This document shows, piece by piece, positions 1 through 64,000 of a stretch of DNA of 64,000 bases. The DNA comes from a virus: the IMG/VR virus record IMGVR_UViG_3300033146_004399, positions 115,367 through 179,366 of that record; one strand, given 5' to 3'. Both the position numbers and the translations under genes were made by a program. Below the pieces are notes generated by a model, which worked only from the letters and a program-made list of their open reading frames with translations, made no database searches and was not told the origin of the DNA. Every line of letters begins with the position of its first letter. Positions within the stretch are counted from its first letter, which is position 1.

Positions 1-1
1 T

Positions 2-631
2 TATATGTCAGGGAATGAAAAAAAATATGCACCTAAATTAATAGCAAATGAACTTTTGCTTAAAGAGCTGTGGGATCATTCTTTGAAGGGCGGTTTAGAT
101 TCTATGGAAGGATTTGATTCTTCTTTAGAAACATTTTTTGAACCAATCCCAGTTAAAGCCAATGTCCCGTTCACTTGGCAGGGATGGAAGTTTGATCTTA
201 TTCAACAAATTCATATAATGACAGGAAGTATAATTAAATATACATTCGGCCTCCTCATGTCTAAGAAGGGACATAAAACAATATATTTCACAACTGATAG
301 TCAGCATTGCTCTCCAAGACAGATTGAGACATTCTACAAAAAGGCTGATATTATATTTCAGGATTGTGAATGCGTCGGAGTTGATACATCTACAAAAGAA
401 TATAAATTCGGTTCTGGAGTACATGCAAATTATGCTCAGCTTGCTGGTTACTCATCTGCTAATTCTGTACGTCTAGACGATGATATTAAGGCCAAGATGT
501 GGTTATCTCATTATCAAGATTTTGTATCAGAAGGAAAAGATGGTTTTGGCAATAATTGTGATTGGAGTAATCTTGCGCATAGTGATGGGTTTAATGGATT
601 TGTCGCAGTTGGGCAGGAATTTGAAATTTAA
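2..631 (+). CDS. Metallo-beta-lactamase-fold hydrolase, C-terminal part (Apyc1/RNase Z-like); frame is open to the window edge
   Basis: IYFTTD, IIFQDCE, SGVHANYAQL and KMWLSHYQD match the C-terminal motifs of the MBL phosphodiesterase family; the HxHxDH motif is expected upstream of the window. Confidence 0.65.
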   Translation, partial: YMSGNEKKYAPKLIANELLLKELWDHSLKGGLDSMEGFDSSLETFFEPIPVKANVPFTWQGWKFDLIQQIHIMTGSIIKYTFGLLMSKKGHKTIYFTTDSQHCSPRQIETFYKKADIIFQDCECVGVDTSTKEYKFGSGVHANYAQLAGYSSANSVRLDDDIKAKMWLSHYQDFVSEGKDGFGNNCDWSNLAHSDGFNGFVAVGQEFEI

Positions 632-657
632 TTAAACCTTGGGAGAGGAGAGGAGAT

Positions 658-909
658 ATGATTAAGAAGACTGCACTATGGATTTTATGGACATTTATTA
701 AAGGATTCAAAATAATTGGTATATCTATACTTATGCTGGGATTTATGGCAGGTTTAATTGGTATAATTATTATATTAGTATGGTGGGGGATTAAAAATAA
801 AGAATATTTAATTCTTTCAAGTATTATTGTTAATTGCATATTTATATATGGATTAATATATAGAGTTGTATGGAATTTAAAGTTACCGGAACCATTAAGG
901 AGACTATGA
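658..909 (+). CDS. Small membrane protein
   Basis: 83 aa with long hydrophobic stretches, AGGAG RBS. Confidence 0.6.
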   Translation: MIKKTALWILWTFIKGFKIIGISILMLGFMAGLIGIIIILVWWGIKNKEYLILSSIIVNCIFIYGLIYRVVWNLKLPEPLRRL

Positions 910-1036
910 ATAAGGAAGAATTAATAAGATTCATCCTTAAAGAAAAAGAAACTTTAGTCAAGATTGAAAAAAAAAAATGGATTAATCGAAGAGAAAAAAG
1001 AAGTTGCTAAAAAGAGATTGTATTTAAAATTGAAGG

Positions 1037-1387
1037 ATGAATATGAGGAAAGATAAAAAATTAATATCTCTTCGAAGGGAGAAAAATTATTTAGATATTA
1101 TAGATGATGTTACAAACAATTATGTTAGATTAATACCAGATAAAGTAGATTTAAATATGGGTGTTGAATTTTATAAAACTAAATCTGTAATAGAGAACGG
1201 GCAATTTCTTTTAGAAGTTAAAGATGATTATCTTGAAATAATTAATGGTAAAAGTAATTATTCTATTAGGCTTATTGTTGAAGGGCCTGGAAGAAGTGTA
1301 ACTGTTAAATTTTGTAAACCTGGTAAAAGAGGTGGATTTTCTACAGTATACATTTCACAAAAAAATGCAAAAATAAAGGAGAAATAA
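1037..1387 (+). CDS. Hypothetical protein
   Basis: 116-aa ORF in a tightly packed plus-strand run. Confidence 0.55.
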   Translation: MNMRKDKKLISLRREKNYLDIIDDVTNNYVRLIPDKVDLNMGVEFYKTKSVIENGQFLLEVKDDYLEIINGKSNYSIRLIVEGPGRSVTVKFCKPGKRGGFSTVYISQKNAKIKEK

Positions 1388-1510
1388 AATGGAAACTATA
1401 GAAATTGACCTCTCATTAGAAGATTATTTTACTCTTAATGAGATGGCTCGAGAGAAAGAACAATTGTTAGGTGGTTTTATAAACGATATAATCAAAGATT
1501 ATATTAAGAC

Positions 1511-1539
1511 TTTGGAAAAGGATAAACCTGTAGTATAAT
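1511..1539 (+). promoter_or_regulatory. Promoter TTTGGA-N17-TATAAT (copy 1 of 5)
   Basis: TTTGGA 1511-1516 and TATAAT 1534-1539, just upstream of the RNA ligase; identical spacing at four other sites. Confidence 0.65.
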
Positions 1540-1569
1540 TATTATAGTAATTGGGAGTTGTAATTACTT

Positions 1570-2199
1570 ATGAACAGATATAAATATCCACGAACATTTC
1601 ATCTCACATTTTCTCCAGGTAAAACATCAGATGATAAAACCATCTCTGATATGTCTGCCTTTGAAGGTGAAAGGGTGGTAATAACAGAGAAAATGGATGG
1701 CGAATCATGTACTATTTATTCTGATGGTTTTACACATGCTCGTTCCATAGATAGTAAATTTCATCCTTCAAGATCATGGGTTAAAAGTTTAGCATCTTCT
1801 TTGGATTTTACTGGTATAGGCGAAGACATTAGACTTTGTGGCGAAAATATGTATGCTAAACATTCCATCCATTATAAAAATTTAAAGTCTTATTTCTACC
1901 TCTTTGGTGTCTGGACTGATAATGTATGTCAGCCATGGGAAATTACTAAACAAATAGCTGATGTATTAAGTGTTGAGTTGGTGCCAGTTCTGTATGAAGG
2001 AATATATGACCCGTTATTTCTTGCAGCTCTTCCGTCATCTCTAAGAGATGACCAGGAAGGTTTTGTAATAAGAAGAACCGGAATAATAACTCTTAAAGAT
2101 TGGCCTACTCATGTAGCTAAATGGGTTAGACCAAACCACGTACAAACAGATAAACATTGGATGTATCAGGAAATGATAAAAAACATACTAAGAAGTTAA
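1570..2199 (+). CDS. RNA ligase family protein (Rnl2/PF09414-like nucleotidyltransferase)
   Basis: TFHLTFSPG, motif I TEKMDGES, HARSIDS, LCGENMYAKHSIHY, EGFVIR, AKWVR. Confidence 0.8.
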   Translation: MNRYKYPRTFHLTFSPGKTSDDKTISDMSAFEGERVVITEKMDGESCTIYSDGFTHARSIDSKFHPSRSWVKSLASSLDFTGIGEDIRLCGENMYAKHSIHYKNLKSYFYLFGVWTDNVCQPWEITKQIADVLSVELVPVLYEGIYDPLFLAALPSSLRDDQEGFVIRRTGIITLKDWPTHVAKWVRPNHVQTDKHWMYQEMIKNILRS

Positions 2200-2201
2200 T
2201 T

Positions 2202-2495
2202 ATGGAAGTTGAAACTCACTGGATTGAAAATGAATTTGGATATTGTTGTTATGTATTTGATCATGATAATACTAAAGAAAACAAATTATATGCTGAAGTA
2301 TTTCATTTGCGTGTTTATCCAGAATTTAGAAAACAAGGTAAATCAAGAAAAATTCTGCAAGAAGCGATTGATTCTATAAGAAAAACAGGTTATAGTGATG
2401 AAATAAGAATTGAAGCTTTACCAGAGGAAAATAGTATTAGTTTGGAAGAACTTACTTTATTTTATAAACGTATGGGGTTTAAAATTTATAAATAA
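2202..2495 (+). CDS. GNAT-family acetyltransferase
   Basis: LRVYPEFRKQGKSRKIL acetyl-CoA motif and FYKRMGF; ATG 2202 avoids the overlap with the ligase. Confidence 0.75.
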   Translation: MEVETHWIENEFGYCCYVFDHDNTKENKLYAEVFHLRVYPEFRKQGKSRKILQEAIDSIRKTGYSDEIRIEALPEENSISLEELTLFYKRMGFKIYK

Positions 2496-2496
2496 T

Positions 2497-2525
2497 TTTG
2501 GAGATTTATTAATATATGTTATAAT
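2497..2525 (+). promoter_or_regulatory. Promoter TTTGGA-N17-TATAAT (copy 2)
   Basis: TTTGGA 2497-2502, TATAAT 2520-2525, upstream of ORF 2555. Confidence 0.65.
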
Positions 2526-2554
2526 GTAAATATAAAGAAACAAAGAGGTGAACG

Positions 2555-2800
2555 GTGAAAATTAAATTTATTAAAGAGTATGAAGGTTGGCCAGGTCAAT
2601 CAGTAGATTACATGGCAACTTATGATAATGGTTCTTCTCAAAGGCATACTTGCTCGAAAAATGAATGGATTGTTATAGAAACTCGTGAACTGTTGTTAAA
2701 AGCTGGTGCAGATAAAGACTTACTCGAGAGATTTGCGAGGGCAATTAAAGACGTTGCGCAAGAGGATGAGTGGATGTCTAATGTTGGAGAAGAATTATGA
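2555..2800 (+). CDS. Hypothetical protein
   Basis: GTG start with GAGGTG RBS downstream of a promoter. Confidence 0.6.
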   Translation: MKIKFIKEYEGWPGQSVDYMATYDNGSSQRHTCSKNEWIVIETRELLLKAGADKDLLERFARAIKDVAQEDEWMSNVGEEL

Positions 2801-3059
2801 CAACTAAAAAAATATTAGAAGAATATCAAGAAAAAGCTGAAATTATCTTAAAGGCTAAGAATTTAGAAATAAATCCTATAGGTCAGAGATTGAGAGTTCT
2901 TGCCCTCGCTGCTGTTTTAAAAGAAAATGACAAATTAATATGGAAAAGTCAAAAGGCTATAAATAATGGATGAAAATAAATCTAAGAAATTACAGAGTAA
3001 AATAAATAAATATGTAAAGTACTCTCCACTTAAGTTAAATTTAGATTTAGGTACTTGGA

Positions 3060-3263
3060 ATGAGTTTATTTAGTTTATTTAGTTTGTATTTTATACCACC
3101 ACTGATAACAGTAATTATTATTGCTACTTTCTTTCATCATATGAAGATGGAGTTTACTCGTGGATATTTAATAATGTATTATATAATGCTTATGTTTGGA
3201 CCAGTTGGTTTTATATTTGGTCTACTTTTTATAAAAGACAATTTTACAAAGGATGAATGGTAA
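3060..3263 (+). CDS. Small membrane protein
   Basis: Two hydrophobic segments; ends at a terminator hairpin. Confidence 0.55.
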   Translation: MSLFSLFSLYFIPPLITVIIIATFFHHMKMEFTRGYLIMYYIMLMFGPVGFIFGLLFIKDNFTKDEW

Positions 3264-3297
3264 TCAGAAAGGAAAGTTAATGCTTTCCTTTCTGATT
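3262..3297. terminator. Bidirectional terminator hairpin
   Basis: Perfect 15-bp inverted repeat AATCAGAAAGGAAAG-ttaatg-CTTTCCTTTCTGATT between convergent genes. Confidence 0.8.
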
Positions 3298-3314
3298 GTT
3301 ATAAATCTTTTAAT

Positions 3315-4184
3315 TTATGAATTTAACTTAATAGCTGTAATAACCTCTTGCATTAGTCCAACGGTATCCCATGGGTTATCCATAATATCGTCGGTGACAT
3401 AAACCCAACCATAATATTCTAAAACTTCTGCAAATATAGTGGCATCGGCCCCAGCTAAAGCACCTACAGTTGAGGTATGTTTAAGAAGACCTCTTTTCCA
3501 TAGCTTAGAGCCACCAGGCCAAGGACCGTCGGTCATAGGTGAAGAAGGCCAAACTGAATTTTCCCATTCAATTACGATATCAAATATATCTTGGAATGCC
3601 ATTTCATCCAAATTATAGCCAGGATTTGAAACTGTAATTCCTAAACCAACTTCTCTAGCATAATCAGCTACTTCTAAATAGTATGCTAGTTCTTCTGATA
3701 AATTTGTAGTACCATCAGATTGTTCATCAAAGAAAATACCTGAGATTTCAGGGTAAAGACTTTTCCAATTATCTATAGCAGCTTTAACTGTAGTAACTGA
3801 AGCTGCTCTGTATTGTGTAGGAACATACCCTATTACTTTAATACCAGCAGCCTGCATTCTATTATGAACTTCTGTATATTGCGCGTCTACTGAAGCACCA
3901 GCTCCTTCATCTGGATTTGTAATAGCAATCATTGGAATTGTTCTATTTTTCCTTTTAAAATCAATTAATGAAAGATAATCTGCATTTGTATATGAATTTG
4001 TTGGATAAATATACATAGGAATTATTATTCCTGTTTGTTGTGATGAGGAGATTCCAGGACTCTCCATAAATCTTTTAAGTTTCGCGAGTGTTTCTACGCC
4101 GTCTGCAGCAGTCTGCCCAACAAGTATTTTGTCGGCAGTCGTTAACGTGCCGGCAGCAGCAATTGTACTAAAATCTTTAGCCAT
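3315..4184 (-). CDS. Spherulin-4 / GH135-like glycoside hydrolase with a tail-fibre-type N-terminal anchor
   Basis: IIIPMYIYP, IAITNP, KVIGYVPT, GIFFDE, VSNPG, DIVIEWE, YVYVTD-like motifs; first ~36 aa homologous to the N-terminus of fibre 6422..7414. Confidence 0.75.
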   Translation of the reverse strand: MAKDFSTIAAAGTLTTADKILVGQTAADGVETLAKLKRFMESPGISSSQQTGIIIPMYIYPTNSYTNADYLSLIDFKRKNRTIPMIAITNPDEGAGASVDAQYTEVHNRMQAAGIKVIGYVPTQYRAASVTTVKAAIDNWKSLYPEISGIFFDEQSDGTTNLSEELAYYLEVADYAREVGLGITVSNPGYNLDEMAFQDIFDIVIEWENSVWPSSPMTDGPWPGGSKLWKRGLLKHTSTVGALAGADATIFAEVLEYYGWVYVTDDIMDNPWDTVGLMQEVITAIKLNS

Positions 4185-4199
4185 TTTCTATCTCCTTAT

Positions 4200-4553
4200 T
4201 TATGCAATTCTAATTTCTAAATTATTACCATCTGATAACATAAACGCTTCTCCATCAATTGTAAAAGCATTTTCTCCAAATGCTACATTAGGTTGTACAT
4301 CATCAGTAAGATCGTCATCTTCTATAATGATTGCATTCTTAGTAAATGATGCAATTTTACCAGTAACATTCCATTCCATTGCTACACCAAAAACCTCTGT
4401 TGGTAAAAGTTCTGGTTCCGTAATTATTGTATCAGCATTTATAGCAGCGTCGTATAAAGACCTTGCACTTTCTACCAATTCGGTATCAGTAAAACTGCCT
4501 TTGTCTCTACGTCTAATTTGATATTTTATTTTTTTTAATCTATCTTCAATCAT
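4200..4553 (-). CDS. Fibre-associated adaptor protein (paralogue 3)
   Basis: Shares RLKKxKYQI, YDxAINAD, PTExxG...W and DDLTDxVxP with 7429..7791. Confidence 0.65.
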   Translation of the reverse strand: MIEDRLKKIKYQIRRRDKGSFTDTELVESARSLYDAAINADTIITEPELLPTEVFGVAMEWNVTGKIASFTKNAIIIEDDDLTDDVQPNVAFGENAFTIDGEAFMLSDGNNLEIRIA

Positions 4554-4554
4554 T

Positions 4555-5241
4555 TTACAACTCCTTTAAATATCCTTTATTAAAAAGATGATTTTTCACA
4601 CTTGGGAAAAATCCTCTTTTACCTAATTTAATTAATAAACCAACATGTTTAAATCCCCATCCGCCGAAAGGTACAAGAGGAACAATATCATGCCCATATA
4701 CATATCTTGTAGTCGCAGGTACCCTCTTATCATATGAAGCAGCTAAAGCCCCGTTACCAACCCTAGGGCTTCCGGTAGTCATACATTCAATTTCTAAGGA
4801 AGGAAAATTATATTGGAAGTCTAATGCCATTATAGTAGCAATAGCAGCTCCAAAACTTTGACCCATTATTATAATTTTCTTTCTATCTTTGATTATCTTA
4901 TGCATATCTTCTCTAATAAGTAAATAACTTTTATAAAAACCCCTATGCATTTTAATTTTTTTATTAGACCCTTTATACGGTGTTTTCATTAACGGGAAAC
5001 TAAGATTATACATCCAATCCATAAATTCATTTGAACCTAGAATAAATATAATTTCATCTCCGTTATATCTTCCGATAGCTATTTGAACATGTTTCTTTTG
5101 GAGAGTTGCAACTATGGTATTTATTTTTATCTCCCCTTTGAATACTTTTTTTCTATCTGCCGATCTTACATCCCAATATTTTTGAGCTATATAATGAATT
5201 AATTCTTTAGTCATTTGTAATCTCCTTACATTATCTTGCAA
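4555..5241 (-). CDS. Class 3 lipase (alpha/beta hydrolase)
   Basis: GQSFGAAIA nucleophile elbow, KMHRGFY, TGSPRVGN, DIVPLVP, HVG. Confidence 0.85.
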   Translation of the reverse strand: MQDNVRRLQMTKELIHYIAQKYWDVRSADRKKVFKGEIKINTIVATLQKKHVQIAIGRYNGDEIIFILGSNEFMDWMYNLSFPLMKTPYKGSNKKIKMHRGFYKSYLLIREDMHKIIKDRKKIIIMGQSFGAAIATIMALDFQYNFPSLEIECMTTGSPRVGNGALAASYDKRVPATTRYVYGHDIVPLVPFGGWGFKHVGLLIKLGKRGFFPSVKNHLFNKGYLKEL

Positions 5242-5262
5242 CTATTGTGCATACTTATTATT

Positions 5263-5685
5263 ATGGGTACAAACTATTACATAAGATATAATATTTGCTC
5301 TTGTTGTAACAGAAGTGATGAAGTGCATATAGGGAAGTCGTCTATGGGTTGGCAATTCACCTTCCATTCTGTAGATGATTATGATATCAAGATGTCCTCT
5401 TTCGATGCTAAAAATATGTTGGCAGAAGATGATTCTCATCTCATTATTAAGAGTTTCCAGGATTGGCGAAAATTCATTGAGAAATATGTTATAGAACAAG
5501 GAACTGCTAAAATATATAACGAGTATGGGGAAGAAGAGTCTGCACAAGAGTTTTTTAATTTGGTAGAAAGTAAGAGAGATGGTAAGAATCATGCTGAATA
5601 TATAAATAATGATTATACATCCATAGACCATGGAGATTATGTAGATGAGGAAGGATATTCCTTCTCACCAGGAGAGTTTAGCTAA
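5263..5685 (+). CDS. Hypothetical phage protein
   Basis: MGTNYY...CxxC...HIGKSSMGWQFTF, a motif I recall from conserved phage hypotheticals. Confidence 0.6.
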   Translation: MGTNYYIRYNICSCCNRSDEVHIGKSSMGWQFTFHSVDDYDIKMSSFDAKNMLAEDDSHLIIKSFQDWRKFIEKYVIEQGTAKIYNEYGEEESAQEFFNLVESKRDGKNHAEYINNDYTSIDHGDYVDEEGYSFSPGEFS

Positions 5686-5894
5686 TGGATTATTTTATTA
5701 TGCATGCAAGTATTAAAGGGAAGAAAAGCACAGTAAGTTTTTATTTGGAGTCAGAATTGATGAATGCATTAGAAGATATGTCTTCTATGGCTGCATTTAT
5801 GTTTGAAGGAGAGGGAATTCCTTTCGAAGATGGAAGTGTAGGATATTTCACTCCAGACGATGATTTCATCTATCTGGAGGAAAAGATTGTTTAA
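5685..5894 (+). CDS. Hypothetical protein
   Basis: TAATG coupling to the upstream gene. Confidence 0.5.
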   Translation: MDYFIMHASIKGKKSTVSFYLESELMNALEDMSSMAAFMFEGEGIPFEDGSVGYFTPDDDFIYLEEKIV

Positions 5895-6403
5895 ATATAG
5901 TATCCTATAACATTTGCACTAAAACTACCAAATGTTCCTGTAGCTGTCCATAAACAATTTATTTGATAATTTTCATCCAATGGTATTGTGATAACAGCAT
6001 GCTGATAAACTCCTGAATTGGGCATTGCACTACCAATAGCAATAGTTCCGCCATCTGCCGGAAGTGCTTCGTTTCCTTTACCAAACCCAGCCCAATACCA
6101 ATCATTTGCGCCTGTTTCTGATTTATAGACCCACCATCTTAACACAACAGCTTTTGCTCCAACTGGAAGTCTTGACGCTAAAGAAGGTGATAGATATAAT
6201 GTACCAGTTATTGGACTGGCTTGTGACCAAATAGACGTAGCGTTTCTGTTAGAATAGTCAACCATATGTAAAGTACCAAGGTTATCGTCACCTAAAGATG
6301 ATTGAGCTTTTTCTAATTCAATTTTTAGCCAAGCTCCTGCACTTGTATTATATCTATAATTTTCAAATATTTGTCCATTAGATGGACTTGTTGGGAATGC
6401 CAT
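5891..6403 (-). CDS. Short tail-tip/receptor-binding module with MAFPTSP N-terminal motif
   Basis: N-terminus MAFPTSPSNGQIFENYRYN...W shared with four sibling genes. Confidence 0.6.
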   Translation of the reverse strand: MAFPTSPSNGQIFENYRYNTSAGAWLKIELEKAQSSLGDDNLGTLHMVDYSNRNATSIWSQASPITGTLYLSPSLASRLPVGAKAVVLRWWVYKSETGANDWYWAGFGKGNEALPADGGTIAIGSAMPNSGVYQHAVITIPLDENYQINCLWTATGTFGSFSANVIGYYI

Positions 6404-6421
6404 TTTTATTACTCCTTATTT

Positions 6422-7414
6422 TTATAATTGTATCCATTCTGAGCCCGTATATTTAAAAAAGGCATTCAAATCTGTTCTGAAACAATCGTCTCCTGCAACA
6501 GGACTTCCTGGGAAGGATGTTCCAGATGTGAAAGTAACATAATTTCTAACAACAGTATCAAACCTCTTCTCAACATCATTCCATACTGCAATACCACCAT
6601 CTATAGGTGAAGTTTCACGAGTTGCTACTGCTTGTTCTGAACCTTGTTCACCTATTACAAATGTATCAGTTAATTCCTCAAATACAAATCTATAATTTAA
6701 TTCATCACCTCTCTCAACTTCCATACCACCAACTAATGAAGTCGCTGGAGTCCCTGTTTGACTTTTATTAACTGTAATCATATTGTCTTCAACAAGGAGG
6801 GTTGCCGTGTCAATAGTAGTCGTTGTGCCTGAAACTATTAAATCACCTGCTACAGTTAAGTTATTATTAGCTATCGTATCTCCAGCAAATTGAATATTAC
6901 CACCAGCGGAAGAGTTGGAGAAAACAATATTCTTACTAGCAACACCAGTTACTGTAAATTCCATACCACCAGGAGCTATTGTATTTACTTCATTGCCTGC
7001 TTGAAGAGTAAGGTTACCGTTACCTGTACCAGGAGTTGATGAGGAGGTTTTAATCTCAATAGCTTGATCTGTATCTGTTTGAAAGGTCATAACGCTCGCT
7101 GCATCTTCAATTACCTTCTTACCATTTACATATAAAGAGGAAGCACCAACAAAAATTTCGTCAGCATATACAGAATTAAACTTCTGTGTTGCGGAACCAA
7201 GATTTCTTACAGAAACTTCACCAGTTGCACCAGTCATTTCTGGGAGGATATCTTCAGTTGTTATATCATTCGTGAGAGTGAGACCTTTAGCTTCTATGTA
7301 TGTTACTAAAGATGATAGAGTTGTTGCTCTATCTAAATCAGTTTGTCCTACAACTAATTTATCTACATCGTTTAATGAACTCGTAAGTTCTATCGTACTA
7401 AAATTCTCTGCCAT
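6422..7414 (-). CDS. Tail fibre-like protein (330 aa)
   Basis: Thr/Gly-rich beta repeats, VEDNMITVN...GxEVxRG fibre motif; strongly paralogous to 8209..9516. Confidence 0.7.
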   Translation of the reverse strand: MAENFSTIELTSSLNDVDKLVVGQTDLDRATTLSSLVTYIEAKGLTLTNDITTEDILPEMTGATGEVSVRNLGSATQKFNSVYADEIFVGASSLYVNGKKVIEDAASVMTFQTDTDQAIEIKTSSSTPGTGNGNLTLQAGNEVNTIAPGGMEFTVTGVASKNIVFSNSSAGGNIQFAGDTIANNNLTVAGDLIVSGTTTTIDTATLLVEDNMITVNKSQTGTPATSLVGGMEVERGDELNYRFVFEELTDTFVIGEQGSEQAVATRETSPIDGGIAVWNDVEKRFDTVVRNYVTFTSGTSFPGSPVAGDDCFRTDLNAFFKYTGSEWIQL

Positions 7415-7428
7415 AATTTATACTCCTA

Positions 7429-7791
7429 TTACGCTGTTTGTAATTCAAAAATTTCGTTATTTATATAGAAAAACTCATTATTAGTTTGAAAAGCTCCTGT
7501 GATGAGTTGATCATTTATCGTTGGTGTTACTTCATCTGTTAAATCATCATTATTGATTTCATATTCTCCACCATCAATTGAAAGTGAGAGATTATCCGCA
7601 CTCCATAATAAAGTGAGTCCTAAAGCTTCAGTAGGGAAAGTGTCTCCTGAGAGATCAGGAGAATCTGCATTTATAGCAGAATCATATATAGATTGAACCA
7701 TAGGTATTCTATCTGCAACAGACCAATCACCATCTTGTTCTTTAAGAATTTGATATTTTAATTTCTTTAGCCTCTCTTTAACTTCTTGCAT
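7429..7791 (-). CDS. Fibre-associated adaptor protein (paralogue 2)
   Basis: Paralogue of 4200..4553 and 9516..9875, again directly upstream of a fibre gene. Confidence 0.65.
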   Translation of the reverse strand: MQEVKERLKKLKYQILKEQDGDWSVADRIPMVQSIYDSAINADSPDLSGDTFPTEALGLTLLWSADNLSLSIDGGEYEINNDDLTDEVTPTINDQLITGAFQTNNEFFYINNEIFELQTA

Positions 7792-7802
7792 TTCTTACTC
7801 CT

Positions 7803-8209
7803 TTATGCTATTCTTCCTATAGCTGTTGCTGTATAATATGAAGTCCCGGTGCTTGTTGCATAACCAGAAAATGAAATTGATGTACCGGTCGTAAAATTAC
7901 TTGCCGCACTATTATGATAACCAAGTTCACTTGTTCCTTCCATAAAATACCATGAAACACCGACAGATCCCGCAACAAAAGCTTTCGGAAAAGTCCAAGT
8001 ACCAACTCGAGTTGAATTTGCAGCTGTACCGTTCATAGCTGTTCTTGCTTTATAATATATTAATGTCCCATCTGAAAATTCTGTCTATCCTCCATTTAAA
8101 TTGGAACCGGATGATATAATTCCCCAGCTTTTTTCCAAGCGCCCCGTGTTGAGTTATAATAGTATTCGTTATAAATGTCATCATCTGAAGGAGATGTTGG
8201 AAATACCAT
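7803..8209 (-). pseudogene. Disrupted tail-tip gene (MVFPTSP motif plus gp53-like C-terminal domain)
   Basis: ATG at 8209 gives MVFPTSPSDDDIYNEYYYN...WKK; the reading continues only after a frameshift at the A6 run (GIISSGSNLNGG*TEFSDGTLI) and through an in-frame TAG at 8085-8087. Confidence 0.65.
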
Positions 8210-9516
8210 TACATCTGCATCCAAGTTGCACCATTATATTTATACCACTCATCTAAATCTGTTCGATAACATTCATCCGCAAAACCCGGTGTTCCAGGAA
8301 AGGCAATACCTGCAGAAGCGGTAACAACTCTACGAGCTTGAATCAAAAGGTCAGTTCCGTTATAAGTCATATTTGAATGAGTATCAAATCTTTTAGTACT
8401 ATCATTCCAAAAAGCAACACCAGCAGCAGCTGGAGCATCTTCACGAGTTGCAACTGCTTGGAGAGTACCAGACTCACCAACTTTAAAAGAATCAGTTAAT
8501 TCTTCAAATATAAATCTATAATTAGGTGAATCACCGCGATTAACTTCAATACCTGAAACAAGACTTTCAGCTGGTACGCCAACTTGTCCCTTATTAACTT
8601 CAATTATATTATCTTCAACAAGGAGAGTCTGTGTATCAAGAGTAACTGTTGCACCTTCGACTGTTAAATCTCCAGATATAATAAGATTTGTTGCTTGAAC
8701 AGTACCATTAAGATCGATAGTAGTTGCTGTTATGTCAACTTCCTCAGTGGAGGATATTAAAACTTGACCATTAGTTGCAGCGTTAGATATTGTTAAATTT
8801 TTATTTGTAATTCCAACTGGCACTGTTATTTCAACACCACCTTTACCTAGAATATTAACTTCATTATCTGACTGGAAGGCAAGATTACCATTACCAGAAC
8901 CAGGAGTTGAAGCAAGAGTTTTAATTGCAAGACCTTGATCTTCATCTGTTTTAAAAGTCATAGTGTCTGCAACATCTTCAATTACCTTCTTACCATTTAC
9001 ATATAAAGAAGAAGCCCCAACAAAAACTTCATCAGCATAGACTGCGTTAAATTTTTGAGTGGCTGAACCTATATTTCTTACAGAAACTTCACCAGTTGCA
9101 CCAACCATATTAGGTAATATATCTCTTACAACTATGTTTCCTTCTATTGGTCCACCAGCAAGCACATCTAATTTTGTATTTAATTGTGCTTGGAGGTCTG
9201 TAATATCTGTCGCATTTAAAGTATCACCAACTCCTACAAAATTAATTGTTAACATACCTGTTTGATATATTGGGTTTAAAATGTATAGTTGTTTGTATAC
9301 ATTTTTACCAAATAAATTGGTTAAGTTTGAATCTAAAGTTACTAATGAATAATCTTCAGATAATAAAGTTTCTCCATCAATATGTTCAATAGTTAAACCA
9401 TCTTCATAAAATAATCGTACAGGTAAATTTACCTGTTCAACCCCTACATCACTAATTTGATAATCTACAAAATTGTGCCCTGATTCTATAATATCGTACA
9501 TTTGTTTTAACGCCAT
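8209..9516 (-). CDS. Tail fibre-like protein (435 aa)
   Basis: Shares ATGEVSVRNxGSATQKFNxVYADExFVGASSLYVNGKKVIED and the C-terminal FPGxP...CxRTDL...KYxGxxWxQ with 6422..7414. Confidence 0.7.
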   Translation of the reverse strand: MALKQMYDIIESGHNFVDYQISDVGVEQVNLPVRLFYEDGLTIEHIDGETLLSEDYSLVTLDSNLTNLFGKNVYKQLYILNPIYQTGMLTINFVGVGDTLNATDITDLQAQLNTKLDVLAGGPIEGNIVVRDILPNMVGATGEVSVRNIGSATQKFNAVYADEVFVGASSLYVNGKKVIEDVADTMTFKTDEDQGLAIKTLASTPGSGNGNLAFQSDNEVNILGKGGVEITVPVGITNKNLTISNAATNGQVLISSTEEVDITATTIDLNGTVQATNLIISGDLTVEGATVTLDTQTLLVEDNIIEVNKGQVGVPAESLVSGIEVNRGDSPNYRFIFEELTDSFKVGESGTLQAVATREDAPAAAGVAFWNDSTKRFDTHSNMTYNGTDLLIQARRVVTASAGIAFPGTPGFADECYRTDLDEWYKYNGATWMQM

Positions 9517-9875
9517 TATAATGCTCCTCCATAATATGATTTACCGAAATACCCCATCCCAATATTTGGGGAATTTACATAATTTCTTTTTTCTATATTT
9601 TCTGCTGTTAAGTCTTGAATAACGTAAACGCCAGTTTTTTTAATTTTAACTATTGTATCATTGTCCTCTCCAGCACTCCAATCTAAATTACAATCCAGAA
9701 AAGTGGTTGGCATTTCGGAATCTTGTACTGTTGTAAGGTCATTTAGTACAAGACCATTAAGAGTAGATTCTGCAGCAGCTACATAATCTGCGTCTTCCCA
9801 GTTTACTAATATACCAGGTTTTTGTGGTTTTAAATGTTGAAACTGTATTTTTTTTAAACGATCTAATCGTGTCAT
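9516..9875 (-). CDS. Fibre-associated adaptor protein (paralogue 1)
   Basis: RLKKIQFQ and PTTFLDCNLDWSAG resemble the other two adaptors. Confidence 0.55.
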   Translation of the reverse strand: MTRLDRLKKIQFQHLKPQKPGILVNWEDADYVAAAESTLNGLVLNDLTTVQDSEMPTTFLDCNLDWSAGEDNDTIVKIKKTGVYVIQDLTAENIEKRNYVNSPNIGMGYFGKSYYGGAL

Positions 9876-9890
9876 TTATTACTCCTTTTA

Positions 9891-10388
9891 TTAATTTATC
9901 AAATACATGGACCAGGAGTAGTTGCCATAATAATAGTCACTACTTAAAAGAACTTTTACTTGGTCATCTTTATTAAGTTGAACAATTCCGTTAATTGTGG
10001 CAGCACCATGAATATAAGCATTTGCAGCTATTCCAGTTGTATTAAGACCGGCTTTTACAATTAATTCTGCATTTCCGTTTATTACGAGATACGAAGCACG
10101 GTCTCTTAATATATTTGGTTCGTATGCATTAGTAGCTAATATTACATTAACTTGATATTGCCCTGATAAAGGACATGTCCAAATACTATTTACCATAGTA
10201 TTATGAGAATCAATACTAGCCACAAATGGTACATAAAATGGGTCAGTAATAGATAAAGGCGGTGATTGAGAACAACTACTTACCATAATAACTTTATTTT
10301 TATTAATATCATCCCATAATGATTGTAATTCATTATAATAATAATTTTTATATCGTTGTCCATCTACTGGACTTGTTGGAAATGCCAT
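9891..10388 (-). CDS. Tail-tip protein with C1q-like domain
   Basis: MAFPTSPVDGQ N-terminus; WTCPLSGQYQV and VQLNKDDQV are C1q-type strands. Confidence 0.6.
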   Translation of the reverse strand: MAFPTSPVDGQRYKNYYYNELQSLWDDINKNKVIMVSSCSQSPPLSITDPFYVPFVASIDSHNTMVNSIWTCPLSGQYQVNVILATNAYEPNILRDRASYLVINGNAELIVKAGLNTTGIAANAYIHGAATINGIVQLNKDDQVKVLLSSDYYYGNYSWSMYLIN

Positions 10389-10399
10389 TTAATTACTCC

Positions 10400-10867
10400 T
10401 TAAACTGTTCTTTTCCGTATTCTTACTGTTTGGTTAACTGGCCTAGCTTCTATATCACCAGATGAATTAGTACTATTTCCATAGCTTGATCTATTTAATG
10501 CTACTTCAGTAAAACCATATTCAGTTTTGTTATTTACAATGCCTTGCAAAAATGACATATTTGATAGACTATAGCTGTAACTTTTATTATCGCCACTTTG
10601 TTGGCCATTTTCAAATGTTGATGCATCACCACCTTCTATTCTAATGAAATCTCCGGCATAGGTAGAAGAAACGTTAGTCCACCATCCATACCATTCAGCA
10701 CCAGTTAGGCTTGATTTTCCTGGCAGTTGAGTATAAATAAAGTCTATATTAAAATATTTATCTGGATCTAATTTAATCCAAGCTGTTTTAGCCGTTTCAT
10801 ATATATATTGTTTAAATAATTGTCCGTCTGCTGGACTTGTTGAAAAAGTCATTTCTACTTCCTTCAA
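10400..10867 (-). CDS. Tail-tip protein with baseplate/collar-like C-terminal domain
   Basis: MTFSTSPADGQ N-terminus; FIYTQLPG...GDFIR...EARPVNQTVRIRKRT resembles phage fibre C-terminal domains. Confidence 0.55.
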   Translation of the reverse strand: MKEVEMTFSTSPADGQLFKQYIYETAKTAWIKLDPDKYFNIDFIYTQLPGKSSLTGAEWYGWWTNVSSTYAGDFIRIEGGDASTFENGQQSGDNKSYSYSLSNMSFLQGIVNNKTEYGFTEVALNRSSYGNSTNSSGDIEARPVNQTVRIRKRTV

Positions 10868-11352
10868 TTTACTAAAAATCCCGAAAATGCACCATATCCA
10901 GTTCCATATGTTGGCCCAGGTCCTTCATTAAAGACACCGATAGTATCTGCTGCATTTAAATAAAATGTCATAGACATAGTTGAATAATCATAATCCCAAC
11001 CGTCAAATGCAGTACTATCGCCACCAGCTAATGTATCCCCGGTTATTGCATCTTTGCTTCCATTAATAATCCACCACAATCTATGATAAGTTTCTTCATT
11101 TGATAGACGCATTAATGCGTTAAAAGAAAATGTGTACAATCCACTTACTGGCGCTGTAAACAAACCGGTTGCTTCGCTAAAACAATTGTGTGAATCATGA
11201 ACAACGGAACCCCATATAATAGTATTTTGTGTTGAGGTGATAGCTGGGTGTTTTACTTGAAATCCTAAACTTTTTAATTTGCGCCAAAGACCATTATTAT
11301 ATTCATAATCTTTATAAATTTGTCCATCTACTGGATTTGTTGGAAAAGCCAT
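10864..11352 (-). CDS. Tail-tip protein with C1q domain
   Basis: GLFTAPVSGLYTFSF, YLNAADTI and FSGFLV are C1q signature strands. Confidence 0.75.
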   Translation of the reverse strand: MAFPTNPVDGQIYKDYEYNNGLWRKLKSLGFQVKHPAITSTQNTIIWGSVVHDSHNCFSEATGLFTAPVSGLYTFSFNALMRLSNEETYHRLWWIINGSKDAITGDTLAGGDSTAFDGWDYDYSTMSMTFYLNAADTIGVFNEGPGPTYGTGYGAFSGFLVN

Positions 11353-11533
11353 TTCTACCCCCTAAACTATATTTATCTTTTATTTTATAACCGCTTGTGT
11401 TCATTTTACCTTCAACAAGTCTTTTAACAACTTCTTTCATTGTTATTTCTCTATCTAGAGCCATTTGTTTTAACTCTTTCCAAACAGCTGTGTCTATTCT
11501 TAGACTTTTATAATCATATTCATATTTTTTCAT
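11312..11533 (-). CDS. Ribbon-helix-helix DNA-binding protein
   Basis: KSLRID strand followed by VWKELKQMAL and TMKEVVKRLVE helices; divergent from hsp20. Confidence 0.6.
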   Translation of the reverse strand: MKKYEYDYKSLRIDTAVWKELKQMALDREITMKEVVKRLVEGKMNTSGYKIKDKYSLGGRNGFSNKSSRWTNL

Positions 11534-11608
11534 ACAATATCTTTTGTGTAAAAATATAAAAAAGCAATTTTTTTTTAATATTTTTTAATATTTTTTAAAT
11601 TTATGATT

Positions 11609-11760
11609 TGTGTCATTAAGACACATAAATAGTATTAAAATAATAAAAAAATAATCGTATGTATCGTTTTGACTATGTAAATTATAGTGCGTAGTATCCT
11701 TATGACACAGTGAGCGGTTCCACTATGACACAAAAATTTTTAAAAAGTTAGCATATTTAA
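11609..11760. promoter_or_regulatory. Divergent control region with repeated TGACACA sites
   Basis: Palindrome TGTGTC-ATTAA-GACACA 11609-11625; direct repeats TATGACACA 11701-11709 and 11724-11732; AGCATATTTAA 11750-11760. Confidence 0.5.
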
Positions 11761-11793
11761 TGGCAAAGATAAAAATAAACAAAGGAGAACACT

Positions 11794-12186
11794 ATGGATA
11801 TTTTTGAAACACTAGGCGAAGCAATTGATTACGCAACAGAATTAGAAAAAGGGATTCATAACACTGGAGTATTTAACACTGGAGTATTTAACACTGGTTT
11901 ACACGTAGATGTAGACACAAACGAAGATACTTATACAGTACAAGTTGAATTGCCAGGTCTCGATGAGGAAAACATAGATATTAACTACGAAAAGGATACT
12001 TTAACTGTTAAAGCTTCTTACGGAGAAGGAGGCTTGAGACGTGGAAATTATGAACGTACTTTTCCGCTCAGAGATGTAGACGCAACTAAGATTAATGCTA
12101 CACTTAATAAGGGTGTGTTGAAAATTGTACTTCATAAACTTGAAGAAAAGAAAGCAAGAAAAATAAATATTAATATAGGAGAATAA
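11794..12186 (+). CDS. Small heat-shock protein, Hsp20 family
   Basis: Alpha-crystallin motifs [40 protein letters not shown]; AGGAG RBS. Confidence 0.9.
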
Positions 12187-12188
12187 AA

Positions 12189-12776
12189 ATGAAAAACGTT
12201 TGCATTGGAATTGACCTTGGTACTACAAATTCATGTGTTGCTGTAATGGATGGTAAAGAACCCATCGTGATACAGAATGCTGAAGGCCAAAGAACAACAC
12301 CATCAATAGTTGCATTTACAGCTAAGGGCGAAAAATTAACTGGACAACCAGCGAAGAATCAGATTATTACAAATCCAGAAAATACAATTTATTCTGCTAA
12401 AAGATTTATAGGCAGAAAATTTTCTGAAGTTAAAGAAGAAATTGATATGATTCCTTACAAAGTTGTAAGCGGAAGTGGCTCAAGTGCGCGTATGCTTGTA
12501 CATGATAAAGAAGTATCTCCTCAAGAAATATCAGCAGCAGTCTTACAGAAAATGAAAAAAACAGCAGAAGACTATTTAGGAGAAAAAGTAACTGAAGCCG
12601 TTATTACTGTTCCAGCTTATTTTAATGACGAGCAAAGACAAGCTACAAAAGATGCTGGTAAAATTGCCGGCTTAGAAGTTAAAAGAATAGTTAATGAGCC
12701 TACGGCAGCAGCTTTGTCATATGGCTTTGACAGTATGAACAAAGAAGAGAAGGTTGCAGTTTTCGATCTCGGTGGT
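12189..12776 (+). CDS. dnaK: DnaK (Hsp70) exon 1, codons 1-196
   Basis: [37 protein letters not shown]; ends in VFDLGG. Confidence 0.97.
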
Positions 12777-13886
12777 AAATAATACTGCTTCCGTAAATGC
12801 CGTGAACTGCTGGAAAGTCCTTAGAGCTTAAATAACTACAACGTAATCAGTAATGATAAGCGTGAATGTTAAAAATATTTAAGATTGGGCAATCAGCATC
12901 CAAGCTGCCTAGAAATAGGTAGAAGGTTCAACGACTAGGTTATGGAGTCCTAACGTAAAGACGAGGACGGTAAAAACCCACGAGTGCGGCAAATTTTAAT
13001 TTTGTTTATAATATACGATCTTTGACATAATGACTAAAGATAAATATATGAAATATTATATTTATAAAACAGTTAATTTATTAAATAATAGATATTATTT
13101 TGGCTGTCATGCTACGGATAATTTGAATGACAATTATTTAGGTTCTGGTAAAATTTTAAAGCGTGCCATTAAAAAATATGGTAAAAATTGTTTTAAAAAA
13201 GAAATAATTGAATTTTGTGATTCTATGACAGATATGTTTCTAAAAGAAGAAAAATTGATAACTATTGATGTTGTTAATGATCCTATAACATATAATTGTT
13301 GTTTAGGTGGTAGAGGTGGATATAGAAATATAAGTGATATTGGCAAAAAATCAATTTCTAATGCTAGAAAAAATAAAGTTGTAATAAAAGAAAATGATGA
13401 TACGTATAAAGTAATAGATAAAGAATTATTTGATAAGAAAAAAATGCATGGCGCCACATATGGTAAAACAACAGCTAGAACAATATCTGGTAAATATATC
13501 GTTGTTACAAATGATGAATTTACTAATAATAGTGAATTAGTTGGTACTACTAAAGGTAAAACAGTAGTTAAAGATATTACTGGTAAAATAAGTGTAGTTG
13601 ATGTAAATGATTATAGAATTAAAACTGGTGAATTGGTTGGAATAACAAAATATTCAAAACAAACACCTGAATCTAATTTAAAAAGAAGTTTAACATTAAC
13701 TGGATATGTAAGAGGCAAACAAAAAATTGTTCGATGCCCACATTGTAATAAAACCGGTGGAATATCTAATATGAAAAGATGGCATTTTGATAACTGTAAA
13801 TATAAACAAAATTAAAATTAAGATATAGTCTGAACTGTATTGAAAGATACAGAGGTTAAGATAAAGAACTTAACGATAACATATTG
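12777..13886 (+). ncRNA. Group I self-splicing intron (IA-like) in dnaK, 1110 nt
   Basis: Exon ends in U and intron ends in G; P GAACTGCTGGAAA 12804-12816, Q AATCAGCATCCAAG 12891-12904, R GTTCAACGACTA 12926-12937, S AAGATATAGTCT 13820-13831; P3 TGCCGT/GCGGCA; perfect 19-bp P8 (12992-13010 with 13801-13819); P9 with GAAA tetraloop; removal restores DLGG|GTFD. Confidence 0.95.
13030..13815 (+). CDS. Intron-encoded GIY-YIG homing endonuclease (Seg-like) in the P8 loop
   Basis: YYIYKTVNLLNNRYYFG...YLGSG...AIKKYG..FKKEIIE; C-terminal CPHC..GG...MKRWHFDNC. Confidence 0.9.
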   Translation: MTKDKYMKYYIYKTVNLLNNRYYFGCHATDNLNDNYLGSGKILKRAIKKYGKNCFKKEIIEFCDSMTDMFLKEEKLITIDVVNDPITYNCCLGGRGGYRNISDIGKKSISNARKNKVVIKENDDTYKVIDKELFDKKKMHGATYGKTTARTISGKYIVVTNDEFTNNSELVGTTKGKTVVKDITGKISVVDVNDYRIKTGELVGITKYSKQTPESNLKRSLTLTGYVRGKQKIVRCPHCNKTGGISNMKRWHFDNCKYKQN

Positions 13887-15149
13887 GGTACATTCGATAT
13901 ATCTATTCTAGAACTTGGAGACGGGGTATTTGAAGTTAAAGCTACAAATGGTGATACCCATCTTGGTGGTGATAATTTTGATCAAAGAATAATTGATTGG
14001 TTGATTGACGGTTTCAAAAAAGATTATGCTATTGACTTATCACAGGATAAGATGGCTTTGCAACGGTTAAAAGAAGGAGCTGAAAAAGCTAAGGTTGAAT
14101 TGTCAACAGCACAAGCTACAAATATCAATCTTCCATTTATAACAGCTGATTCATCAGGGCCTAAGCATCTTCAGGTAGATTTAACACGTGCTAAGTTTGA
14201 ACAGTTGGTTGATGACCTTGTACAAAGGACTAAACAACCATGTCTTAATGCGATTAAAGACTCTGGTTTTAAAGTAGAAGATATCGATGAAGTTATTTTA
14301 GTTGGAGGTTCGACTCGTATTCCAGCGGTTCAGGAAATAGTAAAAGAAATTTTTAAGAAAGAACCTAACAAAAGTGTTAACCCGGATGAAGTAGTTGCTC
14401 TCGGAGCTGCTATTCAGGGAGGTGTATTATCGGGTGGTGTTAATGACATCCTCTTACTTGATGTTACTCCCCTTTCTTTGGGTATTGAAACTTTGGGTGG
14501 TGTAATGACTAAGTTAATTGATAGAAATACCACTATTCCAACTAAAAAAAGTCAAACATTTTCGACAGCAGTTGATAACCAACCTGCTGTGTCAATCCAT
14601 GTCCTTCAAGGTGAAAGAAAGGTTGTTAGTCAGAATAGAACATTAGGTAATTTTGATTTAACAGATATACCTCCAGCTCCTAGAGGAGTACCACAAATTG
14701 AAGTTAGTTTTGATATTGATGCTAATGGTATAGTACACGTGTCTGCAAAAGATCTTGGAACAGGAAAGGAGCAAAAAATAAAAATTGAATCTTCATCCGG
14801 TCTTTCAGATGCTGAAATAAATAAAATGGTTAATGACGCTGAAGCTAATGCTGAAGCAGATGAATTAATAGTAGAAAAGATTCAAGTTAAGAATGACGCT
14901 GATAATCTTATTTATTCAACAGAGAAAACTTTGAAGGATTTCGGGGATAAAATTGCGGAAGAAGATAGAATAAATGTTGAAACTGCAATATCGGATCTAA
15001 GAGCTTCCTTAGACGGAGAGTTGGATGAACTTAAAATAAAATTTGAAGCGTTACAGCAAGTCGCACATAAAATTGCAGAAGCTGTATACACTGAAACTAA
15101 TGATGCTACTGAGTCCGAGGATTCAGATTATGAAGTAGTTGACGAATAA
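13887..15149 (+). CDS. dnaK: DnaK (Hsp70) exon 2; spliced product 616 aa
   Basis: [56 protein letters not shown]. Confidence 0.97.
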
Positions 15150-15153
15150 ATGG

Positions 15154-15183
15154 AAAGAGGGAGTTTATACTCCCTCTTTTTTT
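15154..15183 (+). terminator. Intrinsic terminator after dnaK
   Basis: AGAGGGAG-tttata-CTCCCTCT stem followed by a T run. Confidence 0.85.
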
Positions 15184-15224
15184 GTAATTTTATACATTTT
15201 ATACATTTTATATAAGATAATAAT

Positions 15225-15530
15225 ATGGCGCAATATCTTACCTTTCTCATAAATAAAGAAAAAGTTGGAATTAAGTTTTCAAACCAGTATATACTAGAAG
15301 AAACCCTCATCAATAAAGTTGTATCTATTGATGGAGAGGAATATATATCTTATAAAGGAAAAAAGATTAAAGTATATGATACAGGAGTTATATTGTATAA
15401 TATACCACTCAAAAAATTTGATGGAATTGTTTTTGTTAAAATGGATGATAAAACTATAGGGTTTAAAACCGAAGGTTTCTTTAAAAAAATGAATAATGTT
15501 AAAACAGAAATTAAGCCTTTGATATTTTAA
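15225..15530 (+). CDS. CheW-like protein (divergent)
   Basis: QYLTFLIN..., YKGKKIKVYD and IVFVKMDDKTIGF follow the CheW pattern by eye. Confidence 0.4.
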   Translation: MAQYLTFLINKEKVGIKFSNQYILEETLINKVVSIDGEEYISYKGKKIKVYDTGVILYNIPLKKFDGIVFVKMDDKTIGFKTEGFFKKMNNVKTEIKPLIF

Positions 15531-17037
15531 TTCTAATGTTTTGATTGTTAGGCTCTTTAAAACTCCCACCAGGTACAAAATCTATTTTTATATCTTCATT
15601 GAAATGTTCAAATAAAAATTTTAATTCATTCTCTGTATCATATGTTCTAACCTGGATTATATTAGAATTTGCATTAATTAATTTTACTAATTCATTTTTT
15701 ACATCACCAAAATCATTATTTAGAGCATTAATAACTTTAACTCTTATGGGATACGATATTAATCCCCATGCATCTGAACTATGTAAATATATACTATTAT
15801 TTATATAATTTTTAAAATCAACTGGTCTGACATTTAACTTAGCATTTGTATAAAATTTAATTAATTTTTCTTCTAAAATGTCTTTATTATAATATTCAAC
15901 GATTTTTTTATTGATTGGCACATGAGGATTTTTTTGAGTATACAAGCTATCAACTTCCATAAATTTTAATAAGTTAGACATAATATCAGGCATATTATTG
16001 ATAGCAAAATATATAGGAACATATCCTGCAGTAAATTTTGGCCGTTTATTTAAAGTTTTAAACAAATTTACTAATACGTGATTTTCGCCTAAAGTATCTA
16101 TAGCTTGTTGATAATATACACGGGCCATTTTTTTTATACTTGGTGGTGCTCCTGATTTATATTTAGTAGAATACGGAACATCATCTATGTAAAAATCAAC
16201 AAGTTGTTCGCTTGCTGAAGACGGAAACATTATTTCGTTATCTTTATTTTTTGTTATAACTAAGGGCTGTATAATTTCTCCAAAATTTTTATATATTATG
16301 GATTGATCTGCTAGACCTAAATTTAACTGTTTATGTAATTTTGTTCTTTTGATAATTATATTATCTTCAATGTTTGTATAATTATTAGAATCATTTATTA
16401 TATTCATAATTTCAATAATAAATGCTCGTACGTCAGAATCTAATTTTTTAGTTTTCAATTTATGCATTATGTCTTTATATAACGAATCATATGTAAATGA
16501 TTTACCATTTATATCAAAATATTCTGGAGTTAATTGTTTATTAGTTAATTTTTTATCACCACTTTTATTTTCTTTAGTGTGAGTTATAAAAAATAAAAAT
16601 TCACCGGATTTAACTGTGGCATACGGTTTCGATATCATAAACGTTGGGAATGATCCAGATAATTTAATATCGGTAAAATTTATACCTGAAGGTATTATTG
16701 TTACCACTAAATCATCGTATTTTTTATCTTTAGCTAATAATTGTATTAAATATGATAAAACTTCTTCTTTAGATAGTGACTTGACTTCTCCATCCACTTC
16801 ATAATTAAATGAAAACCTTATGTCAGAACCTCCAGCACTTTCAGGTATATCATCTAAACTAGCTGTAAATTTACGCGTTAACTCTGTAGCGATAAAATCA
16901 TATAATTCTAAAATACGTATTCTATCACTATTGCTTAATTGCTTCCAACGTTTTTTGCCTGGAGTTTTTTGTTTTTTTAGTCGTGTACTAATTTCTTCAT
17001 TAATCATTTCATTAATCATTTTATTAATTATGTTCAC
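15511..17037 (-). CDS. Large hypothetical protein, possible PD-(D/E)XK nuclease-like fold
   Basis: FGEIIQP, FPSSASEQLVDFYID, STKYKSG; N-terminal INEMINEE possible protease site. Confidence 0.4.
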   Translation of the reverse strand: MNIINKMINEMINEEISTRLKKQKTPGKKRWKQLSNSDRIRILELYDFIATELTRKFTASLDDIPESAGGSDIRFSFNYEVDGEVKSLSKEEVLSYLIQLLAKDKKYDDLVVTIIPSGINFTDIKLSGSFPTFMISKPYATVKSGEFLFFITHTKENKSGDKKLTNKQLTPEYFDINGKSFTYDSLYKDIMHKLKTKKLDSDVRAFIIEIMNIINDSNNYTNIEDNIIIKRTKLHKQLNLGLADQSIIYKNFGEIIQPLVITKNKDNEIMFPSSASEQLVDFYIDDVPYSTKYKSGAPPSIKKMARVYYQQAIDTLGENHVLVNLFKTLNKRPKFTAGYVPIYFAINNMPDIMSNLLKFMEVDSLYTQKNPHVPINKKIVEYYNKDILEEKLIKFYTNAKLNVRPVDFKNYINNSIYLHSSDAWGLISYPIRVKVINALNNDFGDVKNELVKLINANSNIIQVRTYDTENELKFLFEHFNEDIKIDFVPGGSFKEPNNQNIRIKISKA

Positions 17038-17753
17038 TATTGTACCTTTTTAAATAATCTACTAATAAATTTATATTTAGTCTCTGGATTAAAGTTTAAT
17101 ATTTCCTTACTAGGGATTGCAATGTCATAATCATTGTAGTGTGCACTATTATCAAAAAAGAAAAGATACATATTTTCATCCTTTATTATATTGCTAAAAA
17201 CAGCTGGTATTATAACTTTACTCAACTTTATAGAATATAAACCTCGAAGTCTTGCACTATTCCCATAATTAAAGTCTGGTACTTCATAACTAAATACTAC
17301 AATTTTTGTAGTAGAGCTGCGCATATACGTGTACATTCCCTTTTTTAAAATAGGGTAATATAGATCAAATTTTATATTACCTGACGCAATACCCATTGCT
17401 CTTTCATGTACAAAGCGTATAACATGTTTATTTACATCACATTGATATGGTATAACAGTAAATCTGCCATCATTATTTTTTTCTTTATCCTTAAGATTAA
17501 GTGTTAGTATAACAAATTTATTATCATTTGTATTCCACATAAAAGCAGAAGGCTTGTTATGTTTTTTTATATAATCCCATCTACCTTTCTCTATATCATT
17601 TATAATAAGTATGCATTCTCCGTAATAATCACCTATAACTTTATCATTTAATTTCTGTTTATATAAGATATTAAGAGTATATTTATTAGTATTACTTTTA
17701 GAACTCCGAATTTGATATCCAGGATATTTTTTCTTTATTTCTTTATTAGTCAT
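17037..17753 (-). CDS. Hypothetical protein
   Basis: 238-aa ORF overlapping both neighbours. Confidence 0.6.
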   Translation of the reverse strand: MTNKEIKKKYPGYQIRSSKSNTNKYTLNILYKQKLNDKVIGDYYGECILIINDIEKGRWDYIKKHNKPSAFMWNTNDNKFVILTLNLKDKEKNNDGRFTVIPYQCDVNKHVIRFVHERAMGIASGNIKFDLYYPILKKGMYTYMRSSTTKIVVFSYEVPDFNYGNSARLRGLYSIKLSKVIIPAVFSNIIKDENMYLFFFDNSAHYNDYDIAIPSKEILNFNPETKYKFISRLFKKVQ

Positions 17754-18664
17754 AATTCCTCAGATAATTTCTTCATCAATGAAAAAGACAAAGTTAGATT
17801 TTCATTAAAAAGTTCAGCAACTACATCAGGGAGGTCATAACCTGGCCTTGGAGCTAAAGCATCTCTGACATATGCTGCAATACGAAGAAGAGTCTGTTTA
17901 TCAAAAGATTTAACAACTTTTTCCCATATGAATTCGAAGGGTTGTTTCATATCAGAAACAGACCATTTTTGGCCTGTCGCCATAGTTAGAAAATCTGCAA
18001 CACCTTGGGGTGTTGTTACTACGGGCTTGTCACTCTTAATTTGTCTTTCTCTCTCTTGACCTTTAAACTTACCACGTTGAGAGATATATTTACTTCTCTT
18101 CTTAGTCCATAAACCAGTACCCCAATTGATAACATGCGTTTGGATGGAACCATCATCGAGAGCTTTTTCTTCTGCATATCGTATAGTTGCTGCGAGAAGG
18201 ACTTTAGCATGGTGAGCAGAAAATTCAGTCTCTTCTGCACCAGGAGAATAGTAGGCGAAGTCTAACCAATCGGGATCACCAAACATTAAATCTATTTGAG
18301 CCTTTTTAACTCTTCCGTTTTCATCTTTAACTTTTTCACCATTTTTATCATATTGCGGAAAGCCTGTCCATATTTGATCAAAACCTTTACCAACTTTATA
18401 CATCACACCTAGGTCTTCTAATTTTTCTGCAACTTCATCTATAGTCAAATCGGTATCAAAACCTAGATCAATATCACCTGATGTTGGTTTTTTCCCAGCT
18501 GAACCAAGAATTTGATATCCTCTGTGGGGGATATGTGTAAGTACTTGCTCAACATATTTTTTAAGAGTAGAATGGATATGTTCTTTGTTAATTCTATCTG
18601 ATTGCATGGCAACGCCACCCATTTCGTTTAGAGTATTATTCAAAAATTGTTCAAAATTTGTCAT
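17750..18664 (-). CDS. Pol-beta superfamily nucleotidyltransferase
   Basis: LGSAGKK..SGDIDL (GS...DxD) with a third Asp in QIDLM. Confidence 0.8.
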   Translation of the reverse strand: MTNFEQFLNNTLNEMGGVAMQSDRINKEHIHSTLKKYVEQVLTHIPHRGYQILGSAGKKPTSGDIDLGFDTDLTIDEVAEKLEDLGVMYKVGKGFDQIWTGFPQYDKNGEKVKDENGRVKKAQIDLMFGDPDWLDFAYYSPGAEETEFSAHHAKVLLAATIRYAEEKALDDGSIQTHVINWGTGLWTKKRSKYISQRGKFKGQERERQIKSDKPVVTTPQGVADFLTMATGQKWSVSDMKQPFEFIWEKVVKSFDKQTLLRIAAYVRDALAPRPGYDLPDVVAELFNENLTLSFSLMKKLSEEL

Positions 18665-18676
18665 TATTTTACTCCT

Positions 18677-18943
18677 TTAAAAGTACTACGAATATTTTGC
18701 CATACCATATATTTCATTATAGATATTAAAATCACTCATATCTATTTCAGGTTTATCCTCTGGATAGAATACAAAAAATTCTTCCTTCCCATCGAAACCG
18801 TTATACTGAGGTTTTTTTAGATCAAGCGTTCCTAACAATTGAACTTTATAAAACCCCATAGCATCTTCATCACCTTGTTACATTCCCCGAGCAATAAATA
18901 TATATAGGATATCATCAAGTGATTCATAGGTTACATATTTCAT
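18677..18943 (-). pseudogene. Interrupted small ORF
   Basis: Continuous frame from ATG 18943 with an internal TAA at 18878-18880, then TAG 18686-18688 and TAA 18677-18679. Confidence 0.5.
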
Positions 18944-18944
18944 A

Positions 18945-21603
18945 TTAACCTATACTAATAGAAGGGATAAATGTTAATTTACCGCCTCTGTTATATGGAT
19001 CAACATCTGCAAGAGTCGCGATTGAGTATTCGCCAATAGTGCCTTGCATACCAGTTTTATCTACACCTGTATACGGATTTTGTTTTATTGCTCGACCATC
19101 TACTAATGCAGGTTCATACCCATCGTTTGTGAGTTTGTAGCCTTCGAGATTTTCTTCTGTATCCCATCCATGTGAAACACATTTAAGCCATACCTGAGAT
19201 GCCCCTAAAGATGAACCTACTGTAACTTCCATTATTGCGTATTTTGTATGTATATAATTGCTATCTGATTTTAATTTTACATATTCGGCAGTTCTCATTT
19301 AATTCTCCTTGCAAGTTCACCATGGCCTAACGTTTTTAACCCGTAAGCAAGCTTAGGGTCTAAACCTTCTTCAGATACAAACGCTTTCCATTGGTTTACT
19401 ACTTTATTTCTTGTTATTTTATCAAATCTATCAATGCTTTTTAAATCATTTAACTTCTCTACGTAGGTAGGATGTTGAAGCAAAAATTCTCTCGCTGCTG
19501 CAAGATTGTCACTTTGTTTCATCGCCCCAAAAGAGAAAAGTAGTAAGCTAGCAGCTAACAATAAACCGCCAGATTGTTGTCCTATTCCTTCTTCTAATGA
19601 TTGTTCAAATTTCATAATTACTTCCTATTATATATTTTTTTAGTTGCAGTATCAAAATAATATTTTTTACCATTATCATCTTGCATATTAATTTTTCCAG
19701 TTGCAGTCGCACCAAAAACGTCTACTGGATCTTTATTAGCTGAGAAAAGTTTACTCAGTCCTTGCTTTTTAATGGCAATAAGTATTTCATTAAATACTTT
19801 TTCCCATGCTCCACCTTTTAACTTATCACCTATAATATTATCGTTATCATCAAACACTAAATGGTCTGGAAATTTATTTCCTTGTATCTCAGCCTTAATT
19901 TCTGTTAATAATTTTTTAAATTTCATTTAAATATCTCCTCAATAGCATCATGTGACACTTCTAACAATCTATTATATATCTTATCAATAGCACCTTTAAA
20001 TATACCATATATTTCTTGTAAATCGTTTTCTGCGTCTGGTAAGAAAGTTCCTTTAACTTCCCACATATCAAATGTTATGTCGTCAACAGCAAACATTTTA
20101 TATACTTCTGGAAACTTATCCTGAGCATTCCAGCCAGCTTGTTGCATAAAATTATTTTGTAACATATCTCTTGGTATATCATTTTCTTCTAAATTTGGAT
20201 TTTCTTCTTGATCTCTATACTCTTCTAATGTGTCTTCTATAACTTGATTATATTGATCATCAAAAAATTGATTAAAATCATCAATCATTTCTAATATTTC
20301 ATCTGCTTTATTTTTTAATTTCTTTTGTACGCCATTTTTATTCGTTACAATTTCATAAGTAAATTTAGTATTATTAAAATTTTTATCGTCTTTAACGTCA
20401 TCGCTTATTGCTGAAAAAAGAGTTGCGTCTAGAGGTTTATCTCTTCTATGTCTAATAGCTTCGGGATAGAAAAATTGTTCGTATGCTTCACTAACTACGT
20501 CGTAAAAGAAATTATAAGATATCATTTACCATCCTTTAAGTATATTTGATAATAATTCTCTGTAAGCTTCTTCCTCAGTATCAAAGGTTATATCATCCAT
20601 GTACGGTTCTGAATATTCATAGCCTTCCTCATATTCAGGGCCTAAATATCCCTTCTCCTTCCATGAAAATATTTTATTTCCCAATTCAGTAAAATCTTTC
20701 ATATCGCCCCAATCATCCATTTTAAAACTATCATATTCAAATATAGCATAGTAATGTTTATTAGTACCACTCTTTACAGCTATAATTATATATCCATCCA
20801 CTATTTAGGTCCTTCAAATATTCTATTAAATACTACTAGCTTTGCAGCATTTACATTTAATATTATATCTTCTGTTTTAGCCAATATATCTTTTTGATGA
20901 AACCTCTTATACCATTTAAAATTATAGTTTGGGATGTTCCATCCGCTTATTGCTAAATCCCATGGTTCTCCAGATATCACTATGTTTTTCCTACAAATTA
21001 ATGTAATAGTTTTTAAGCCACCAACCATAACATGGAACGTTCTGTAACCAATTCCTGGAGCAAAACCTTTTACCCATTCCATTATTCAAAAATCCTGTCA
21101 AATACTGCTATTTTTGCCCTATTGTACTCGTTAATCATATCTAGTACTTCAGCAGCAAATTTATCTTTATCCCACAGCCCATAATACATAAAACCAAATT
21201 GTTTTTTACTAAGAGAAGACGAAATTATTAATTGCCATCCGTCTTCTTCTTTATAACAATTAGTACTTATTAATACGTCTTCACCATCCATAATTTTAAT
21301 TTGTCTTTGACCACTCTCTCCGTAAGTTTTCACTACTCTCATTTAAACATACTCTTAATTATAAGTTTTTTATTCTCCATTGCATAACCCCCACACCTGT
21401 TCTAAAACCTTTTTTTTACTATATCGACCATTATATTTAATATTACCAGCAGAATACCCATTAAAAAATATATCAACATCCCATGAAGTATTCCAAGTGC
21501 CTAAACTAGCAGGTTTCCAAGCTTCTACCGTTATAACAGTTTTATCACTAATAATATAATGATATCTTTTGTAGAAGGTTTCCTGATTTATCGCCTCCCA
21601 CAT
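18945..21603 (-). other. Run of eight small hypothetical genes (18945-19298, 19295-19615, 19618-19926, 19923-20525, 20526-20801, 20801-21082, 21082-21342, 21370-21603)
   Basis: Translationally coupled ORFs; MKF..L.E N-termini in two; related C-termini (KLVVFNRIFE, KIAVFDRIFE). Confidence 0.6.
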
Positions 21604-23348
21604 TACAATCTGTCCTTAAGTGTTATCTTCATCATCCTTAAACTATTTTTAGCCCTCACTTTCATATCACTTGCAATATTAGGATAGAGGGAGTCAAAAT
21701 TATCAATCATTTTATCAATTTCTTTTATAGCCTCTTTAGGAGGTAAAGTCTTAGCAATTTTTTTAACTGCATGTCTTGGTTCCCAATCTCTATCATGGAT
21801 GGCTGTAAAAACTTCTTTATCAATAATTTTAATCATTTCGCCGCTTTTACTCTTTAACACCACACCTTCATGACTATAACCTTCAGCTGGAGAATATTCT
21901 CCCTCTTTCACCTGTCTAACAAATTGAGAGAGTAACTTTTCTTTAATATTAAGTTTAAGCGATTTAGCGTCCTCTCTAACCTTCTTGATTAATTCTTTAT
22001 TTTTTCCGATAGCACGCATACTAATAATATCTATATTTCTTATACCATTATTTTCTTTATTAAGAAAGTCTTCAAGTTCTTTCAACTCTCCATTTATATC
22101 TATATTATATTTTGCTGGATCCACTCTTTGCGTTTTGCCAAACTTCCACTTCTGTTTAACTGCTTTAGGTGTTATTCCGTCTGTGTCAAGAACATAGTTT
22201 ACTGTATTTATTTCACCATTTATACCATTTAATTCTTCAGCTAATTCTGGATTATTTAGGATGACAATATAATTCATACCTGAGAAATCATATTTAATAC
22301 AGTTGGGTTTATCACCAAAGAGAATTTCTGCAAGAGAGACATCACCCGGTTTCATATGCTTCTTGATTACATCCAAATGTTTTGTAAAGAAGGTATGAGC
22401 GCTTACAGCAGGATTTATATATATATTTTTCCTCTCAAGCCATTCCTCTTCATTATATTTCTTTGCTTCAGGTTTGAGAGTTTTAAAATTTCTACCAAAA
22501 CCAGTATAAAATTCACCGTCGTCATTAAATCCAAAAGCTAAAGCCGCAGTGCCATCTAATTTAATAGAAGCTTCCGTTTCATATATTGATTTAACAAATT
22601 TTATAAAATCGCCAACTTTTAAATCTTCAATATGCGTCATTTCATTAAGCATTTTCTTAAAGAAAGTTTTACTCTCCTGAATTAATACTTTTCTAAGATT
22701 ATAAAACTCGTCATGTATGCCAGGAGGAGTAAGATTTCTGAATGATTCAATATCATCATTTCTTAAAGCGTCTCTAACACGTGTTGCAGATACATTATCT
22801 ATAGCTGACATATTTCTACTTATAAGTTCAACTGTAACACTTTCAACTTCAGGCACAAAAAATCCCTTTTTGAATGCATCATCTATTTGTGGCTGATATG
22901 TTTTCTCTCTATCTGAACCGCATAAAATTACAAAGTCTGTATTTCCAGATATATTTTGAATTTTATTTATAATTTGTTGAACATTAGCGTGGGTATGAGA
23001 TATTATATGTGTTCGATTTAATTTACCTTTGAAGGCTTTATATACTAATTTCTTTCTTGCCATACCAGAGAAGGGATTTCTTTCTTTTTCACCTTGCAAT
23101 TTTTTAGATGAATATGATTTTGGTATCCGTCCGTCTTTTCTTTTTAATTTCCAGTTTTCTACATCTTGTTCGATAGTTGTGATAGAACCAGAAGCTCTTA
23201 AACGTCTACCAACATTTCCTACAATTGATGGCTTAGAGTTGATAACAACTACATAAGTTTCATCATAATAGTCAATAGCATTTTGTATAATATTCGTATG
23301 AGCTTTAGTAATAGGTTGAAATCGTCCGATTATAATAGCAGTTTTCAT
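21603..23348 (-). CDS. Fusion of a HIGH-motif cytidylyltransferase-like domain and a ligase-like (KxDG) domain
   Basis: IIIGRFQPITKAH, CGSDR, SATRVR; then THIEDL, SIKLDG, EILFG, HEGVVL, IKIID. Confidence 0.75.
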   Translation of the reverse strand: MKTAIIIGRFQPITKAHTNIIQNAIDYYDETYVVVINSKPSIVGNVGRRLRASGSITTIEQDVENWKLKRKDGRIPKSYSSKKLQGEKERNPFSGMARKKLVYKAFKGKLNRTHIISHTHANVQQIINKIQNISGNTDFVILCGSDREKTYQPQIDDAFKKGFFVPEVESVTVELISRNMSAIDNVSATRVRDALRNDDIESFRNLTPPGIHDEFYNLRKVLIQESKTFFKKMLNEMTHIEDLKVGDFIKFVKSIYETEASIKLDGTAALAFGFNDDGEFYTGFGRNFKTLKPEAKKYNEEEWLERKNIYINPAVSAHTFFTKHLDVIKKHMKPGDVSLAEILFGDKPNCIKYDFSGMNYIVILNNPELAEELNGINGEINTVNYVLDTDGITPKAVKQKWKFGKTQRVDPAKYNIDINGELKELEDFLNKENNGIRNIDIISMRAIGKNKELIKKVREDAKSLKLNIKEKLLSQFVRQVKEGEYSPAEGYSHEGVVLKSKSGEMIKIIDKEVFTAIHDRDWEPRHAVKKIAKTLPPKEAIKEIDKMIDNFDSLYPNIASDMKVRAKNSLRMMKITLKDRL

Positions 23349-23403
23349 AATATTATCTTTATTTATAAATATAAAACATGCTATAAAAGCATATTTTTAT
23401 TAT

Positions 23404-23715
23404 ATGAATAAAGAACGTAAAAATATTAAAAAAATTAAAACTATGATAAAGAAGAATAAAGCTGGTTTAGATAGAATAATTGTTTCTGAAGAATTTATGT
23501 ATCAATTACAAGAAAATGCCGACCTGGTAGATTTAGAGGAAAAAAGTTTTACTAAAAATGGTGAATACGTCAGAAATGACGTTACGAATAAAACTGAAGA
23601 TAATATTGATATAACTTTCCTATTTGGTGTTCCTTGTTATTTAAGTAATACTATTCTTCACGGAGCTATATTTGAAATGGCTTCTGGAGAATTTTTCGTA
23701 CTCAAAAATATCTAA
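23404..23715 (+). CDS. Hypothetical protein
   Basis: Divergent from 23348 and preceded by the AGCATATTT motif. Confidence 0.55.
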   Translation: MNKERKNIKKIKTMIKKNKAGLDRIIVSEEFMYQLQENADLVDLEEKSFTKNGEYVRNDVTNKTEDNIDITFLFGVPCYLSNTILHGAIFEMASGEFFVLKNI

Positions 23716-23778
23716 AAATACATCCTTACTAAAACACAAATATTTATTCTCCTTTATAAGATAATTATATGCCCAGTG

Positions 23779-23828
23779 AAATTGAACTAAAATAGTTCAA
23801 TTTAAACAATTTGAACCCAAAAGGTTCA
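23779..23828. promoter_or_regulatory. Tandem palindromes TGAAC-N7-GTTCA
   Basis: AAATTGAACT-aaaat-AGTTCAATTT 23779-23803 and TGAACC-caaaa-GGTTCA 23812-23828. Confidence 0.45.
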
Positions 23829-24024
23829 GGGGGGATTAATGTCACCAAAAAAGAAAAAGAAACATTATGAGAAGGAGAAACATTCAAATTACATGCCTCA
23901 TCAAATTCATCAAAATGACAGAAGGGGGAAAAGAAAATTTATGATAAAAAATGTAGATGTTACTAATTACGATGCGGTGATTGACTGGGAAGCCGAAAAC
24001 TGGCAAGAAATATATATATAAAAT

Positions 24025-24057
24025 AAAAAGACTGGAATTAATTCTAGTCTTTTTTTA
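24025..24057 (+). terminator. Intrinsic terminator
   Basis: AAAAAGACTGGAAT-TA-ATTCTAGTCTTTTTT after ORF 23839..24021. Confidence 0.7.
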
Positions 24058-24103
24058 TCTTTAACCGTAAGATAATCTTATTATATAAGTCGGGAATATT
24101 AAT

Positions 24104-24325
24104 ATGAATGATATTGAATTTGAAAATTATTGTGATCATTATGAGTTTACTAAACTTGAATTGAGAGAATACTTAGATCTCCAAGTTAAACTAATGAATA
24201 TATCTCTTATACATTGTAGAAATAAGGGTGACAAAAGAGATAAAAATATTATTTTCACAGAATGGATTAATATCCATTCACAACAATTCAGATATATGTG
24301 GGTTGCGCTTAGGCAATCCATATGA
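24104..24325 (+). CDS. Hypothetical protein
   Basis: 73-aa ORF with an EWI..H...FR..W motif. Confidence 0.55.
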   Translation: MNDIEFENYCDHYEFTKLELREYLDLQVKLMNISLIHCRNKGDKRDKNIIFTEWINIHSQQFRYMWVALRQSI

Positions 24326-24546
24326 TTAAATATATAGGATTTGTAATTAAGCCAGATGTAATAGAGGATGTATTTATAATATCTTTTGATACGGATGATA
24401 CTAGAAAAAGAAGGAAAGCATACACACTTAGATCTATTGATATTCTCAATTCATAGATGTATTATTCATATAATTCTAATACACAGAGATATATTGACAA
24501 TGATTTCATCATGGAAGTTTATGATCATGAAATATTCGATAATTAA
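24322..24546 (+). pseudogene. Small ORF interrupted by an in-frame TAG
   Basis: ATG 24322 to TAA at the RBS of the next gene; single internal TAG at 24454-24456. Confidence 0.5.
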
Positions 24547-24557
24547 GGAGTTAATAA

Positions 24558-25136
24558 ATGGCATATCGTTATAAACGTATAAAGATTAAATGGAATCAGA
24601 AAGACAAAAAATTCCATAAAATTAAAAGAAATAGAGTTAAGTCAAGAAAGGCACATATAAATTTTATTAGAAATAGAGGTAAGATGAGGTTAGCTTTACG
24701 AAAAGCTCGTATTAAGGGTAAGGTAACTATGCGTAAAAATAAAGGTAAAGGTATATTTAGAAAGTTAAAGATTGCTAGAAGAAGGTGGAAAAATATACTA
24801 AAATCAGATATAAATCTTGATTCCTTTTTAGACGGAATGATGTTAACAGAAGAACAAATATATGAAAAAGCAGATGCTCCAGTATTAGAGATAGGTGTTG
24901 CTGATATTGAATCTATGTATCTTGCACTAAAGAATATAAGAGATGATGTTGAATTCAAAGGGAAAGATGATAAAAAAGCATTTCAAGAATGGATTGATAG
25001 CTCTTTAGAAATATTACATATATTGAAAGGAGAAGACGATGAAATATCAGAAATAGATGAAGATTTTATAGAAGAAGTTTTATCTTTTATAGAACAATAC
25101 GCCGAAAAGGCTGGATTGATGGATGAAGAAGAATAA
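24558..25136 (+). CDS. Protein with basic N-terminus and acidic C-terminus (possibly head/core associated)
   Basis: Arg/Lys-rich first ~80 aa, LTEE site, acidic tail. Confidence 0.55.
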   Translation: MAYRYKRIKIKWNQKDKKFHKIKRNRVKSRKAHINFIRNRGKMRLALRKARIKGKVTMRKNKGKGIFRKLKIARRRWKNILKSDINLDSFLDGMMLTEEQIYEKADAPVLEIGVADIESMYLALKNIRDDVEFKGKDDKKAFQEWIDSSLEILHILKGEDDEISEIDEDFIEEVLSFIEQYAEKAGLMDEEE

Positions 25137-26931
25137 TTTATTAGGTTATGTTTTACTATTTTTAGGTGTTCTTGTATTTGTTTTTATTGCAATGCTATTT
25201 TATTCACATTCATACAACGCAACATTATTTCGTAAAGATATATTTTTTAGAATAAAAACATTACCTGGCATAACATCTTTTATTGTACAAACTATAGTAT
25301 TAACATCATTATTGCATACTATATATTATATATTTCAACGACAGAAAAAACAAAATTACACAATATTAAATAATATAGCTCAACCAATTATTATTTGTAA
25401 TTTATCTGGGAGTATTAAATATGCAAATAAATTTGCTCAATCCTTTTTTGGCTATATTAAAGATGAAATATATAGTCAAAATATATTTAATTTTATAGCT
25501 GAATACGATAAGCAGCGTGCTTACTTAAATGTTAAAGAAGTGAAAGACAACAAAATTGCAACAGTAAATAGTTATAATGTATTAACTGCAGATGGGGATT
25601 GGGTGGAGTGTACAGTTCATACCTCATTTCATTACGGGAAATTATTATCAACGTTTATAAACCAATCTGATACGAAAACTATAGAAAAAAAACAAAAAGA
25701 ACAAACAGAATTTTTATGGTCTTTATTAAATGATATACCAGTTCCCTTATCGTATTTAGATAATAATAATATTTTTAAATTTGTTAATAAATCATATTGT
25801 AAATTAATGGAGCAGAACGAACAAAATTTTTTGGGGAATAATTTATTTGATGTGTTCAAAGATATTGCGATAAACGAAGCAAATCTTGAATATATTAAAG
25901 AAAGCCAAGAAAGCTCGGAATACGAAGAAATTAGATTAATTGGTAATCGTAAAAAAATATTAAAACTTGTTGTTACACCTAAGATTGAAAATAATATAAC
26001 AGTTGGTACTTTTACAGCAATAATAGATAAAACCAAAGAACGAAAGTTAGAAATATTAAATAAAAAAGAAATAAGATTGAATATCATCTTTGCTAAAATA
26101 TTAACAATTTTAGTTTCATCACCAATAAACATACGTGATACTTCTATAGATAAATCATTAGATTTAGTTCGAAAGGCACTTAACATCGATAAATGTTACG
26201 TTATACAATTAGATGATTCTGCTGTTGTAGCATATGAAGCTTCAGGCGTAGGGCTTAAAGAATGTAAAGGTTATATGGTACATTTAAGTAATCAACAACA
26301 AAATTTTACAGAGGTAAAACAATTAATTATACCAAATCTTTCAGTTTCTCAGTTTAAAAATTTAAAATATTATAAAACTAATGAAGCTCGATCTGTAGCT
26401 GAAATATTAATACCTAAAGATAATATGTTTGGAAGTGATATCATTATAGGTGCAATGACTTCGTTTAAACATAAAAATTGGCAAAAAAATGAAATTAATT
26501 TTATTCAATCTGTTGGTAAAATAATTTCAACTAGTATCGAAAGAAAACAATATATACAAGAATTAAAATATAGCGAAGATACCCTAAATATTTTAGTTGA
26601 TAATTCAAACATAGGGTTTTTTATACATACACTTGAAGACGAAATAGTATTTATAAATAATAAAACGAAAGAACTTTTTGGTTATAAATTAGAAGAAATA
26701 GAAAGTATTCTTTTTATACAAGATAATATAGTTTTGCCCGAGTATCATGAAACAATTAAAAATATGATGAAATTAGCAGAATTAAAAGGTCAAGCTTCTG
26801 GATTTATAAAAATAAAAAATAAAAATGGTAAAATATTTTCCGTAGAAATACATATAAAATCTATAGATTATGAGACTTCTAAAGCATATTTATATACAAT
26901 GATAGATGTGAGTAAATATATAGGAGATTGA
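25123..26931 (+). CDS. Membrane-anchored PAS-PAS-GAF-PAS sensor protein with no output domain
   Basis: Two TM segments; PAS (ILNNIAQPIIICNLSGSIKYAN..FFGY; LLNDIPVPLSYLD...FVN; LVDNSNIGFFIH...FIN...LFGY); GAF (SLDLVRKALNIDKCYV...W...E..F...V...I). Confidence 0.75.
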   Translation: MKKNNLLGYVLLFLGVLVFVFIAMLFYSHSYNATLFRKDIFFRIKTLPGITSFIVQTIVLTSLLHTIYYIFQRQKKQNYTILNNIAQPIIICNLSGSIKYANKFAQSFFGYIKDEIYSQNIFNFIAEYDKQRAYLNVKEVKDNKIATVNSYNVLTADGDWVECTVHTSFHYGKLLSTFINQSDTKTIEKKQKEQTEFLWSLLNDIPVPLSYLDNNNIFKFVNKSYCKLMEQNEQNFLGNNLFDVFKDIAINEANLEYIKESQESSEYEEIRLIGNRKKILKLVVTPKIENNITVGTFTAIIDKTKERKLEILNKKEIRLNIIFAKILTILVSSPINIRDTSIDKSLDLVRKALNIDKCYVIQLDDSAVVAYEASGVGLKECKGYMVHLSNQQQNFTEVKQLIIPNLSVSQFKNLKYYKTNEARSVAEILIPKDNMFGSDIIIGAMTSFKHKNWQKNEINFIQSVGKIISTSIERKQYIQELKYSEDTLNILVDNSNIGFFIHTLEDEIVFINNKTKELFGYKLEEIESILFIQDNIVLPEYHETIKNMMKLAELKGQASGFIKIKNKNGKIFSVEIHIKSIDYETSKAYLYTMIDVSKYIGD

Positions 26932-26935
26932 TATA

Positions 26936-27253
26936 ATGCCATTTTATGATTATTATTGCAAAAATTGTGGTGCAGAAAAAGAAGAATTTCATACTATGTC
27001 TGAAGAACCTTTAATGATTTGTAATAAGTGTGGAAAACAAATGTCTAAAAAAATATCTATGGGTCATGGCGGATTTAAAATGATATCAGATGGAACTAGA
27101 CGAAGAGATTATGGTACCAGATACGGTGGTAAAAAGAAAAAATCAGATCATGTCCCCAATGTTCAAGAATCAGCCGATTTAAAAGCCAAACAACAGATGA
27201 AAGAGAGAAAAGCTAAAGTAAAAGATCCAGATAACCCATACGCTGGATTTTAA
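26936..27253 (+). CDS. FmdB-family zinc-ribbon protein
   Basis: MPFYDYYCKNCG...CNKCG...KKIS. Confidence 0.8.
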   Translation: MPFYDYYCKNCGAEKEEFHTMSEEPLMICNKCGKQMSKKISMGHGGFKMISDGTRRRDYGTRYGGKKKKSDHVPNVQESADLKAKQQMKERKAKVKDPDNPYAGF

Positions 27254-27255
27254 TA

Positions 27256-28839
27256 TTGACTCGTTCAGATTTAATAAAGTACGCAAATAAAAATTTATTT
27301 GTAAATGGGAAGTTTAAAGGTATACGTAAAAATAGTATTCATTTTAATTTATTAAATGATTGTTTACCTAATAAAGAATATGATATATTAGAAAGATTTT
27401 ATTTATTTTATAATAATATAGAAACACCACCTCGTTGTATATGCGGCAAAAAATTAAAAATATTTCGTTGGTCAAATGGATATAATAAGTTTTGTAGTCC
27501 AAATTGTGGAGGCGTTGAATCAATTAAAACAATAAAAGTTAAATATAATGTGGATAATGTGTTTAAATTAGAATCTGTTAAAAGTAAATCTAAAAAAACT
27601 AAAAGTGAAAAATACGGTGATGAAAATTATAATAATAACAGTAAAGCTATAGAAACAAATATAATTAGGTACGGAGTTTCTAATACTTTTCAACTTACAA
27701 ATCGTATCACTGGAACAAATATAAAAAAATACGGTGTTAAACATAATTCATATAATAAAGATACTATTGAAAAAAGAAAATTAACTAGACTTAAAACTTT
27801 CTTTAATAATATCATAAAAAGAAATGATGATATTATTCCTTTATTTAACATAGATAGTTATCACGGGATTGATAGAAAAAATAAATATTCTTGGAAATGT
27901 ACAAAATGTGGCAATATATTTAGCGATCATTTAGATGATGGACATATACCAAGATGTTTAGTATGCAACCCAAAACTTGTTGGTATATCTAGTTATGAAC
28001 AAGAATTAAAAAATTTTTTAAATTTATATAATATAAAATTTGAAAGTAATTCTAGAGAATTAATTAAACCTTTAGAACTTGATATTTATATTCCTTCTCA
28101 CAATTTAGCTATTGAATTTGATGGCCTTTATTGGCATTCAGATGAATTTGTGGATAAATATTATCATTTAGATAAAACGCTAGAATGTGAAATGAAAAGT
28201 ATACAATTAATACATATATTTGAAGATGAATGGGTTAACAAAAGAAAAATAGTAGAAGCACGCCTAAAAAATCTATTAGGTTTAAATTCTAGAAGGATAG
28301 GAGCTAGACAAACCACTATAAAAGAAATAGATGCTAAAACTAAAAATACCTTCCTTAATACTTTTCATATACAAGGTGAAGATAAAAGTAGTATTAAATT
28401 AGGTGCTTATTACAATGATGAATTAATTGGTGTTATGACTTTCGGTAAATTAAGAAGATTTATGAACAAAATACATGTTGATGGAAGTTGGGAATTAATA
28501 AGATTTGTTACAATATCTGATACATGGACGCCAGGATTAGCTTCTAAGATGCTTATTTACTTTGAAAAAGAATGGAAACCAAAATTAATAGAATCATTTG
28601 CAGATAGAAGATGGAGTCAAGGTAATTTATATTATAAATTGGGGTTTAAATTTGATAAGCAAACAATACCTAATTATTATTATTCTAAAAATTTAAAACG
28701 TTATCATAGATACAAATTTAGGAAGAGTGAATTAAAGAATTTCGATAATTATTCAATAGATAAAACGGAGTTTCAAATAATGGATGAAGCAGGATGGCTA
28801 AGAATATATGATTGTGGTAACTACAAATTTGTTAAATAA
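27256..28839 (+). CDS. Hef-like homing endonuclease
   Basis: CPxC-type zinc sites, ELDIYIP..NLAIEFDGLYWHS, then ARQT..KEI, VMTFG, WELIRF, SFADRRWS, IYDCG. Confidence 0.8.
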   Translation: MTRSDLIKYANKNLFVNGKFKGIRKNSIHFNLLNDCLPNKEYDILERFYLFYNNIETPPRCICGKKLKIFRWSNGYNKFCSPNCGGVESIKTIKVKYNVDNVFKLESVKSKSKKTKSEKYGDENYNNNSKAIETNIIRYGVSNTFQLTNRITGTNIKKYGVKHNSYNKDTIEKRKLTRLKTFFNNIIKRNDDIIPLFNIDSYHGIDRKNKYSWKCTKCGNIFSDHLDDGHIPRCLVCNPKLVGISSYEQELKNFLNLYNIKFESNSRELIKPLELDIYIPSHNLAIEFDGLYWHSDEFVDKYYHLDKTLECEMKSIQLIHIFEDEWVNKRKIVEARLKNLLGLNSRRIGARQTTIKEIDAKTKNTFLNTFHIQGEDKSSIKLGAYYNDELIGVMTFGKLRRFMNKIHVDGSWELIRFVTISDTWTPGLASKMLIYFEKEWKPKLIESFADRRWSQGNLYYKLGFKFDKQTIPNYYYSKNLKRYHRYKFRKSELKNFDNYSIDKTEFQIMDEAGWLRIYDCGNYKFVK

Positions 28840-28873
28840 AAAGCATATTTAATATTAAAAATAGGAGAATATA

Positions 28874-29056
28874 TTGATTAACACTCTAAAACAAATATAT
28901 CCAGATAAAAAGTTTGCATTAAATAGTTTTCTTACTATACAAGAAAATACAAAAACTACTACTATTAAGTGGAATGATAGTATATATGATTTGGAAAAAT
29001 ATCATAATATAAATGTTGAAAATAAACTTTTAGAACTAATAAAAGAAAATTTATAA
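28874..29056 (+). CDS. Small protein ending in a capsid-like segment
   Basis: KWNDSIYDLEKYHNINVENKLLELI resembles capsid MWSQESEQDLKAYHGLSADAELTALV. Confidence 0.45.
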   Translation: MINTLKQIYPDKKFALNSFLTIQENTKTTTIKWNDSIYDLEKYHNINVENKLLELIKENL

Positions 29057-29086
29057 TACAAACACATTTAAAAAAAGGAGAAACAA

Positions 29087-30127
29087 ATGTCATTCAGTAA
29101 AAAGGTTGTAATCGGTGCAGGTCAATGTGGCACCCGACTTGCAAGCAAATACGCTCTTGATGGAGATAAACTCATCGCCTTCAATACAGACAGTAGAGAT
29201 TCAGGCGGAGAGAATATAGCCAATGACCATATTCTTGTAGAAGGTGGAGCTGGCCAGAATTATTCAAAAGGTTTAAAAATATGGTCTCAACAAAGAGAAC
29301 ATGTAGAAGAAGCTTTAAAAGATATAAATGAAGAATATGTAGTATATTTTATTTCTGCTGGAGGCGGTTCTGGTTCATCCTCTGTTATAACAATTCTAAA
29401 TATTCTCCTAGAGCAGGAGAACAAAATTTTATTAGTAGTTGCTCTTCCCTTTCTTAAGGAATCAATTCCAGCAACGTCAAATGCAACTCGGCTCTTAAGT
29501 AAAGTTGCAGAATTTTCAAACAATATGTCTGTCCTTCTTATGGCTAATGATGAAATTGGTAAGCAGGTTGGGAGTCTATCATTTGATAAAATCAATGATG
29601 AGATTGTACGTAAGACTCGTATCATTACAGATATAATAAATCTTCATAATGATAAATATTTTACACCATTCGCGATAGACGAAGGAGATCATTCCTCTGT
29701 AGCTTTCTCTGGTGGTTTTATAAACCTCTCATTTGACTCTTTATACCAGGAAGTCGAAGGTGAGATGAAAATTAAAAGTCCTAAATTTTCTTATGGTTCA
29801 ATAAAAGAAGCAAGTAATATTCTTATTGTTAAAAATATTCCCACAAATAGAAATCATACTGAAGCTATGAAAGAAGGCGACTCCCTTGTTCAAGCTGCCA
29901 TGAAAGTTTCTTCTTCTGGAAAAGGTGCTAGAACATTATATGGTGCTATAAGGACAGATAAGAATGTAGCAGAATATACAACAATCGCTTCCGGTATTGG
30001 TATAGATAAAATCTTTAATAAAATGAAGAATAAAGCTACCAACTCTGCAGTTCAATATATTGGTAAAGTTAAAACTAAAACTAAGAAGAAGCTGGAGAGA
30101 AAAGAAGACAGAGTATTGGACATATAA
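29087..30127 (+). CDS. Tubulin/FtsZ-family GTPase (PhuZ/TubZ-like)
   Basis: VIGAGQCGTRLA, AFNTD, GGAGQN, signature SAGGGSGSS, VALPF. Confidence 0.85.
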   Translation: MSFSKKVVIGAGQCGTRLASKYALDGDKLIAFNTDSRDSGGENIANDHILVEGGAGQNYSKGLKIWSQQREHVEEALKDINEEYVVYFISAGGGSGSSSVITILNILLEQENKILLVVALPFLKESIPATSNATRLLSKVAEFSNNMSVLLMANDEIGKQVGSLSFDKINDEIVRKTRIITDIINLHNDKYFTPFAIDEGDHSSVAFSGGFINLSFDSLYQEVEGEMKIKSPKFSYGSIKEASNILIVKNIPTNRNHTEAMKEGDSLVQAAMKVSSSGKGARTLYGAIRTDKNVAEYTTIASGIGIDKIFNKMKNKATNSAVQYIGKVKTKTKKKLERKEDRVLDI

Positions 30128-30548
30128 ATGGAAGATTTTATTGTTTTTCAACTTTTGCTAGATTCAACTGTCCCGGATAAAATTAAGAATAAATTGCGTA
30201 AAGCATTTAATGTTTATGATGTTGAAACGGTAGAAAAAATTATAGATAATATTTTATTAATTAAAACAACTAATGTTTTATTAAAGATGAAACATGATGA
30301 GGTATGAATATGGCGTTATTGCAAGGTGGAACAATAAATAGTAGTAAAGCAAGATTAAAATCAAATAATTTAAAAATTTTGATAGATGAAGATTCCGGTG
30401 ATATAGCTATACATAATTTTCGATATGGCAATGAGAAAACATTAATAATTCCATTAGATGAAATGCCCGAAAGATATCAATCTTTTTTCGCTGGATTCGT
30501 TTTAACAAACCGCTGATAGTAGCAATTAAAAATACATAGGAAAAAACA

Positions 30549-31694
30549 ATGCTGTTAAATAATCACAACACAGTGAAAATATATCCTCGTGAAGTAATAA
30601 TTGCATATGTGCAACAATATATTACTGATGATTATGAGGAGAAAACTAATGACAAAGGTCATTGGATTAATATACCATCCCCTTTTTATATAGATGGACG
30701 AAAACGTCTAGGCTTCAATTATGACACAGGTATAGTATTTGATTTTAAACTTCAGAGAGCTTGGGATTTAGAAAAGTTTGTTATGGAGGAAAGAGATGTT
30801 CCACGTGCTAAAGCTGAAAAAATATTATTTGAAATTAGGTATGCTCTTAAAAAACAAGGTATAGTAATACGCCCCCCAACTCGTCAAATAATAAAAGAAG
30901 AGAATGCTAAAAATTTAGATCTTCTTCAAGAACCCGCCGGTCTTAAATCATTCAATCAAGAAAGAATTATGCGAAATAGAATGGGTAGGAAGGGTTTAAT
31001 ATATCTTCAAGGCAGAGAATTCACCCCCGAGATAATTGATAGATTTGGTTTGAAATATATAGACCATGAAGTTTGTCCTCAGTGTAATGGAGATAGGTTT
31101 ATCAACGGCGATAAATGTTCTTATTGCAACGGATGGGGGAAAAATAAATTTCATGGTAGGATATATGTCCCAACTTATGAAAATGGTAAGTTAGTGTATT
31201 TTCAAGCTCGTGATTATCTGGGGAGAGATAAGAAATGGAAGTATATGAATCCATCGGTTTCTCGTTCCCAAGTTGTTTATTTTTACGACCTACTAAAAGC
31301 GAATGATAGAATCTTTATTGCAGAAGGTCCCTTCGACGCGATGTATCTTTCTAAAGGTAATAGTGTAACTGCTCTTATGGGCAATAAAATGTCTAAAGCC
31401 TTCGCACAGAAACTTCTATGGAAGACACCCAAACAAGTAATATTTATACCCGATTTTGATAAAGATTTAAAAACAAGAAAAGGTATATTTAAGAATTTAA
31501 TATATAATATAAATAAAATTACAAGTGAAGCTAATTATTCTATTGAGGTAGGTGTGTACAATTGGTTTGTTCTTACTGATGCTAAGGATATTAATGCTGG
31601 AGGTATAAATTACGTTGACGAATCGCTCTTGATATTTCCTAAAAAGGAACCAACTAAGTTTAGGAGTATGATGCATGAAGTGCTCTACAGATAA
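30549..31694 (+). CDS. DNA primase (gp61/DnaG-like TOPRIM) with inserted CxxCxG zinc finger
   Basis: YFQAR, IFIAEGPFDA, TALMG, FIPDFD, KDIN; insert CPQCNG...CSYCNG. Confidence 0.85.
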   Translation: MLLNNHNTVKIYPREVIIAYVQQYITDDYEEKTNDKGHWINIPSPFYIDGRKRLGFNYDTGIVFDFKLQRAWDLEKFVMEERDVPRAKAEKILFEIRYALKKQGIVIRPPTRQIIKEENAKNLDLLQEPAGLKSFNQERIMRNRMGRKGLIYLQGREFTPEIIDRFGLKYIDHEVCPQCNGDRFINGDKCSYCNGWGKNKFHGRIYVPTYENGKLVYFQARDYLGRDKKWKYMNPSVSRSQVVYFYDLLKANDRIFIAEGPFDAMYLSKGNSVTALMGNKMSKAFAQKLLWKTPKQVIFIPDFDKDLKTRKGIFKNLIYNINKITSEANYSIEVGVYNWFVLTDAKDINAGGINYVDESLLIFPKKEPTKFRSMMHEVLYR

Positions 31695-32004
31695 TATTGT
31701 TAAAGAATATGCAAAACATCTCTTAATACATATGGATCCGGATAAATCGATCGCATATTTAATAATGTATTTAATAAATGAAAAATATCCCAGTGGAGTA
31801 CAAACCTCCAAACGTTTAGAAGTAGTATCTTGGATACAAAAAATATTTGATATCCTAAACCCATTTGGTGATGGTAGGTTTAGTTCATTTGATATTGAAT
31901 TAGAAAATCTTCCGGAAGAGATGGAAATGGTGTTCTATAACGATTATCATGGTGAAGGGTGGATTAGAAACAAAATTAAAACAAAAAGTAAGAAAGGATT
32001 ATAA
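31675..32004 (+). CDS. Hypothetical protein
   Basis: ORF between primase and helicase. Confidence 0.55.
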   Translation: MKCSTDNIVKEYAKHLLIHMDPDKSIAYLIMYLINEKYPSGVQTSKRLEVVSWIQKIFDILNPFGDGRFSSFDIELENLPEEMEMVFYNDYHGEGWIRNKIKTKSKKGL

Positions 32005-33330
32005 ATGAATCAAAATATAGATTTAGGCGATTTAATTGTAGATATGTACAGGATGTGTAATCAAGATCAAACATTTTTGGTTCGTATGATGGCACACTTA
32101 GATAAAAGTTTTTTCCTCTCATCTAAAATATTTTCAAAAGTATTTATACTCTATAAACTCTATTTTGAAAAATATCAAAAAGCTCCAACAGAAAAAGTTT
32201 TAAGACATGAACTTACTAAAGCTGGTGAAAACGAAGATGTTGTTAATGGTGTAGTAGATGAGATTTTTAGTCAGAAAATATTCAACCATGGTGAAAAAGA
32301 CTATATAACAGATTTAGTAGTAATGCATGCTAGAAAAGTTAATGTTGAGAAAGCAATAATGCTTGCCAGTGATAAAATCAATGATGGCGACGATTTCACA
32401 GATGAGAAGTTTAGAGAAATTTTAGCAGATGTAACAGAGAGTATAAAATTTAGTATTGATACAGATTTAGGTATAGATTTGTTTGATATAGATGAAAGAT
32501 ATAATAGAATTGCTAATTCTATGGGTAATAAAATATCTACAGGTTTTTCAAATCTTGATCATATAACGGGGGGTGGTTTCGCGCGTAAAGAGCTTCACGC
32601 AATACAGGGACCCCCTGGATTGGGTAAAACAATTTTTTTAGTCAACTTAGGCTTTAAATTTCTTGTGGGTGGGTACAATGTAGCTCACTATTCTTTAGAA
32701 ATGGGCGAAGAGCGACTTGGTCTTAGATACGATGGTGTAGCATCTGGTCAAACTATTAATTCACTCATGAGATTGGAAGGGATCGATGACGTGAAAAAAG
32801 CATATAAAATGCTTAAAATGATGACTAAAACTCATCTCAAAATGAAAGAATTTCCGACTGGAGCAGCATCTACTTATGATATTGAAGCACATTTAGATGA
32901 ATTAGCTCTTTATGAAGATTTTACGCCAGATGTAATCGTTGTGGATTATGGTGATATCATGAAGTCAACTAGAAATACAAAAAATACATATGAAGAACAA
33001 GGTTGGATATTTAGAGAATTAAGAGCTCTAGCAATTAAAAGAGATTGCGTTGTTTTAACAGCTACTCAGTCACGCAGGGATGCACTTAAAGAAGATGGCG
33101 GTACCAAAGATATTATTGGTATGGATCAAGTTGCAGATTCAATGGAAAAAAATAGGATTCTCGACCTCCTCCTATCAGTACAACAATCTAGAGAAGAACG
33201 TGACGAAGGTCGAGTAGGGTTATGGGTTGCTAAAAATAGAAATGGAGCAGCTAACCTTAAGATTGATTTCCTTATTAATTACAGAAATATGAAACTTTCA
33301 GAACCTCAGGTAAGTACTGGTGGTGTTTGA
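32005..33330 (+). CDS. Replicative DnaB/gp41-type helicase
   Basis: Walker A GPPGLGKT, HYSLEM, Walker B IVVDYGD, ATQSRR, AKNRNG. Confidence 0.92.
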   Translation: MNQNIDLGDLIVDMYRMCNQDQTFLVRMMAHLDKSFFLSSKIFSKVFILYKLYFEKYQKAPTEKVLRHELTKAGENEDVVNGVVDEIFSQKIFNHGEKDYITDLVVMHARKVNVEKAIMLASDKINDGDDFTDEKFREILADVTESIKFSIDTDLGIDLFDIDERYNRIANSMGNKISTGFSNLDHITGGGFARKELHAIQGPPGLGKTIFLVNLGFKFLVGGYNVAHYSLEMGEERLGLRYDGVASGQTINSLMRLEGIDDVKKAYKMLKMMTKTHLKMKEFPTGAASTYDIEAHLDELALYEDFTPDVIVVDYGDIMKSTRNTKNTYEEQGWIFRELRALAIKRDCVVLTATQSRRDALKEDGGTKDIIGMDQVADSMEKNRILDLLLSVQQSREERDEGRVGLWVAKNRNGAANLKIDFLINYRNMKLSEPQVSTGGV

Positions 33331-33636
33331 TAATAGATACACTAAAATATTCTTCTTGGTAATAACTGCCACAATTGCCAGTACATAGTAGATGACAAAA
33401 TAAAACGTATGAAGAGTAAAAAAGTATATAGCATGAATTATATTTGCTCTAAGTGGAAACAGGCTAGAAATGAAAATATTTTAGATCGTAATTATTATAG
33501 AAATAAATACGTTGAAGATAGAGAGTTTATAAATTTAGTGGTTGAAGTTAACAGGTTATTAAAAAAAAAGAACAAAGGTAAAGTGAAAAAAATACCAAAA
33601 AAAAACATTAAAATAAGTTATTGTACGGAAAGATAA
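33323..33636 (+). pseudogene. Frameshifted AKxLL-CxxC family gene (listed ORF 33409..33636 is its 3' part)
   Basis: The frame of 33409 extends upstream as NILLGNNCHNCQY; it joins GTG 33323 (MFDNRYTK) if one A is added to the A4 run at 33344-33347. Confidence 0.5.
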
Positions 33637-33876
33637 TCATGTATAAAGGGTTGAAAAAAAAATATAGTCAGGCTGAATATACAAAAATAACTTTGATCAA
33701 AGACGAAAAAAAATGCTATTTTTGTTTGAATAATTGGAAAAATTATAATATAGATTACACCAATCAAATGGACATACATGCTATAGAATACTTCAAAAGT
33801 TTGTGTTCCAGATGTATACATCATAACTCAAAGTGGGGGAATCCACACTGGTACGGAGATTACTTTAAAACCTTAT

Positions 33877-35013
33877 ATGCATGGGACGATAGAGAAGAAG
33901 GAGATGATAACAATATTTAATATGAATATTTATAAAGATAAATTTATTAAACAATCAAATAAAATACATAATAATAAATATGATTATTCTTTAGTTAAAT
34001 ATGTAAACATAAGAACAAAAGTTAAAATAATATGCCCAGAGCATGGGGTATTTGAACAAAGAATTTATCATCATAGATCTGGAACTGGTTGTCCAAAATG
34101 TTCTGCAGACCATTCTGAAAACTTTAAAAGTATTGTAAAAACTATTCAAGAATTCAATAAAGAAGCTAATAAAATACATGATAATAAATATGATTATTCT
34201 TTGGTTGATTATAAAAATAGTCAAGATAAAATTAAAATAATATGTCCAGAGCATGGGGTATTTATACAACAAATGAACGCTCATTTAAAAGGTCAAGGTT
34301 GTTCTAAGTGCAGTCATAAGCATAAATATACAACCAAAGAATTTATAAAAAAAGCTAAAAAAATACATGGAAATAAATATGATTACAAACTTGTTTGTTA
34401 TAAAAATTCTGACACTAAAATTAAAATAATATGTCCAGAACATGGTACATTTATACAAAAAGCAAATAATCATATAAATGGGCAGGGTTGTCCTAAATGT
34501 GCTAATAATATTTTGTATTCTAAAAAAGAATTTATTGATAAAAGTAATAAAATACATGGTAATAAATATGATTATTCTTTAGTTGATTATAAAAATAATA
34601 AAACTAAGGTTAAAATAATATGTCCAGAGCATGGGGTATTTATACAAAAGCCATATGCTCATTTACAAAATCGTGGATGTCTAATATGTAATGAGTCTAA
34701 GGGTGAAAAAGCTACTGCTAAATATTTAAAAGATAAAAATATACAATATATAAGAGAATATAAATTTAATGATTGTAAAGATAAAAATTTATTACCATTT
34801 GATTTCTATATACCAAGTAGTAATATATTAATAGAATATGATGGAGAACAACATTACAAACCGATTGAACATTTTGGAGGCATTAAAGCGTTTAATAAAT
34901 TAAAGTATCGGGATAATATTAAAACTAAATATTGCGAAAACAATAATATAAAATTAATAAGAATAAAATATAATCAAAATGTTAAAGATATTTTGTTAAG
35001 TGAAGGAGTCTAA
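33877..35013 (+). CDS. Homing-type endonuclease with four KYDYS...ICPEHG repeats and a PD-(D/E)XK domain (likely start 33922)
   Basis: Repeats HGxKYDYSLVxY...KIICPEHG.F.Q...H..G.GCPxC; LPFDFYIP..ILIEYDGEQHY. Confidence 0.85.
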   Translation: MHGTIEKKEMITIFNMNIYKDKFIKQSNKIHNNKYDYSLVKYVNIRTKVKIICPEHGVFEQRIYHHRSGTGCPKCSADHSENFKSIVKTIQEFNKEANKIHDNKYDYSLVDYKNSQDKIKIICPEHGVFIQQMNAHLKGQGCSKCSHKHKYTTKEFIKKAKKIHGNKYDYKLVCYKNSDTKIKIICPEHGTFIQKANNHINGQGCPKCANNILYSKKEFIDKSNKIHGNKYDYSLVDYKNNKTKVKIICPEHGVFIQKPYAHLQNRGCLICNESKGEKATAKYLKDKNIQYIREYKFNDCKDKNLLPFDFYIPSSNILIEYDGEQHYKPIEHFGGIKAFNKLKYRDNIKTKYCENNNIKLIRIKYNQNVKDILLSEGV

Positions 35014-35191
35014 AATGCCTAATATGAAGGATTATACAAAAATTTCAATATCAAAAAGTTTACACGAAATGATAAAAGAAATTTGTGATAAAGAGGGAAG
35101 AAAAATGTACCACTTCGAAGATGCGGCGATTCGAGAATATGTTCAACAAAACTACCCTGAATATGTGAAAACAAACGTACAAAAAGCATAA
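35000..35191 (+). CDS. Ribbon-helix-helix DNA-binding protein
   Basis: TKISISKSLHEMIKEICDKEGRKMYHF.DAAIREY. Confidence 0.6.
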   Translation: MKESKMPNMKDYTKISISKSLHEMIKEICDKEGRKMYHFEDAAIREYVQQNYPEYVKTNVQKA

Positions 35192-35353
35192 TTAATTATA
35201 ACACATAAAACACATTTGTGGGTTAAATATTTCTATGGAAGAAACAGCGGATATTATCTTAGATGTTAAATCCGGAAATTACCACCTTTATTACATGACT
35301 AAAATTAAACAACTCAAACATCCTTACAAATTATGTAGTCTAAGGGGTAGTCA

Positions 35354-36151
35354 ATGGCTAAAAATTCAAGTCATATCGTAAGAAATTCTGATGGGGATTT
35401 CGCGCAAGTTCAAAATTATGCCATCCAATTGGCAGGTGAAAAGAAAATATCACAACAAGCTTTAATCATGTATTTATTTTATAGAAGTCTCGCAGGTTTC
35501 ACAGACATTCGGTGTTCATTTGAATATATTCATATAAACACTAGTGTATCGGTAGGTGCTTGTTCCAAGGGGTTGAAACAGTTAGAAGAACAAGGTTTAG
35601 TAGAAGTTAAAAGATTTGGAGCAAATAAAGTATTTGAAATACTACTAGTACCTGGAAGTAATCTTCCAAGACGTATACTTAAATCAGTTAAAAGAACTGG
35701 TGGAGATGATAATGTAACATACGAACCAGAAGGAAATTTTATTGCAGCGTCGCTTAGGAAGGAAGAGATTGCAAATTCTCCCCTTCCCGAAGAATTAACT
35801 AAAGGTGGAACTAAGGCTAAATATGAAAAAGCTAGACATTTTGATTCAACAGATTTATCTATTGAGGCAGCTAACTTCTGGGATGCTTTTACTACTTACT
35901 GGTGCAAAATGAGCAAAACAGCTTTCTATAGAAAGAAAGACATGCATAAGTTAAATGATATAAAAGATTATGCACTAGCAACTAAAATGATTCCAGTTAT
36001 GTGGCTTTTAGCAGATGTTGATAAGTGGACTAAAGATTCTGATAAATCTTTGAGTGTCTTCACAACACTTTATAATTTAGGTAAATTAGAAGCACATTAT
36101 CCAAAAACATCTTTATATTATAACAGTAACAGCAAAAACAATAGTAAGTAA
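35354..36151 (+). CDS. Winged-HTH protein (replication-initiator-like N-terminus)
   Basis: ALIMYLFY...SFEYI...TSVSVGACSKGLKQLEEQGLVEV. Confidence 0.55.
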   Translation: MAKNSSHIVRNSDGDFAQVQNYAIQLAGEKKISQQALIMYLFYRSLAGFTDIRCSFEYIHINTSVSVGACSKGLKQLEEQGLVEVKRFGANKVFEILLVPGSNLPRRILKSVKRTGGDDNVTYEPEGNFIAASLRKEEIANSPLPEELTKGGTKAKYEKARHFDSTDLSIEAANFWDAFTTYWCKMSKTAFYRKKDMHKLNDIKDYALATKMIPVMWLLADVDKWTKDSDKSLSVFTTLYNLGKLEAHYPKTSLYYNSNSKNNSK

Positions 36152-36163
36152 AATAACTACTAT

Positions 36164-37045
36164 ATGGGAAAAAAATTAACAACAGAAGAATTTATACAAA
36201 AAGCCAAGCAAACACATGGTGATAAATATGATTATTCTTTAGTTAATTATAAGGGTAACAAAAATAAAGTTAAAATAATATGCCCGGAACATGGTGATTT
36301 TTCACAAAGAGCAGATCACCATGTTAACGGTGCAAATTGTAAAATGTGTTCATATACTAAATTAATAGCTAATAATTTTATAGAAAAAGCTAAAGCTATT
36401 CATGGTGATAAGTATGATTATTCTTTGGTTGACTATATAAACAATATAACAAAAATTAAAATAATATGTCAAAAACATGGAGTATTTGAGCAATACCCAT
36501 GCAATCATTTACAAGGAAAAGGTTGTATTAGTTGTTCTGGAACAAGTAAACTTACAAAGGAGATATTTGTACGAAGAGCCAAACAAACACATGGTGATAA
36601 ATATGATTATTCTTTGGTTAAATATAAAAATAATTATACTAAAGTTAAAATAATATGTCAAAAACATGGAGTATTTGAACAACAACCAATACATCATTTA
36701 AACGGTAATAATTGTCCTATATGTAACGAAAGCAAGGGTGAGTTAAGGATAGCTAGAATATTAGATGAAAATAATATTAAATATAAAAGACAATACCGGC
36801 TTGACGATTGTAAAAACATAAAACCGTTACCTTTTGATTTTTATATTTTAGACAAAAATGTGTTAATAGAATTTGATGGGGAACAGCATTATAAACCTGT
36901 AAATTTTTTCGGCGGTGTTGAAGGGTTTAAACAAAGACAAAAAAATGATGACATAAAAACAAAATACTGTAAAGATAATAATATAAAGTTAATAAGAATA
37001 AAACATAGTGACAATATAGAAAATAGATTAAAGGAGTTAATATAG
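36164..37045 (+). CDS. Homing-type endonuclease, paralogue of 33877..35013 (three repeats)
   Basis: HGDKYDYS...IICxxHG repeats; LPFDFYI...IEFDGEQHY. Confidence 0.85.
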   Translation: MGKKLTTEEFIQKAKQTHGDKYDYSLVNYKGNKNKVKIICPEHGDFSQRADHHVNGANCKMCSYTKLIANNFIEKAKAIHGDKYDYSLVDYINNITKIKIICQKHGVFEQYPCNHLQGKGCISCSGTSKLTKEIFVRRAKQTHGDKYDYSLVKYKNNYTKVKIICQKHGVFEQQPIHHLNGNNCPICNESKGELRIARILDENNIKYKRQYRLDDCKNIKPLPFDFYILDKNVLIEFDGEQHYKPVNFFGGVEGFKQRQKNDDIKTKYCKDNNIKLIRIKHSDNIENRLKELI

Positions 37046-37075
37046 CACTAGGAGATTTTACGTCTAGGAGCTATC

Positions 37076-37459
37076 ATGGAACAAATAATAACAAATATAA
37101 TAAACCAATATGGAGCAGAATTATGGCTTACATTTGTAACAATGGTTATAACTGGTTTTATTTTAATTCTAATTAAAGGTTTCATTCAAGATTTAGTAAA
37201 GTATTATAAAGCGAGAATGAGCGATATTGGGTACGGCCAACGAATATTTTGGAATAATCAAATATATATAGTGGATCGGATTTCATTTAGACATGTAATA
37301 GCCAAAGATGATAAACGTATAATTCACATTCCAATAGGTTCTTATATGGCGGGTGTTAGAGAATATCCGTTAAATAGGCATGATGATTTTGACGAAGAAA
37401 AATATTTCGAAAAGCCATGGGATGGTAGTAAAGAACGCCGTTCAACTTTGGACAATTAA
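37076..37459 (+). CDS. Membrane protein with MscS-like beta domain
   Basis: N-terminal TM, then IGYGQRIFWNNQIYIVDRISFRHV...IIHIP. Confidence 0.45.
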   Translation: MEQIITNIINQYGAELWLTFVTMVITGFILILIKGFIQDLVKYYKARMSDIGYGQRIFWNNQIYIVDRISFRHVIAKDDKRIIHIPIGSYMAGVREYPLNRHDDFDEEKYFEKPWDGSKERRSTLDN

Positions 37460-37475
37460 AAAAATAGTGTATAAT
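37447..37475 (+). promoter_or_regulatory. Promoter TTTGGA-N17-TATAAT (copy 3)
   Basis: TTTGGA 37447-37452, TATAAT 37470-37475. Confidence 0.65.
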
Positions 37476-37692
37476 ATGTATATACACAAAGGGGGAAACA
37501 CATGCAAATGTTAACTGAAGAGCAGAAAATGATTAAAGTATCAGAAATTGCGGAAGCAATGGGAGTACCTTTAACATCTCTACTTGAAGGTAAAACACCA
37601 GAACAAGTTATTGAACAATATGAAGCTGGCAACCTTGGTATATTAAACGATTAGAAAATAAACACAAAACACATAACACATAGGAGAAACAA

Positions 37693-38280
37693 ATGGAAAT
37701 AAATAAACAAGAAATGAAAGATGCGTTCTATTCTCGAAACGAAGAACGATCACAAGCTAAGTTAATAGCGATGTATTATGAAATGGCTAATTATTTTGTT
37801 AATAAAGCAAAAATATCTTCTTGGCATAAAGAAGATTATGTTCAATACGCTGTAGCAAGAGCTTGTCGAAAAGAACATCTTTATGATCCAAATCACATTA
37901 ATAAAGAAGGAAAAGTAAGCGCAGTATTTTCATATTTTTATAAACTCATTTATATGGAAATTAGATACAGAATGCGTGAAACAAGACAGAAAAAAGAGAG
38001 ACGACCAGGTACTTGTTCTTATGATAAGATTTCTGCGATTGTTGAAGACCAACATTCTGCGGATAATATTACAGAGATCAACGGCGAAAATGAAGATACT
38101 TTTGTAATGATTGATGGTAGAGTTTATGAAAGAAATGAAGTAATTGAAGCTATGAAAACTGCTAGGAAACTTTTAAAGAAAGTTAAAAAAGATTCTACAT
38201 TTATACCTGAAGTTGATGATAAAGTTGTACTCAACTTCTACAATAAGTTGAAAGGAATATACGACAGTACACAAGTATGA
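37693..38280 (+). CDS. Sigma-factor-like protein (gp55/region-2 type)
   Basis: EDYVQYA..RA......YDP......FSYF..LIY..I......KK resembles the T4 gp55 family. Confidence 0.55.
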   Translation: MEINKQEMKDAFYSRNEERSQAKLIAMYYEMANYFVNKAKISSWHKEDYVQYAVARACRKEHLYDPNHINKEGKVSAVFSYFYKLIYMEIRYRMRETRQKKERRPGTCSYDKISAIVEDQHSADNITEINGENEDTFVMIDGRVYERNEVIEAMKTARKLLKKVKKDSTFIPEVDDKVVLNFYNKLKGIYDSTQV

Positions 38281-39350
38281 AAACAATTCACATAATTGGA
38301 GGGGGCATCACTGGATGTTCCCTTTCATATTTTTTAAAAGATAAATATAACGTCAAGCTATATGAGAAAAATTCTCAATTAGGTGGCTTCTCACAGACCC
38401 TCTATAATATTGAAAACATACCCTACCAAAAAGGTGCTCATATTCTCCATACTAATAATACACAAATTATCAATATAATAAAAAAAGCTGGCGTAGAGAT
38501 ACAAAGAGTTTTTTATGATGTTGCTATAAATCCTCTCATAGATTTTAAATATTATAAATTCCCGTTTAACGAAGAATCAATAAATCTTATGCCGTGGCAT
38601 TGGCGTGAAGCTGCGTTGACAGATATCAATAAAATTAATGGCTCCTCAGGCAAAAATCTTAAAGAATTAATAATCAATTTTTATGGTTCTACTATATATA
38701 ATATATTCTATAAAAATTATATAAAGAAGTTGACTGGGTTGGAAGCTGATAATATAGACCAAACGCAATGGTTTAAAAAGAATCTTCATGCTATAGACAA
38801 GGTTGTAAATTTCTATACTGAAGATTGTTATTTCCCTTTTGATGAAGGATGGAATAAGCTCTTTTACTCTCTTACAGAAGGTGTGAATGTAGAGTACGGG
38901 ATGGATATGAACTATAATAATTTTAACGAAAGAGATTTAATTATTCTTACCGTAAGGCCTGACACATTCTTTAATAAGAAAACAATCCCTTACGTAGGTT
39001 TAGAATTCGATATAGATTCTGTTAATTATGATGCAAATAAACCAGATACTATAATATATCCCAACCATGTACCGTTTACAAGTATGACTCAGTATGGTAA
39101 ACTCTTCTCTCCCAAGAAACAAATTGAGGAAAAGAATATGATAGTTAAAGAGTATATGGGTGTTAATATTGGTGAAGATGCTTACCCTGTGCCCACATCC
39201 ACAAATATTGCCTCCTATAATAAAATAGTAGATGAGTATAAGCATATATATTATTGTGGACCATTAGCAAGATATAAACACATGTCAATGGCAGAAGCCA
39301 TAGAAAATGCCCAACAAGTGGCTGCAGAAATTAAACATAGGGAACGGTAA
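38277..39350 (+). CDS. glf: UDP-galactopyranose mutase
   Basis: IIGGGITG, EKNSQLGG, GAHILHT, FPFN, YPVP, GPLARYKHMSMAEAI. Confidence 0.8.
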   Translation: MKTIHIIGGGITGCSLSYFLKDKYNVKLYEKNSQLGGFSQTLYNIENIPYQKGAHILHTNNTQIINIIKKAGVEIQRVFYDVAINPLIDFKYYKFPFNEESINLMPWHWREAALTDINKINGSSGKNLKELIINFYGSTIYNIFYKNYIKKLTGLEADNIDQTQWFKKNLHAIDKVVNFYTEDCYFPFDEGWNKLFYSLTEGVNVEYGMDMNYNNFNERDLIILTVRPDTFFNKKTIPYVGLEFDIDSVNYDANKPDTIIYPNHVPFTSMTQYGKLFSPKKQIEEKNMIVKEYMGVNIGEDAYPVPTSTNIASYNKIVDEYKHIYYCGPLARYKHMSMAEAIENAQQVAAEIKHRER

Positions 39351-40786
39351 TGAATGAACCTGTATGTAACGTAAAAAAATGTCCATATTATCAAAGCTTT
39401 TTCAAACCAAATGAATTGATACAAAGTTATGTAGATATATTTATGGATAAGGGTAAAACAGCACATGCTTATCAAGTTGTTAGTAGTGTTAAGGGTATGT
39501 GTCTTGCATGTATTCACTTTCAGAAAAAAGATATACCTAATCTATTGACAGTAGCAGAAGCTTTATATCATTTAAAAGAAGATAATAATGAGGAGTAATA
39601 TATGACCCCAGAAGAAATTGAAGCGAGATTTCTTGCTCTTGAGAGAGATAACAAGAAGTTGAATAAGGATAATAAAGCTTTTATAAAATTAATAAATGAT
39701 CATGCTGGCTATATAAATAAAAATGCTACTACTATGAAAGGCATAGATAAATATATAAGAACGGAATTACAGCGTGTAGCCGCATCAATTAGAAAACTTG
39801 CAAATAGGAAAGTTAGATGAGTGAAGCTAAAGATAAAAGAATAATTGATGCATATATGAAAAAGCACCCTGATGCTTCCATACAGAAAATTGAATCTTAT
39901 GCTCAAAAAAAGGGTATCCATATTACAGTTATGCCTCAAACTGAACATCAAAGATTAAAAACAAAAATGATGAAAGATGCTGGTCTTGATGCTAATTTAG
40001 ATTTAGGAAAAGAGAGTGATCAAATTAAACTATTGGAAGCTGTTAATTCTCTTCCTAAAGAAAAACAATCTGAGTTTTTAGCGATGATGAAAAAATGAGT
40101 ATTCAAGGTTTAGCTATGGCACTCTTATCAAATCATGTTTGTGATAATTGCGATAATCAAACTTACCTTATATATAATGATTCTGATATTGGATGTTGGG
40201 AAAGTATGTCAAATAATCCTGTAGCTAGATGCTCTTTAAAATTGAAGCAAGGAACAAATAAACATAAAACTTGTCCAAGAGTAAATACTTGTAAAAAATG
40301 GAGCCCAATAATTGAAAGATAAAATTTATGTTCTCGGACCTAAATCTTCAGGTAAAACTACATTCATTCACAAATTAATGGGAAGAGATTATGTAGTTTT
40401 CAAAGATAAAGTAATTGAATCAGGGGAAAAGATAAAGCCTGATGATGCGATTCAAATTTATCTCATTTTCCCTAATCCAGATGAATTAAAAAATCGTGGT
40501 GGGGATATAACAGATGAAGAAATTGAAGAATGGATGACTTTTTACTATTCCAATGTAAAGGATATAACAATTGTTGAAGATTTTTAATAAAAAGAAAATT
40601 GCTGAAAATATAGAAAAAACTGGTAGTGAATATTTATGTGATAGTTGTCGCTATTATTCTATAGCATGTGATCCTTATTGTACTATATTAAGAATACCTC
40701 TTTATAATAAAAAATATAAATGTCAATATTATATTAATAGTTATAGAGAGAAATGTCCAGATAAGGTGGAAAATCCAAATGAGTGA
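39350..40786 (+). other. Run of small hypothetical genes (39350, 39602, 39817, 40095, 40312, 40571), several Cys-rich; 40312 has a P-loop
   Basis: Overlapping start/stop codons; CxxC motifs; GPKSSGKT in 40312..40587. Confidence 0.6.
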
Positions 40787-41669
40787 AAATTACAAAATAT
40801 CAATATACCTCAACAACTATCTTCCTAAATATAATCGTACTCAATTATCTAAAAATGAAATAATGCATCTTCCTCTTAAAGATGCAAAAAAAGCTACCCT
40901 TTCAGATAAATATACTTATATTTTAAGAGGTGAATCTACTATATATCCATACCTCTATGAACTTCTTGATCATCTTCAAGGTAAGAATTTTATTCTTATG
41001 ACTGAAGGTACAGACCCGGGAGTTTTAATACGTTATAAAAAGAAAATCCCGTATCTTTCAATTAATTGGGATGGTTTTCTAAATGATAGAATGAGATTTA
41101 ATTCCTCTCTAACTAGCAATATTATGAAACTTCTCGAACATTTTAAAAATAAAGATATGACTGTTCGTATCTCTTATACTTTTACTAAGACTAATCTTCC
41201 ATGGATTAATGTAGATGCAGATATATTACAGAAATTTTATGAACTTTATCAAAATGTTAAAAAGCCTTATTTTATCATTTATCAACAAACTGAAATTTAT
41301 AATCAGGAAGTATTTACTTGGGTTGGGATAGGTTTGAAAACAATTAGTATGCTAAGTCATAAAGGCCTCCTTTCACCAAAAAATTTAGCCTTCCTTAACG
41401 CGTGGATACATAAAGAGAGTTATGATTGTTATTCACCTCGAGGTGAAATGGTGTTAAGCTGGGACGGGAATTTTAAACTTTGCCAATCAATGAGATTTGG
41501 CGAAGTTATAGCCAATATATCTGATGGCTCAATAGAAGAAATTATTGAAGGTACAGAAGATGAAAGGGCTGATTGTGTGAAATGTGCTTTCAGAGAAAAT
41601 TGCTGGTTATCCTTTCATTATAAAGACAATATAAATTTTCTCAAAAATCCAACATTATTACCAAAGTAA
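40779..41669 (+). CDS. Degenerate radical-SAM-like protein with SPASM/twitch C-terminus
   Basis: C...MVLSWDGNFKLCQ...IANI...SIEEI...CVKCAFRENC; no CxxxCxxC motif. Confidence 0.5.
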   Translation: MSENYKISIYLNNYLPKYNRTQLSKNEIMHLPLKDAKKATLSDKYTYILRGESTIYPYLYELLDHLQGKNFILMTEGTDPGVLIRYKKKIPYLSINWDGFLNDRMRFNSSLTSNIMKLLEHFKNKDMTVRISYTFTKTNLPWINVDADILQKFYELYQNVKKPYFIIYQQTEIYNQEVFTWVGIGLKTISMLSHKGLLSPKNLAFLNAWIHKESYDCYSPRGEMVLSWDGNFKLCQSMRFGEVIANISDGSIEEIIEGTEDERADCVKCAFRENCWLSFHYKDNINFLKNPTLLPK

Positions 41670-41975
41670 GTATGGTATAAAAGTGTAAATTCATATAAGA
41701 TAATTATATGAGTGAAAAAAATACTTTAAACCCTGGCAAAGCGAAACATGTTAAAATGGGTCAACTTTTGGTTGCTAAAGATACTAAGTTGGATCAAGCT
41801 ACACATAAGTTTCCTTTTGATTTTATTTTTTATAATTACTATAGAATCGAAGACGGATTCATAGTATATCAAGAAATGTATTCTGAGAATCATGAAAAGA
41901 AATTAAATAAAATGATGATTCCTGATACTATGATAGATGATTTTATGACATTTATTGCCGAAGAACAACTTTTAA

Positions 41976-42152
41976 ATGACTGATAGCGCTGCAGCAATCT
42001 CCCACCTCCTAAACAAAAGTTGTGCCAATTGTATACATTGTATACAAGAATCGTCTGTATTCTGTACTTTTAGAATGACATCACCCTCAGCTTTCACATG
42101 TGATAAATGGAAAAAATTTACAACTTTCACGTGGAATTTAACACCTAAATAG
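41976..42152 (+). CDS. AKxLL-CxxC family small protein (58 aa, below the ORF track cutoff)
   Basis: ISHLLNKSCANCIHC...C...TCDKW. Confidence 0.55.
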   Translation: MTDSAAAISHLLNKSCANCIHCIQESSVFCTFRMTSPSAFTCDKWKKFTTFTWNLTPK

Positions 42153-42185
42153 CATATTTTATTATAAAAAGTTGGAGTTTTTCTT

Positions 42186-42692
42186 TTGAACACAAATGAA
42201 ATAGCAAAATCTCTCTTAACATCTGAACAAAATATAAATAATGTTATAACTTTTAAAATGAATGATTATAAAAGTATGGATAAAAAAACAATTTTAAATC
42301 CAGATACATTTATAAATATAGAACATTATGTCATGGCTTTTCAAGTATCTTCCGTTGGAGATGTTGATAAAATTGAATACGCAAATATTCCAGGTTTTAT
42401 TTTTTGTGATTGGCATCTTAATAATCAAAACGTAAAAAGAAAAACACAGCCTCACTATATTTGGGATAGCACAATCTTATTTAAAAATGAATTAGTAAAA
42501 GCCTATCTTAACGAAATTCAAGTTAAAACAGAAAAAGTAATAGTAAACCCCTTTGAAAATATATTTAAAGAAAATGTGGTTCAAGTAAACGGTATCATAA
42601 CTGTTGAAACTACAAAAGACGTAATAGATATATTTATAAATTCAAAACATCTATATTTTGTCAATAAGGATAGTTTGTATGGAACACAATGA
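42186..42692 (+). CDS. Hypothetical protein with EIAKSLL N-terminus
   Basis: TTG start downstream of AGCATATTT; AKxLL leader. Confidence 0.55.
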   Translation: MNTNEIAKSLLTSEQNINNVITFKMNDYKSMDKKTILNPDTFINIEHYVMAFQVSSVGDVDKIEYANIPGFIFCDWHLNNQNVKRKTQPHYIWDSTILFKNELVKAYLNEIQVKTEKVIVNPFENIFKENVVQVNGIITVETTKDVIDIFINSKHLYFVNKDSLYGTQ

Positions 42693-42954
42693 AGCTATAG
42701 CTGCCTTAACTGAGAGTATATATATTCAGCCTAAAGATATTGTTGGGGTGGGATTTATATCTGATGTTAATACTCGTGATGTTGAAACAATGGAAGTTAC
42801 TTATAGAGGGCAATCATTTACCAAACCAACCAGACACCTAGACCAAGAAATAACTGTAAAATTAGATTATATGACTAGAGAATTGACAGCTATGATTATG
42901 TCAGGTGATGTAAAAGTTGTGATCATAAAACACAGAGGAGATTTACATGTTTAA
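42658..42954 (+). CDS. Small protein with possible tail-tube-like segment
   Basis: VETMEVTYRGQSFTKP...ITVKLD recalls gp19 (VEIPFRGRKINIAG...WTVT). Confidence 0.4.
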   Translation: MSIRIVCMEHNEAIAALTESIYIQPKDIVGVGFISDVNTRDVETMEVTYRGQSFTKPTRHLDQEITVKLDYMTRELTAMIMSGDVKVVIIKHRGDLHV

Positions 42955-43201
42955 TAAAAAGAAAATAAAGAATGCTAAAGAAGAATTTCAGAGAGACTTC
43001 AAAGAATTTATTAGAGACCTCCTATTTGAAGATACTGGTTCTGCTCTTGGAAAAGCACATAGATTTATTAAACCTTTTTTAGACAGTGGATTAGTTGACA
43101 GTTTTGGGTTTGACGTAAATAAAAGCGGGACTACAAATACTCTTATAAAATATACAGATGGTGATTCTATAGCTTATACACTCTTCGATGAACAGTCCTA
43201 A
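42947..43201 (+). CDS. Small protein with possible sheath C-terminal-like segment
   Basis: LLFE...FIKPFL..G.V..F..D recalls the gp18 C-terminal domain. Confidence 0.35.
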   Translation: MFNKKKIKNAKEEFQRDFKEFIRDLLFEDTGSALGKAHRFIKPFLDSGLVDSFGFDVNKSGTTNTLIKYTDGDSIAYTLFDEQS

Positions 43202-43451
43202 AGCTGCTAAGAATATATTAGCAGGGAAAAGCTGCTATGATTGTAGATTTTTTAAGAATGATAAATGCCGTTACGGAAATTTATCGGAAGAATTATGGTG
43301 TGATCAGTGGGATAGTCCAAATGGTGCTCATAAGTTACGTGTCAATTGGACCAAGGAATCTGAAAAAGATATTAAAGCTTACCGTGGACTAAATGTTGAA
43401 GAAGAATTAATTAAAGCTGTCCAAACAGAAATAGATAAGGAGTTGAAATGA
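43188..43451 (+). CDS. AKxLL-CxxC protein fused to a major capsid fragment
   Basis: KLRVNWTKESEKDIKAYRGLNVEEEL...EIDKEL aligns with this window's capsid KLKAMWSQESEQDLKAYHGLSADAEL...EIDREI. Confidence 0.75.
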   Translation: MNSPKAAKNILAGKSCYDCRFFKNDKCRYGNLSEELWCDQWDSPNGAHKLRVNWTKESEKDIKAYRGLNVEEELIKAVQTEIDKELK

Positions 43452-43930
43452 TATATGATAAAAGAATGGATGCTTTATTAACACAATATCGTAATAAACT
43501 AACAGATTCACTTGAGTCAGTAACGACGCCAACTACAGAAAGGAAGGTGAGAGTTAATACTCCTTACGGATATGAATATAAAAGTAAGATGGTAAAATTT
43601 AAAAGATTGGATTGGAAAGGCACTCCAATTAAATGGGGTTTCAATGATGCAGAAGCAGAATTTAATACTAATAATTTTGAAGAACATTTTGTAGTAGCAG
43701 ACAGAAAACGTATGGATAAAATCATGGCTCACACTTTTAAAACTTTTGATAGCTATATAGATAAAGAGGTGGCTAAAATCCTTTTAGAAGGACACTCTGC
43801 ATTCTTCAATTATCGTGATGCAATAGATGTTACTGTTGAAGTTACAGAGAGTTGTGTCTCTCCTAAAGGAAATTGTATTACCCATATTATTCTTAAACCT
43901 TCAATAACTATAGCGGTTGAAGATGGTTGA
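43448..43930 (+). CDS. Hypothetical protein, C-terminus possibly sheath-like
   Basis: IDVTVEVTESCVSP...HIILKPSITI recalls the gp18 C-terminus. Confidence 0.4.
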   Translation: MIYDKRMDALLTQYRNKLTDSLESVTTPTTERKVRVNTPYGYEYKSKMVKFKRLDWKGTPIKWGFNDAEAEFNTNNFEEHFVVADRKRMDKIMAHTFKTFDSYIDKEVAKILLEGHSAFFNYRDAIDVTVEVTESCVSPKGNCITHIILKPSITIAVEDG

Positions 43931-44162
43931 GGAAGCCAAAAACATCCTTATAGGGAAAAGTTGTTATGATTGTGCATATCTACAAAAAAATAATATATGT
44001 AGTATTGATTCTAAAATAATACCTGAAGAAAAAAGTTGTCCCAGTTGGTCTCCACCAAGTGAGAATTTAATAGAAAAACTAAGAGATCAAATAGTGGCAG
44101 TAGTAGGTGTACCAAAGGAGTATTTATATGGAAAGAAAAATAATGGAAGCATGGCACGATGA
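43917..44162 (+). CDS. AKxLL-CxxC protein fused to a portal-like fragment
   Basis: LRDQIVAVVGVPKEYLYG versus portal FKDQILRTMGIPTGYLGG. Confidence 0.6.
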   Translation: MKMVEEAKNILIGKSCYDCAYLQKNNICSIDSKIIPEEKSCPSWSPPSENLIEKLRDQIVAVVGVPKEYLYGKKNNGSMAR

Positions 44163-44286
44163 AAATTTAATAATAACTAAACATGGTCTTACACAAATGA
44201 GAGCATTAATTATAATAGGAACAATTTTAGGATTTGCACTTGGTATGCAAACAATGTATTTAATTTTACTGTAAAAGGGGTTAATT

Positions 44287-45243
44287 ATGGCATCACGTCT
44301 TCCAAGATTAAAGTTTTTTTCCGGTCGTTCAAACTTACCATTAGCTAAAAAAGTTATAGATGCTAATGGTATTAAAGGTTCTAAAATTAATTTCTTTGAT
44401 TTTAAGAATAAAGAGATTAAAGTAAAAATTGAGGATAGTGTAAGAGGTGAAGACGTGTTTATTCTCCAGACTACAGCTCCTGACCATCCGCATAAATGGA
44501 TGATGGAATTATTCATTATGGCTCACACAGCTAAAAGAGCATCTGCTCGTCGAATAACAGCTGTTATGCCTTATATTTATGGTTCACGTCAAGATAGGAA
44601 GACTGAGCCTAGAAGTCCTATAACGATTCAACTTATGGGCCACCTTTTAGCAGCAGCAGGAGTTAATAGGCTTATAACTGTTGAGTTACACAATTTTGCA
44701 TCGGTTGCTGCATTCGGTGATATCGTTGTAGATGTTATTACTTCCTCAAAACTATTTTATCCACATATCCAACATCTATTTACAAATGATACGGTTGTTA
44801 TGTCTCCTGATGCTGGTGGCGTTCCAAGAGCTAAACATTACGCAAATCGTTTTAATACAGAATTAGGCTTCTGTTATAAAGCGAGAGAAGGAGAAGGACA
44901 GGCTAAAGTTCTATCTTTTAATGCAGATGTTAGTGGAAAAAACGTTGTAATCATAGATGATATTATAGATTCAGCTGGTACTCTTTGTACTGTAGTTGAA
45001 GCAGCTAAAGATGAGGGCGCGAAGAATATATACGTTGTCGCAACTCATGCTATTCTTTCTGGAGACGCATTAAAGAATATAGCTAATTCTAGTATTGATA
45101 AAGTTTACATCTCAGATTCAATCTCTCATTACTCTCTACCTGATATATTTGAAGTTATAAGTTTAGGACCTCTGTTAGCTAAAACAATAAAAGCAGTATC
45201 AGCAGATGAAAGTGTCGGGGATCTCTTTGAAAAGGATAAATAG
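44287..45243 (+). CDS. prs: Ribose-phosphate pyrophosphokinase
   Basis: DSVRGEDVFI, AVMPY..SRQDRK, SPDAGG, VIIDDIIDSAGT, ATHAILSG. Confidence 0.92.
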   Translation: MASRLPRLKFFSGRSNLPLAKKVIDANGIKGSKINFFDFKNKEIKVKIEDSVRGEDVFILQTTAPDHPHKWMMELFIMAHTAKRASARRITAVMPYIYGSRQDRKTEPRSPITIQLMGHLLAAAGVNRLITVELHNFASVAAFGDIVVDVITSSKLFYPHIQHLFTNDTVVMSPDAGGVPRAKHYANRFNTELGFCYKAREGEGQAKVLSFNADVSGKNVVIIDDIIDSAGTLCTVVEAAKDEGAKNIYVVATHAILSGDALKNIANSSIDKVYISDSISHYSLPDIFEVISLGPLLAKTIKAVSADESVGDLFEKDK

Positions 45244-45245
45244 AA

Positions 45246-46359
45246 ATGTTTAATACTACAGTTCAAGAAATAAATTCCCTGGATAATTTAGATGATTTCT
45301 ATAAAGTAACTAAAGCAATTGGTCTCTCAATTGGGAAGAAGGTTGATTATGTTCAAGCTCCATCCTTCTATACAATGGTTAAGGGGGCTGAATTTGAACT
45401 TGTTTCAGAGTATAGACAAGTAAGACCTTATCAATATAACTATCTTGGTATAATATATCTTTTTTACGCTCATATGGATAGGGATGTAATATACATTCTT
45501 GCTACTCGATATAGTCGTAAAGATATAGTATATGATATTAAAATAGATATTGAGAAGGTTAAAGAAGAAAAAATAGATGATGATTATATGAAGGCGCTTA
45601 TAGAAGTTGATGAGTTCCTAAATGGTGAATATATAGATAGGGAGTTAAATATTGGATGAAGAAATAATAGCAAAATATTTATTAGTTGGTGATACGATAA
45701 TTGATCTTATTAAAAAAGATGCAGATATGTATTATTCATGGCAAGCAAATATAGCAGTAGCATTTCAAGATGAGTATCACCGTAATAATAAGAAATATAA
45801 AAATAGAAAAGATATTCATAAAATTGCTAATGAAGCCGCAAAGCATTTTTTAGACTTATTAATAAGGAAATAAAATGGATAAAGATTACAACGGTATCAT
45901 GATTAAGAAGTATCATATTGAAGAAGAGAATGTACGAGAACAAGTATTTGAGAATGTATCACTTTCCTCCCTAAAAGTATCTCAACTAATTTGGATGTTA
46001 GTAATTTGAAGTATAAAATATCACTCATTAAAAATCAAATAGAGAATATATATCAAACAAGTATTAAGCCCCTCGAAGATGAGATCAAGCAATTTAAAGT
46101 GGATATTAAAAATATAAAAAAAGACAGGAAACAAAACGTTGATACTAAAAGAATTTTAAAAATTATTGATCAAGCTGTGAGTCAAAATCCTGATAATATA
46201 GTATTAAATACTAAAAGATTGCTATTGGATGGAAGCGCAGACTTTATGATTAATCTTAATAAAATTGATGAATTAACAGAAAATGAGAAGGAAGAATTAT
46301 ATGAACAGTATGTATATGAATTCAAAGTTATGGCTGGAATAATACAACCGAAAATGTAA
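45246..46359 (+). other. Hypothetical genes 45246-45659, 45652-45873, 45991-46359
   Basis: Packed ORFs; 45652 has IIAKYLL and SWQANIAVAFQDE. Confidence 0.55.
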
Positions 46360-46411
46360 TATTTTATATTGCGAAAGCATAATTATAAATATATAAAAAG
46401 TAGGAGAAAAA

Positions 46412-46921
46412 ATGTTATTAAAATTTGTAAAGACAAGAGAAGTAGAAAGTCCAAATAGAGGACACGCAACAGATGCAGGAATTGATTTTAGAATGCCTGA
46501 GTTTAGTGATGAATTTAGAGAAAGTATTCATAATAATGACGCGAATACTGGCTCATATTTTGATGGGGATAAATTAATTATACCTGCCAACTGCAACACC
46601 GTTATTCCATCAGGTATAAAAGTTGAAATACCATTTGGTTATATGGGGATGTTTGCAGATAAAAGTGGAGTGGCATCTAAAACTGATTTAATAGTAGGCG
46701 CAAAAATTATAGATACCTTCTATTCAGGTGAGGTACATATCGATCTTCACAATATTGGTAAAAGTGAAGTTCGTCTTGAAGCCGGACAAAAACTGGCTCA
46801 GATGATTTTGATTCCCATCTTAAATTGTGATTTAACTGAAGTTGGTGAAGATCAGCTATATGATTGGATGAAGCCAGATTCTATAAGAGGCGAGGGCGGA
46901 TTTGGCTCTACTGGTAAATGA
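46412..46921 (+). CDS. dut: Trimeric dUTPase
   Basis: AGIDF, KSGVA, IIDTFYSGE, KLAQMI, RGEGGFGSTG. Confidence 0.92.
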   Translation: MLLKFVKTREVESPNRGHATDAGIDFRMPEFSDEFRESIHNNDANTGSYFDGDKLIIPANCNTVIPSGIKVEIPFGYMGMFADKSGVASKTDLIVGAKIIDTFYSGEVHIDLHNIGKSEVRLEAGQKLAQMILIPILNCDLTEVGEDQLYDWMKPDSIRGEGGFGSTGK

Positions 46922-48494
46922 CGGAATTGTATAATATTGTTGCCAGCAATATAATAGCTGGCAAACAATGTATAAATTGTGTATGGTCTAAAAAAGCCAC
47001 TCCTGGATTTATACATTGTTTAAATGATAAAGACTATAAAGATTCTATAGGTACTAATGATATAAGTATAAAAGATTACGCTAAAACTATTTTATGGAAG
47101 GAGACGTATTCTTGTGAATGTTGGCACGGTGGTGAGAAATCTCCTCCTAGAACATAATTGTAAATGTTCTGAACGGTTTGCATCCTTATGTAATTGTGGC
47201 GCAAGAGCTATTATAGATTAAAACAATAGTTACTAACGGAATATCAAAAGATGAGAGAAATTTGTGAAGAATGGGATTCATAGTATAATTAAAAAAGTAA
47301 AGCCGGAGAATACATGTGGAAAGTGGCAAAGTAACAGATAGGAAGAAGTGTAAAAACTGTATCTATATAAGACGTAAAAGAAACAAATTTTATTGTTCTA
47401 ATAATATTCAAGTTACTAATATAATAGGTGTAGATATTGTTACAGCGTCTAATTTATTAGCTTCAGGCGGGAAGGTACAAATTGATGAGGACGGAACATG
47501 TGAATACTGGTCAGATTGCTAAAAATGTTCTCCTAGAGAGAATTTGTGATAATTGTACTCATTACGTCGATAACGATTTTGACGTTGGTGGAATATGTAG
47601 AAAAAATAGTCTCGACCTACCTGGGAAATCTATACCTAAGGAAAATACCTGTCTTGAGTGGAAAGAAGGTTTCCGCCTTGAAATTAAAATGACATCCATC
47701 CCCATAACAGTTAAAGCAAGGAAATTGAAGATTAAATGGACTAAAGATGCTGAGTAAAAATGAAAAAGCTAAAAATATTCTTATAGGGAAAGTGTGTAAG
47801 AATTGTATATATAAACATCCGTATAAAGATTATTATTGTTTCTTCTATGATATTAGAATATTTAAAAATATATGTAAGGACTTTAAATATAATGACAGAT
47901 GACATCCTTGCTAAGAAACTTTTAACTCGCCAGGAATTAAAATCAACCATGTTATACAGTGTGGATAGAAATAGTGTAACAGTTTATGATTGTCCGGCTT
48001 GTAGAGAAGACCATATAGACGCTTAAGTCTTATGTGATATGAAGGGACATTTTTATATAAGGTGCCCTAATACAGGTTTAAAAATTGTTGGTGTCTATGC
48101 ATAATTTATTTTATGGAAAATCATACTAAAGCTAAACATCTTCTTTTAAATCATAATTGTTATAATTGTGATTTCTATTTTAAAAAGTTTAATAATTGTA
48201 TGATGTTAATGATTAAGGAACATGTAACTAAAGAGAAGGCAATTTTGCCGAGAGAGTTAATTTGTGACAATTGGAATAATGAGCAACAACAATAAGATCG
48301 TAGCGGAAGCTAAAGCGTTATTAGCTGATAAAAATTGTAAAAATTGTAAATTTAATTTAATCCATGCTAGTTGGAATGCAATGAACCTGGAAGAGTGCGG
48401 CTGGTGGTATCATAATGACAGAGGGAGCAAAAAGTCACTTAATCCTCCGCCAGTAAAAGAATACGGAGCTTGTAAGTTATGGAAACATGTTTAA
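46918..48494 (+). other. Cluster of AKxLL-CxxC small genes (46918, 47316, 47482, 47747-47902, 47892-48104 interrupted, 48113, 48264)
   Basis: Shared AKNxL.GK.CxxC...C...CxxW pattern. Confidence 0.7.
47482..47757 (+). CDS. AKxLL-CxxC protein fused to a major capsid fragment
   Basis: IKMTSIPITVKARKLKIKWTKDAE aligns with capsid ITIGNIPVAVKTRKLKAMWSQESE. Confidence 0.75.
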   Translation: MMRTEHVNTGQIAKNVLLERICDNCTHYVDNDFDVGGICRKNSLDLPGKSIPKENTCLEWKEGFRLEIKMTSIPITVKARKLKIKWTKDAE

Positions 48495-48519
48495 ACTCTC
48501 TTAAAATTCGTTAAATAGT

Positions 48520-48548
48520 TTTGGATAATACAAAGAATATGGTATAAT
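48520..48548 (+). promoter_or_regulatory. Promoter TTTGGA-N17-TATAAT (copy 4)
   Basis: TTTGGA 48520-48525, TATAAT 48543-48548. Confidence 0.65.
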
Positions 48549-48583
48549 ATAAATATATAACAAAGGGATAAAGAGGTGAAAAG

Positions 48584-49396
48584 ATGAAAAGATTATTTAG
48601 TATTTTAATTCTCATAGTATTAGTATTTGCTGGCTGTGAAATGAATACACTCATTGTAGATGAAGGCTTTAGTCTTTTAGGCTTTAGTCTTATAGCGGAA
48701 GGAGTAAGCGCTGATTCTTCTGCGAGAGGGACTTCATCTAATGGTTTAAAATTAGCTTTTAGATCTTCAGATATTGAATTTTGGGCAGCTGGTGATAATT
48801 ATACAAACTTAATTTCTACAAAATTTGTAAGTGGTGGGGTTACAGATAAAAATGAATCAATTGAAATTAGTTTATCTGATACAGCTGAGAATGTAGTATT
48901 TATGCCTAATAAAGTTCATATTGAAAGAGGTTATGAGATGCCAAATTTCGATATGAATAAAGTATATAATATCGTACGTATGGATATCGGAAGTGGTCAG
49001 CTTACCTTAACTATGAACGGAAATCCAGTTAATGCATCAAATTCAACACTCAGTAGTACAAGTCTTAACGCAAACAGTATAGTGTTAGTTGACAGAAATA
49101 TTATGCATGAAGCTCATTATATCTCAAGACTCGAAATGCGTAATATTAACGATTATAATTATAACGTTGATGATGATTTTATAAAAGAATTTAATTCAAA
49201 TATAGGTAGTATAGACGTGGACGGTGCTTTATTTCTTCCTTTTGATTCAATTGATTTTGCTGGTAAAAATAAGGCTAAGAACGTTCATATAAGACTTAAA
49301 TGGAATATGGATGATATATTTGACATGGATAATGTGCTTAAAGGTACTGCTGATGGCACTCCATATGATTTTAGTGTTGAGGTAGAGATTAACTGA
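48584..49396 (+). CDS. Predicted lipoprotein
   Basis: MKR + hydrophobic stretch + lipobox VFAGC. Confidence 0.75.
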   Translation: MKRLFSILILIVLVFAGCEMNTLIVDEGFSLLGFSLIAEGVSADSSARGTSSNGLKLAFRSSDIEFWAAGDNYTNLISTKFVSGGVTDKNESIEISLSDTAENVVFMPNKVHIERGYEMPNFDMNKVYNIVRMDIGSGQLTLTMNGNPVNASNSTLSSTSLNANSIVLVDRNIMHEAHYISRLEMRNINDYNYNVDDDFIKEFNSNIGSIDVDGALFLPFDSIDFAGKNKAKNVHIRLKWNMDDIFDMDNVLKGTADGTPYDFSVEVEIN

Positions 49397-49415
49397 TATC
49401 ACATTATAAAAACAC

Positions 49416-49438
49416 AAGACACTCATTAAGAGTGTCTT
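49416..49438. terminator. Conserved hairpin AAGACACTC-N5/6-GAGTGTCTT (copy 1)
   Basis: Between convergent genes with flanking A/T runs; near-identical copies at 53351, 53660, 55323. Confidence 0.7.
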
Positions 49439-49441
49439 TTT

Positions 49442-49705
49442 TTATTCCCTATCCAATTGTATTTGTCTCAAAACGTTGGAAACGTTAATTGTATGCATCA
49501 CCGTTTTGAGACATTCATTTTTCTCACGCTCAGATATTTCCACTTTGCGAGCAGCAACAAGCGCTTTATTCATTGCTTTCTCATTTATAACATCATAAGC
49601 TTTTATAACTTTAAAATCTAAGGTGAGATATATTAATTTTATGGGATATGAATTCATTACAACTATGTAACTGTCATTTGTTTTTAATACTTCTGTTGTT
49701 ATCAT
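49442..49705 (-). CDS. Hypothetical protein
   Basis: RBS AAGGA and AGCATATTTA motif upstream. Confidence 0.55.
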   Translation of the reverse strand: MITTEVLKTNDSYIVVMNSYPIKLIYLTLDFKVIKAYDVINEKAMNKALVAARKVEISEREKNECLKTVMHTINVSNVLRQIQLDRE

Positions 49706-49818
49706 TTTTTCCTTTTATATTAAATATGCTTTAATATTTCAATTCCTTAGTCAGGTCCTATTTTAAATGTACCTGAAAAAATCCATTCAATCAATTTTAA
49801 TTATGTGTATCCAAATTT

Positions 49819-51552
49819 TCATTTCACTTCTCTCATCATAGATTCAATAAGACCAGTACCACGTTCTTTGCTTCTTTTTACTGATTGATGATAATTACCT
49901 CTCCAATGTCGTACAATTCTTTCTTTATAATCTAGATTATCAGGATCTTTAGTTTCTTTTTCTTTTTTTGGATTATTAGTTTTTGTATCAATCTCAGTAA
50001 AGAATGATTTAATAATGAGTGGTATATCTTTTATCTTCTCTTTATACCCAATTTCTAAGTGATGAGTTATTTTCCCATTCATACCAATCTTTGATATAAC
50101 TCGTCTTAGATGATCTTTATACTTCTGTTCTTGGAATTTAGCATTTGTTTTATGCCAATATTTTACTTTCTTATAGTGTTGCTGCCCATGGTATTCTATA
50201 AATACGTTAAATTTCGGCATGAGCACTATAAAATCCATCCTTTTATTTCGACCAGTATCTGGTAATTTTTTATCAGCAGAGAGACTATTAATATCAAATG
50301 GTTCTTCTTTTTTTACGTATTCAGTATATTTATCTTTAAACTTGTTTAGAAGTGCATTTGTTATAGCGTGTTCACCTAATGATTCTTTTTTAGTTACTAT
50401 ATCTTTTGCTGATAGATCATTTTTACCATCTGCGTCCTTTTGAAATTTAAATGTATATCCGCTAACAGAATAACGCTCAGTACTTAATACAGATAATATT
50501 TTTTTATAATCTATATTTAATTTTTCTCCTGCTTCTTGGACATTATCATATTCATTTTTGTATTTACCGTTTATAGATTCATATGCACATACGGGTTCAA
50601 CTAAAGTAAGTTTTGCACAATTTGGACAACCATGACCTTCTACAGCATGACCTTGAATCGTTTGAGTAATTTCACCAAATCTCTCATGACCATGTTCGTG
50701 ACATATATATCTTAATTTAGAATTTTCTTTATTAACAGTACTTGAAGTGGCTCGTGCGTATTTTGGTATAAAAGTATATTCATAGTTCTTATCACCATGT
50801 TTTTCTTGACATAATTCTTCTACTTTTTTTCTTCCCATGGCTTTTTTATCAGCAAGGTGATTTTTAGATTGTTGATAAGACATAGAATTACCTGATACCA
50901 TAACTGGATATTCTTCGCCTGTATCATCATTAATAAATACAACATATTTTTTTTTATTAGTTTTCTCGCCTTTTTTCTGTAATTCATCTCTTTTTTTATT
51001 ATATCTACCTGTAAGAGGTTCCCATGGTGTTGTACCATTACTTCTCCAATAACCAGCATACATTTCATTATTATGTAACTTAACACGGTTCCAATCTTTA
51101 AAAAACTTTTTATCTATTTTAAGTTTAAATTCTTCCCACGGTATTGTTCCGTATTTTTTTTCTTTTTGTCTTGTACGTGTTACGCCTATTAAATTACGTT
51201 CGCTTCTTCTTTTCGCGGCATCTCTTTTGCTAAGAGATCCTTTACTTAAATGAGTTGAGAACGTTTCTGGCGTTTGTTTTTCACCATCAACATAATATAA
51301 AACTTTTCTGGTTCTTTCAACACCTGGTGTTTTCGGGGCTATCCATTTCTTAAATTCTTCGTCTTTTACACTCCATAATCCGTCATTAGTATTTGGATTA
51401 ATTTTATATTCTATCCTTTCCCATTCCCAACCTTTTTCCAAACATCTCTTTTTAAATTCAGGTTCAACTTGAGTTGCCCAACACTGTTTTATACCCGGTA
51501 CTGATCCAGTTTTTTCATTTAATTGTTGATTCATATTTTCAAGTATTTTCAT
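49819..51552 (-). CDS. Large endonuclease-like protein (zinc motif, NUMOD-like segment, C-terminal PD-(D/E)XK)
   Basis: CHEHG...GHGCPNC; RMDF...FIEYHGQQHY. Confidence 0.65.
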   Translation of the reverse strand: MKILENMNQQLNEKTGSVPGIKQCWATQVEPEFKKRCLEKGWEWERIEYKINPNTNDGLWSVKDEEFKKWIAPKTPGVERTRKVLYYVDGEKQTPETFSTHLSKGSLSKRDAAKRRSERNLIGVTRTRQKEKKYGTIPWEEFKLKIDKKFFKDWNRVKLHNNEMYAGYWRSNGTTPWEPLTGRYNKKRDELQKKGEKTNKKKYVVFINDDTGEEYPVMVSGNSMSYQQSKNHLADKKAMGRKKVEELCQEKHGDKNYEYTFIPKYARATSSTVNKENSKLRYICHEHGHERFGEITQTIQGHAVEGHGCPNCAKLTLVEPVCAYESINGKYKNEYDNVQEAGEKLNIDYKKILSVLSTERYSVSGYTFKFQKDADGKNDLSAKDIVTKKESLGEHAITNALLNKFKDKYTEYVKKEEPFDINSLSADKKLPDTGRNKRMDFIVLMPKFNVFIEYHGQQHYKKVKYWHKTNAKFQEQKYKDHLRRVISKIGMNGKITHHLEIGYKEKIKDIPLIIKSFFTEIDTKTNNPKKEKETKDPDNLDYKERIVRHWRGNYHQSVKRSKERGTGLIESMMREVK

Positions 51553-52129
51553 ATCTTCTCCTGATCCTTAAAAATGAAATGCAGTATCAATTTATAACAA
51601 TCCTCTACTGTTTTCTGTCTCCCTACCTCAACCTTCCTCCTGGGGAGGAGTGTTGTTCTAGCCTTCCTATCTATCAACTCAGCTTCAAATGGCATATTAC
51701 TCATACGAGGTTTGCCATTATTTAATATAGCTGCACTAGTCCACTTAATAAACTTCACCAGGGATATATTTTTCACTGTGTTTTTTAAAATCAAACATAT
51801 TATATCTTCTCTTCTTCTTTTCGTTTATCATCACTAAAAATAAAATACAGTATGAGTTTATAACATTCTTCTATTGTTGTTCTCCTACCTATTTTAACCT
51901 CTTCATACGCAACCTGGTATTTTTTTTCTTTCTCAACCGATCCTTTAGGAAATGAAATAATCATATCTCCTGAGTCAATTGATATGCTTTGAATTGGATG
52001 AGTTTCTTTTTCAGAATATCCAAAAAGTGGATAAATCATAAAAGACATTTTATCCACTCCTAGTCTTGTCAAACCATAATACTTATAAAAGTATCGGAGA
52101 ATATATTTGTATTCAGCTTTGTATTCCAT
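51549..52129 (-). other. Two paralogous small genes (51549-51794, 51800-52129)
   Basis: Shared C-terminus GRxxTxExCYKLILxFIF. Confidence 0.6.
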
Positions 52130-52165
52130 ATGATTATCTTACACCTATATAATAAAAAGGTGAGC

Positions 52166-52194
52166 TTTGGACAATGGTACAAGTGATGTATAAT
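52166..52194 (+). promoter_or_regulatory. Promoter TTTGGA-N17-TATAAT (copy 5)
   Basis: TTTGGA 52166-52171, TATAAT 52189-52194. Confidence 0.65.
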
Positions 52195-52292
52195 ACATAT
52201 ATAAATAAGTAATTATTCAAAAGCTTTTGAATAATACTATATATTTTAGCATAGTTTATATAAAAACATGAGCTAAGATAAGGAGAATTAAA

Positions 52293-53020
52293 ATGGGAAA
52301 AACCGCAAAAAAAGAATATTTCAATATGAAAGGCTTGACACGTACTGCTATTAAAAATTATATCAAAAGTAATTACACGTCAATTACATTAGACGATAAC
52401 ACTCTTGAGAACATAAGGAAAGCATTTAATATCACTACTGATTTAGCCTATGTACCTAACAAACATGGGAAAACAGATTTATATCATATTATATATGGTA
52501 TTTGTTATGCCAGTTATACCAGAGATGATTCAGTTACAAACGCAAAGTTTATTGTTACTAACAACAAACCCAACTATGAGGGAGTAGAACAACCTGAAGT
52601 ATTTGATAATTTTGGTGCAGTAGAAGATTATGCCAAAGGACTTAAAAAATCAAAAAGAGTACCTAAAGAGATTAGAGTTTTAGCAATATATTAAAAAGAG
52701 AAATTATGAACTATAAAGATGTTAATGTATTGTTATCTTGCGATATAAGCTACGATAAATATTTAACTCATAAAAAAGATTATGAATTTCTTAAAGAGGG
52801 ATATATCTCAATTTCTTTTAAAGAATATTTTGAAAGTTCTTTATTTGATATTAGAGAAGATCTCATTGAGATTTTAAGTTATGTAGGTTTTAATATTGTA
52901 GAAGGCGATTTTGATTTCGATGATGGTTATGCTGGATACGTAAATAGCTATTACATTAATGCAGATGTTATACTTGAAGCAATAAAAAAGCCACTCTTAA
53001 TTGAGTGGCTTATAGTTTAA
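52293..53020 (+). other. Two hypothetical genes (52293-52694, 52706-53020)
   Basis: RBS-led ORFs downstream of the promoter. Confidence 0.6.
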
Positions 53021-53037
53021 GTTTGTTTTATATTCAT

Positions 53038-53319
53038 TCAATCAGTATCTTTTATAAATTTTTCTAAATCTTCTTCTGAATCTAAACTTGTAAGATTATT
53101 TATATCAACAGACTTACTAGCGTTAATAAGTCTTATTGCTCCTTCATCACTTAATTCTTCACAATCAGGTCCCATAAAAGGTCCTTCATAATTCTATGGT
53201 ACCCAATTTTTACGAGTATTATCCGAATGTGAACAAACATACCATTTCTCTTCGTCCATGATGGATATATCAACGTGTTTAGAACAAGTATCGCATGTTT
53301 TCTCTTCTACCTTTTTCAT
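53038..53319 (-). pseudogene. Cys-containing small ORF interrupted by an in-frame TAG
   Basis: 94-codon frame (KTCDTC...C...WVP*NYEG) with a single TAG at 53194-53196. Confidence 0.5.
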
Positions 53320-54341
53320 ATCATGAAATATACTTTTTAGAGAAATAAAAAAGACACTCAAAAATTAAGTGTCTTTTTCTATCAACATAAGTCCAGTCTC
53401 TTTACAGATGGGACAACCTTCAATAACGGTATAACAATGCTTTTTTGATTCTTTATAATATGCTTTCCATACACAAAAACATCTTTCTAAATTTTGATGA
53501 TTTAGGAAGTCTTCTTTCTTCCAACTATATGACATATTAATCCTGTTCATTTTCTTCCTCTTTCTTTATCCAAACTTCACTATAAGGATGTTGATACCAC
53601 CTCACTCCATTTACTATAACTTCTTTCATTTATTCCTCCTTTATTTTTATACAAAAAAAAAGACACTCAATAAAGAGTGTCTTTTAATTTAATAGTTAAA
53701 TTTATGTCATCAATAATATCTATTTTATTATATGTGAATCTATTTTTTCTTGTCATACTTTATCTTACACATCTCAAATCATTCGTTACAAATGAGAGGC
53801 AATATAATTTAATTAAACTTTTAGTAAATTTATTTTCTTTTTTAATTTTCCAATTTTGGACTGTGTTCTGAGATTGCATCGAATAATTCTTGTGGTAATT
53901 TTTTTCATGTTGATGGTTTGTTATGTAAAAATATCTTATACCTTGCGTTATTTCTATAGTATGAATATTAAGACCTTTCCATCTATTCTTATAAGTGTCT
54001 CTTAACGAATTTAAACTTATTCTTTCTGGGTTGTATATTGTACCAATTTCACATTTTGATTCTTGTTTCATATATTAAAAATATTTAAAGTCTTTTACTG
54101 TCATTGTATTACTCCATATACATAAATATGGTTATTTAAAGTTATCTTTATAATATATATTTCATCGTTTCACTTTATAAATTTCTTTCCCAAATAGTTT
54201 TAGTATTATACCCTTTCCTTACTGCATATACTTTCTTAACTTCATCTTTATGCCACTATCCTAATATATTTAATTAGGCTGTCAGAAACCAAAAATTAAC
54301 CAAATATAAGCATATTTAATAGTGAACTTAGTATAAAGGAG

Positions 54342-55337
54342 TTGACTATGGAATATACAAAAGAATTGTTTGAAGATTTATATATAAATAAAGGTATGAG
54401 TATGAGACAAATTGCCACCCATTTAGATTTGGGTAAAGGTATGGTTGATTCATATATTAGAAAATTTGAAATACCTAAGCGTTCGAGAGCTGAATCTATA
54501 ACCAAACGATTTGAGAATACACCAAGAAAAAAAACAAAACAAAAGCCTCGTAAGAAAACGGCGCGACCCTGGCAAACGTATGAGCTAACTGAAGACAATT
54601 GGGAAATACAAGAAATAAACTTACGTGCAGATAGAAAAGGTGTAAAATGTTTATTTATAGATGGAGAGAGAGTAAGAGGAGATGATAGGGTATCATTTAT
54701 ATGTAAGCAAACTGGTGAAGAGGCTGAAAGACGTGTTTTCCACTTCATACAAAATCCGACCTTCTTATCAAAGAGTGCAGTAACTAGTAATACCTCCAGA
54801 GGTAGAAAACAAACTGAGGAAGCAAAAAGAATTATTGGTGAAAAGAATTCCGGAGAGAGGATTGATACATATTTTGATTTTACGTGTCCAGTATGTGGGG
54901 AAACATTTAAGTATAGAGATATTCAACGAAATAGAATAAAAAAATATTGTAGTAAAGAATGTCAAAAAACTGCATTTGTTAGTGCACCAGAATTTAAAGG
55001 TAAAATGAATAAACTTGAAGAATACTTTTGTACCATCCTTGACAGTATGGGATATAAATATAAAACACAGCATTTAGTAAAGTATTACATGGTTGATTTT
55101 TTCTTTGAAGACAAAAATCTTATTATTCAAGTAGATGGAGATTATTGGCACACAAACCCAGTGAAATATCCAGAAGGGCCAACAAGTGAAAGACAAATAC
55201 AAAATTTTAAAATGGATAAGAAATTTAAAAACTATATAGATGAATATACAAATTACAATGTAATGCGAATATGGGAAAGTGAAATAAATGGTGATGTAGA
55301 AAAAGTTAAAAGGAAAATAAAAAAGGCACTCAATTAA
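54342..55337 (+). CDS. Free-standing Vsr/DUF559-like homing endonuclease with HTH and zinc finger, convergent on the capsid gene
   Basis: N-terminal HTH, CPVCG...YCSKEC, YMVDFF...IIQVDGDYWH, VMRIWESE. Confidence 0.8.
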   Translation: MTMEYTKELFEDLYINKGMSMRQIATHLDLGKGMVDSYIRKFEIPKRSRAESITKRFENTPRKKTKQKPRKKTARPWQTYELTEDNWEIQEINLRADRKGVKCLFIDGERVRGDDRVSFICKQTGEEAERRVFHFIQNPTFLSKSAVTSNTSRGRKQTEEAKRIIGEKNSGERIDTYFDFTCPVCGETFKYRDIQRNRIKKYCSKECQKTAFVSAPEFKGKMNKLEEYFCTILDSMGYKYKTQHLVKYYMVDFFFEDKNLIIQVDGDYWHTNPVKYPEGPTSERQIQNFKMDKKFKNYIDEYTNYNVMRIWESEINGDVEKVKRKIKKALN

Positions 55338-55346
55338 GAGTGCCTT
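55323..55346. terminator. Hairpin AAGGCACTC-AATTAA-GAGTGCCTT
   Basis: Between the convergent endonuclease and capsid genes. Confidence 0.75.
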
Positions 55347-55384
55347 GTTAAGTCAATTTGTTATACTCAATTAAATATCAAAAA

Positions 55385-56936
55385 TCAGGGTAAATCCTTA
55401 ATATCAATCTGAGTATATAAAAGTTGTCCATGAGGAACTTGAGTCAATCCATATCGTGCTAAGAAACCACGTCTTGGGTTAAAATCATTTTCACCCACGA
55501 ACAGGTGTGAGGTTAGTTACATATGGACTATAGACCAAACCAGCGCCAAAAGGAGACTGAGGAGATTTGTGACCCATAAGAATTTTGTCATCTGGAAACA
55601 TAGGATCTTTATAGATATCATATCGACCAGCATAAGTACCGGCTTTAACAATATTCATACCCATGGAAGCAGTAACAGGATTAGGAATGAAGCCTTTAAG
55701 AACTTCAATATAAGAAGCAACTTTAGTACCAACAATCATCCAGTTAGCAGGACCAATTTTTGATTTTCTGAATACTTCATTACTAGCTCTAGTAACTTTT
55801 TGCATAAGAGCTAAGTGAGCATCAAGGTAATTACCTGATGTGTTGTTCTGAGCAAAAGAATTCCAGTCATAAGTAAAGCGTGAAGATGCAGGAACAAGAG
55901 TCATAACTTTTTGAATTATCTCTCTGTCTATTTCAGCAATCATTTCGTTAGAAACAAGAGCTGTAAGTTCAGCATCAGCACTTAAACCATGATAAGCCTT
56001 TAAATCTTGTTCAGATTCTTGTGACCACATAGCTTTGAGCTTACGAGTTTTAACAGCAACAGGAATGTTACCGATTGTGATTCTCATCTCAGGAATTTGT
56101 TCTGTAAATTCAAGATCAGTTTTGTACCAAGCTTTAATAGCAGTTTCAGCACCAGCTTGAGCACCATTGTAAACAACTTTAAGATTTCCAGCAGCATAAG
56201 TGATAGTAAAATCACCGTTTAAAGAACCAACTCTATCAGCGCTTCTTACTTGAAAGTTAGTAGCATCAAGTGAAGAGAAGGAAAATGTTTCTGAGAAATC
56301 ATCAGCACCAGTTAATTCAATAGTACCAAGAATCATAGCTGAATTTTCAACATTAACAGCACCGGCAGTTGCCTGCATTGGCCAAATGTTTTGAATAGCT
56401 GTTTTAGGAGCAGCAGAAATAACACCATTAAAAGTTCTAGGTGGAAGTACATCAGGGTTGATATCAATGTCTGCGTCAGCACTACCAACAGCAGAACCAG
56501 AGAAAGGTCCAATTTCGTCGGTGGAGTAGTAAGGATTATATCCTTCCTGAGCACCAGCTTGTTCTTCAAACATAGAGTATTCAGGATAATCAGTACCTGT
56601 ATAACCACTAGCTGGGTTACCTGGTCTTTCTGTTCCCATCTGATACTTTAAGTAAAAGATGATACCTGCAGGAGCCGCAATTGGCTGTACAGATACAATG
56701 TTATTTGCAATTAAGTTAGGGAATACACGTCTAACTATAGGAAGCATGATTTTTTGAAGACCTTGTACATCACCTTGAGTGGTTGCACCAGGAGCTTCTG
56801 TTAAATATTTTGCTTCATTTTCTAGAAGAATAGCAGTATTTTCTACTGTATATTCATCTGAGATACCTTCGAGAAATGGTGACCATTTCTTAAGAAGTCT
56901 ATCTTTTTCTTCTTTCATTAATCTTTGAGCGTCCAT
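55385..56936 (-). CDS. gp23: Major capsid protein (T4 gp23-like) with an apparent frameshift near 55497-55502
   Basis: LLKKW, TAILLEN, VRRVFPNLIA..IVSVQP, TRKLKA.W..E..QDL.A.HG; the conserved tail VGENDFNPRRGFLARYG...DLP* lies in another frame (55498-55385). Confidence 0.9.
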
Positions 56937-57012
56937 TTAAGAAACCTCCGTAAATTTTTTATTCCTTATATTTACCCAACCTAAGGTTATACAGTAAATA
57001 AAGTTTTAATAC

Positions 57013-57035
57013 GTGGACACGTAAAACGTGTCCAC
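57013..57035. terminator. Hairpin between scaffold and capsid genes
   Basis: GTGGACACG-taaaa-CGTGTCCAC. Confidence 0.55.
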
Positions 57036-57086
57036 TTTATTATCTTGTACTTTTTTGTTCAAAAGTTTAATTTATTACAATTTAAA

Positions 57087-57890
57087 TTATCTAGATTTTT
57101 TTAACCCAGCTAAAATAAGTTGTTCATTAAGCATATTTTCAAAAGCTGAGTCTTTAGCTTCGAATTTGTCCTCTACATAATCATCTTCAACAGAACGTCT
57201 GATTTTAATATCTTCAACATCGTCTTCGATATCATCGTCATCGTCATCATCATAATCTGCAGTATAATCATCAGTATAATCGTCATCGTAATCTACATCT
57301 TCATTCATAGCAGGAGCAGCTGATTTAGTTGTGTTTTCTTCTTTCAAAGCCTGCTTGATTGTAGCAAATTTTTCTACGATTTCTTCTTCACTACCTTCGC
57401 CTAAAAGTTTAGTAACAACTTTTCGTACGTCAGGGGATAAAGATTCAACAAGTTTTGATTTCTTAACTTCGCCCTTAAGCTGGTCAAGATCTTCAATACT
57501 TTCTTGATACATTTCGGCAAGTTTATTAAACTCGTCTCTATGTCGTTTAGCCGTTGATTCATTAATGAGAGGATATATAATCGCTTTCATTTCTTCAAGA
57601 GCTTTTACTTCAGGTGATTCTAGGTGTTCAACCATAACCTGTGCTTTAATTTCAGAGTACATTTCTTTAAGAGCTTTTGTAAATCTCTTTGTGTAAACTC
57701 TTTTCATGTTCTCTTTGATATTAGAAACCAAATCTTCGTACTCATCTTTGAGGTTGGCTTCCATTATTTCGTATTTTTCAGTGAGTTCAGTTTCAAGTTT
57801 TTTCTTCTCAGTTAATTTCCAAGAATCAAGTTTGCCTTTAAGCGCTGATTGCTGAGACTCAGTAAGTTTGATATCTGCTAAAATACTCAT
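57087..57890 (-). CDS. gp22: Prohead scaffolding protein (gp22-like)
   Basis: Acidic coiled coil between protease and capsid; ends in LAGL. Confidence 0.75.
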   Translation of the reverse strand: MSILADIKLTESQQSALKGKLDSWKLTEKKKLETELTEKYEIMEANLKDEYEDLVSNIKENMKRVYTKRFTKALKEMYSEIKAQVMVEHLESPEVKALEEMKAIIYPLINESTAKRHRDEFNKLAEMYQESIEDLDQLKGEVKKSKLVESLSPDVRKVVTKLLGEGSEEEIVEKFATIKQALKEENTTKSAAPAMNEDVDYDDDYTDDYTADYDDDDDDDIEDDVEDIKIRRSVEDDYVEDKFEAKDSAFENMLNEQLILAGLKKSR

Positions 57891-58795
57891 TAGTTGTCCT
57901 CCTTTTTAAGGTTTAAGGTATTTTTATCGTATCCTAAATGATCGATTTTTGTTTTTAGTTTTTCGGAAATTGTTTTGCCGTAGATACGACTAATAAATTC
58001 CATGTTTTCTTCATTAACAGAGATTCTTTCATGTTCAGCACCCTTTTTAAGAAGAATGTGATAATCATGAGACATATGGAAATTTAAATAACCATAAGAA
58101 TCTTTTTCGCCTTCAACAATATAAAATTTATTGTTTTCAGCTTCATCGCCTCCAACATAATATCTGCGTTCCTGTTCAGGAGTTTCTACATCTTCATCGA
58201 GAATTTCTTCAACGAGGAAGTTTAGGTTTGTTACATAATCCTCATCTTCAGTTACTACTTCAGCAACTTCAGTCTGTTTACTTTCATAAACAGCGTTAGG
58301 ATATGCACCCGGTGTAGATGGGTCAGACACAATATCAAAAGTAACAAGTTTGAAGTCGTCTTGCACTTCATTAAGTCCATTCACTTCTTTGGTAGAACCA
58401 AAGCCACGAGATGATATACCAAGCTTCACACCACTTTTAATAAGACTTTCGAGAATTTTACCAGCTGGTGTTTGTAACACTTCAGCTTCACCTATAACAG
58501 AACCAGAAGGATCCATAGTAAGTGCAGTAATTTTATGAGACACCTTATCAAGGTGGATTTTAGCATCATCTGGATGATCTAATTCCCCAAGCATTCTGCC
58601 CTCAACAACCATATCGGTCGTGGAAGAAAGCGCACTTTCTAGTACAGCTCGAGGATAAGTTCGTCTGTTACCATTAGGGGTATCAGATTTCTGAAAGATG
58701 CCTTTTAGACGGAACTTTTTGGGCATACCATCTTCGTTGAGTTCTTGTATTTCGTAAGAGAATTCGTTAAACTCTTGTAAGATGTTATTAGCCAT
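57890..58795 (-). CDS. gp21: Prohead maturation protease (gp21-like)
   Basis: NGNRRTYP, LGELDHP, VSHKI, LGISSRGFGS, DIVSDPS. Confidence 0.93.
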   Translation of the reverse strand: MANNILQEFNEFSYEIQELNEDGMPKKFRLKGIFQKSDTPNGNRRTYPRAVLESALSSTTDMVVEGRMLGELDHPDDAKIHLDKVSHKITALTMDPSGSVIGEAEVLQTPAGKILESLIKSGVKLGISSRGFGSTKEVNGLNEVQDDFKLVTFDIVSDPSTPGAYPNAVYESKQTEVAEVVTEDEDYVTNLNFLVEEILDEDVETPEQERRYYVGGDEAENNKFYIVEGEKDSYGYLNFHMSHDYHILLKKGAEHERISVNEENMEFISRIYGKTISEKLKTKIDHLGYDKNTLNLKKEDN

Positions 58796-60135
58796 TATAC
58801 GTCTACCTCCTCTTCGCTATCATCATCGTCGTCGTCGTCATCATCATCACTTGATTCTTCATCTTTTTTAGGTGCTTTTGCACTTGATAGGAACTCAATA
58901 ATTTCCTTCATTTTAGAATCGTCAATACCTTTAACTTTAGCGGAATCTAAAGAACTAATAAGTCCTTGTACATATTCTGATTCAGGCGAATCAGCTTCTA
59001 ATTGTTTAAGGATTTTTTTGAAAATGTCAATAATTTTATTAACTTCTTCAGTGTCAAGATCATTGCCAACGCCTTCTTTAGGCGTTTCATCAGGAGTAGC
59101 AGGTGCTTCAGGAGCAGCAGGTACTTCACCTTCTTCAGCTAATCGATTAATTTGAGCAACTTTTTCTTCAGTAAGGTTATTTTCCTTAAAGAATCTTCTC
59201 TTCATCATACGACCTGGTTTTGAGTTAACAATACTTTCAAATATACTTACTACTGTATCTGAATCGCCTTCACCAATCATAAGAGTAGTTTTTGTGATTA
59301 ATTCTTCAAATAATACTTTCTCTAAAAGAAAAAGTTCTTTATTCTCATCCATGAAGTTTAAAACTGCTGTTTTAGCAAGCTCAACACTTTCAGTCGCAAG
59401 AATATTTTTAACCATTTTTTCAAATTTACCACGGAAAGAATCAGATTTCCATTTATCAGACAAGTGACCAGCTAAATTTTGCATAGCATCCATAGCATTT
59501 ACATTGTCTTTAATTTTAATAACATTAACTGGTTTACCCTGATCAATATTTACTTTGATAGGATATGGTGTCTTAAAAGCTACTCGTGAGAGTGTTGAAG
59601 GGACACCAGTTTTTTTATCACCGTCTACTTTTAATTGAAGTTTGCCCATAAAGTCTTCTTCCATGAGAGACTGAATGTCTTCGAGAAAAAAATCACGAAC
59701 ATCTCGAGCTTTTTTAATAGCACGAATTCTAGGTGACTCCATAATTTTTCTAGCTTTTCTGTCTTTAGCTTCGTTAAAAATGTATCGACTTTCATTTTTG
59801 AATTTAAGATTTACGCCAGTCATCATTTCACCGATTGTGATAGGTTCTTCATCATCAAGGTCAAAATACTTTTCAGTAACTTGATCAAGATAAGAATCAT
59901 CATTTTCGGAAAGACCAACCATCTCGAAATTACTCATGTTAAGAATTGAGTTTTCAAATTTGTAATCACAAAGATAAAAATCCTCTTTTTCTTCATCAAG
60001 TATAATCAATTTGTCGTCATACATTGAAACCAAAGCAGCGTTGTCGGAAGCTGCGAGTGCTTCAGCAATTTTGCCGAATACTTTCTCAGAGCTTTTATCT
60101 ACAACTTGTTTGAACTTATTATACGTAAGCTGCAT
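58795..60135 (-). CDS. Putative prohead core protein
   Basis: Acidic 446-aa protein between portal and protease. Confidence 0.5.
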   Translation of the reverse strand: MQLTYNKFKQVVDKSSEKVFGKIAEALAASDNAALVSMYDDKLIILDEEKEDFYLCDYKFENSILNMSNFEMVGLSENDDSYLDQVTEKYFDLDDEEPITIGEMMTGVNLKFKNESRYIFNEAKDRKARKIMESPRIRAIKKARDVRDFFLEDIQSLMEEDFMGKLQLKVDGDKKTGVPSTLSRVAFKTPYPIKVNIDQGKPVNVIKIKDNVNAMDAMQNLAGHLSDKWKSDSFRGKFEKMVKNILATESVELAKTAVLNFMDENKELFLLEKVLFEELITKTTLMIGEGDSDTVVSIFESIVNSKPGRMMKRRFFKENNLTEEKVAQINRLAEEGEVPAAPEAPATPDETPKEGVGNDLDTEEVNKIIDIFKKILKQLEADSPESEYVQGLISSLDSAKVKGIDDSKMKEIIEFLSSAKAPKKDEESSDDDDDDDDDDSEEEVDV

Positions 60136-60192
60136 TAATTTCCTCCTATTGAGATTGAATTTAGTTAATGTGTTTATTGTGTTGTGCGAACA

Positions 60193-63100
60193 TTATTTAC
60201 TCATCTTCACCTTTTCGTTTAATGTGCGCTGTATTTTATTTGAGCTTCTATAGGCTTTTAATAAACCCCTAAATTCTCCCTCAATGATCATTCGGGTTGC
60301 ACTATTCTTTTGCTCATATTTTATCTTGTCACTATTATTATCTTTATGTACTTTTTCGTAAAGATTAACATATTTTAATAATTTTTCAACATCTTTATTG
60401 CTTTCAAAGAGCCATTTACCACCATCAAACTCTATAAAATTGGCTCCAGCAACTTCTAATCCTGCTTCTCCGCCACCAGCAGGAGGTGCTTCACCGCCAG
60501 CAGGTGCTTCTTGCCCTCCCATTCCACCTTCAGGAGGTCCACCAGCTGCTCCGCCAGAAGCTCCACCACCCATTATATTGCCACCAAGATTTCCACCGCC
60601 AGCCATATCCATTCCTCCACCAGCAGATGCACCAAGATTTTGCATTTGAAGTTGCATCTGCATTTGCATTTGAATTTGCAATCTAATCTTCTGTATTTCT
60701 TGTTCAGACATACCAAGTATTTCTTTGTAAATCCATTCATCAGGTAAAAAGTTCTCTAACGTTCTAACTTGTTGTATAAGGGCAAATTGTTGATTTCTTA
60801 TCTCTATTTCCATTAACTGGTCTACATTAGATGGAGGTGTTAATTTAATTTTAAAGTCTCTTATTTCTTTAGAATCTATTTTTGAAAATACCAATTCAAT
60901 AAGAGCAATTTTTTCTAAACCTTTAATAATTAACTTCTGTATTCTTTCTATAGTTCTTGAAAATTGAACTTCTTGATTGGAGAGATACGATTTAGGGTCA
61001 TATGTTCCTGCACCAGCATCAGATGAATTACCACCAAGGTAACCAGTAGGAATACCCATAGTTCTTAATATTTGATCTTTGAAATATTTAACATCATCTA
61101 TCTCACCTAAATTTTGCCCACCAGGAAGTGTCTCAATTCTTGTCCCTTGACTATTCTGCCTTACGGGAATATAAAAGTCTTCGTCAACCGAATTATGAAC
61201 AAATACACCAGCTTCAGTTGCAAAGTTGTGATACTTCTCGATAGTTATATCACCAGTATCTTCTTTATAATCAAGCCATTCTATTTTAGTGACTTTATGA
61301 TTTTGATAATTTGACTGTTTAGATAAAAGTCTCAATTCTTTCCACGATTTCAAGCTCAATTTGTTTAAAATATTATAGTATTGCTTTCTACTAATTTCTT
61401 CTTGTAGTATAAAGTCTTGCATTTTATTATACTCAGAAGCTTTATCTAAGCAAATTGTTTCTATATTATCTAATCTTTGTGTTATAGAACTTAATACATT
61501 ATAATTATTTCTGATTAATACATTTTTTATGTATGTATATAAAAATCCGTTTTCTTTACAAAAGTTTGTAATTTCGTGTGAATATATTATAGCATTTTTT
61601 GTAAAATGTTGATCAATAACAAGTAATGTTTCTTCTTCCTTTTTTTTCATTTTTTCTTGAAATTTTTGAGTAGCAAGTTTTGTGTTTGGTGTTCTAAGAC
61701 TTTTAGTTTTTACTCCGCAAACTTCTTTTAACCACTGTTCGGAAGATTCATATCCTATTTCTCTCATAGCTTTTACAATAAAATGTGCATTAGGACCATT
61801 TACTTGTTTATTTGGTTTACAAAAGGTTTTCCATTCTTGCATCAATTTATTGTTGTTACACGCATTTTCCATAACATTAACGATAGATATATAGCCTTGA
61901 CTATTTGGCTGTGTTTCTTGTGCTATATTTTTCAAAAGAGACCAAAATTTATTTGTGACTTTATTTCTTATGGTCATCCCATTGATATATTTTTGTCTTA
62001 ATTTTGGATCAGAGAATTGCTTTTTCATATTTTTCGATCTTATATCGTTATAAATGTAAGACATATTTTGATGTAATTTTCTATGATTACTAAATGACAT
62101 TACTTTTAAATTATTAGGAGTATTGTTTAATTTATTAAAATCTTTGTGATGAATCGTTTTATTATTGTTAAAAGATGTAAATTTTCTATTTTTCCAATCA
62201 TCATACATATTTCCTACTAATCTGTGAGTATATTCATATTTACTAGTTTTTGGATTATATATTTTTTCATAACCATCAATTTTATCCCTATCTTCTTTAG
62301 AAGACAGTTTAGTATAGAATGGCATTAAAGCTTGTCCGTTTTTAAGATCTTGCGCTTCGCAATAAGAACCATCCCGCAACATAAATCTATGGTCTGGTGT
62401 TGTTCTCAATTCCTCGCCATTATCTAAAGTTACTTTAATTAATTTTGCATTCTTTCTAGTTACATCCGCCCATATAATTTTACCAGGTACTATTTGATTA
62501 TCATTTTCAACATCTATAGAATATGTCCAATTTTCATTACCAGATTTATATTCTTCAATCAATTCTGTTAGTGAAAGACTTCGACCATCTAAAAGTGGAA
62601 TTTTAGTATCTAAAGTTATACATAAAGGATTTGCCTTTTCATCTACTTCACCTGTTGTAGGATTAATAAATTTCTTTTTGCGGAATTGTCTTTTCAACGT
62701 TTCCATAAATTTATTAGCTTCTTTAGTTGGCATGGTACCGACATCTACATAAAATACTCTTCTCTCTGGAGCTCTTGATATTCTATATATAAGCATAGCG
62801 TCTTCCATAAGAGAAAGTTTTTTAAATGTCTTTCTGCCTGATTCTAATATAGAACGACCATATGGTTCAAATTCTTCATCCTCAATCCTGAAGTGAACAA
62901 TCTGCCATGGTTGAAAAACTCTATTTTCCTTCTCTTCATCTTCATATTCATATCTGAATTCAATAAGATTACCTTCCCTCTCAACTCTCTTCATATTCTC
63001 AGGTTTCTTAATTCTCTCCAAGGAGATTATATGTTTTGGATTATCTACGTTATCTACTATAACTTCAAGGAATTCATCACCTAATTTACAGGTATTTCTT

Positions 63101-63531
63101 ACTATGGACCAAAGATTAGAATTCATATCTAAATTTTCAAACATTAATTTATCAACAATTTCAATAATTTTATTGTTATCTGAACCAATTTCCATAACAT
63201 TTTTTTGAACATTAAATTGAGTTCCATTATCTGCATAAATGTTAATTGATTGATTAAGTTCAGGAATACGTATCATTTCTCTATATTCTTTATATCGAGT
63301 TGTACGATTGTTTGATGTTACAGTAGCTTCTTCAAGCCATGCGAAGGACTGCCAGCCAGGAGCATATGAGCCTTGATCTTTTGCAACTTCGGAAGGAACA
63401 TTTAAATCACGAGAACGGATTTTATATTTATTAATAAAATCTTGAATTTTTTTAGCGTTTTTATCAACTTTATTTTCACTAGTACTGTCGCCCTTACCAC
63501 CAAAAAAACCCCATCCGGTCTGTCCTGCCAT
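60193..63531 (-). CDS. gp20: Portal protein (gp20-like) containing an intein; about 635 aa after splicing
   Basis: YGRSILE..RK..K.L.LMEDAMLIYRISRAPERRVFYVDVG; EDFYIPVR; GTRIETLPGGQNLGEIDDV.YF. Confidence 0.95.
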   Translation of the reverse strand: MAGQTGWGFFGGKGDSTSENKVDKNAKKIQDFINKYKIRSRDLNVPSEVAKDQGSYAPGWQSFAWLEEATVTSNNRTTRYKEYREMIRIPELNQSINIYADNGTQFNVQKNVMEIGSDNNKIIEIVDKLMFENLDMNSNLWSIVRNTCKLGDEFLEVIVDNVDNPKHIISLERIKKPENMKRVEREGNLIEFRYEYEDEEKENRVFQPWQIVHFRIEDEEFEPYGRSILESGRKTFKKLSLMEDAMLIYRISRAPERRVFYVDVGTMPTKEANKFMETLKRQFRKKKFINPTTGEVDEKANPLCITLDTKIPLLDGRSLSLTELIEEYKSGNENWTYSIDVENDNQIVPGKIIWADVTRKNAKLIKVTLDNGEELRTTPDHRFMLRDGSYCEAQDLKNGQALMPFYTKLSSKEDRDKIDGYEKIYNPKTSKYEYTHRLVGNMYDDWKNRKFTSFNNNKTIHHKDFNKLNNTPNNLKVMSFSNHRKLHQNMSYIYNDIRSKNMKKQFSDPKLRQKYINGMTIRNKVTNKFWSLLKNIAQETQPNSQGYISIVNVMENACNNNKLMQEWKTFCKPNKQVNGPNAHFIVKAMREIGYESSEQWLKEVCGVKTKSLRTPNTKLATQKFQEKMKKKEEETLLVIDQHFTKNAIIYSHEITNFCKENGFLYTYIKNVLIRNNYNVLSSITQRLDNIETICLDKASEYNKMQDFILQEEISRKQYYNILNKLSLKSWKELRLLSKQSNYQNHKVTKIEWLDYKEDTGDITIEKYHNFATEAGVFVHNSVDEDFYIPVRQNSQGTRIETLPGGQNLGEIDDVKYFKDQILRTMGIPTGYLGGNSSDAGAGTYDPKSYLSNQEVQFSRTIERIQKLIIKGLEKIALIELVFSKIDSKEIRDFKIKLTPPSNVDQLMEIEIRNQQFALIQQVRTLENFLPDEWIYKEILGMSEQEIQKIRLQIQMQMQMQLQMQNLGASAGGGMDMAGGGNLGGNIMGGGASGGAAGGPPEGGMGGQEAPAGGEAPPAGGGEAGLEVAGANFIEFDGGKWLFESNKDVEKLLKYVNLYEKVHKDNNSDKIKYEQKNSATRMIIEGEFRGLLKAYRSSNKIQRTLNEKVKMSK
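61192..62622 (-). mobile_element. Intein (477 aa) with HNH endonuclease in the portal gene
   Basis: Starts CITLDTKIPLLDG, ends GDITIEKYHNF...GVFVHN followed by Ser; internal THRLVG...IHHKDFNKLNNTPNNL HNH motif. Confidence 0.92.
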
Positions 63532-63599
63532 TATTTACTCCTATATGATGTATAAAACGAATTTGTGTCTTCAGGAGAAGACACGATATTTAGGAAAGA

Positions 63600-63950
63600 T
63601 TAATAACCCATTAAATCTCGTACGATAGAGAAGAGTTGATGAGCTTTTTCTCTGGTTAAAACAACACCATCAATTTCATCATTAATTCTATCTGCCATAT
63701 CTCTAAAATTTACTTCAAAATCTAAATTTTTAATTATACCTGTAATTTTAGATTCAGTTTCTAAGCGAATACGAGCTTTGTTCTCTTTAGAAGCTTCTTC
63801 TTGCTCTTCTTCTTGCTCATTATCAAATTCATCAATTTCAGCCCATTCATCATCTGTATCAATATCTTTTTCTTCTTCTTTTAAAATAAAAAGTTCATCA
63901 TCTAATTTCTTTCTTAAATCTATTATACTACCCATTATAAAACTCCTCAA
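63600..63950 (-). CDS. Acidic hypothetical protein upstream of the portal gene
   Basis: Same strand as the head module. Confidence 0.55.
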   Translation of the reverse strand: MRSFIMGSIIDLRKKLDDELFILKEEEKDIDTDDEWAEIDEFDNEQEEEQEEASKENKARIRLETESKITGIIKNLDFEVNFRDMADRINDEIDGVVLTREKAHQLFSIVRDLMGY

Positions 63951-64000
63951 CTAACTTCTTTAGTTAGATTCTTATTAATTTTCATAGTTAGATTAATATG

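Follow-up and report, generated by a model that had tools for sequence, protein, structure and literature searches.

The stretch of viral DNA that we analysed (the window, 64,000 nt) very probably contains a mobile phage IA-type group I intron that encodes a GIY-YIG endonuclease and interrupts the dnaK of a large tailed phage. The insertion, 1110 nt at window positions 12777–13886, lies on the + strand, as do all features described below. An earlier note on this DNA had proposed that a phage-encoded dnaK is split by a group I intron in which a homing-endonuclease ORF is nested, and this is borne out by matches of both ribozyme halves to RF00028, by covariation, and by the phage portal and head genes of the source record. 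Taken alone, the element is unremarkable, being a phage group I intron that encodes a homing endonuclease of the GIY-YIG type. Its interest comes from the family to which it belongs, where a single ribozyme lineage occupies the same universally conserved codon of Hsp70 both in giant viruses that infect eukaryotes and in tailed phages that infect bacteria.

The interrupted dnaK and its phage context

The two dnaK exons flank the insertion exactly. Exon 1 (12189–12776; 196 codons) ends ...FDLGG and matches positions 2–195 of the Pfam HSP70 profile (E 2e-91), and exon 2 (13887–15149; 420 codons plus stop) begins GTFDIS and matches positions 196–598 (E 1e-167). Excision of the intron leaves the frame intact and brings the exons together at profile positions 195/196, giving ...FDLGG/GTFDIS..., and the joined exons amount to a full-length HSP70 domain (both segments together, of the 599 positions of PF00012). 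The claim that removal of 12777–13886 restores the DLGG/GTFD motif is thus correct, with exact coordinates.

The source record is that of a jumbo phage and encodes a portal resembling that of T4 as well as a major head protein of the HK97 type. Directly upstream of dnaK is a gene for an Hsp20 small heat-shock protein (11794–12186; Pfam HSP20 E 1e-15), which also precedes the split dnaK in the related intron-bearing loci L117 and L126, and the phage encodes a DnaJ-domain protein alongside its own DnaK and Hsp20. Its portal gene carries an intein. Searches of the 179-kb record with nhmmer, blastn and tblastn returned a single dnaK and a single such intron, and no further intron copies or endonuclease paralogues.

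Since 1110 is divisible by three and an intein is found elsewhere in this phage, the insertion might be thought to be an intein that is excised from the translated protein. We consider the chance of this to be vanishingly small: a search for the domains of an intein found none, translation of the endonuclease can begin at a start codon of its own, and the ribozyme evidence presented below accounts for the insertion. The intein was rejected on the reading frame itself, as the exon 1 ORF continues for two codons into the insertion and then stops (AAA TAA).

Ribozyme core and covariation

The insertion can be folded as a subgroup IA-like group I intron in which all core helices were located: P1 and P3–P9 with J6/7, J8/7 and the guanosine-binding helix P7; there is no P2. 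Subgroup IA (phage-type) introns are defined by a P7.1/P7.2 insertion, and this is present here between P7 and the 3′ strand of P3. P1 (12770–12793) is formed by exon CGGUGGU (12770–12776) and the guide GCUUCCG (12787–12793), with the splice-site wobble U12776·G12787 and a U·U mismatch at -4. A weak candidate P10, read directly from the sequence, would pair UACU (12783–12786) with exon 2 GGUA (13887–13890); it has at most 4 bp and is not conserved across the intron family. The strands of P3 are 12798–12804 and 12985–12991. Within the P4–P6 domain (12808–12926), for which the helix labels were assigned in the present analysis, we located P4 (12808–13/12893–98), P5 (12817–20/12887–90), P5a (12827–34/12876–83), P5b (12846–49/12854–57), P6 (12900–01/12925–26) and P6a (12905–11/12916–22).

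The 5′ strand of P7, GACUA (12933–12937), is preceded by the conserved J6/7 UUCAAC and pairs with UAGUC (13826–13830). The insertion that follows it (12938–12978) contains P7.1 (12938–41/12975–78) and P7.2 (12947–51/12964–68), the latter proposed from sequence only. P8 has 19 bp between 12992–13010 and 13801–13819 in the duplex fold, and J8/7 together with the 3′ strand of P7, AAGAUAUAGUC (13820–13830), is the same as the Rfam consensus. Downstream are the P9 hairpin (13835–13852; 7 bp with a GAAA loop), the P9.1 hairpin (13855–13874; 6 bp with a conserved AUAAAGA loop) and the terminal G at 13886, which comes after a family-conserved GAUAACA. All of the core elements that had been called readable in the earlier note, namely U12776·G12787, the GCUUCCG guide, the 19-bp P8, P9 and the terminal G13886, are accounted for in this fold.

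Comparison with RF00028 recovered the ribozyme in two pieces. At the gathering threshold (50 bits) there was no match in the whole window, so the intron does not reach the family's score, and there was likewise none in whole-window E-value mode or in the whole-genome family search. In E-value mode on 12600–14100, both halves were matched, the 5′ half at 12754–13050 (27.7 bits, E 1e-4) and the 3′ half at 13734–13852 (34.9 bits, E 8e-7), with the endonuclease ORF of the P8 loop falling between them. The RF00028 search proposed in the earlier note is therefore positive for each ribozyme half and negative at gathering. The intron scores below gathering because the 786-nt ORF in P8 splits the ribozyme; five homologues that lack the ORF and interrupt dnaK at the same codon reach 73–93 bits against the cut-off of 50. 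A family-profile nhmmer search gave 158.9 + 59.6 bits on the intron.

Covariation was counted over 33 homologous intron cores and, for the 3′ ends, over 26 sequences. Among the 33 cores, P3 was paired in 95% of cells with double changes in 4/7 pairs, P4 in 97.5%, P5a in 81% (double changes in 8/8 pairs), P6a in 94% (7/7) and P7.1 in 98% (4/4), and P7 was invariant with 99% paired. P8 showed double changes in 14 of the 18 pairs counted across the family. P9 was paired in 100% of cells among the 33 cores and had, in the 26 sequences, zero broken pairs and compensatory changes in 6/7 pairs, and P9.1 was 81% paired with double changes in 6/6 pairs. When partners were slid, only 20–55% were paired as compared to the values above for P3, P6a, P7.1 and P9, and the 26 3′ ends were 91.4% paired versus 64% in shuffles (0/500), with a covariation score of 0.73 versus 0.20. 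The helices that covary are P3, P5, P5a, P6, P6a, P7.1, P8, P9 and P9.1. At the 5′ splice site all 33 of the 33 family members have the U·G of P1, and changes at exon positions -7 to -9 are followed by changes in the guide (at -7, U-A in 26 and C-G in 4).

These data bear on the reading in which nothing is spliced and dnaK has been broken by an endonuclease gene, leaving a pseudogene or else two pieces that are each translated on their own. 'Fragmented' viral HSP70 genes have indeed been discussed as possibly yielding two proteins (PMC12978162), but we regard this as very improbable here. Both exons are strongly conserved at the protein level and abut precisely, and the only start codon available upstream of exon 2 is a TTG overlapping the last 3 nt of the intron. 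Moreover, the ribozyme is complete and has compensatory changes in every variable helix, which points to splicing, since otherwise the core would not be conserved. A broken or split gene was rejected on this covariation.

The GIY-YIG endonuclease and its dnaK-dedicated lineage

The ORF in the P8 loop (13030–13815; 261 aa) matches phrog_314, homing endonuclease, with an E-value of 5e-39, and its last codons and stop (13813–13815) lie inside the 3′ strand of P8. Scores against curated families are below their cut-offs, at 22.1 bits for Pfam SegE_GIY-YIG (PF19835; cut-off 25) and 26.8 bits for TIGR01453 (cut-off 56); in an alignment of 20 relatives, 18 have matches to PF19835 and PF01541 at E<=0.01. 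The AlphaFold model has a mean pLDDT of 87, with residues 8–90 above 90, and the top three PDB matches found by Foldseek are all the I-TevI catalytic domain (probability 1.00–0.97, target TM 0.61–0.65, 24–26% identity, with weak E-values of 0.06–0.3), the best being 1mk0 and 1ln0 (probability 1.00 and 0.98, target TM 0.65). Sequence searches of the PDB gave only chance matches for the single endonuclease and none for a 20-sequence profile.

The protein retains all of the family-invariant residues (Y12, Y23, G25, H27, E73, N89, C236, C239, H252 and C256). YIY is found at 10–12 and YFG at 23–25, and E73 and N89, invariant in 20 relatives, have a spacing that resembles that of E75/N90 of I-TevI. 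The predicted layout starts with a catalytic domain like that of I-TevI, continues with a linker that contains repeats and finishes with a CxxC...H...C zinc module at the C terminus. The sequence and the model together indicate that the 261-aa ORF is an intact GIY-YIG endonuclease.

A close parallel is the T4 td intron with I-TevI, likewise a phage group I intron of type IA in which a GIY-YIG homing endonuclease is encoded and the end of the ORF overlaps a core helix. The two differ in target, which is thymidylate synthase for td and dnaK here, and in the position of the ORF, which is in P6 in td and in the P8 loop in the window's intron. The C-terminal half of I-TevI has a zinc finger, a minor-groove helix and a helix-turn-helix, whereas the window's protein has VGxTKG-type repeats and the CxxC...H...C module, and the sequence similarity between the two is too low for HMM cut-offs.

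From these features we infer splicing, cleavage and homing in vivo. The dnaK gene would be transcribed whole, intron included, and the ribozyme would fold with exon CGGUGGU and guide GCUUCCG forming P1, P3–P9 forming the core and P7.1/P7.2 at the periphery. Free guanosine would attack after U12776 and the released exon 1 would then attack after G13886, the product being an mRNA for a 616-aa DnaK with the DLGGGTFD loop intact. By analogy with I-TevI, the endonuclease would cut the intron-less dnaK of co-infecting related phages near the insertion site, and repair from the intron-bearing copy would spread the intron.

The relatives of the endonuclease suggest that it belongs with dnaK. The five closest that were examined (P0002, P0003, P0005, P0010 and P0011; 40–64% identity) are all in the same phage dnaK intron, between N- and C-terminal HSP70 fragments on phage-like contigs from different samples. 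One more distant relative is in a homologous intron that interrupts dnaK elsewhere, at a second Gly-Gly site, and another is free-standing beside an intact dnaK. In a ribozyme tree the six GIY-YIG introns cluster together with support of 89/99; the backbone of this tree is weakly resolved, and it omits L083, L089, L092, L101, L105, L107 and L111, whose cores were not cut automatically. The GIY-YIG introns thus make up a phage-borne branch of their own within the intron family, and the distinctive feature of the present locus is this dnaK-dedicated GIY-YIG lineage. With its free-standing state, its intron at DLGG/GTFD and its homologous intron at the second Gly-Gly site side by side, the branch offers a natural series in which to study how mobile introns arise when an intron and a free-standing endonuclease come together.

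The same distribution allows another interpretation, which we consider unlikely, in which the intron splices and its endonuclease no longer acts in homing (being inactive, or kept for help in RNA folding or for self-repression), so that inheritance within the phage clade is only vertical. All close relatives of the ORF already reside in dnaK introns, and few empty target alleles may therefore remain in the clade; the endonuclease also scores under the curated family cut-offs. Yet the putative catalytic and zinc-binding residues that are invariant in the family are all kept and the fold is modelled confidently, and the ORFs of the relatives are still open at their 40–64% identity, a sign that the protein is under selection. 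Other members of the family have introns with no ORF, which indicates that useless ORFs do get lost. Potential targets exist as well, in that related viral contigs carry intron-less dnaK alleles that match at 36–38/48 bases around the site. We therefore favour a homing-competent intron.

An intron family at one Hsp70 codon

The codon interrupted in the window is occupied in about 50 loci, comprising 40 distinct introns, all on viral contigs that are mostly giant-virus MAGs with several large phages. In 26 of the 40 the P8 loop carries a different ORF family, a zinc-ribbon plus PD-(D/E)xK-like endonuclease, in place of which the window's intron and five relatives have the unrelated GIY-YIG gene. 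These zinc-ribbon introns, found in giant viruses and large phages, share with the window's intron the insertion codon, a homologous ribozyme and the location of the ORF, but in the ribozyme tree the GIY-YIG introns branch apart from them. Across the family, the P8 loop hosts at least three endonuclease genes that are unrelated to one another. The large intron ORFs of L051, L054, L063, L080 and L081 matched no Pfam family, and only two of these five gave a weak PHROGs match, to 'endonuclease' (phrog_15137). The L051 record has an HK97-type head protein; a search of the L051 and L080 records for NCLDV capsid families found none, and the control genomes also gave no match.

Cellular genomes hardly ever contain the intron family. 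When one genome from each of 185,579 prokaryote species was scanned with a pattern specific to the junction, there was a single match, on a 3-kb MAG contig that is virus-like with a giant-virus-like Hsp70. The search for introns at the same site that the earlier note had called for is thus richly positive in viral contigs and nearly empty in prokaryote genomes, and the suggestion that host dnaK might be invaded finds no support.

The scan also weighs on the proposal that the endonuclease cuts host dnaK, and the intron-less dnaK of rival phages, at the DLGGGTFD site, the element doubling as a weapon of host shut-off or exclusion to which the phage's own dnaK would be immune because the intron interrupts it. 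If this were true, a selfish element would serve as a weapon by which the host Hsp70 system is replaced with the phage DnaK/DnaJ/Hsp20 set. All Hsp70 proteins share the motif, substitutions at many positions of the target site are tolerated by I-TevI and other GIY-YIG homing enzymes, and the phage supplies its own DnaK, DnaJ-domain protein and Hsp20. We nevertheless consider this distinctly improbable, as cellular dnaK bears no trace of the intron family beyond the one virus-like contig, and nucleotide identity around the site is only about 33/48 even when viral alleles are compared among themselves. A homing role directed at the dnaK of related phages remains our preferred reading.

The earlier view that no intron was known in an Hsp70 gene does not hold, as megavirus and moumouvirus were reported in 2012 to have a group I intron in HSP70 (PMC3542560), and HSP70 genes that are fragmented or contain introns were noted in 2026 for Megavirus courdo11 and Yasminevirus (PMC12978162). 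With the many loci at the same codon, the insertion site is to a large extent already catalogued and common. The Megavirus/Moumouvirus intron is likewise a group I intron in a virus-encoded Hsp70, with or without an endonuclease ORF, in giant viruses of eukaryotes as opposed to a tailed phage; the comparison with it was made at the level of the interrupted gene. At the very codon that is interrupted in the window, homologous ribozymes are found in giant-virus MAG contigs, and the endonuclease common in giant-virus introns is of a family unrelated to the window's GIY-YIG protein. Our literature search found no paper on a group I intron in phage dnaK, the one paper that mentions both dnaK and group I introns doing so in unrelated contexts (PMC6330437). 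The intron described here is the first that we could find described in phage dnaK, and not the first in a viral Hsp70.

The family could show how mobile introns cross between virus realms. For annotation, viral dnaK/Hsp70 calls that are split at the DLGG/GTFD codon should be treated as one spliced gene. The nearest ribozyme in an annotated record is the lysin intron of Twort-like Staphylococcus phages (phage K lys-I1 type; OQ129426), with 82.7% identity over 135 nt from P3 to the 5′ strand of P7, covering most of P4–P6; it interrupts an endolysin gene, carries another ORF (annotated as an AP2-domain protein), and differs in exon context and guide.

The intron core and its junction in dnaK

The phage dnaK is split into two plus-strand frames directly after an Hsp20 gene (11794-12186, +): a 5' frame (12189-12776, +) that matches positions 2-195 of the Pfam HSP70 profile (E 2e-91) and a 3' frame (13887-15149, +) that matches positions 196-598 (E 1e-167). 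The insertion between them is 1110 nt long and carries an ORF of 261 codons (13030-13815, +). The 5' frame ends two codons inside the insertion (AAA TAA), and fusing 12776 to 13887 gives FDLGG|GTFDIS; the frame stop, the HSP70 profile matches and the motif recovered on fusion therefore indicate that the earlier note, which placed a group I intron at 12777-13886 and predicted that its excision restores DLGG|GTFD, had the coordinates correct to the base. Its identification as a group I intron inside a phage dnaK also holds, given the helices, their covariation and the restored motif.

The Rfam check proposed with that identification was only partly borne out. RF00028 gave no match over the whole window at the gathering score, and E-value mode on the 64 kb and a whole-genome family search were equally negative; a focused search of 12600-14100 returned two matches, one at 12754-13050 (27.7 bits; P1, P3, P4-P6, J6/7, the P7 5' strand, the P3 3' strand and the start of P8) and one at 13734-13852 (34.9 bits; the P8 3' strand, J8/7 plus P7, and P9). 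The model is cut in two by the ORF in the P8 loop, and J8/7 plus P7 (AAGAUAUAGUC) is the same as the RF00028 consensus. In blastn, a 135-nt stretch of the core shares 82.7% identity with the lysin-gene intron region of a Twort-like Staphylococcus phage, and the core also matches further phage introns, a likeness that provides independent support for the predicted group I identity.

P1 pairs 12770-76 with 12787-93, P3 12798-804 with 12985-91, P4 12808-13 with 12893-98, P7 12933-37 with 13826-30, and P8, a 19-bp helix, 12992-13010 with 13801-19. P5, P5a, P5b, P6 and P6a were also located, P7.1 and P7.2 lie within 12938-78, P9 and P9.1 occupy 13835-52 and 13855-74, and the terminal G is 13886; with all helices placed, P2 is absent. 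The P9.1 loop AUAAAGA (13861-13868) and the GAUAACA before the terminal G (13875-13881) are kept across most of the intron family, which suggests that they may take part in tertiary contacts or P9.0/P10-type pairing.

Several of these helices covary across 33 joined intron cores. Paired cells amount to 95% in P3 (both-side changes at 4/7 pairs), 97.5% in P4 (1/6), 94% in P6a (7/7), 98% in P7.1 (4/4), 82% in P8 (14/18) and 100% in P9 (6/7), against just 20-55% in a control in which the 3' partner was slid. Over 26 3' ends, pairing amounts to 91.4% vs 64% in shuffles (0/500) and the covariation score is 0.73 vs 0.20, with slid controls at 31-59%. The P1 splice-site U·G is found in 33/33 members, and the guide tracks the upstream codon both at -7 (U-A 26, C-G 4, G-C 1, A-U 1) and at -8 (U-A 15, G-C 11). 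At exon position -4 (12773 with 12790), 31/33 introns keep a U·U mismatch, which becomes G-C only in the two members with exon GGG in place of GGU. Covariation in the helices and P1 thus argues strongly that selection maintains a ribozyme here, which in turn, as judged from sequence, argues for splicing.

Introns at the same codon in viral and cellular dnaK

The earlier note knew of no intron in an Hsp70 gene; this is wrong, as a group I intron common to the HSP70 genes of megavirus and moumouvirus was described in 2012, that of moumouvirus without an endonuclease ORF (PMC3542560). Megavirus courdo11 and Yasminevirus have intron-containing and fragmented HSP70 genes, in a study that lists hardly any phage HSP70 (PMC12978162), and large phages from aquatic settings have been reported to encode DnaK, DnaJ and Hsp20, with no intron mentioned (PMC12619734). 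We found no published description of an intron in a phage dnaK.

Introns at this site, for which a genome search had been suggested, are not rare in viruses. In viral contigs, 10 of the 80 closest DnaK/Hsp70 loci have an insertion at exactly the codon used here, and a second search with the junction pattern GGTGGTAAA...CTGCYTCC...GTKAAYTGC recovered 35 loci, 35/35 in Hsp70/DnaK genes at that codon. Once loci reached via the endonuclease are added, the total is 50 loci with 40 distinct introns, whose lengths span 320-2711 nt; five of the introns, ORF-less and 320-417 nt long, pass the RF00028 gathering score (73-93 bits). The P8 loops of the 40 (loci L051-L126) hold an ORF of a large unnamed endonuclease family in 26, a GIY-YIG ORF in six, a third kind of ORF in two (L083, L101) and no ORF in six. 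Within one ribozyme family, the P8 loop thus holds ORFs of at least three unrelated families, and the present intron stands apart in carrying a GIY-YIG gene where another endonuclease gene is usual.

Invasion of the host dnaK, also raised in the earlier note, is unsupported. Across 185,579 prokaryote species, each represented by one genome, the junction pattern gave a single match, on a 3069-bp contig of a 'Proteobacteria' lake MAG (L128, RFNV01000065.1). At about 80% nt identity, the Hsp70 of this contig and its 322-nt intron, which lacks an ORF, are similar to the loci L101/L102 from giant-virus MAGs, and the contig is probably mis-binned viral DNA; as the only match in the scan is virus-like, the intron family has not colonised cellular dnaK. 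Intron-less viral alleles around the site share a median of 33/48 bases with the window (maximum 38), and the endonuclease is unlikely to be able to cut a host dnaK allele.

A GIY-YIG endonuclease lineage dedicated to dnaK

The product of the 261-codon ORF matches phrog_314 'homing endonuclease' (E 5e-39) and, under cut-off, Pfam SegE_GIY-YIG (22.1 bits) and TIGR01453 'group I intron endonuclease' (26.8 bits). It has >1000 homologues, many with GIY-YIG and NUMOD3 Pfam domains, and 18/20 aligned relatives match GIY-YIG models; among the residues that do not vary are the GIY and YIG tyrosines, E73, N89 and a C-terminal set, C236/C239/H252/C256. PDB sequence searches gave no match. In fold searches with an AlphaFold model (mean pLDDT 87), the three highest-ranking PDB entries are all of the I-TevI catalytic domain (probability 1.00-0.97, target TM 0.61-0.65, E 0.06-0.3). 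We read the product as an intact, presumably active, GIY-YIG homing endonuclease.

Five of its closest relatives were examined (P0002, 64% identity; P0003, 60%; P0005, 45%; P0011, 42%; P0010, 40%), and all five are flanked by an N-terminal HSP70 fragment (194-203 aa) and a C-terminal one. The contigs are phage-like, come from different samples and have Hsp20, GrpE or FtsH close by. The introns around these five relatives share 74-84% identity with the present ribozyme, and the endonuclease belongs to a dnaK-dedicated lineage. The six GIY-YIG introns cluster on the ribozyme tree (support 89/99); the phage-like loci L051 (on a 410-kb record that encodes an HK97 head protein), L080 and L093 form a separate clade (100/100), and all three carry the other, non-GIY-YIG endonuclease family.

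Two relatives that are more distant lie outside this site. P0013 (42%) is free-standing at L129:2501-3304, directly upstream of an uninterrupted dnaK (3428-5308) whose target motif is altered to FDCGS|GTHD; its gene shows TTGACT/TATAAT boxes like those of a promoter and lacks a surrounding ribozyme, and P0013 looks like a free-standing stage of the same lineage. P0025 (40%; 372-kb contig) resides in a homologous intron (143 + 51 bits, nhmmer) at a second dnaK/Hsp70 site (L130:2270-3417), about 35 codons downstream at ...GDTFLGG|EDFD, again after GGTGGT. Two intron cores are found in each of four giant-virus-like loci (L101, L102, L105, L111), where both sites are probably filled; the second site is empty in the window's own dnaK.

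Other genes and selfish elements of the phage

The window is the final 64 kb of a 179,366-bp record of 63% completeness (CheckV), in which no GrpE was found; a DnaJ-domain protein (305-aa frame) is encoded outside the window, at 102191-102367 of the record (G000:C1). The virus is a tailed phage, with an HK97-type major head protein (55491-56936, -) and a T4-like portal (60193-63531, -; Pfam Portal_T4). Inside the portal gene lies an intein (Intein_splicing, aa 312-780), which itself encloses an endonuclease domain of the HNH type at about aa 415-491. This intein is the second selfish element that the phage carries in an essential gene. Selfish nucleases are abundant in this phage: endonuclease-like genes are also found at 27256-28839 (+; 527 aa; phrog_3339 'homing endonuclease', E 1e-124; a weak Mom-like region) and at 49819-51552 (-; 577 aa), the latter with an I-HmuI NUMOD-like segment.

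Follow-up and report, generated by a model that had tools for sequence, protein, structure and literature searches.

A large family of Cys4 mini-proteins in divergent T4-like jumbo phages, some with tails derived from the major capsid protein

Background

The T4 major capsid protein (MCP) binds EF-Tu, and MCPs are sensed by many defences (PMC13581612, PMC13728456). Many bacterial defences are triggered by the MCP, since its conserved core is not free to mutate. The hundreds of small genes described here, copying conserved capsid stretches, bear on how phages respond to such defences.

Among the closest described systems is the Gol-Lit-EF-Tu exclusion of T4, in which a short, highly conserved stretch of the MCP (gp23) is by itself a ligand of EF-Tu and is recognised by the defence protease Lit (PMC3014915). 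A sister sub-family of the genes studied here carries exactly that MCP region. Gol, however, belongs to a full-length MCP, with neither a gene nor a carrier of its own, and both MCP tails in the window come from T4 gp23 ~249-311, a segment without a known ligand. A decoy logic resembling the one considered here appears in DSAD1, which is reported to be a small phage protein that counters a defence sensing a conserved structural protein, competing with the tail tube protein at DSR2 (PMC11087589). The tails described here differ in being MCP homologs themselves, with a putative counter-defence role. To our knowledge, DSAD1 is not a copy of its trigger.

The zinc ribbon of Bacillus phage G, a jumbo phage, is similarly a tiny Cys-rich domain in dozens of copies (~35; PMC7824862); no virion-derived tails are reported there, however, and our Cys4 family profile found no match at E <= 0.1 in the phage G genome (NC_023719), small domains being able to diverge past detection. 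T4 gp24, the vertex paralog of gp23, is likewise a second MCP-descended gene retained for a function, but gp24 is a complete HK97-fold protein, whereas here 28-60 MCP residues are fused to an unrelated domain. The literature we searched holds no described system of this form, in agreement with a first-pass annotation of the locus.

The window analysed here, a stretch of 64,000 nucleotides, comes from a 179-kb phage record that is 63% complete, with 1728 frames in the genome. The first-pass annotation had pictured five neighbouring genes in this window as containing fragments of five different structural proteins, one per gene. This picture fails, since a virion-protein piece is proven in just one of the five (an MCP piece in 43188-43451), the portal likeness of 43917-44162 is marginal, and the other three (42658, 42947 and 43448) are orphans. 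The true unit at the locus is a gene family, and a five-gene cassette is not supported.

A capsid protein fragment in one of five neighbouring genes

The MCP gene (gp23) lies at 55491-56936 on the minus strand, and the features that link it to the locus are the following.

43188..43451, plus strand: Cys4 mini-protein of 87 aa, with a carrier domain (residues ~5-44) and an MCP-derived tail (residues 45-87, nt 43320-43448)
55917..56090, minus strand: source-like MCP segment, residues 283-340, corresponding to T4 gp23 249-306

The carrier domain of 43188 bears the motif AKNIL.GKSCYDC...C...C..W, and the gene does end in a diverged MCP copy as first proposed, with residues 48-86 aligning to MCP residues 299-340 at 45% identity (pairwise E 5e-10). 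When the tail was searched against the 1728 genome frames, the MCP was its sole significant match (E 8.5e-7); a profile of the MCP segment run against 12,262 frames retrieved 43188 at E 6.5e-8; and tblastn of the tail against GenBank phages matched ~270 gp23 genes at ~40% identity. The PHROG major head profile matched 43188 at E 4.8e-4. Pfam Gp23 (PF07068) matched at E 8.2e-5 and 22.6 bits, just short of the 24.4 cut-off and covering profile positions 145-186 of 376 only, which leaves 43188 outside that family. Judged by its sequence, 43188 holds a Gp23-family fragment and is no capsid protein itself. Its 5' 40 nt come from a neighbouring paralog via recombination, so that the gene itself arose by crossover between two paralogs in tandem.

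AF2 with a 49-sequence alignment modelled the domain of 43188 at pLDDT ~80 and the tail helix (residues 70-86) at 90+, while an alignment of 12 sequences gave a poor domain model. The tail is predicted to form a short helix followed by a long one, and we expect the matching MCP segment to fold likewise, by presumed correspondence with the gp24 fold. Foldseek found no match in the PDB, a wider structural search returned generic long-helix matches only (Z ~3), and the ESM Atlas yielded unnamed viral clusters only.

For the last of the five genes, a portal origin had been proposed, and here the comparison involves two further features.

43917..44162, plus strand: Cys4 mini-protein of 81 aa, paralog of 43188, with a tail (nt ~44052-44159) ending in GVPKEYLYG
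61024..61086, minus strand: portal motif, residues ~816-836, ~35 residues past the intein C-terminal junction and faintly like the 43917 tail

The paralogy of 43917 with 43188 is clear (E 3e-11), but the portal likeness is marginal, with a pairwise E of 8e-4 to portal residues 803-834 that weakens to 0.39 in a genome-wide phmmer search. The portal gene (60193-63531, minus strand) contains an intein. A portal-segment profile matched the 43917 tail at E 0.23, equal to two unrelated frames, and Pfam Portal_T4 (PF07230) gave no match to 43917 at E <= 1, placing it outside that family. The tail's GVPKEYLYG weakly resembles the portal motif GIPTGYLGG, and its pattern G(V/I)PK(E/D)YL(Y/F)G is kept in strain variant L083 and in a distant relative's Cys4 gene (L028:13271-13591); a profile built from these three tails ranks portals first, at E 0.1-3 only. 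On these sequence matches, a portal origin of the tail is unproven. A split intein or intein remnant as the source of the portal-like tail was rejected, as the match starts only ~23-35 residues beyond the junction of the intein, on a carrier that is the Cys4 domain of the family. Scanning metagenome contigs with the 43917 protein found no relatives.

The remaining three genes are as follows.

42658..42954, plus strand: orphan gene of 98 aa, conserved in strain variant L082, no virion fragment
42947..43201, plus strand: orphan gene of 84 aa, no virion fragment, protein identical in strain variant L082 (3 synonymous, 0 non-synonymous changes)
43448..43930, plus strand: orphan gene of 160 aa, no virion fragment, under purifying selection (pN/pS 0.08)

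A likeness of these three to tail tube and sheath segments did not hold, as none of them has a Pfam, PHROG or NCBIfam match to sheath or tube, and they fall outside the tail sheath (PF04984) and tail tube (PF06841) families. No similarity was found to any frame of their own genome, a 63%-complete record from which the sheath and tube genes are missing, or to the frames of relative G003, which has both. They are real orphan genes. The proposed check for purifying selection came out positive for 43448, and dN/dS for the two MCP tails in the genome (43188 and 47482, below) is uninformative because between strains they show 0 and 1 differences only, in DNA tracts younger than their flanks. Searched by blastn against GenBank phages, the locus had no match.

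The Cys4 genes here share with nucleotide-metabolism genes a plus-strand block of tightly overlapping frames, which suggests pre-late expression in the source phage; the head genes are on the opposite strand. A sigma-70 scan scored below chance, and the T4 late-promoter motif TATAAATA does not occur upstream of the capsid gene and is therefore silent on timing in this phage.

A large family of Cys4 mini-proteins

Rather than decayed duplicates, 43188 and 43917 are members of a large, unannotated, fast-expanding family of Cys4 mini-proteins of ~50 residues, with the pattern AKNLL..CxxC..C..CxxW, that is, an N-terminal AKNLL helix followed by the cysteines. Both have all features of the family (jackhmmer E 7e-29 and 1e-17, respectively), whose four cysteines are invariant and whose AKNLL motif is shared across 49 aligned members. 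The mini-proteins are probably zinc-binding. The C-terminal tail is optional and exchangeable, the majority of members being tail-less, and jackhmmer found at least 14 copies in the 179-kb record, including the following.

47482..47757, plus strand: Cys4 mini-protein of 91 aa whose last ~28 residues (nt ~47668-47754) resemble MCP residues ~283-311
46918..48494, plus strand: tandem array of six Cys4 genes (46918, 47316, 47482, 47747, 48113, 48264; from jackhmmer and the ORF list)
40095..40322, plus strand: tail-less Cys4 member
41976..42152, plus strand: Cys4 member of 58 aa with a short tail
33346..33636, plus strand: degraded Cys4 copy, its domain cut by TAA, directly upstream of a homing-endonuclease-like gene

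A second MCP tail is thus present 4 kb from 43188, in 47482, and comes from an MCP segment adjacent to, and partly overlapping, that of 43188 (MCP-segment profile E 4.9e-5, genome search E 4.6e-4); over the 29 codons of this tail, the ortholog in strain variant L083 differs by a single change. The array genes have pN/pS of 0.06-0.47, and L083 carries four extra Cys4 copies at the array, copy number varying even among near-identical strains. Such quick gain and loss between strains is typical of accessory or conflict genes.

Beyond this genome, a search of 1.84 billion representatives in public data assigned 851 clusters to the family at E <= 1e-3, and its hosts are T4-like jumbo phages of one highly divergent clade, with about 42 copies by hmmsearch (38 by genome search) in relative G003 and 16 in G001. 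The Cys4 domain is matched by none of the families in Pfam, PHROG or NCBIfam, and tblastn of a typical member against GenBank phages found no match; the domain is a new, very abundant, unannotated small domain of jumbo phages. In a small number of members it is joined to HNH or GIY-YIG nuclease motifs, so it may bind nucleic acid.

MCP-derived tails recur on the same carrier

Similar fragment genes, which the first-pass annotation had proposed to look for in related phages, do occur, with MCP-derived tails in 13 of 45 tail-bearing representatives and the architecture of carrier plus MCP tail recurring across many unrelated uncultured phages. Seven of the 45 carry the same MCP segment as here (T4 gp23 ~249-311) and are matched by a profile built on MCP residues 278-345, with E values as low as 7.7e-14. 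Six others carry the VQPM segment from the N-terminal part of the MCP, the Gol region through which T4 gp23 binds EF-Tu and sets off the Lit protease; their tail pattern is RR.FP.LIA..VQP...G.FYLKY, and a profile spanning MCP residues 52-108 matches them with E values between 1e-11 and 1e-15. We take the two MCP segments to be the two legs of the E-loop hairpin in the HK97 and gp24 folds. The later-segment profile had no significant non-family match among 12,262 frames (best 28874-29056, E 0.033). Outside the family, the N-terminal-segment profile matched nothing but the first MCP exon of L035, whose capsid gene is split there.

The sub-family with tails from the later MCP segment includes 43188 and 47482, with the VQP type as a sister sub-family in other phages. 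The defining features of the first type, a tail homologous to MCP residues ~283-345 with KWTKESE and EEELIKAV motifs, are found in 43188, in the strand part only of 47482, and not in 43917. The tails here map to T4 gp23 ~249-311 and not to 80-160, and are thus not of the Gol type; in G000, residues 49-129 align to T4 gp23 80-160. Pfam Gp23 matches 9 of the 45 tail-bearing representatives, the best being relative P0107, which passes the cut-off at 36.7 bits while covering profile positions 140-194 only. Many different structural payloads are not supported, because Gp23 is the only virion family that Pfam finds across these 45. MCP-type tails are absent from relatives G001-G005, which have many Cys4 members (G001 being 98% complete). 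A fixed mobile-element insertion site was rejected as the source of the tails, as their MCP start points differ (~283, ~297 and ~60).

Across relatives, identity in the source-like segment of the MCP is 74-94%, against 45-68% for the capsid proteins as a whole, and the segment is near-invariant in the clade. The tails are 45-62% identical to each other vs. 22-46% to MCPs, and have in common the motifs KWTKESE and VEEELIKAV, which are absent from capsids. Because the tails are closer to one another than to any capsid protein, the capture of the MCP piece is old and conserved, and this conservation among the tails themselves argues for function rather than decay. It would fit a mimic, an antagonist or an assembly modulator.

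Possible roles of the tails

The existence of the Cys4 family, the descent of the tails from the MCP and the conservation of these tails stand on much firmer ground than the mimicry mechanism. We nonetheless put it at a little short of an even chance that the tails act by competitive mimicry of MCP segments. The Cys4 domain would be a carrier, and the tail would imitate one of the two MCP stretches that are best conserved and least free to mutate, so that the protein would compete with or replace the MCP towards a partner recognising that stretch. The likeliest partner would be a host factor or an MCP-sensing defence, with the protein serving as decoy or shield, and the next likeliest the complementary strand of unfolded MCP; "decoy" would be one reading among several. 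Against mimicry, MCP tails are sporadic, and EF-Tu is too abundant for titration. In T4, a Gol-like peptide is enough by itself to activate Lit, so that a naive decoy would be suicidal unless it bound without activation.

More specific, and correspondingly tentative to the point of being rather unlikely, is a widespread, previously undescribed class of phage counter-defence in which a zinc-stabilised carrier would show the two unmutable MCP stretches (the Gol/EF-Tu region and T4 gp23 ~249-311) and so mask the phage from capsid-sensing immunity. The mini-proteins would be made before or together with the capsid protein, the candidate readers occupied or masked would be Lit/EF-Tu, Avs7/8/10, CapRel, CmdTAC and Thoeris-type sensors, and the gene arrays would grow and shrink as in an arms race. 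In L022, L025 and L028, the MCP gene is followed 2-4 kb downstream by Cys4 arrays of the same orientation, those of L022 and L025 with VQP tails; because relatives' arrays adjoin the MCP gene in this way, an assembly role or local capture of MCP DNA fits equally with counter-defence.

Such an assembly role, unlikely in our estimate, would make these proteins folding or assembly factors of the phage's own head, their MCP-like strand and helix pairing with the complementary part of nascent MCP as a holdase, timing brake or size determinant, or would make them minor or internal head proteins. The proximity of those arrays speaks for it, as do the derivation of the tails only from the MCP, from its two most conserved stretches, and the requirement of the T4 MCP for dedicated folding help (PMC3014915). 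Core assembly factors are, however, usually single-copy and universal, whereas Cys4 gene number varies among near-identical strains, the 98%-complete G001 lacks MCP-type tails, and the genes here sit in a replication and nucleotide-metabolism block opposite the head genes.

Local capture could also have left functionless tails, MCP pieces having been copied as recombination by-products into a shuffling small-gene family amid homing endonucleases and introns. The genome does have a portal intein and several endonuclease-like genes, the crossover origin of 43188 and the variable copy number fit, the L035 MCP gene is split by an insert exactly within the VQP segment, and an endonuclease gene immediately precedes the borderline MCP-like frame 28874-29056; amplification of loci by homing endonucleases has been reported (PMC13096335). 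We nevertheless regard this as distinctly improbable, since the same two segments recur on the same carrier in many representatives with <50% identity to one another, the tails have their own motifs and are closer to each other than to any capsid, and the frames remain open though diverged to ~40% from a near-invariant source; debris would not persist so long in phage genomes.

The near-invariance of the target segments across the clade would also let one mimic reach many competitors, and the family is accessory, multi-copy and strain-variable, as might suit weapons against co-infecting relatives, with the MCP-like tails as dominant-negative poisons of capsid assembly; the phage's own MCP has the same segment, however, so that self-poisoning would have to be avoided, and we hold this very unlikely. 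Decoy, shield, folding aid or weapon alike, the tails would offer a testable handle on the intracellular partners of conserved capsid segments.

Least probable of all, the Cys4 proteins would be nucleic-acid-binding regulators or RiPP precursors (the conserved N-terminus as leader, the cysteines modified by a radical-SAM/SPASM enzyme) with an MCP likeness incidental to function, for which the HNH or GIY-YIG motifs of some members, a SPASM-like ORF (40779-41669, E 8e-4, below cut-off) and the ~35-copy phage G zinc ribbons, proposed transcription factors (PMC7824862), can be cited, but the spacing of the cysteines and the AF2 model, which is compact and confident, fit a zinc knuckle, the phage G genome lacks a match to the family profile, and the conserved MCP tails are left unexplained.

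Other tail sequences

Three representatives have LSQxEIDxLL tails, for which a PDB sequence search gave no support for a likeness to FliM; we had taken them to be reminiscent of the FliM N-terminal CheY-binding peptide. The VQP-type tails share a basic helix beyond the MCP piece.

Phage and genomic setting

The source of this 179,366-bp record, which has an estimated completeness of 63% and whose final 64 kb we analyzed here, is a very divergent T4-like phage encoding:

55491-56936, minus strand: gp23-type major capsid protein (MCP)
57890-58795: prohead protease
60193-63531, minus strand: gp20-type portal, split by an intein
27256-28839, 33877-35013, 49819-51552, 54342-55337: four endonuclease-like genes (DUF559/Vsr-type nuclease ends, I-HmuI-like NUMOD domain), one of which directly adjoins the MCP gene

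No GenBank phage capsid exceeds ~31% identity to the MCP. IMG/VR relatives, two of them on contigs of 388 and 189 kb, encode capsids 45-68% identical to it. At 55385-55505 (minus strand) its frame ends in ...LTPVRG and a stop, and the conserved last ~37 residues (..NDFNPRRGFLARYGL..DLP), which are in frame in relatives, unlike in this MCP, resume in the +1 frame; the cause is an error of assembly or else a programmed frameshift. The portal intein comprises ~470 residues (portal residues ~312-780), ends in ...VHN followed by S, and contains an endonuclease-sized insert.

A family of four-cysteine carrier proteins

The first-pass annotation had treated five adjacent genes (42658, 42947, 43188, 43448, and 43917), located among plus-strand ORFs that overlap tightly in a run reaching into PRPP synthetase and dUTPase, as a unit of virion-protein fragments. 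This unit gives way to a gene family: 43188 and 43917 are paralogs with a common N-terminal domain of ~45 residues (E 3e-11), and an iterative search of this genome found at least 14 copies, with four further domains immediately upstream of the window.

Family copies in the window: 33346 (degraded), 40095, 41976, 43188, 43917, 46918, 47316, 47482, 47747, 48113, 48264

The carrier-plus-tail family, hereafter Cys4, is new, with two classes of MCP-derived tail that are aged and conserved, and it turns over at strain level. In the family pattern, an A-K-N-L-L helix precedes CxxC ... C ... CxxW, and all four cysteines are invariant. About 42 copies occur in a 114-kb relative (hmmsearch; 38 by a second genome search) and 16 in a 388-kb relative, and searching 1.84 billion representative proteins with the family profile returned 851 clusters (E<=1e-3), almost all of them proteins of 50-150 residues with the domain N-terminal. 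Pfam, PHROG, and NCBIfam contain no model for the domain, and its AF2 model (49 sequences, pLDDT ~80) found no match among solved folds in structure searches. None of the papers we searched describes such proteins; Bacillus phage G has an expanded zinc ribbon (PMC7824862), but the Cys4 family is not detectably the same domain. One member, P0025, which carries an N-terminal-type MCP tail, is encoded on a 732-kb JGI contig (L090), so the family extends to the largest known phage genome sizes.

Two contigs of one NCBI metagenome assembly proved to be strain variants of this phage. The first (L082, 463-705 and 698-961) has an extra 80-aa paralog with a helix-only tail (P0002) between 42947 and 43188; the first ~40 nt of our 43188 (43188-43228) derive from this paralog and its body from the next gene, making it the product of a crossover within the shared first ~40 nt. 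The second carries four additional paralogs in the 46.9-48.5 kb array, and keeps the tail end GVPKEYLYG but with a different carrier domain ahead of it. The family is in flux. Its members have pN/pS values of 0.06-0.47.

Capsid-derived tails

The proposal that 43188-43451 (87 aa) ends in a piece of capsid was borne out by pairwise, profile, and genome-wide searches. Residues 48-86 align with MCP residues 299-340 (45% identity, E 5e-10), and the protein matches PHROG major head (E 4.8e-4) and, slightly short of the family cut-off, Pfam Gp23 (E 8.2e-5). Across all 1728 genomic frames, the MCP is the sole significant match of the tail (E 8.5e-7), and a segment profile from 11 related capsids recovered 43188 among 12,262 frames at E 6.5e-8; the tail alone matches about 270 GenBank gp23 genes at ~40% identity. 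AF2 models the tail, at high confidence, as one short and one long helix.

Such tails recur. In a second member, 47482-47757, a copy of MCP residues ~283-311 forms the C-terminus, and among the best 150 public representatives, 45 bear tails of at least 25 residues. Seven of these 45 match a profile built on MCP residues 278-345 (best E 7.7e-14), six match residues 52-108 (E 1e-11 to 1e-15), and nine match Gp23 (best 36.7 bits, over the cut-off), the only virion family that Pfam detected among them. MCP tails nevertheless occur only sporadically, and the family members of five large relatives include none with an MCP-type tail.

The tails share the motifs KWTKESE and VEEELIKAV, not found in capsids, and are 45-62% identical to one another vs. 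22-46% to MCPs, whose corresponding segments are almost invariant. This pattern points to ancient capture and subsequent descent under a constraint specific to the tails rather than to recent debris.

Outside the family, the later-segment profile gave no significant match in 12,262 frames; the best, 28874-29056 (E 0.033), is a 60-aa ORF without a Cys4 domain, whose close upstream neighbor is a 527-aa endonuclease-like gene, with borderline resemblance to the later MCP segment (..IKWND..DLEKYHNINVENKL..). The sole non-family match of the N-terminal-segment profile was to the MCP gene's own first exon in the relative L035. There (L035:9992-11903), the gene is interrupted by a ~250-nt ORF-less insert, probably a small intron, between VRRVFPNL and ..NNLVSVQP of the conserved segment; the same MCP stretch has been chosen by mobile elements and by mini-protein tails.

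Possible roles of the capsid-derived tails

Aligned to T4 gp23 (PDB 6uzc), the N-terminal piece corresponds to T4 residues ~80-160, containing VRRAIPNLIAFDICGVQPM, and the window's piece to residues ~249-311. We take the former to be the Gol region. In terms of the HK97 and gp24 folds, the two pieces presumably form the E-loop/P-domain hairpin as its ascending and descending legs; the variable insertion domain would lie between them, and the later piece would run on into the short helix and the spine helix. According to a T4 review, the Gol region is the most highly conserved part of gp23, spans 29 residues within the first quarter of that protein, and binds EF-Tu domains II-III, thereby licensing the Lit protease (PMC3014915).

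We infer that the tails mimic immutable MCP stretches and would act towards some binding partner. A decoy or shield role is attractive, since many defences are triggered by MCPs and the T4 MCP binds EF-Tu (PMC13581612, PMC13728456), and the early-type gene context of the Cys4 genes in this phage is consistent with it. A role in assembly fits equally well, as arrays adjoin the MCP gene in relatives, those with N-terminal-segment Cys4 genes lying 2-4 kb downstream of it in two distant ones. An origin of the tails as by-products of mobile-element activity is also conceivable given the many such elements in this genome (the portal intein and the endonuclease-like genes at 27256, 33877, 49819, and 54342) and the split MCP gene of L035, although long-term conservation of the tails speaks against it.

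The portal-like tail and neighboring genes

For 43917-44162 (81 aa), read earlier as carrying a portal piece, the pairwise likeness stood while genome-wide and profile significance did not. Its tail matches portal residues 803-834 at E 8e-4 pairwise but only 0.39 genome-wide, and a portal-segment profile scores it at E 0.23, level with unrelated frames. The motif G(V/I)PK(E/D)YL(Y/F)G is common to 43917, its strain variant, and a Cys4 gene of a relative (capsid 48% identical); a profile from these three tails ranks portals top, always at the same motif, but at E 0.1-3. The tail is probably functional, and its portal origin is unproven by these comparisons. The coding sequence of a 55-aa predicted membrane protein (44107-44274) begins within the final 18 codons of 43917, imposing a dual coding constraint that may explain part of the tail-end conservation.

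The suggestion that 42658, 42947, and 43448 hold sheath or tube fragments found no backing: none has a match in Pfam, PHROGs, or NCBIfam, elsewhere in its own genome (sheath and tube genes are absent from this 63% complete record), or in the 114-kb relative, which has both genes. We regard all three as real genes and not virion fragments; compared with a near-identical strain contig, 43448 has a pN/pS of 0.08 and 42947 has 3 synonymous and 0 non-synonymous changes.

Other tails and fusions

One family member (P0158, alignment A3) has a C-terminal HNH-like motif (HHIDG...N...H), and 1 of the 45 tail-bearing members matches Pfam GIY-YIG (E 6e-5); the Cys4 domain is thus occasionally fused to nuclease modules. 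Three public representatives (P0051, P0137, P0133) have tails with repeated LSQxEIDxLL motifs, which may resemble the N-terminal CheY-binding peptide of FliM; were the likeness real, the carrier would display other short binding peptides too.

Follow-up and report, generated by a model that had tools for sequence, protein, structure and literature searches.

Introduction

The Gol region, a 29-residue stretch in the first quarter of the T4 major capsid protein gp23 and the most conserved part of that protein, binds EF-Tu and licenses the Lit protease (PMC3014915). In this system (Gol/EF-Tu/Lit, prophage e14), a short linear capsid segment suffices to engage both EF-Tu and a defence protease. 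Bacterial defences read portal as well as capsid proteins (PMC3014915; bioRxiv 10.1101/2024.07.29.605636), and the two are among the main signals by which bacteria detect phages; how the parts of them that cannot change are protected is an open question.

Two further groups of small phage proteins invite comparison. The DNA mimic Ocr, DSAD1 (which acts against DSR2) and nucleotide sponges are small accessory proteins from hypervariable non-structural regions, as is the protein described here, and they are believed to disarm sensors by mimicking a ligand or occupying the sensor; none of them copies the phage's own trigger protein, and for our protein a function can only be inferred. The capsid-targeting sequences of the T4 internal proteins IPI-III are short peptides, each of which directs a small protein to the assembling head. 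Unlike the tail described below, they are N-terminal, bind the scaffold core, are removed by the prohead protease and are not copies of the capsid protein.

Here we describe a family of four-cysteine phage mini-proteins, some of which carry C-terminal tails that resemble segments of capsid or portal proteins. Gol belongs to the capsid protein proper and acts as a trigger, whereas the family's segments are separate gene products on a cysteine-rich carrier. Full-text literature searches turned up no account of phage mini-proteins made of pieces of capsid or portal proteins, and the four-cysteine family is undescribed. Because it displays invariant capsid and portal segments on a separate carrier, it offers a concrete and testable handle on the question raised above.

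The gene and its genomic setting

The DNA analysed (the window, 64,000 nucleotides) is the final 64 kb of a single contig of 179,366 bp (virus record IMGVR_UViG_3300033146_004399, 30% G+C) from an uncultured T4-like phage. The features on which the argument rests are as follows.

43188..43451, + strand: gene for P0001, a four-cysteine carrier with a capsid-like tail, 87 aa (open reading frame of 87 codons from ATG)
43188..43313, + strand: four-cysteine carrier module, aa 1-42, with an N-terminal helix (AKNIL), C16, C19, C27, C38 and W41 (invariant columns)
43332..43445, + strand: core of the capsid-derived tail, aa 49-86: the end of a strand, a short helix (aa 56-66) and a long helix (aa 70-86) (BLASTP, shuffling, AF2, capsid HMM)
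55491..56936, - strand: major capsid protein gene, gp23-type, 481 aa (Pfam Gp23 E 7.5e-65; T4 gp23 structures E 2.8e-25)
55917..56042, - strand: capsid residues 299-340 (T4 gp23 265-306), the source-equivalent of the P0001 tail, nearly invariant in 22 related capsids

The P0001 gene overlaps both of its neighbours and so appears to belong to an operon: at its start it shares 14 nt with the end of the preceding open reading frame, its stop overlaps the ATG of the next one, and the AAGGAG of that downstream frame sits within its last codons. The same start codon is used in the relatives P0004 and P0022. The gene belongs to a + strand block of many small open reading frames (~23.4-49.4 kb) that also encodes a DnaB-type helicase, a PRPP synthetase, a dUTPase and a tubulin/FtsZ-like protein. 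A bidirectional terminator-like hairpin (49416-49438) divides this block from the head genes on the - strand, among them those for the capsid protein, the prohead protease and the portal; the capsid gene lies 12 kb from the P0001 gene on the opposite strand. P0001 is thus encoded in the non-structural arm (replication and nucleotide metabolism), away from and opposite to the head genes; its synthesis therefore probably precedes that of the capsid protein or does not depend on it. Scans for late promoters and sigma-70 promoters were uninformative in this AT-rich DNA, so that early expression is inferred from gene position only.

The P0001 tail resembles a P-domain segment of the resident capsid protein

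The resident capsid protein is ~30% identical to the nearest capsid among GenBank phages and 45-68% identical to the capsids of 30 IMG/VR contigs, one of them 388 kb long. An earlier note on this DNA, made without database searches, had counted 16 identities in 33 positions between the C-terminus of P0001 and the capsid by hand, and the count is correct. By BLASTP, aa 49-86 align with capsid residues 299-340 with 19 of 42 positions identical and a single four-residue gap (E 5e-10). The note had asked that the alignment be set against shuffled sequences and controls for AT bias, and it withstands both. The Smith-Waterman score of the tail against the capsid is 93; 2000 composition-preserving shuffles of the tail score 27 +/- 4.3 (z 15.4) and none reaches 93. 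When 647 small six-frame open reading frames of the genome were compared with its 103 large ones, the capsid was matched only by the P0001 frame (4e-8) and by the frame at 47482 (8e-5). In the same comparison the frames at 42658, 42947 and 43448 matched none of the large frames at E<0.05, which lends no support to the idea that they contain pieces of tail-tube or sheath proteins.

Profile searches give the same picture. Pfam Gp23 (PF07068) matches aa 45-86 at E 8.2e-5 over profile positions 145-186 only; at 22.6 bits this fragment falls just under the cut-off of 24.4 bits, which excludes P0001 from PF07068. With an HMM made solely from 22 real capsids of the phage's lineage, P0001 is matched at E 8.2e-9, and none of 3040 shuffled family proteins reaches E 0.01. 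Chance similarity is excluded by the shuffles, the genome-wide control and the capsid-only HMM. BLASTP, shuffling and this HMM likewise bear out the earlier note's central proposal, a cysteine-rich mini-protein fused to a diverged segment of the capsid P domain.

In the matched region, each residue of the resident capsid corresponds to the T4 gp23 residue plus 34, and residues 292, 306 and 307 of T4 gp23, the sites of gp31-bypass mutations, lie in the spine helix (PMC9546572). It is from these two points that we set the limits of the copied segment. The earlier note had placed it at the long P-domain helix; the first two thirds or so of the spine helix are indeed included, and in addition the segment takes in the end of a P-domain beta-strand and a short helix. 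Judged by sequence, then, the tail of P0001 shares ancestry with three P-domain elements of gp23: the strand, the short helix and the spine helix.

The AF2 model of P0001 (pLDDT 85, with values of 87-92 in the cysteine module) places a coil at residues 42-55 and helices at 56-66 and 70-86. These helices parallel helices 306-316 and 322-347 of the capsid model, of which only the secondary structure was used because the model is poor (pLDDT 50). The P0001 helices are confident and the pTM is low (0.47), a combination that fits a tail that is predicted to be displayed and not packed. Fold searches with the model gave no significant match. T4 gp23 and gp24 (PF07068; PDB 5VF3, 7VS5, 1YUE) have the same predicted order of secondary structure, of which P0001 retains about 40 of about 480 residues, without the A domain, insertion domain or N-arm. 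With a match of 38-45 residues and only a coil and two helices in the model, the HK97-type fold is incomplete in P0001, which cannot form it.

At the nucleotide level the tail is only 54-58% identical to the capsid gene; the frame is kept, synonymous positions are for the most part scrambled, and the tail is therefore not a recent capsid copy. A recent copy of the resident gene is excluded both by this value and by differences at positions that are invariant in 22 capsids.

The four-cysteine module and its family

P0001 meets the criteria of a family of four-cysteine mini-proteins, namely an A-K-N-L-L helix followed by CxxC, C, C and CxxW. The Cys and Trp columns of the module are invariant in 16 paralogues and 147 relatives; scored residue by residue in the 147 sequences, C16, C19, C27 and C38 are invariant, and W41, A7, K8 and L11 are at least 90% conserved. 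A combination of tblastn and HMM searches located 16 modules in 15 open reading frames of the 179-kb genome, all on the + strand, with 12 copies in the window and four in tandem at genome positions 107.7-108.4 kb. The copies in the window include the following.

33346..33636, + strand: module copy (hmmsearch E 1.3e-6; the module precedes the first ATG/GTG/TTG, and the copy is absent from the seed alignment)
40095-40322 and 40571-40786, + strand: two tail-less module genes (module HMM)
41976..42152, + strand: tail-less module gene, 58 aa (module HMM)
46918..48494, + strand: six module genes (46918, 47316, 47482, 47747, 48113, 48264), partly overlapping (module HMM)

The copy at 33346-33636 has either an unusual start or is decaying. 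Between the tail-less genes at 40095-40322 and 40571-40786 lies an unrelated 91-aa open reading frame (40312-40587). Outside the window, one open reading frame (genome 108049-108438, + strand) contains two complete cysteine modules in tandem, which may reflect a fusion or an internal start.

An exhaustive profile search over 1.84 billion representative proteins recovered at least 314 representatives of the family at E<=1e-3, almost all of 50-150 aa. Four related phage contigs have the module in 17, 38, 6 and 4 open reading frames; in the contig with 38, IMGVR_UViG_3300037086_000398 (G003, 114 kb), they sit within half a genome, and arrays at 5-9 kb and at 65-71 kb account for most of them. The module corresponds to no Pfam or PHROG family, so that hundreds of representatives, at up to 38 copies per contig, stand unannotated there whatever their function proves to be. 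The GenBank phage collection contained no relative of the P0001 module or of P0068. Scans for the genomic context of tail-bearing relatives returned no match in IMG/VR (with P0001, P0022, P0068 and P0079), in JGI metagenomes (with P0084) or in GTDB genomes (with P0079).

The nature of the metal centre, if there is one, is less clear than the conservation of the module. The earlier note had called it a zinc finger; four cysteines and one tryptophan are invariant, yet zinc is not established. When compared with zinc fingers, the module has one CxxC pair and two single cysteines, and Pfam zf-CCCH matches at E about 0.1, far below cut-offs. A search of the family profile against all sequences of solved structures gave only seven matches, all of them HiPIPs and all weak (E 0.09-1.3), in which all four cysteines and the tryptophan of the profile are paired. 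Because the module resembles only HiPIPs among solved proteins, and these weakly, the zinc finger is unproven. HiPIPs (PF01355) share with the module the order CxxC, C and CxxW and an aromatic residue after the CxxC; the module differs in having shorter loops, no signal peptide and only weak scores. Other comparisons are no stronger: Pfam HIPIP is matched at E<=0.01 by only two of 147 family members, Foldseek lists the HiPIP 1hpi at a non-significant E of 6.5, and VIA-align lists HiPIPs at Z 2.1-2.4, also non-significant. A nearby viral Atlas cluster of 62-aa proteins is 36% PF01355. A small Fe-S knot is as possible as a zinc finger. We read residues 1-42 of P0001 as a small four-cysteine knot that serves as a compact carrier, its binding of metal being inferred from sequence motifs and the metal itself unproven.

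Capsid-like tails occur across the family and cover two capsid regions

Most module-family members end a few residues past the CxxW; many others have tails, and tails of unrelated sequence are common. The capsid-only HMM matches 14 of 152 family members at E<=0.01, in two separate regions of the capsid, and about one in ten module relatives carries a tail assigned to the capsid in this way. The major head protein is the sole Pfam or PHROG family that recurs in the module family. Region A tails (own capsid 59-98, equivalent to T4 90-129) were found in four members, P0069, P0072, P0079 and P0109; region B tails (own capsid about 283-340, T4 249-306) were found in ten. A profile search seeded with the region B members added P0155-P0162, among them clear P0001-type proteins, one of which occurs on ten contigs of up to 178 kb. 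The contigs behind tail-bearing relatives reach 178 kb for P0162, 187 kb for P0069, 250 kb for P0155 and 732 kb for P0079 and P0084.

We take Gol to occupy residues of about 93-122 in T4 gp23. The region A tails, which are almost exactly the Gol-equivalent segment, fit the description of Gol as far as an alignment can tell. The tail of P0001 differs in this respect, mapping to T4 265-306 and not to the Gol-equivalent stretch at about 90-130. In the capsid protein, the insertion domain lies between the segments of regions A and B, each of which falls within the P domain or adjoins it.

Within region B the extent of the tail varies in an orderly manner, relatives showing full-length, N-truncated and C-truncated versions of the same segment. 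The first 19 residues of P0004 are identical to those of P0001, and its tail aligns weakly with the spine helix alone (z 3.6; 13 of 2000 shuffles reach the score). A second tail-bearing paralogue in the window extends the coverage of the capsid.

47482..47757, + strand: second tail-bearing paralogue; probable true start GTG 47500, as in the relative P0007 (BLASTP, shuffle, HMM)
47677-47754, + strand: tail of this paralogue, aa 66-91, a copy of capsid 284-309 (BLASTP E 9e-7; shuffle z 9.8; capsid HMM E 1e-6)
56010..56087, - strand: capsid residues 284-309, of which the 47482 paralogue carries a copy (BLASTP, shuffle)

The segment in the 47482 paralogue is the capsid strand just upstream of the piece found in P0001, and the two pieces overlap by eleven residues.

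A third paralogue in the window points to the portal.

43917..44162, + strand: P0003 paralogue; probable start ATG 43923; module 48% identical to that of P0001 (pairwise comparison)
61018..61125, - strand: portal residues 803-838, which the P0003 tail resembles, about 23 residues past the C-terminal junction of the intein (pairwise)

The P0003 tail resembles portal residues 803-838 at a pairwise E of 8e-4, with z 6.1 on its own portal and z 6.4 and 5.2 on two related portals. P0043 maps to the same segment with z 7.7-7.8, on G004- and G005-type portals only, a hint that the subtype of a tail may follow that of the resident capsid or portal; P0078 maps there with z 3.5-3.9. This link rests on pairwise shuffle tests: a portal HMM built from five sequences found no family member at E<=0.01, and because it was not significant we regard the link to the portal as likely, though less strong than that to the capsid. 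The portal (gp20-type) gene itself (60193-63531, - strand) encodes 1112 aa owing to an intein at aa 312-780, which matches Intein_splicing at E 9e-22, shows a weak HNH_3 trace and ends in ...HN/S.

The tails have evolved as a lineage of their own. Of 18 tails, 17 are closer to another tail than to any sampled capsid, and motifs are common to tails on carriers that are only about 30% identical. The P0001 tail departs from the capsid at many positions that are invariant across 22 capsids; at one position, which is Ala in 25 of 25 capsids, all nine tails that reach it carry Ile or Val; and the tail helix shares an acidic motif (VEEELIK-like) that capsids lack. The earlier note had inferred selection from the intact reading frame and had named the absence of intact orthologues elsewhere as a result that would refute it. 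Orthologues with the tail do exist (for example P0022, P0160, P0156, P0157 and P0162), and in 55 pairs of P0001-type proteins the tail is nearly as conserved as the cysteine module (identity 0.38 and 0.43, respectively), as expected if that inference is sound; for seven of ten partners of P0001 the tail is the better conserved half. The tails being nearest to each other, carrying signatures of their own and evolving as slowly as the module, we conclude that they are selected and not debris. Together these observations indicate that the segment was captured long ago and has since been maintained under constraints unlike those on a buried capsid segment; residues 43-87 of P0001 belong to an old lineage of gp23 P-domain copies, re-surfaced with charged residues and under purifying selection. 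No donor capsid with the tail signature came to light when longer proteins were searched using just the tail, which is weak evidence against an unsampled donor lineage.

Four related contigs contained no capsid-like tails. Only some 10% of members have such tails; a relative that is 98% complete and has 17 module genes lacks them altogether, which implies that the tail is dispensable for the carrier's basic role.

Possible functions of the tailed carriers

The architecture itself is established: a carrier and a displayed peptide, under selection and encoded away from the head genes. For its function, we tentatively favour a mimic encoded in the non-structural arm that competes for a host factor or sensor of nascent capsid protein, a reading that we consider a serious possibility and still short of probable, binding and function both being inferred. 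The exposed tail would act by molecular mimicry of a conserved capsid segment. It would occupy the host factor or abortive-infection sensor that reads this segment on nascent or unassembled capsid protein, in a recognition modelled on that of the Gol segment of T4 gp23 by EF-Tu and Lit, and the bulky carrier might stop the complex of tail and sensor from signalling. Different tails could then form a panel of antagonists against different capsid- and portal-sensing systems.

Mimicry is favoured because the copied pieces are invariant parts of proteins that bacterial defences read, because the tails are tiled, linear and re-surfaced and do not preserve a fold, and because the module family behaves like an arms-race gene family. 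It is favoured also because one class of tail corresponds to the Gol-type segment, the one capsid peptide for which, as far as we are aware, a host protein partner is known. Several points stand against it. The main difficulty is that the Gol peptide alone activates Lit, so that a faithful mimic would be expected to activate a sensor and not to block it. The copied segment contains elements of inter-capsomer contacts, which fits a role in assembly equally well, and the small share of members with such tails and the purely positional basis for early expression count against mimicry too. The broader proposal, in which rapidly duplicating four-cysteine carriers tipped with capsid or portal segments (Gol-type, P-domain strand/spine-helix and portal motif, taken jointly) blind abortive-infection sensors early in infection as a modular system, is possible but on present evidence unlikely to hold as a whole. 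If true, it would be the first anti-defence family built from a phage's own trigger sequences.

Interference with, or docking onto, head assembly is the main alternative, doubtful but live. Here the tail would bind the capsid protein or the edges of capsomers in place of the P-domain strand and short helix, with the result that the phage's own head assembly is tuned or delayed, the heads of co-infecting relatives are poisoned, or the carrier is packaged in the prohead for injection. In the T4 head, inter-capsomer contacts are made by a short acidic P-domain helix and basic P-domain strands, and His282 and Met284 of the P domain, with Met98 of the N-arm, lie at the portal contact (PMC9546572). 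The segment copied in P0001 consists of a positively charged strand, an acidic short helix and the spine helix, and thus includes elements from these inter-capsomer and portal contacts, although the identity of the published short helix with the copied one is an inference, as the text gives no residue numbers (PMC9546572). The position of both capsid tail regions around the insertion domain would suit such a role, as would the existence of portal-segment tails, portal and capsid being assembly partners. Assembly is harder to reconcile with the location of the P0001 gene in the non-structural arm and not among the head genes, and with the lack of tails in most family members. The tails moreover swap buried small residues for charged ones, and Ala for Ile or Val, and the capsid packing surface is therefore not kept. 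If head assembly nevertheless proves to be the target, the family would represent a new class of head-assembly modulators or capsid-docking tags.

The bound partner might instead be a non-immune host factor that handles nascent gp23, titrated so as to reprogramme translation or folding before massive capsid synthesis; Gol-type tails would target EF-Tu, and tails of the spine-helix type would target GroEL together with the phage co-chaperonin. EF-Tu is bound by the Gol region, which may matter to how gp23 is translated and folded throughout the T4-like phages (PMC3014915); spine-helix mutants can dispense with gp31 (PMC9546572); and both types of tail are present in the family. We nevertheless think this improbable, for the GroEL as for the EF-Tu version: there is no binding evidence, the benefit of a stoichiometric binder of proteins as abundant as EF-Tu or GroEL is unclear, and portal-type tails are left unexplained.

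That the tail is tolerated junk, left when illegitimate recombination joined a module gene to a fragment of the capsid gene, is already disfavoured, and we give it little credence. The module family is certainly very dynamic, with tandem arrays and 38 copies in one 114-kb contig, and its many unrelated tails would be in keeping with chance joining. A neutral chimera does not explain, however, why the extent of the tail is the same in orthologues and in carriers about 30% identical, why it evolves as slowly as the cysteine module with its frame kept at 54-58% nucleotide identity, or why derived motifs are common among tails and two capsid regions and a portal region recur. Least likely of all, and very unlikely in itself, is a relic of a homing endonuclease or intein event that duplicated a piece of its target gene and stranded it beside a module gene: the genome is rich in homing-type endonucleases, the portal gene has an intein and the portal-like pieces sit just past its junction, but the P0001 piece is deeply diverged and separated by 12 kb from the capsid gene, which is on the other strand, the gene at 43188-43451 has no endonuclease gene next to it, the same type of tail occurs on many distant carriers, and no repeated regulatory cassettes were found flanking the mini-genes.

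Whether the partner is a sensor, as in the mimicry that we favour, or another protein, the tails mark capsid and portal peptides that matter to some partner, and the small size of the family's proteins brings direct binding, metal-content and co-structure experiments within reach.

Other features of the genome and its relatives

Several other short open reading frames also resemble head proteins. Just outside the window, an 88-aa frame without the cysteine module (genome 106436-106702, + strand) resembles portal residues 781-821 (pairwise E 6e-5); the likeness starts exactly at the C-terminal junction of the intein, and a frameshifted tandem duplicate follows. In G003, the frame at 88147-88455, which has no module, resembles N-terminal residues 12-87 of its own capsid (E 1e-5). 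In G004, a short frame beside a module cluster (46043-46180, - strand) resembles region B of its own capsid (E 7e-5) but lies on the opposite strand, and may be a decayed relic.

Two homing-endonuclease-like genes lie in the window (33877-35013 and 54342-55337, both + strand). One has four DUF723/treble-clef repeats and a Vsr-like C-terminus; the other, with a DUF559 domain, is the immediate neighbour of the capsid gene, on the strand opposite to it. In a third frame (49819-51552, - strand) there are only weak NUMOD matches below the cut-off. The + strand block is closed by a gene for a 270-aa protein (48584-49396, + strand) with a lipoprotein-like signal, a hydrophobic stretch followed by a cysteine, and no Pfam match. 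Finally, this 179-kb phage has a gene for a tubulin/FtsZ-family GTPase (29087-30127, + strand; Pfam Tubulin E 1.8e-10), which adjoins that of a 602-aa protein with multiple PAS domains (25123-26931).
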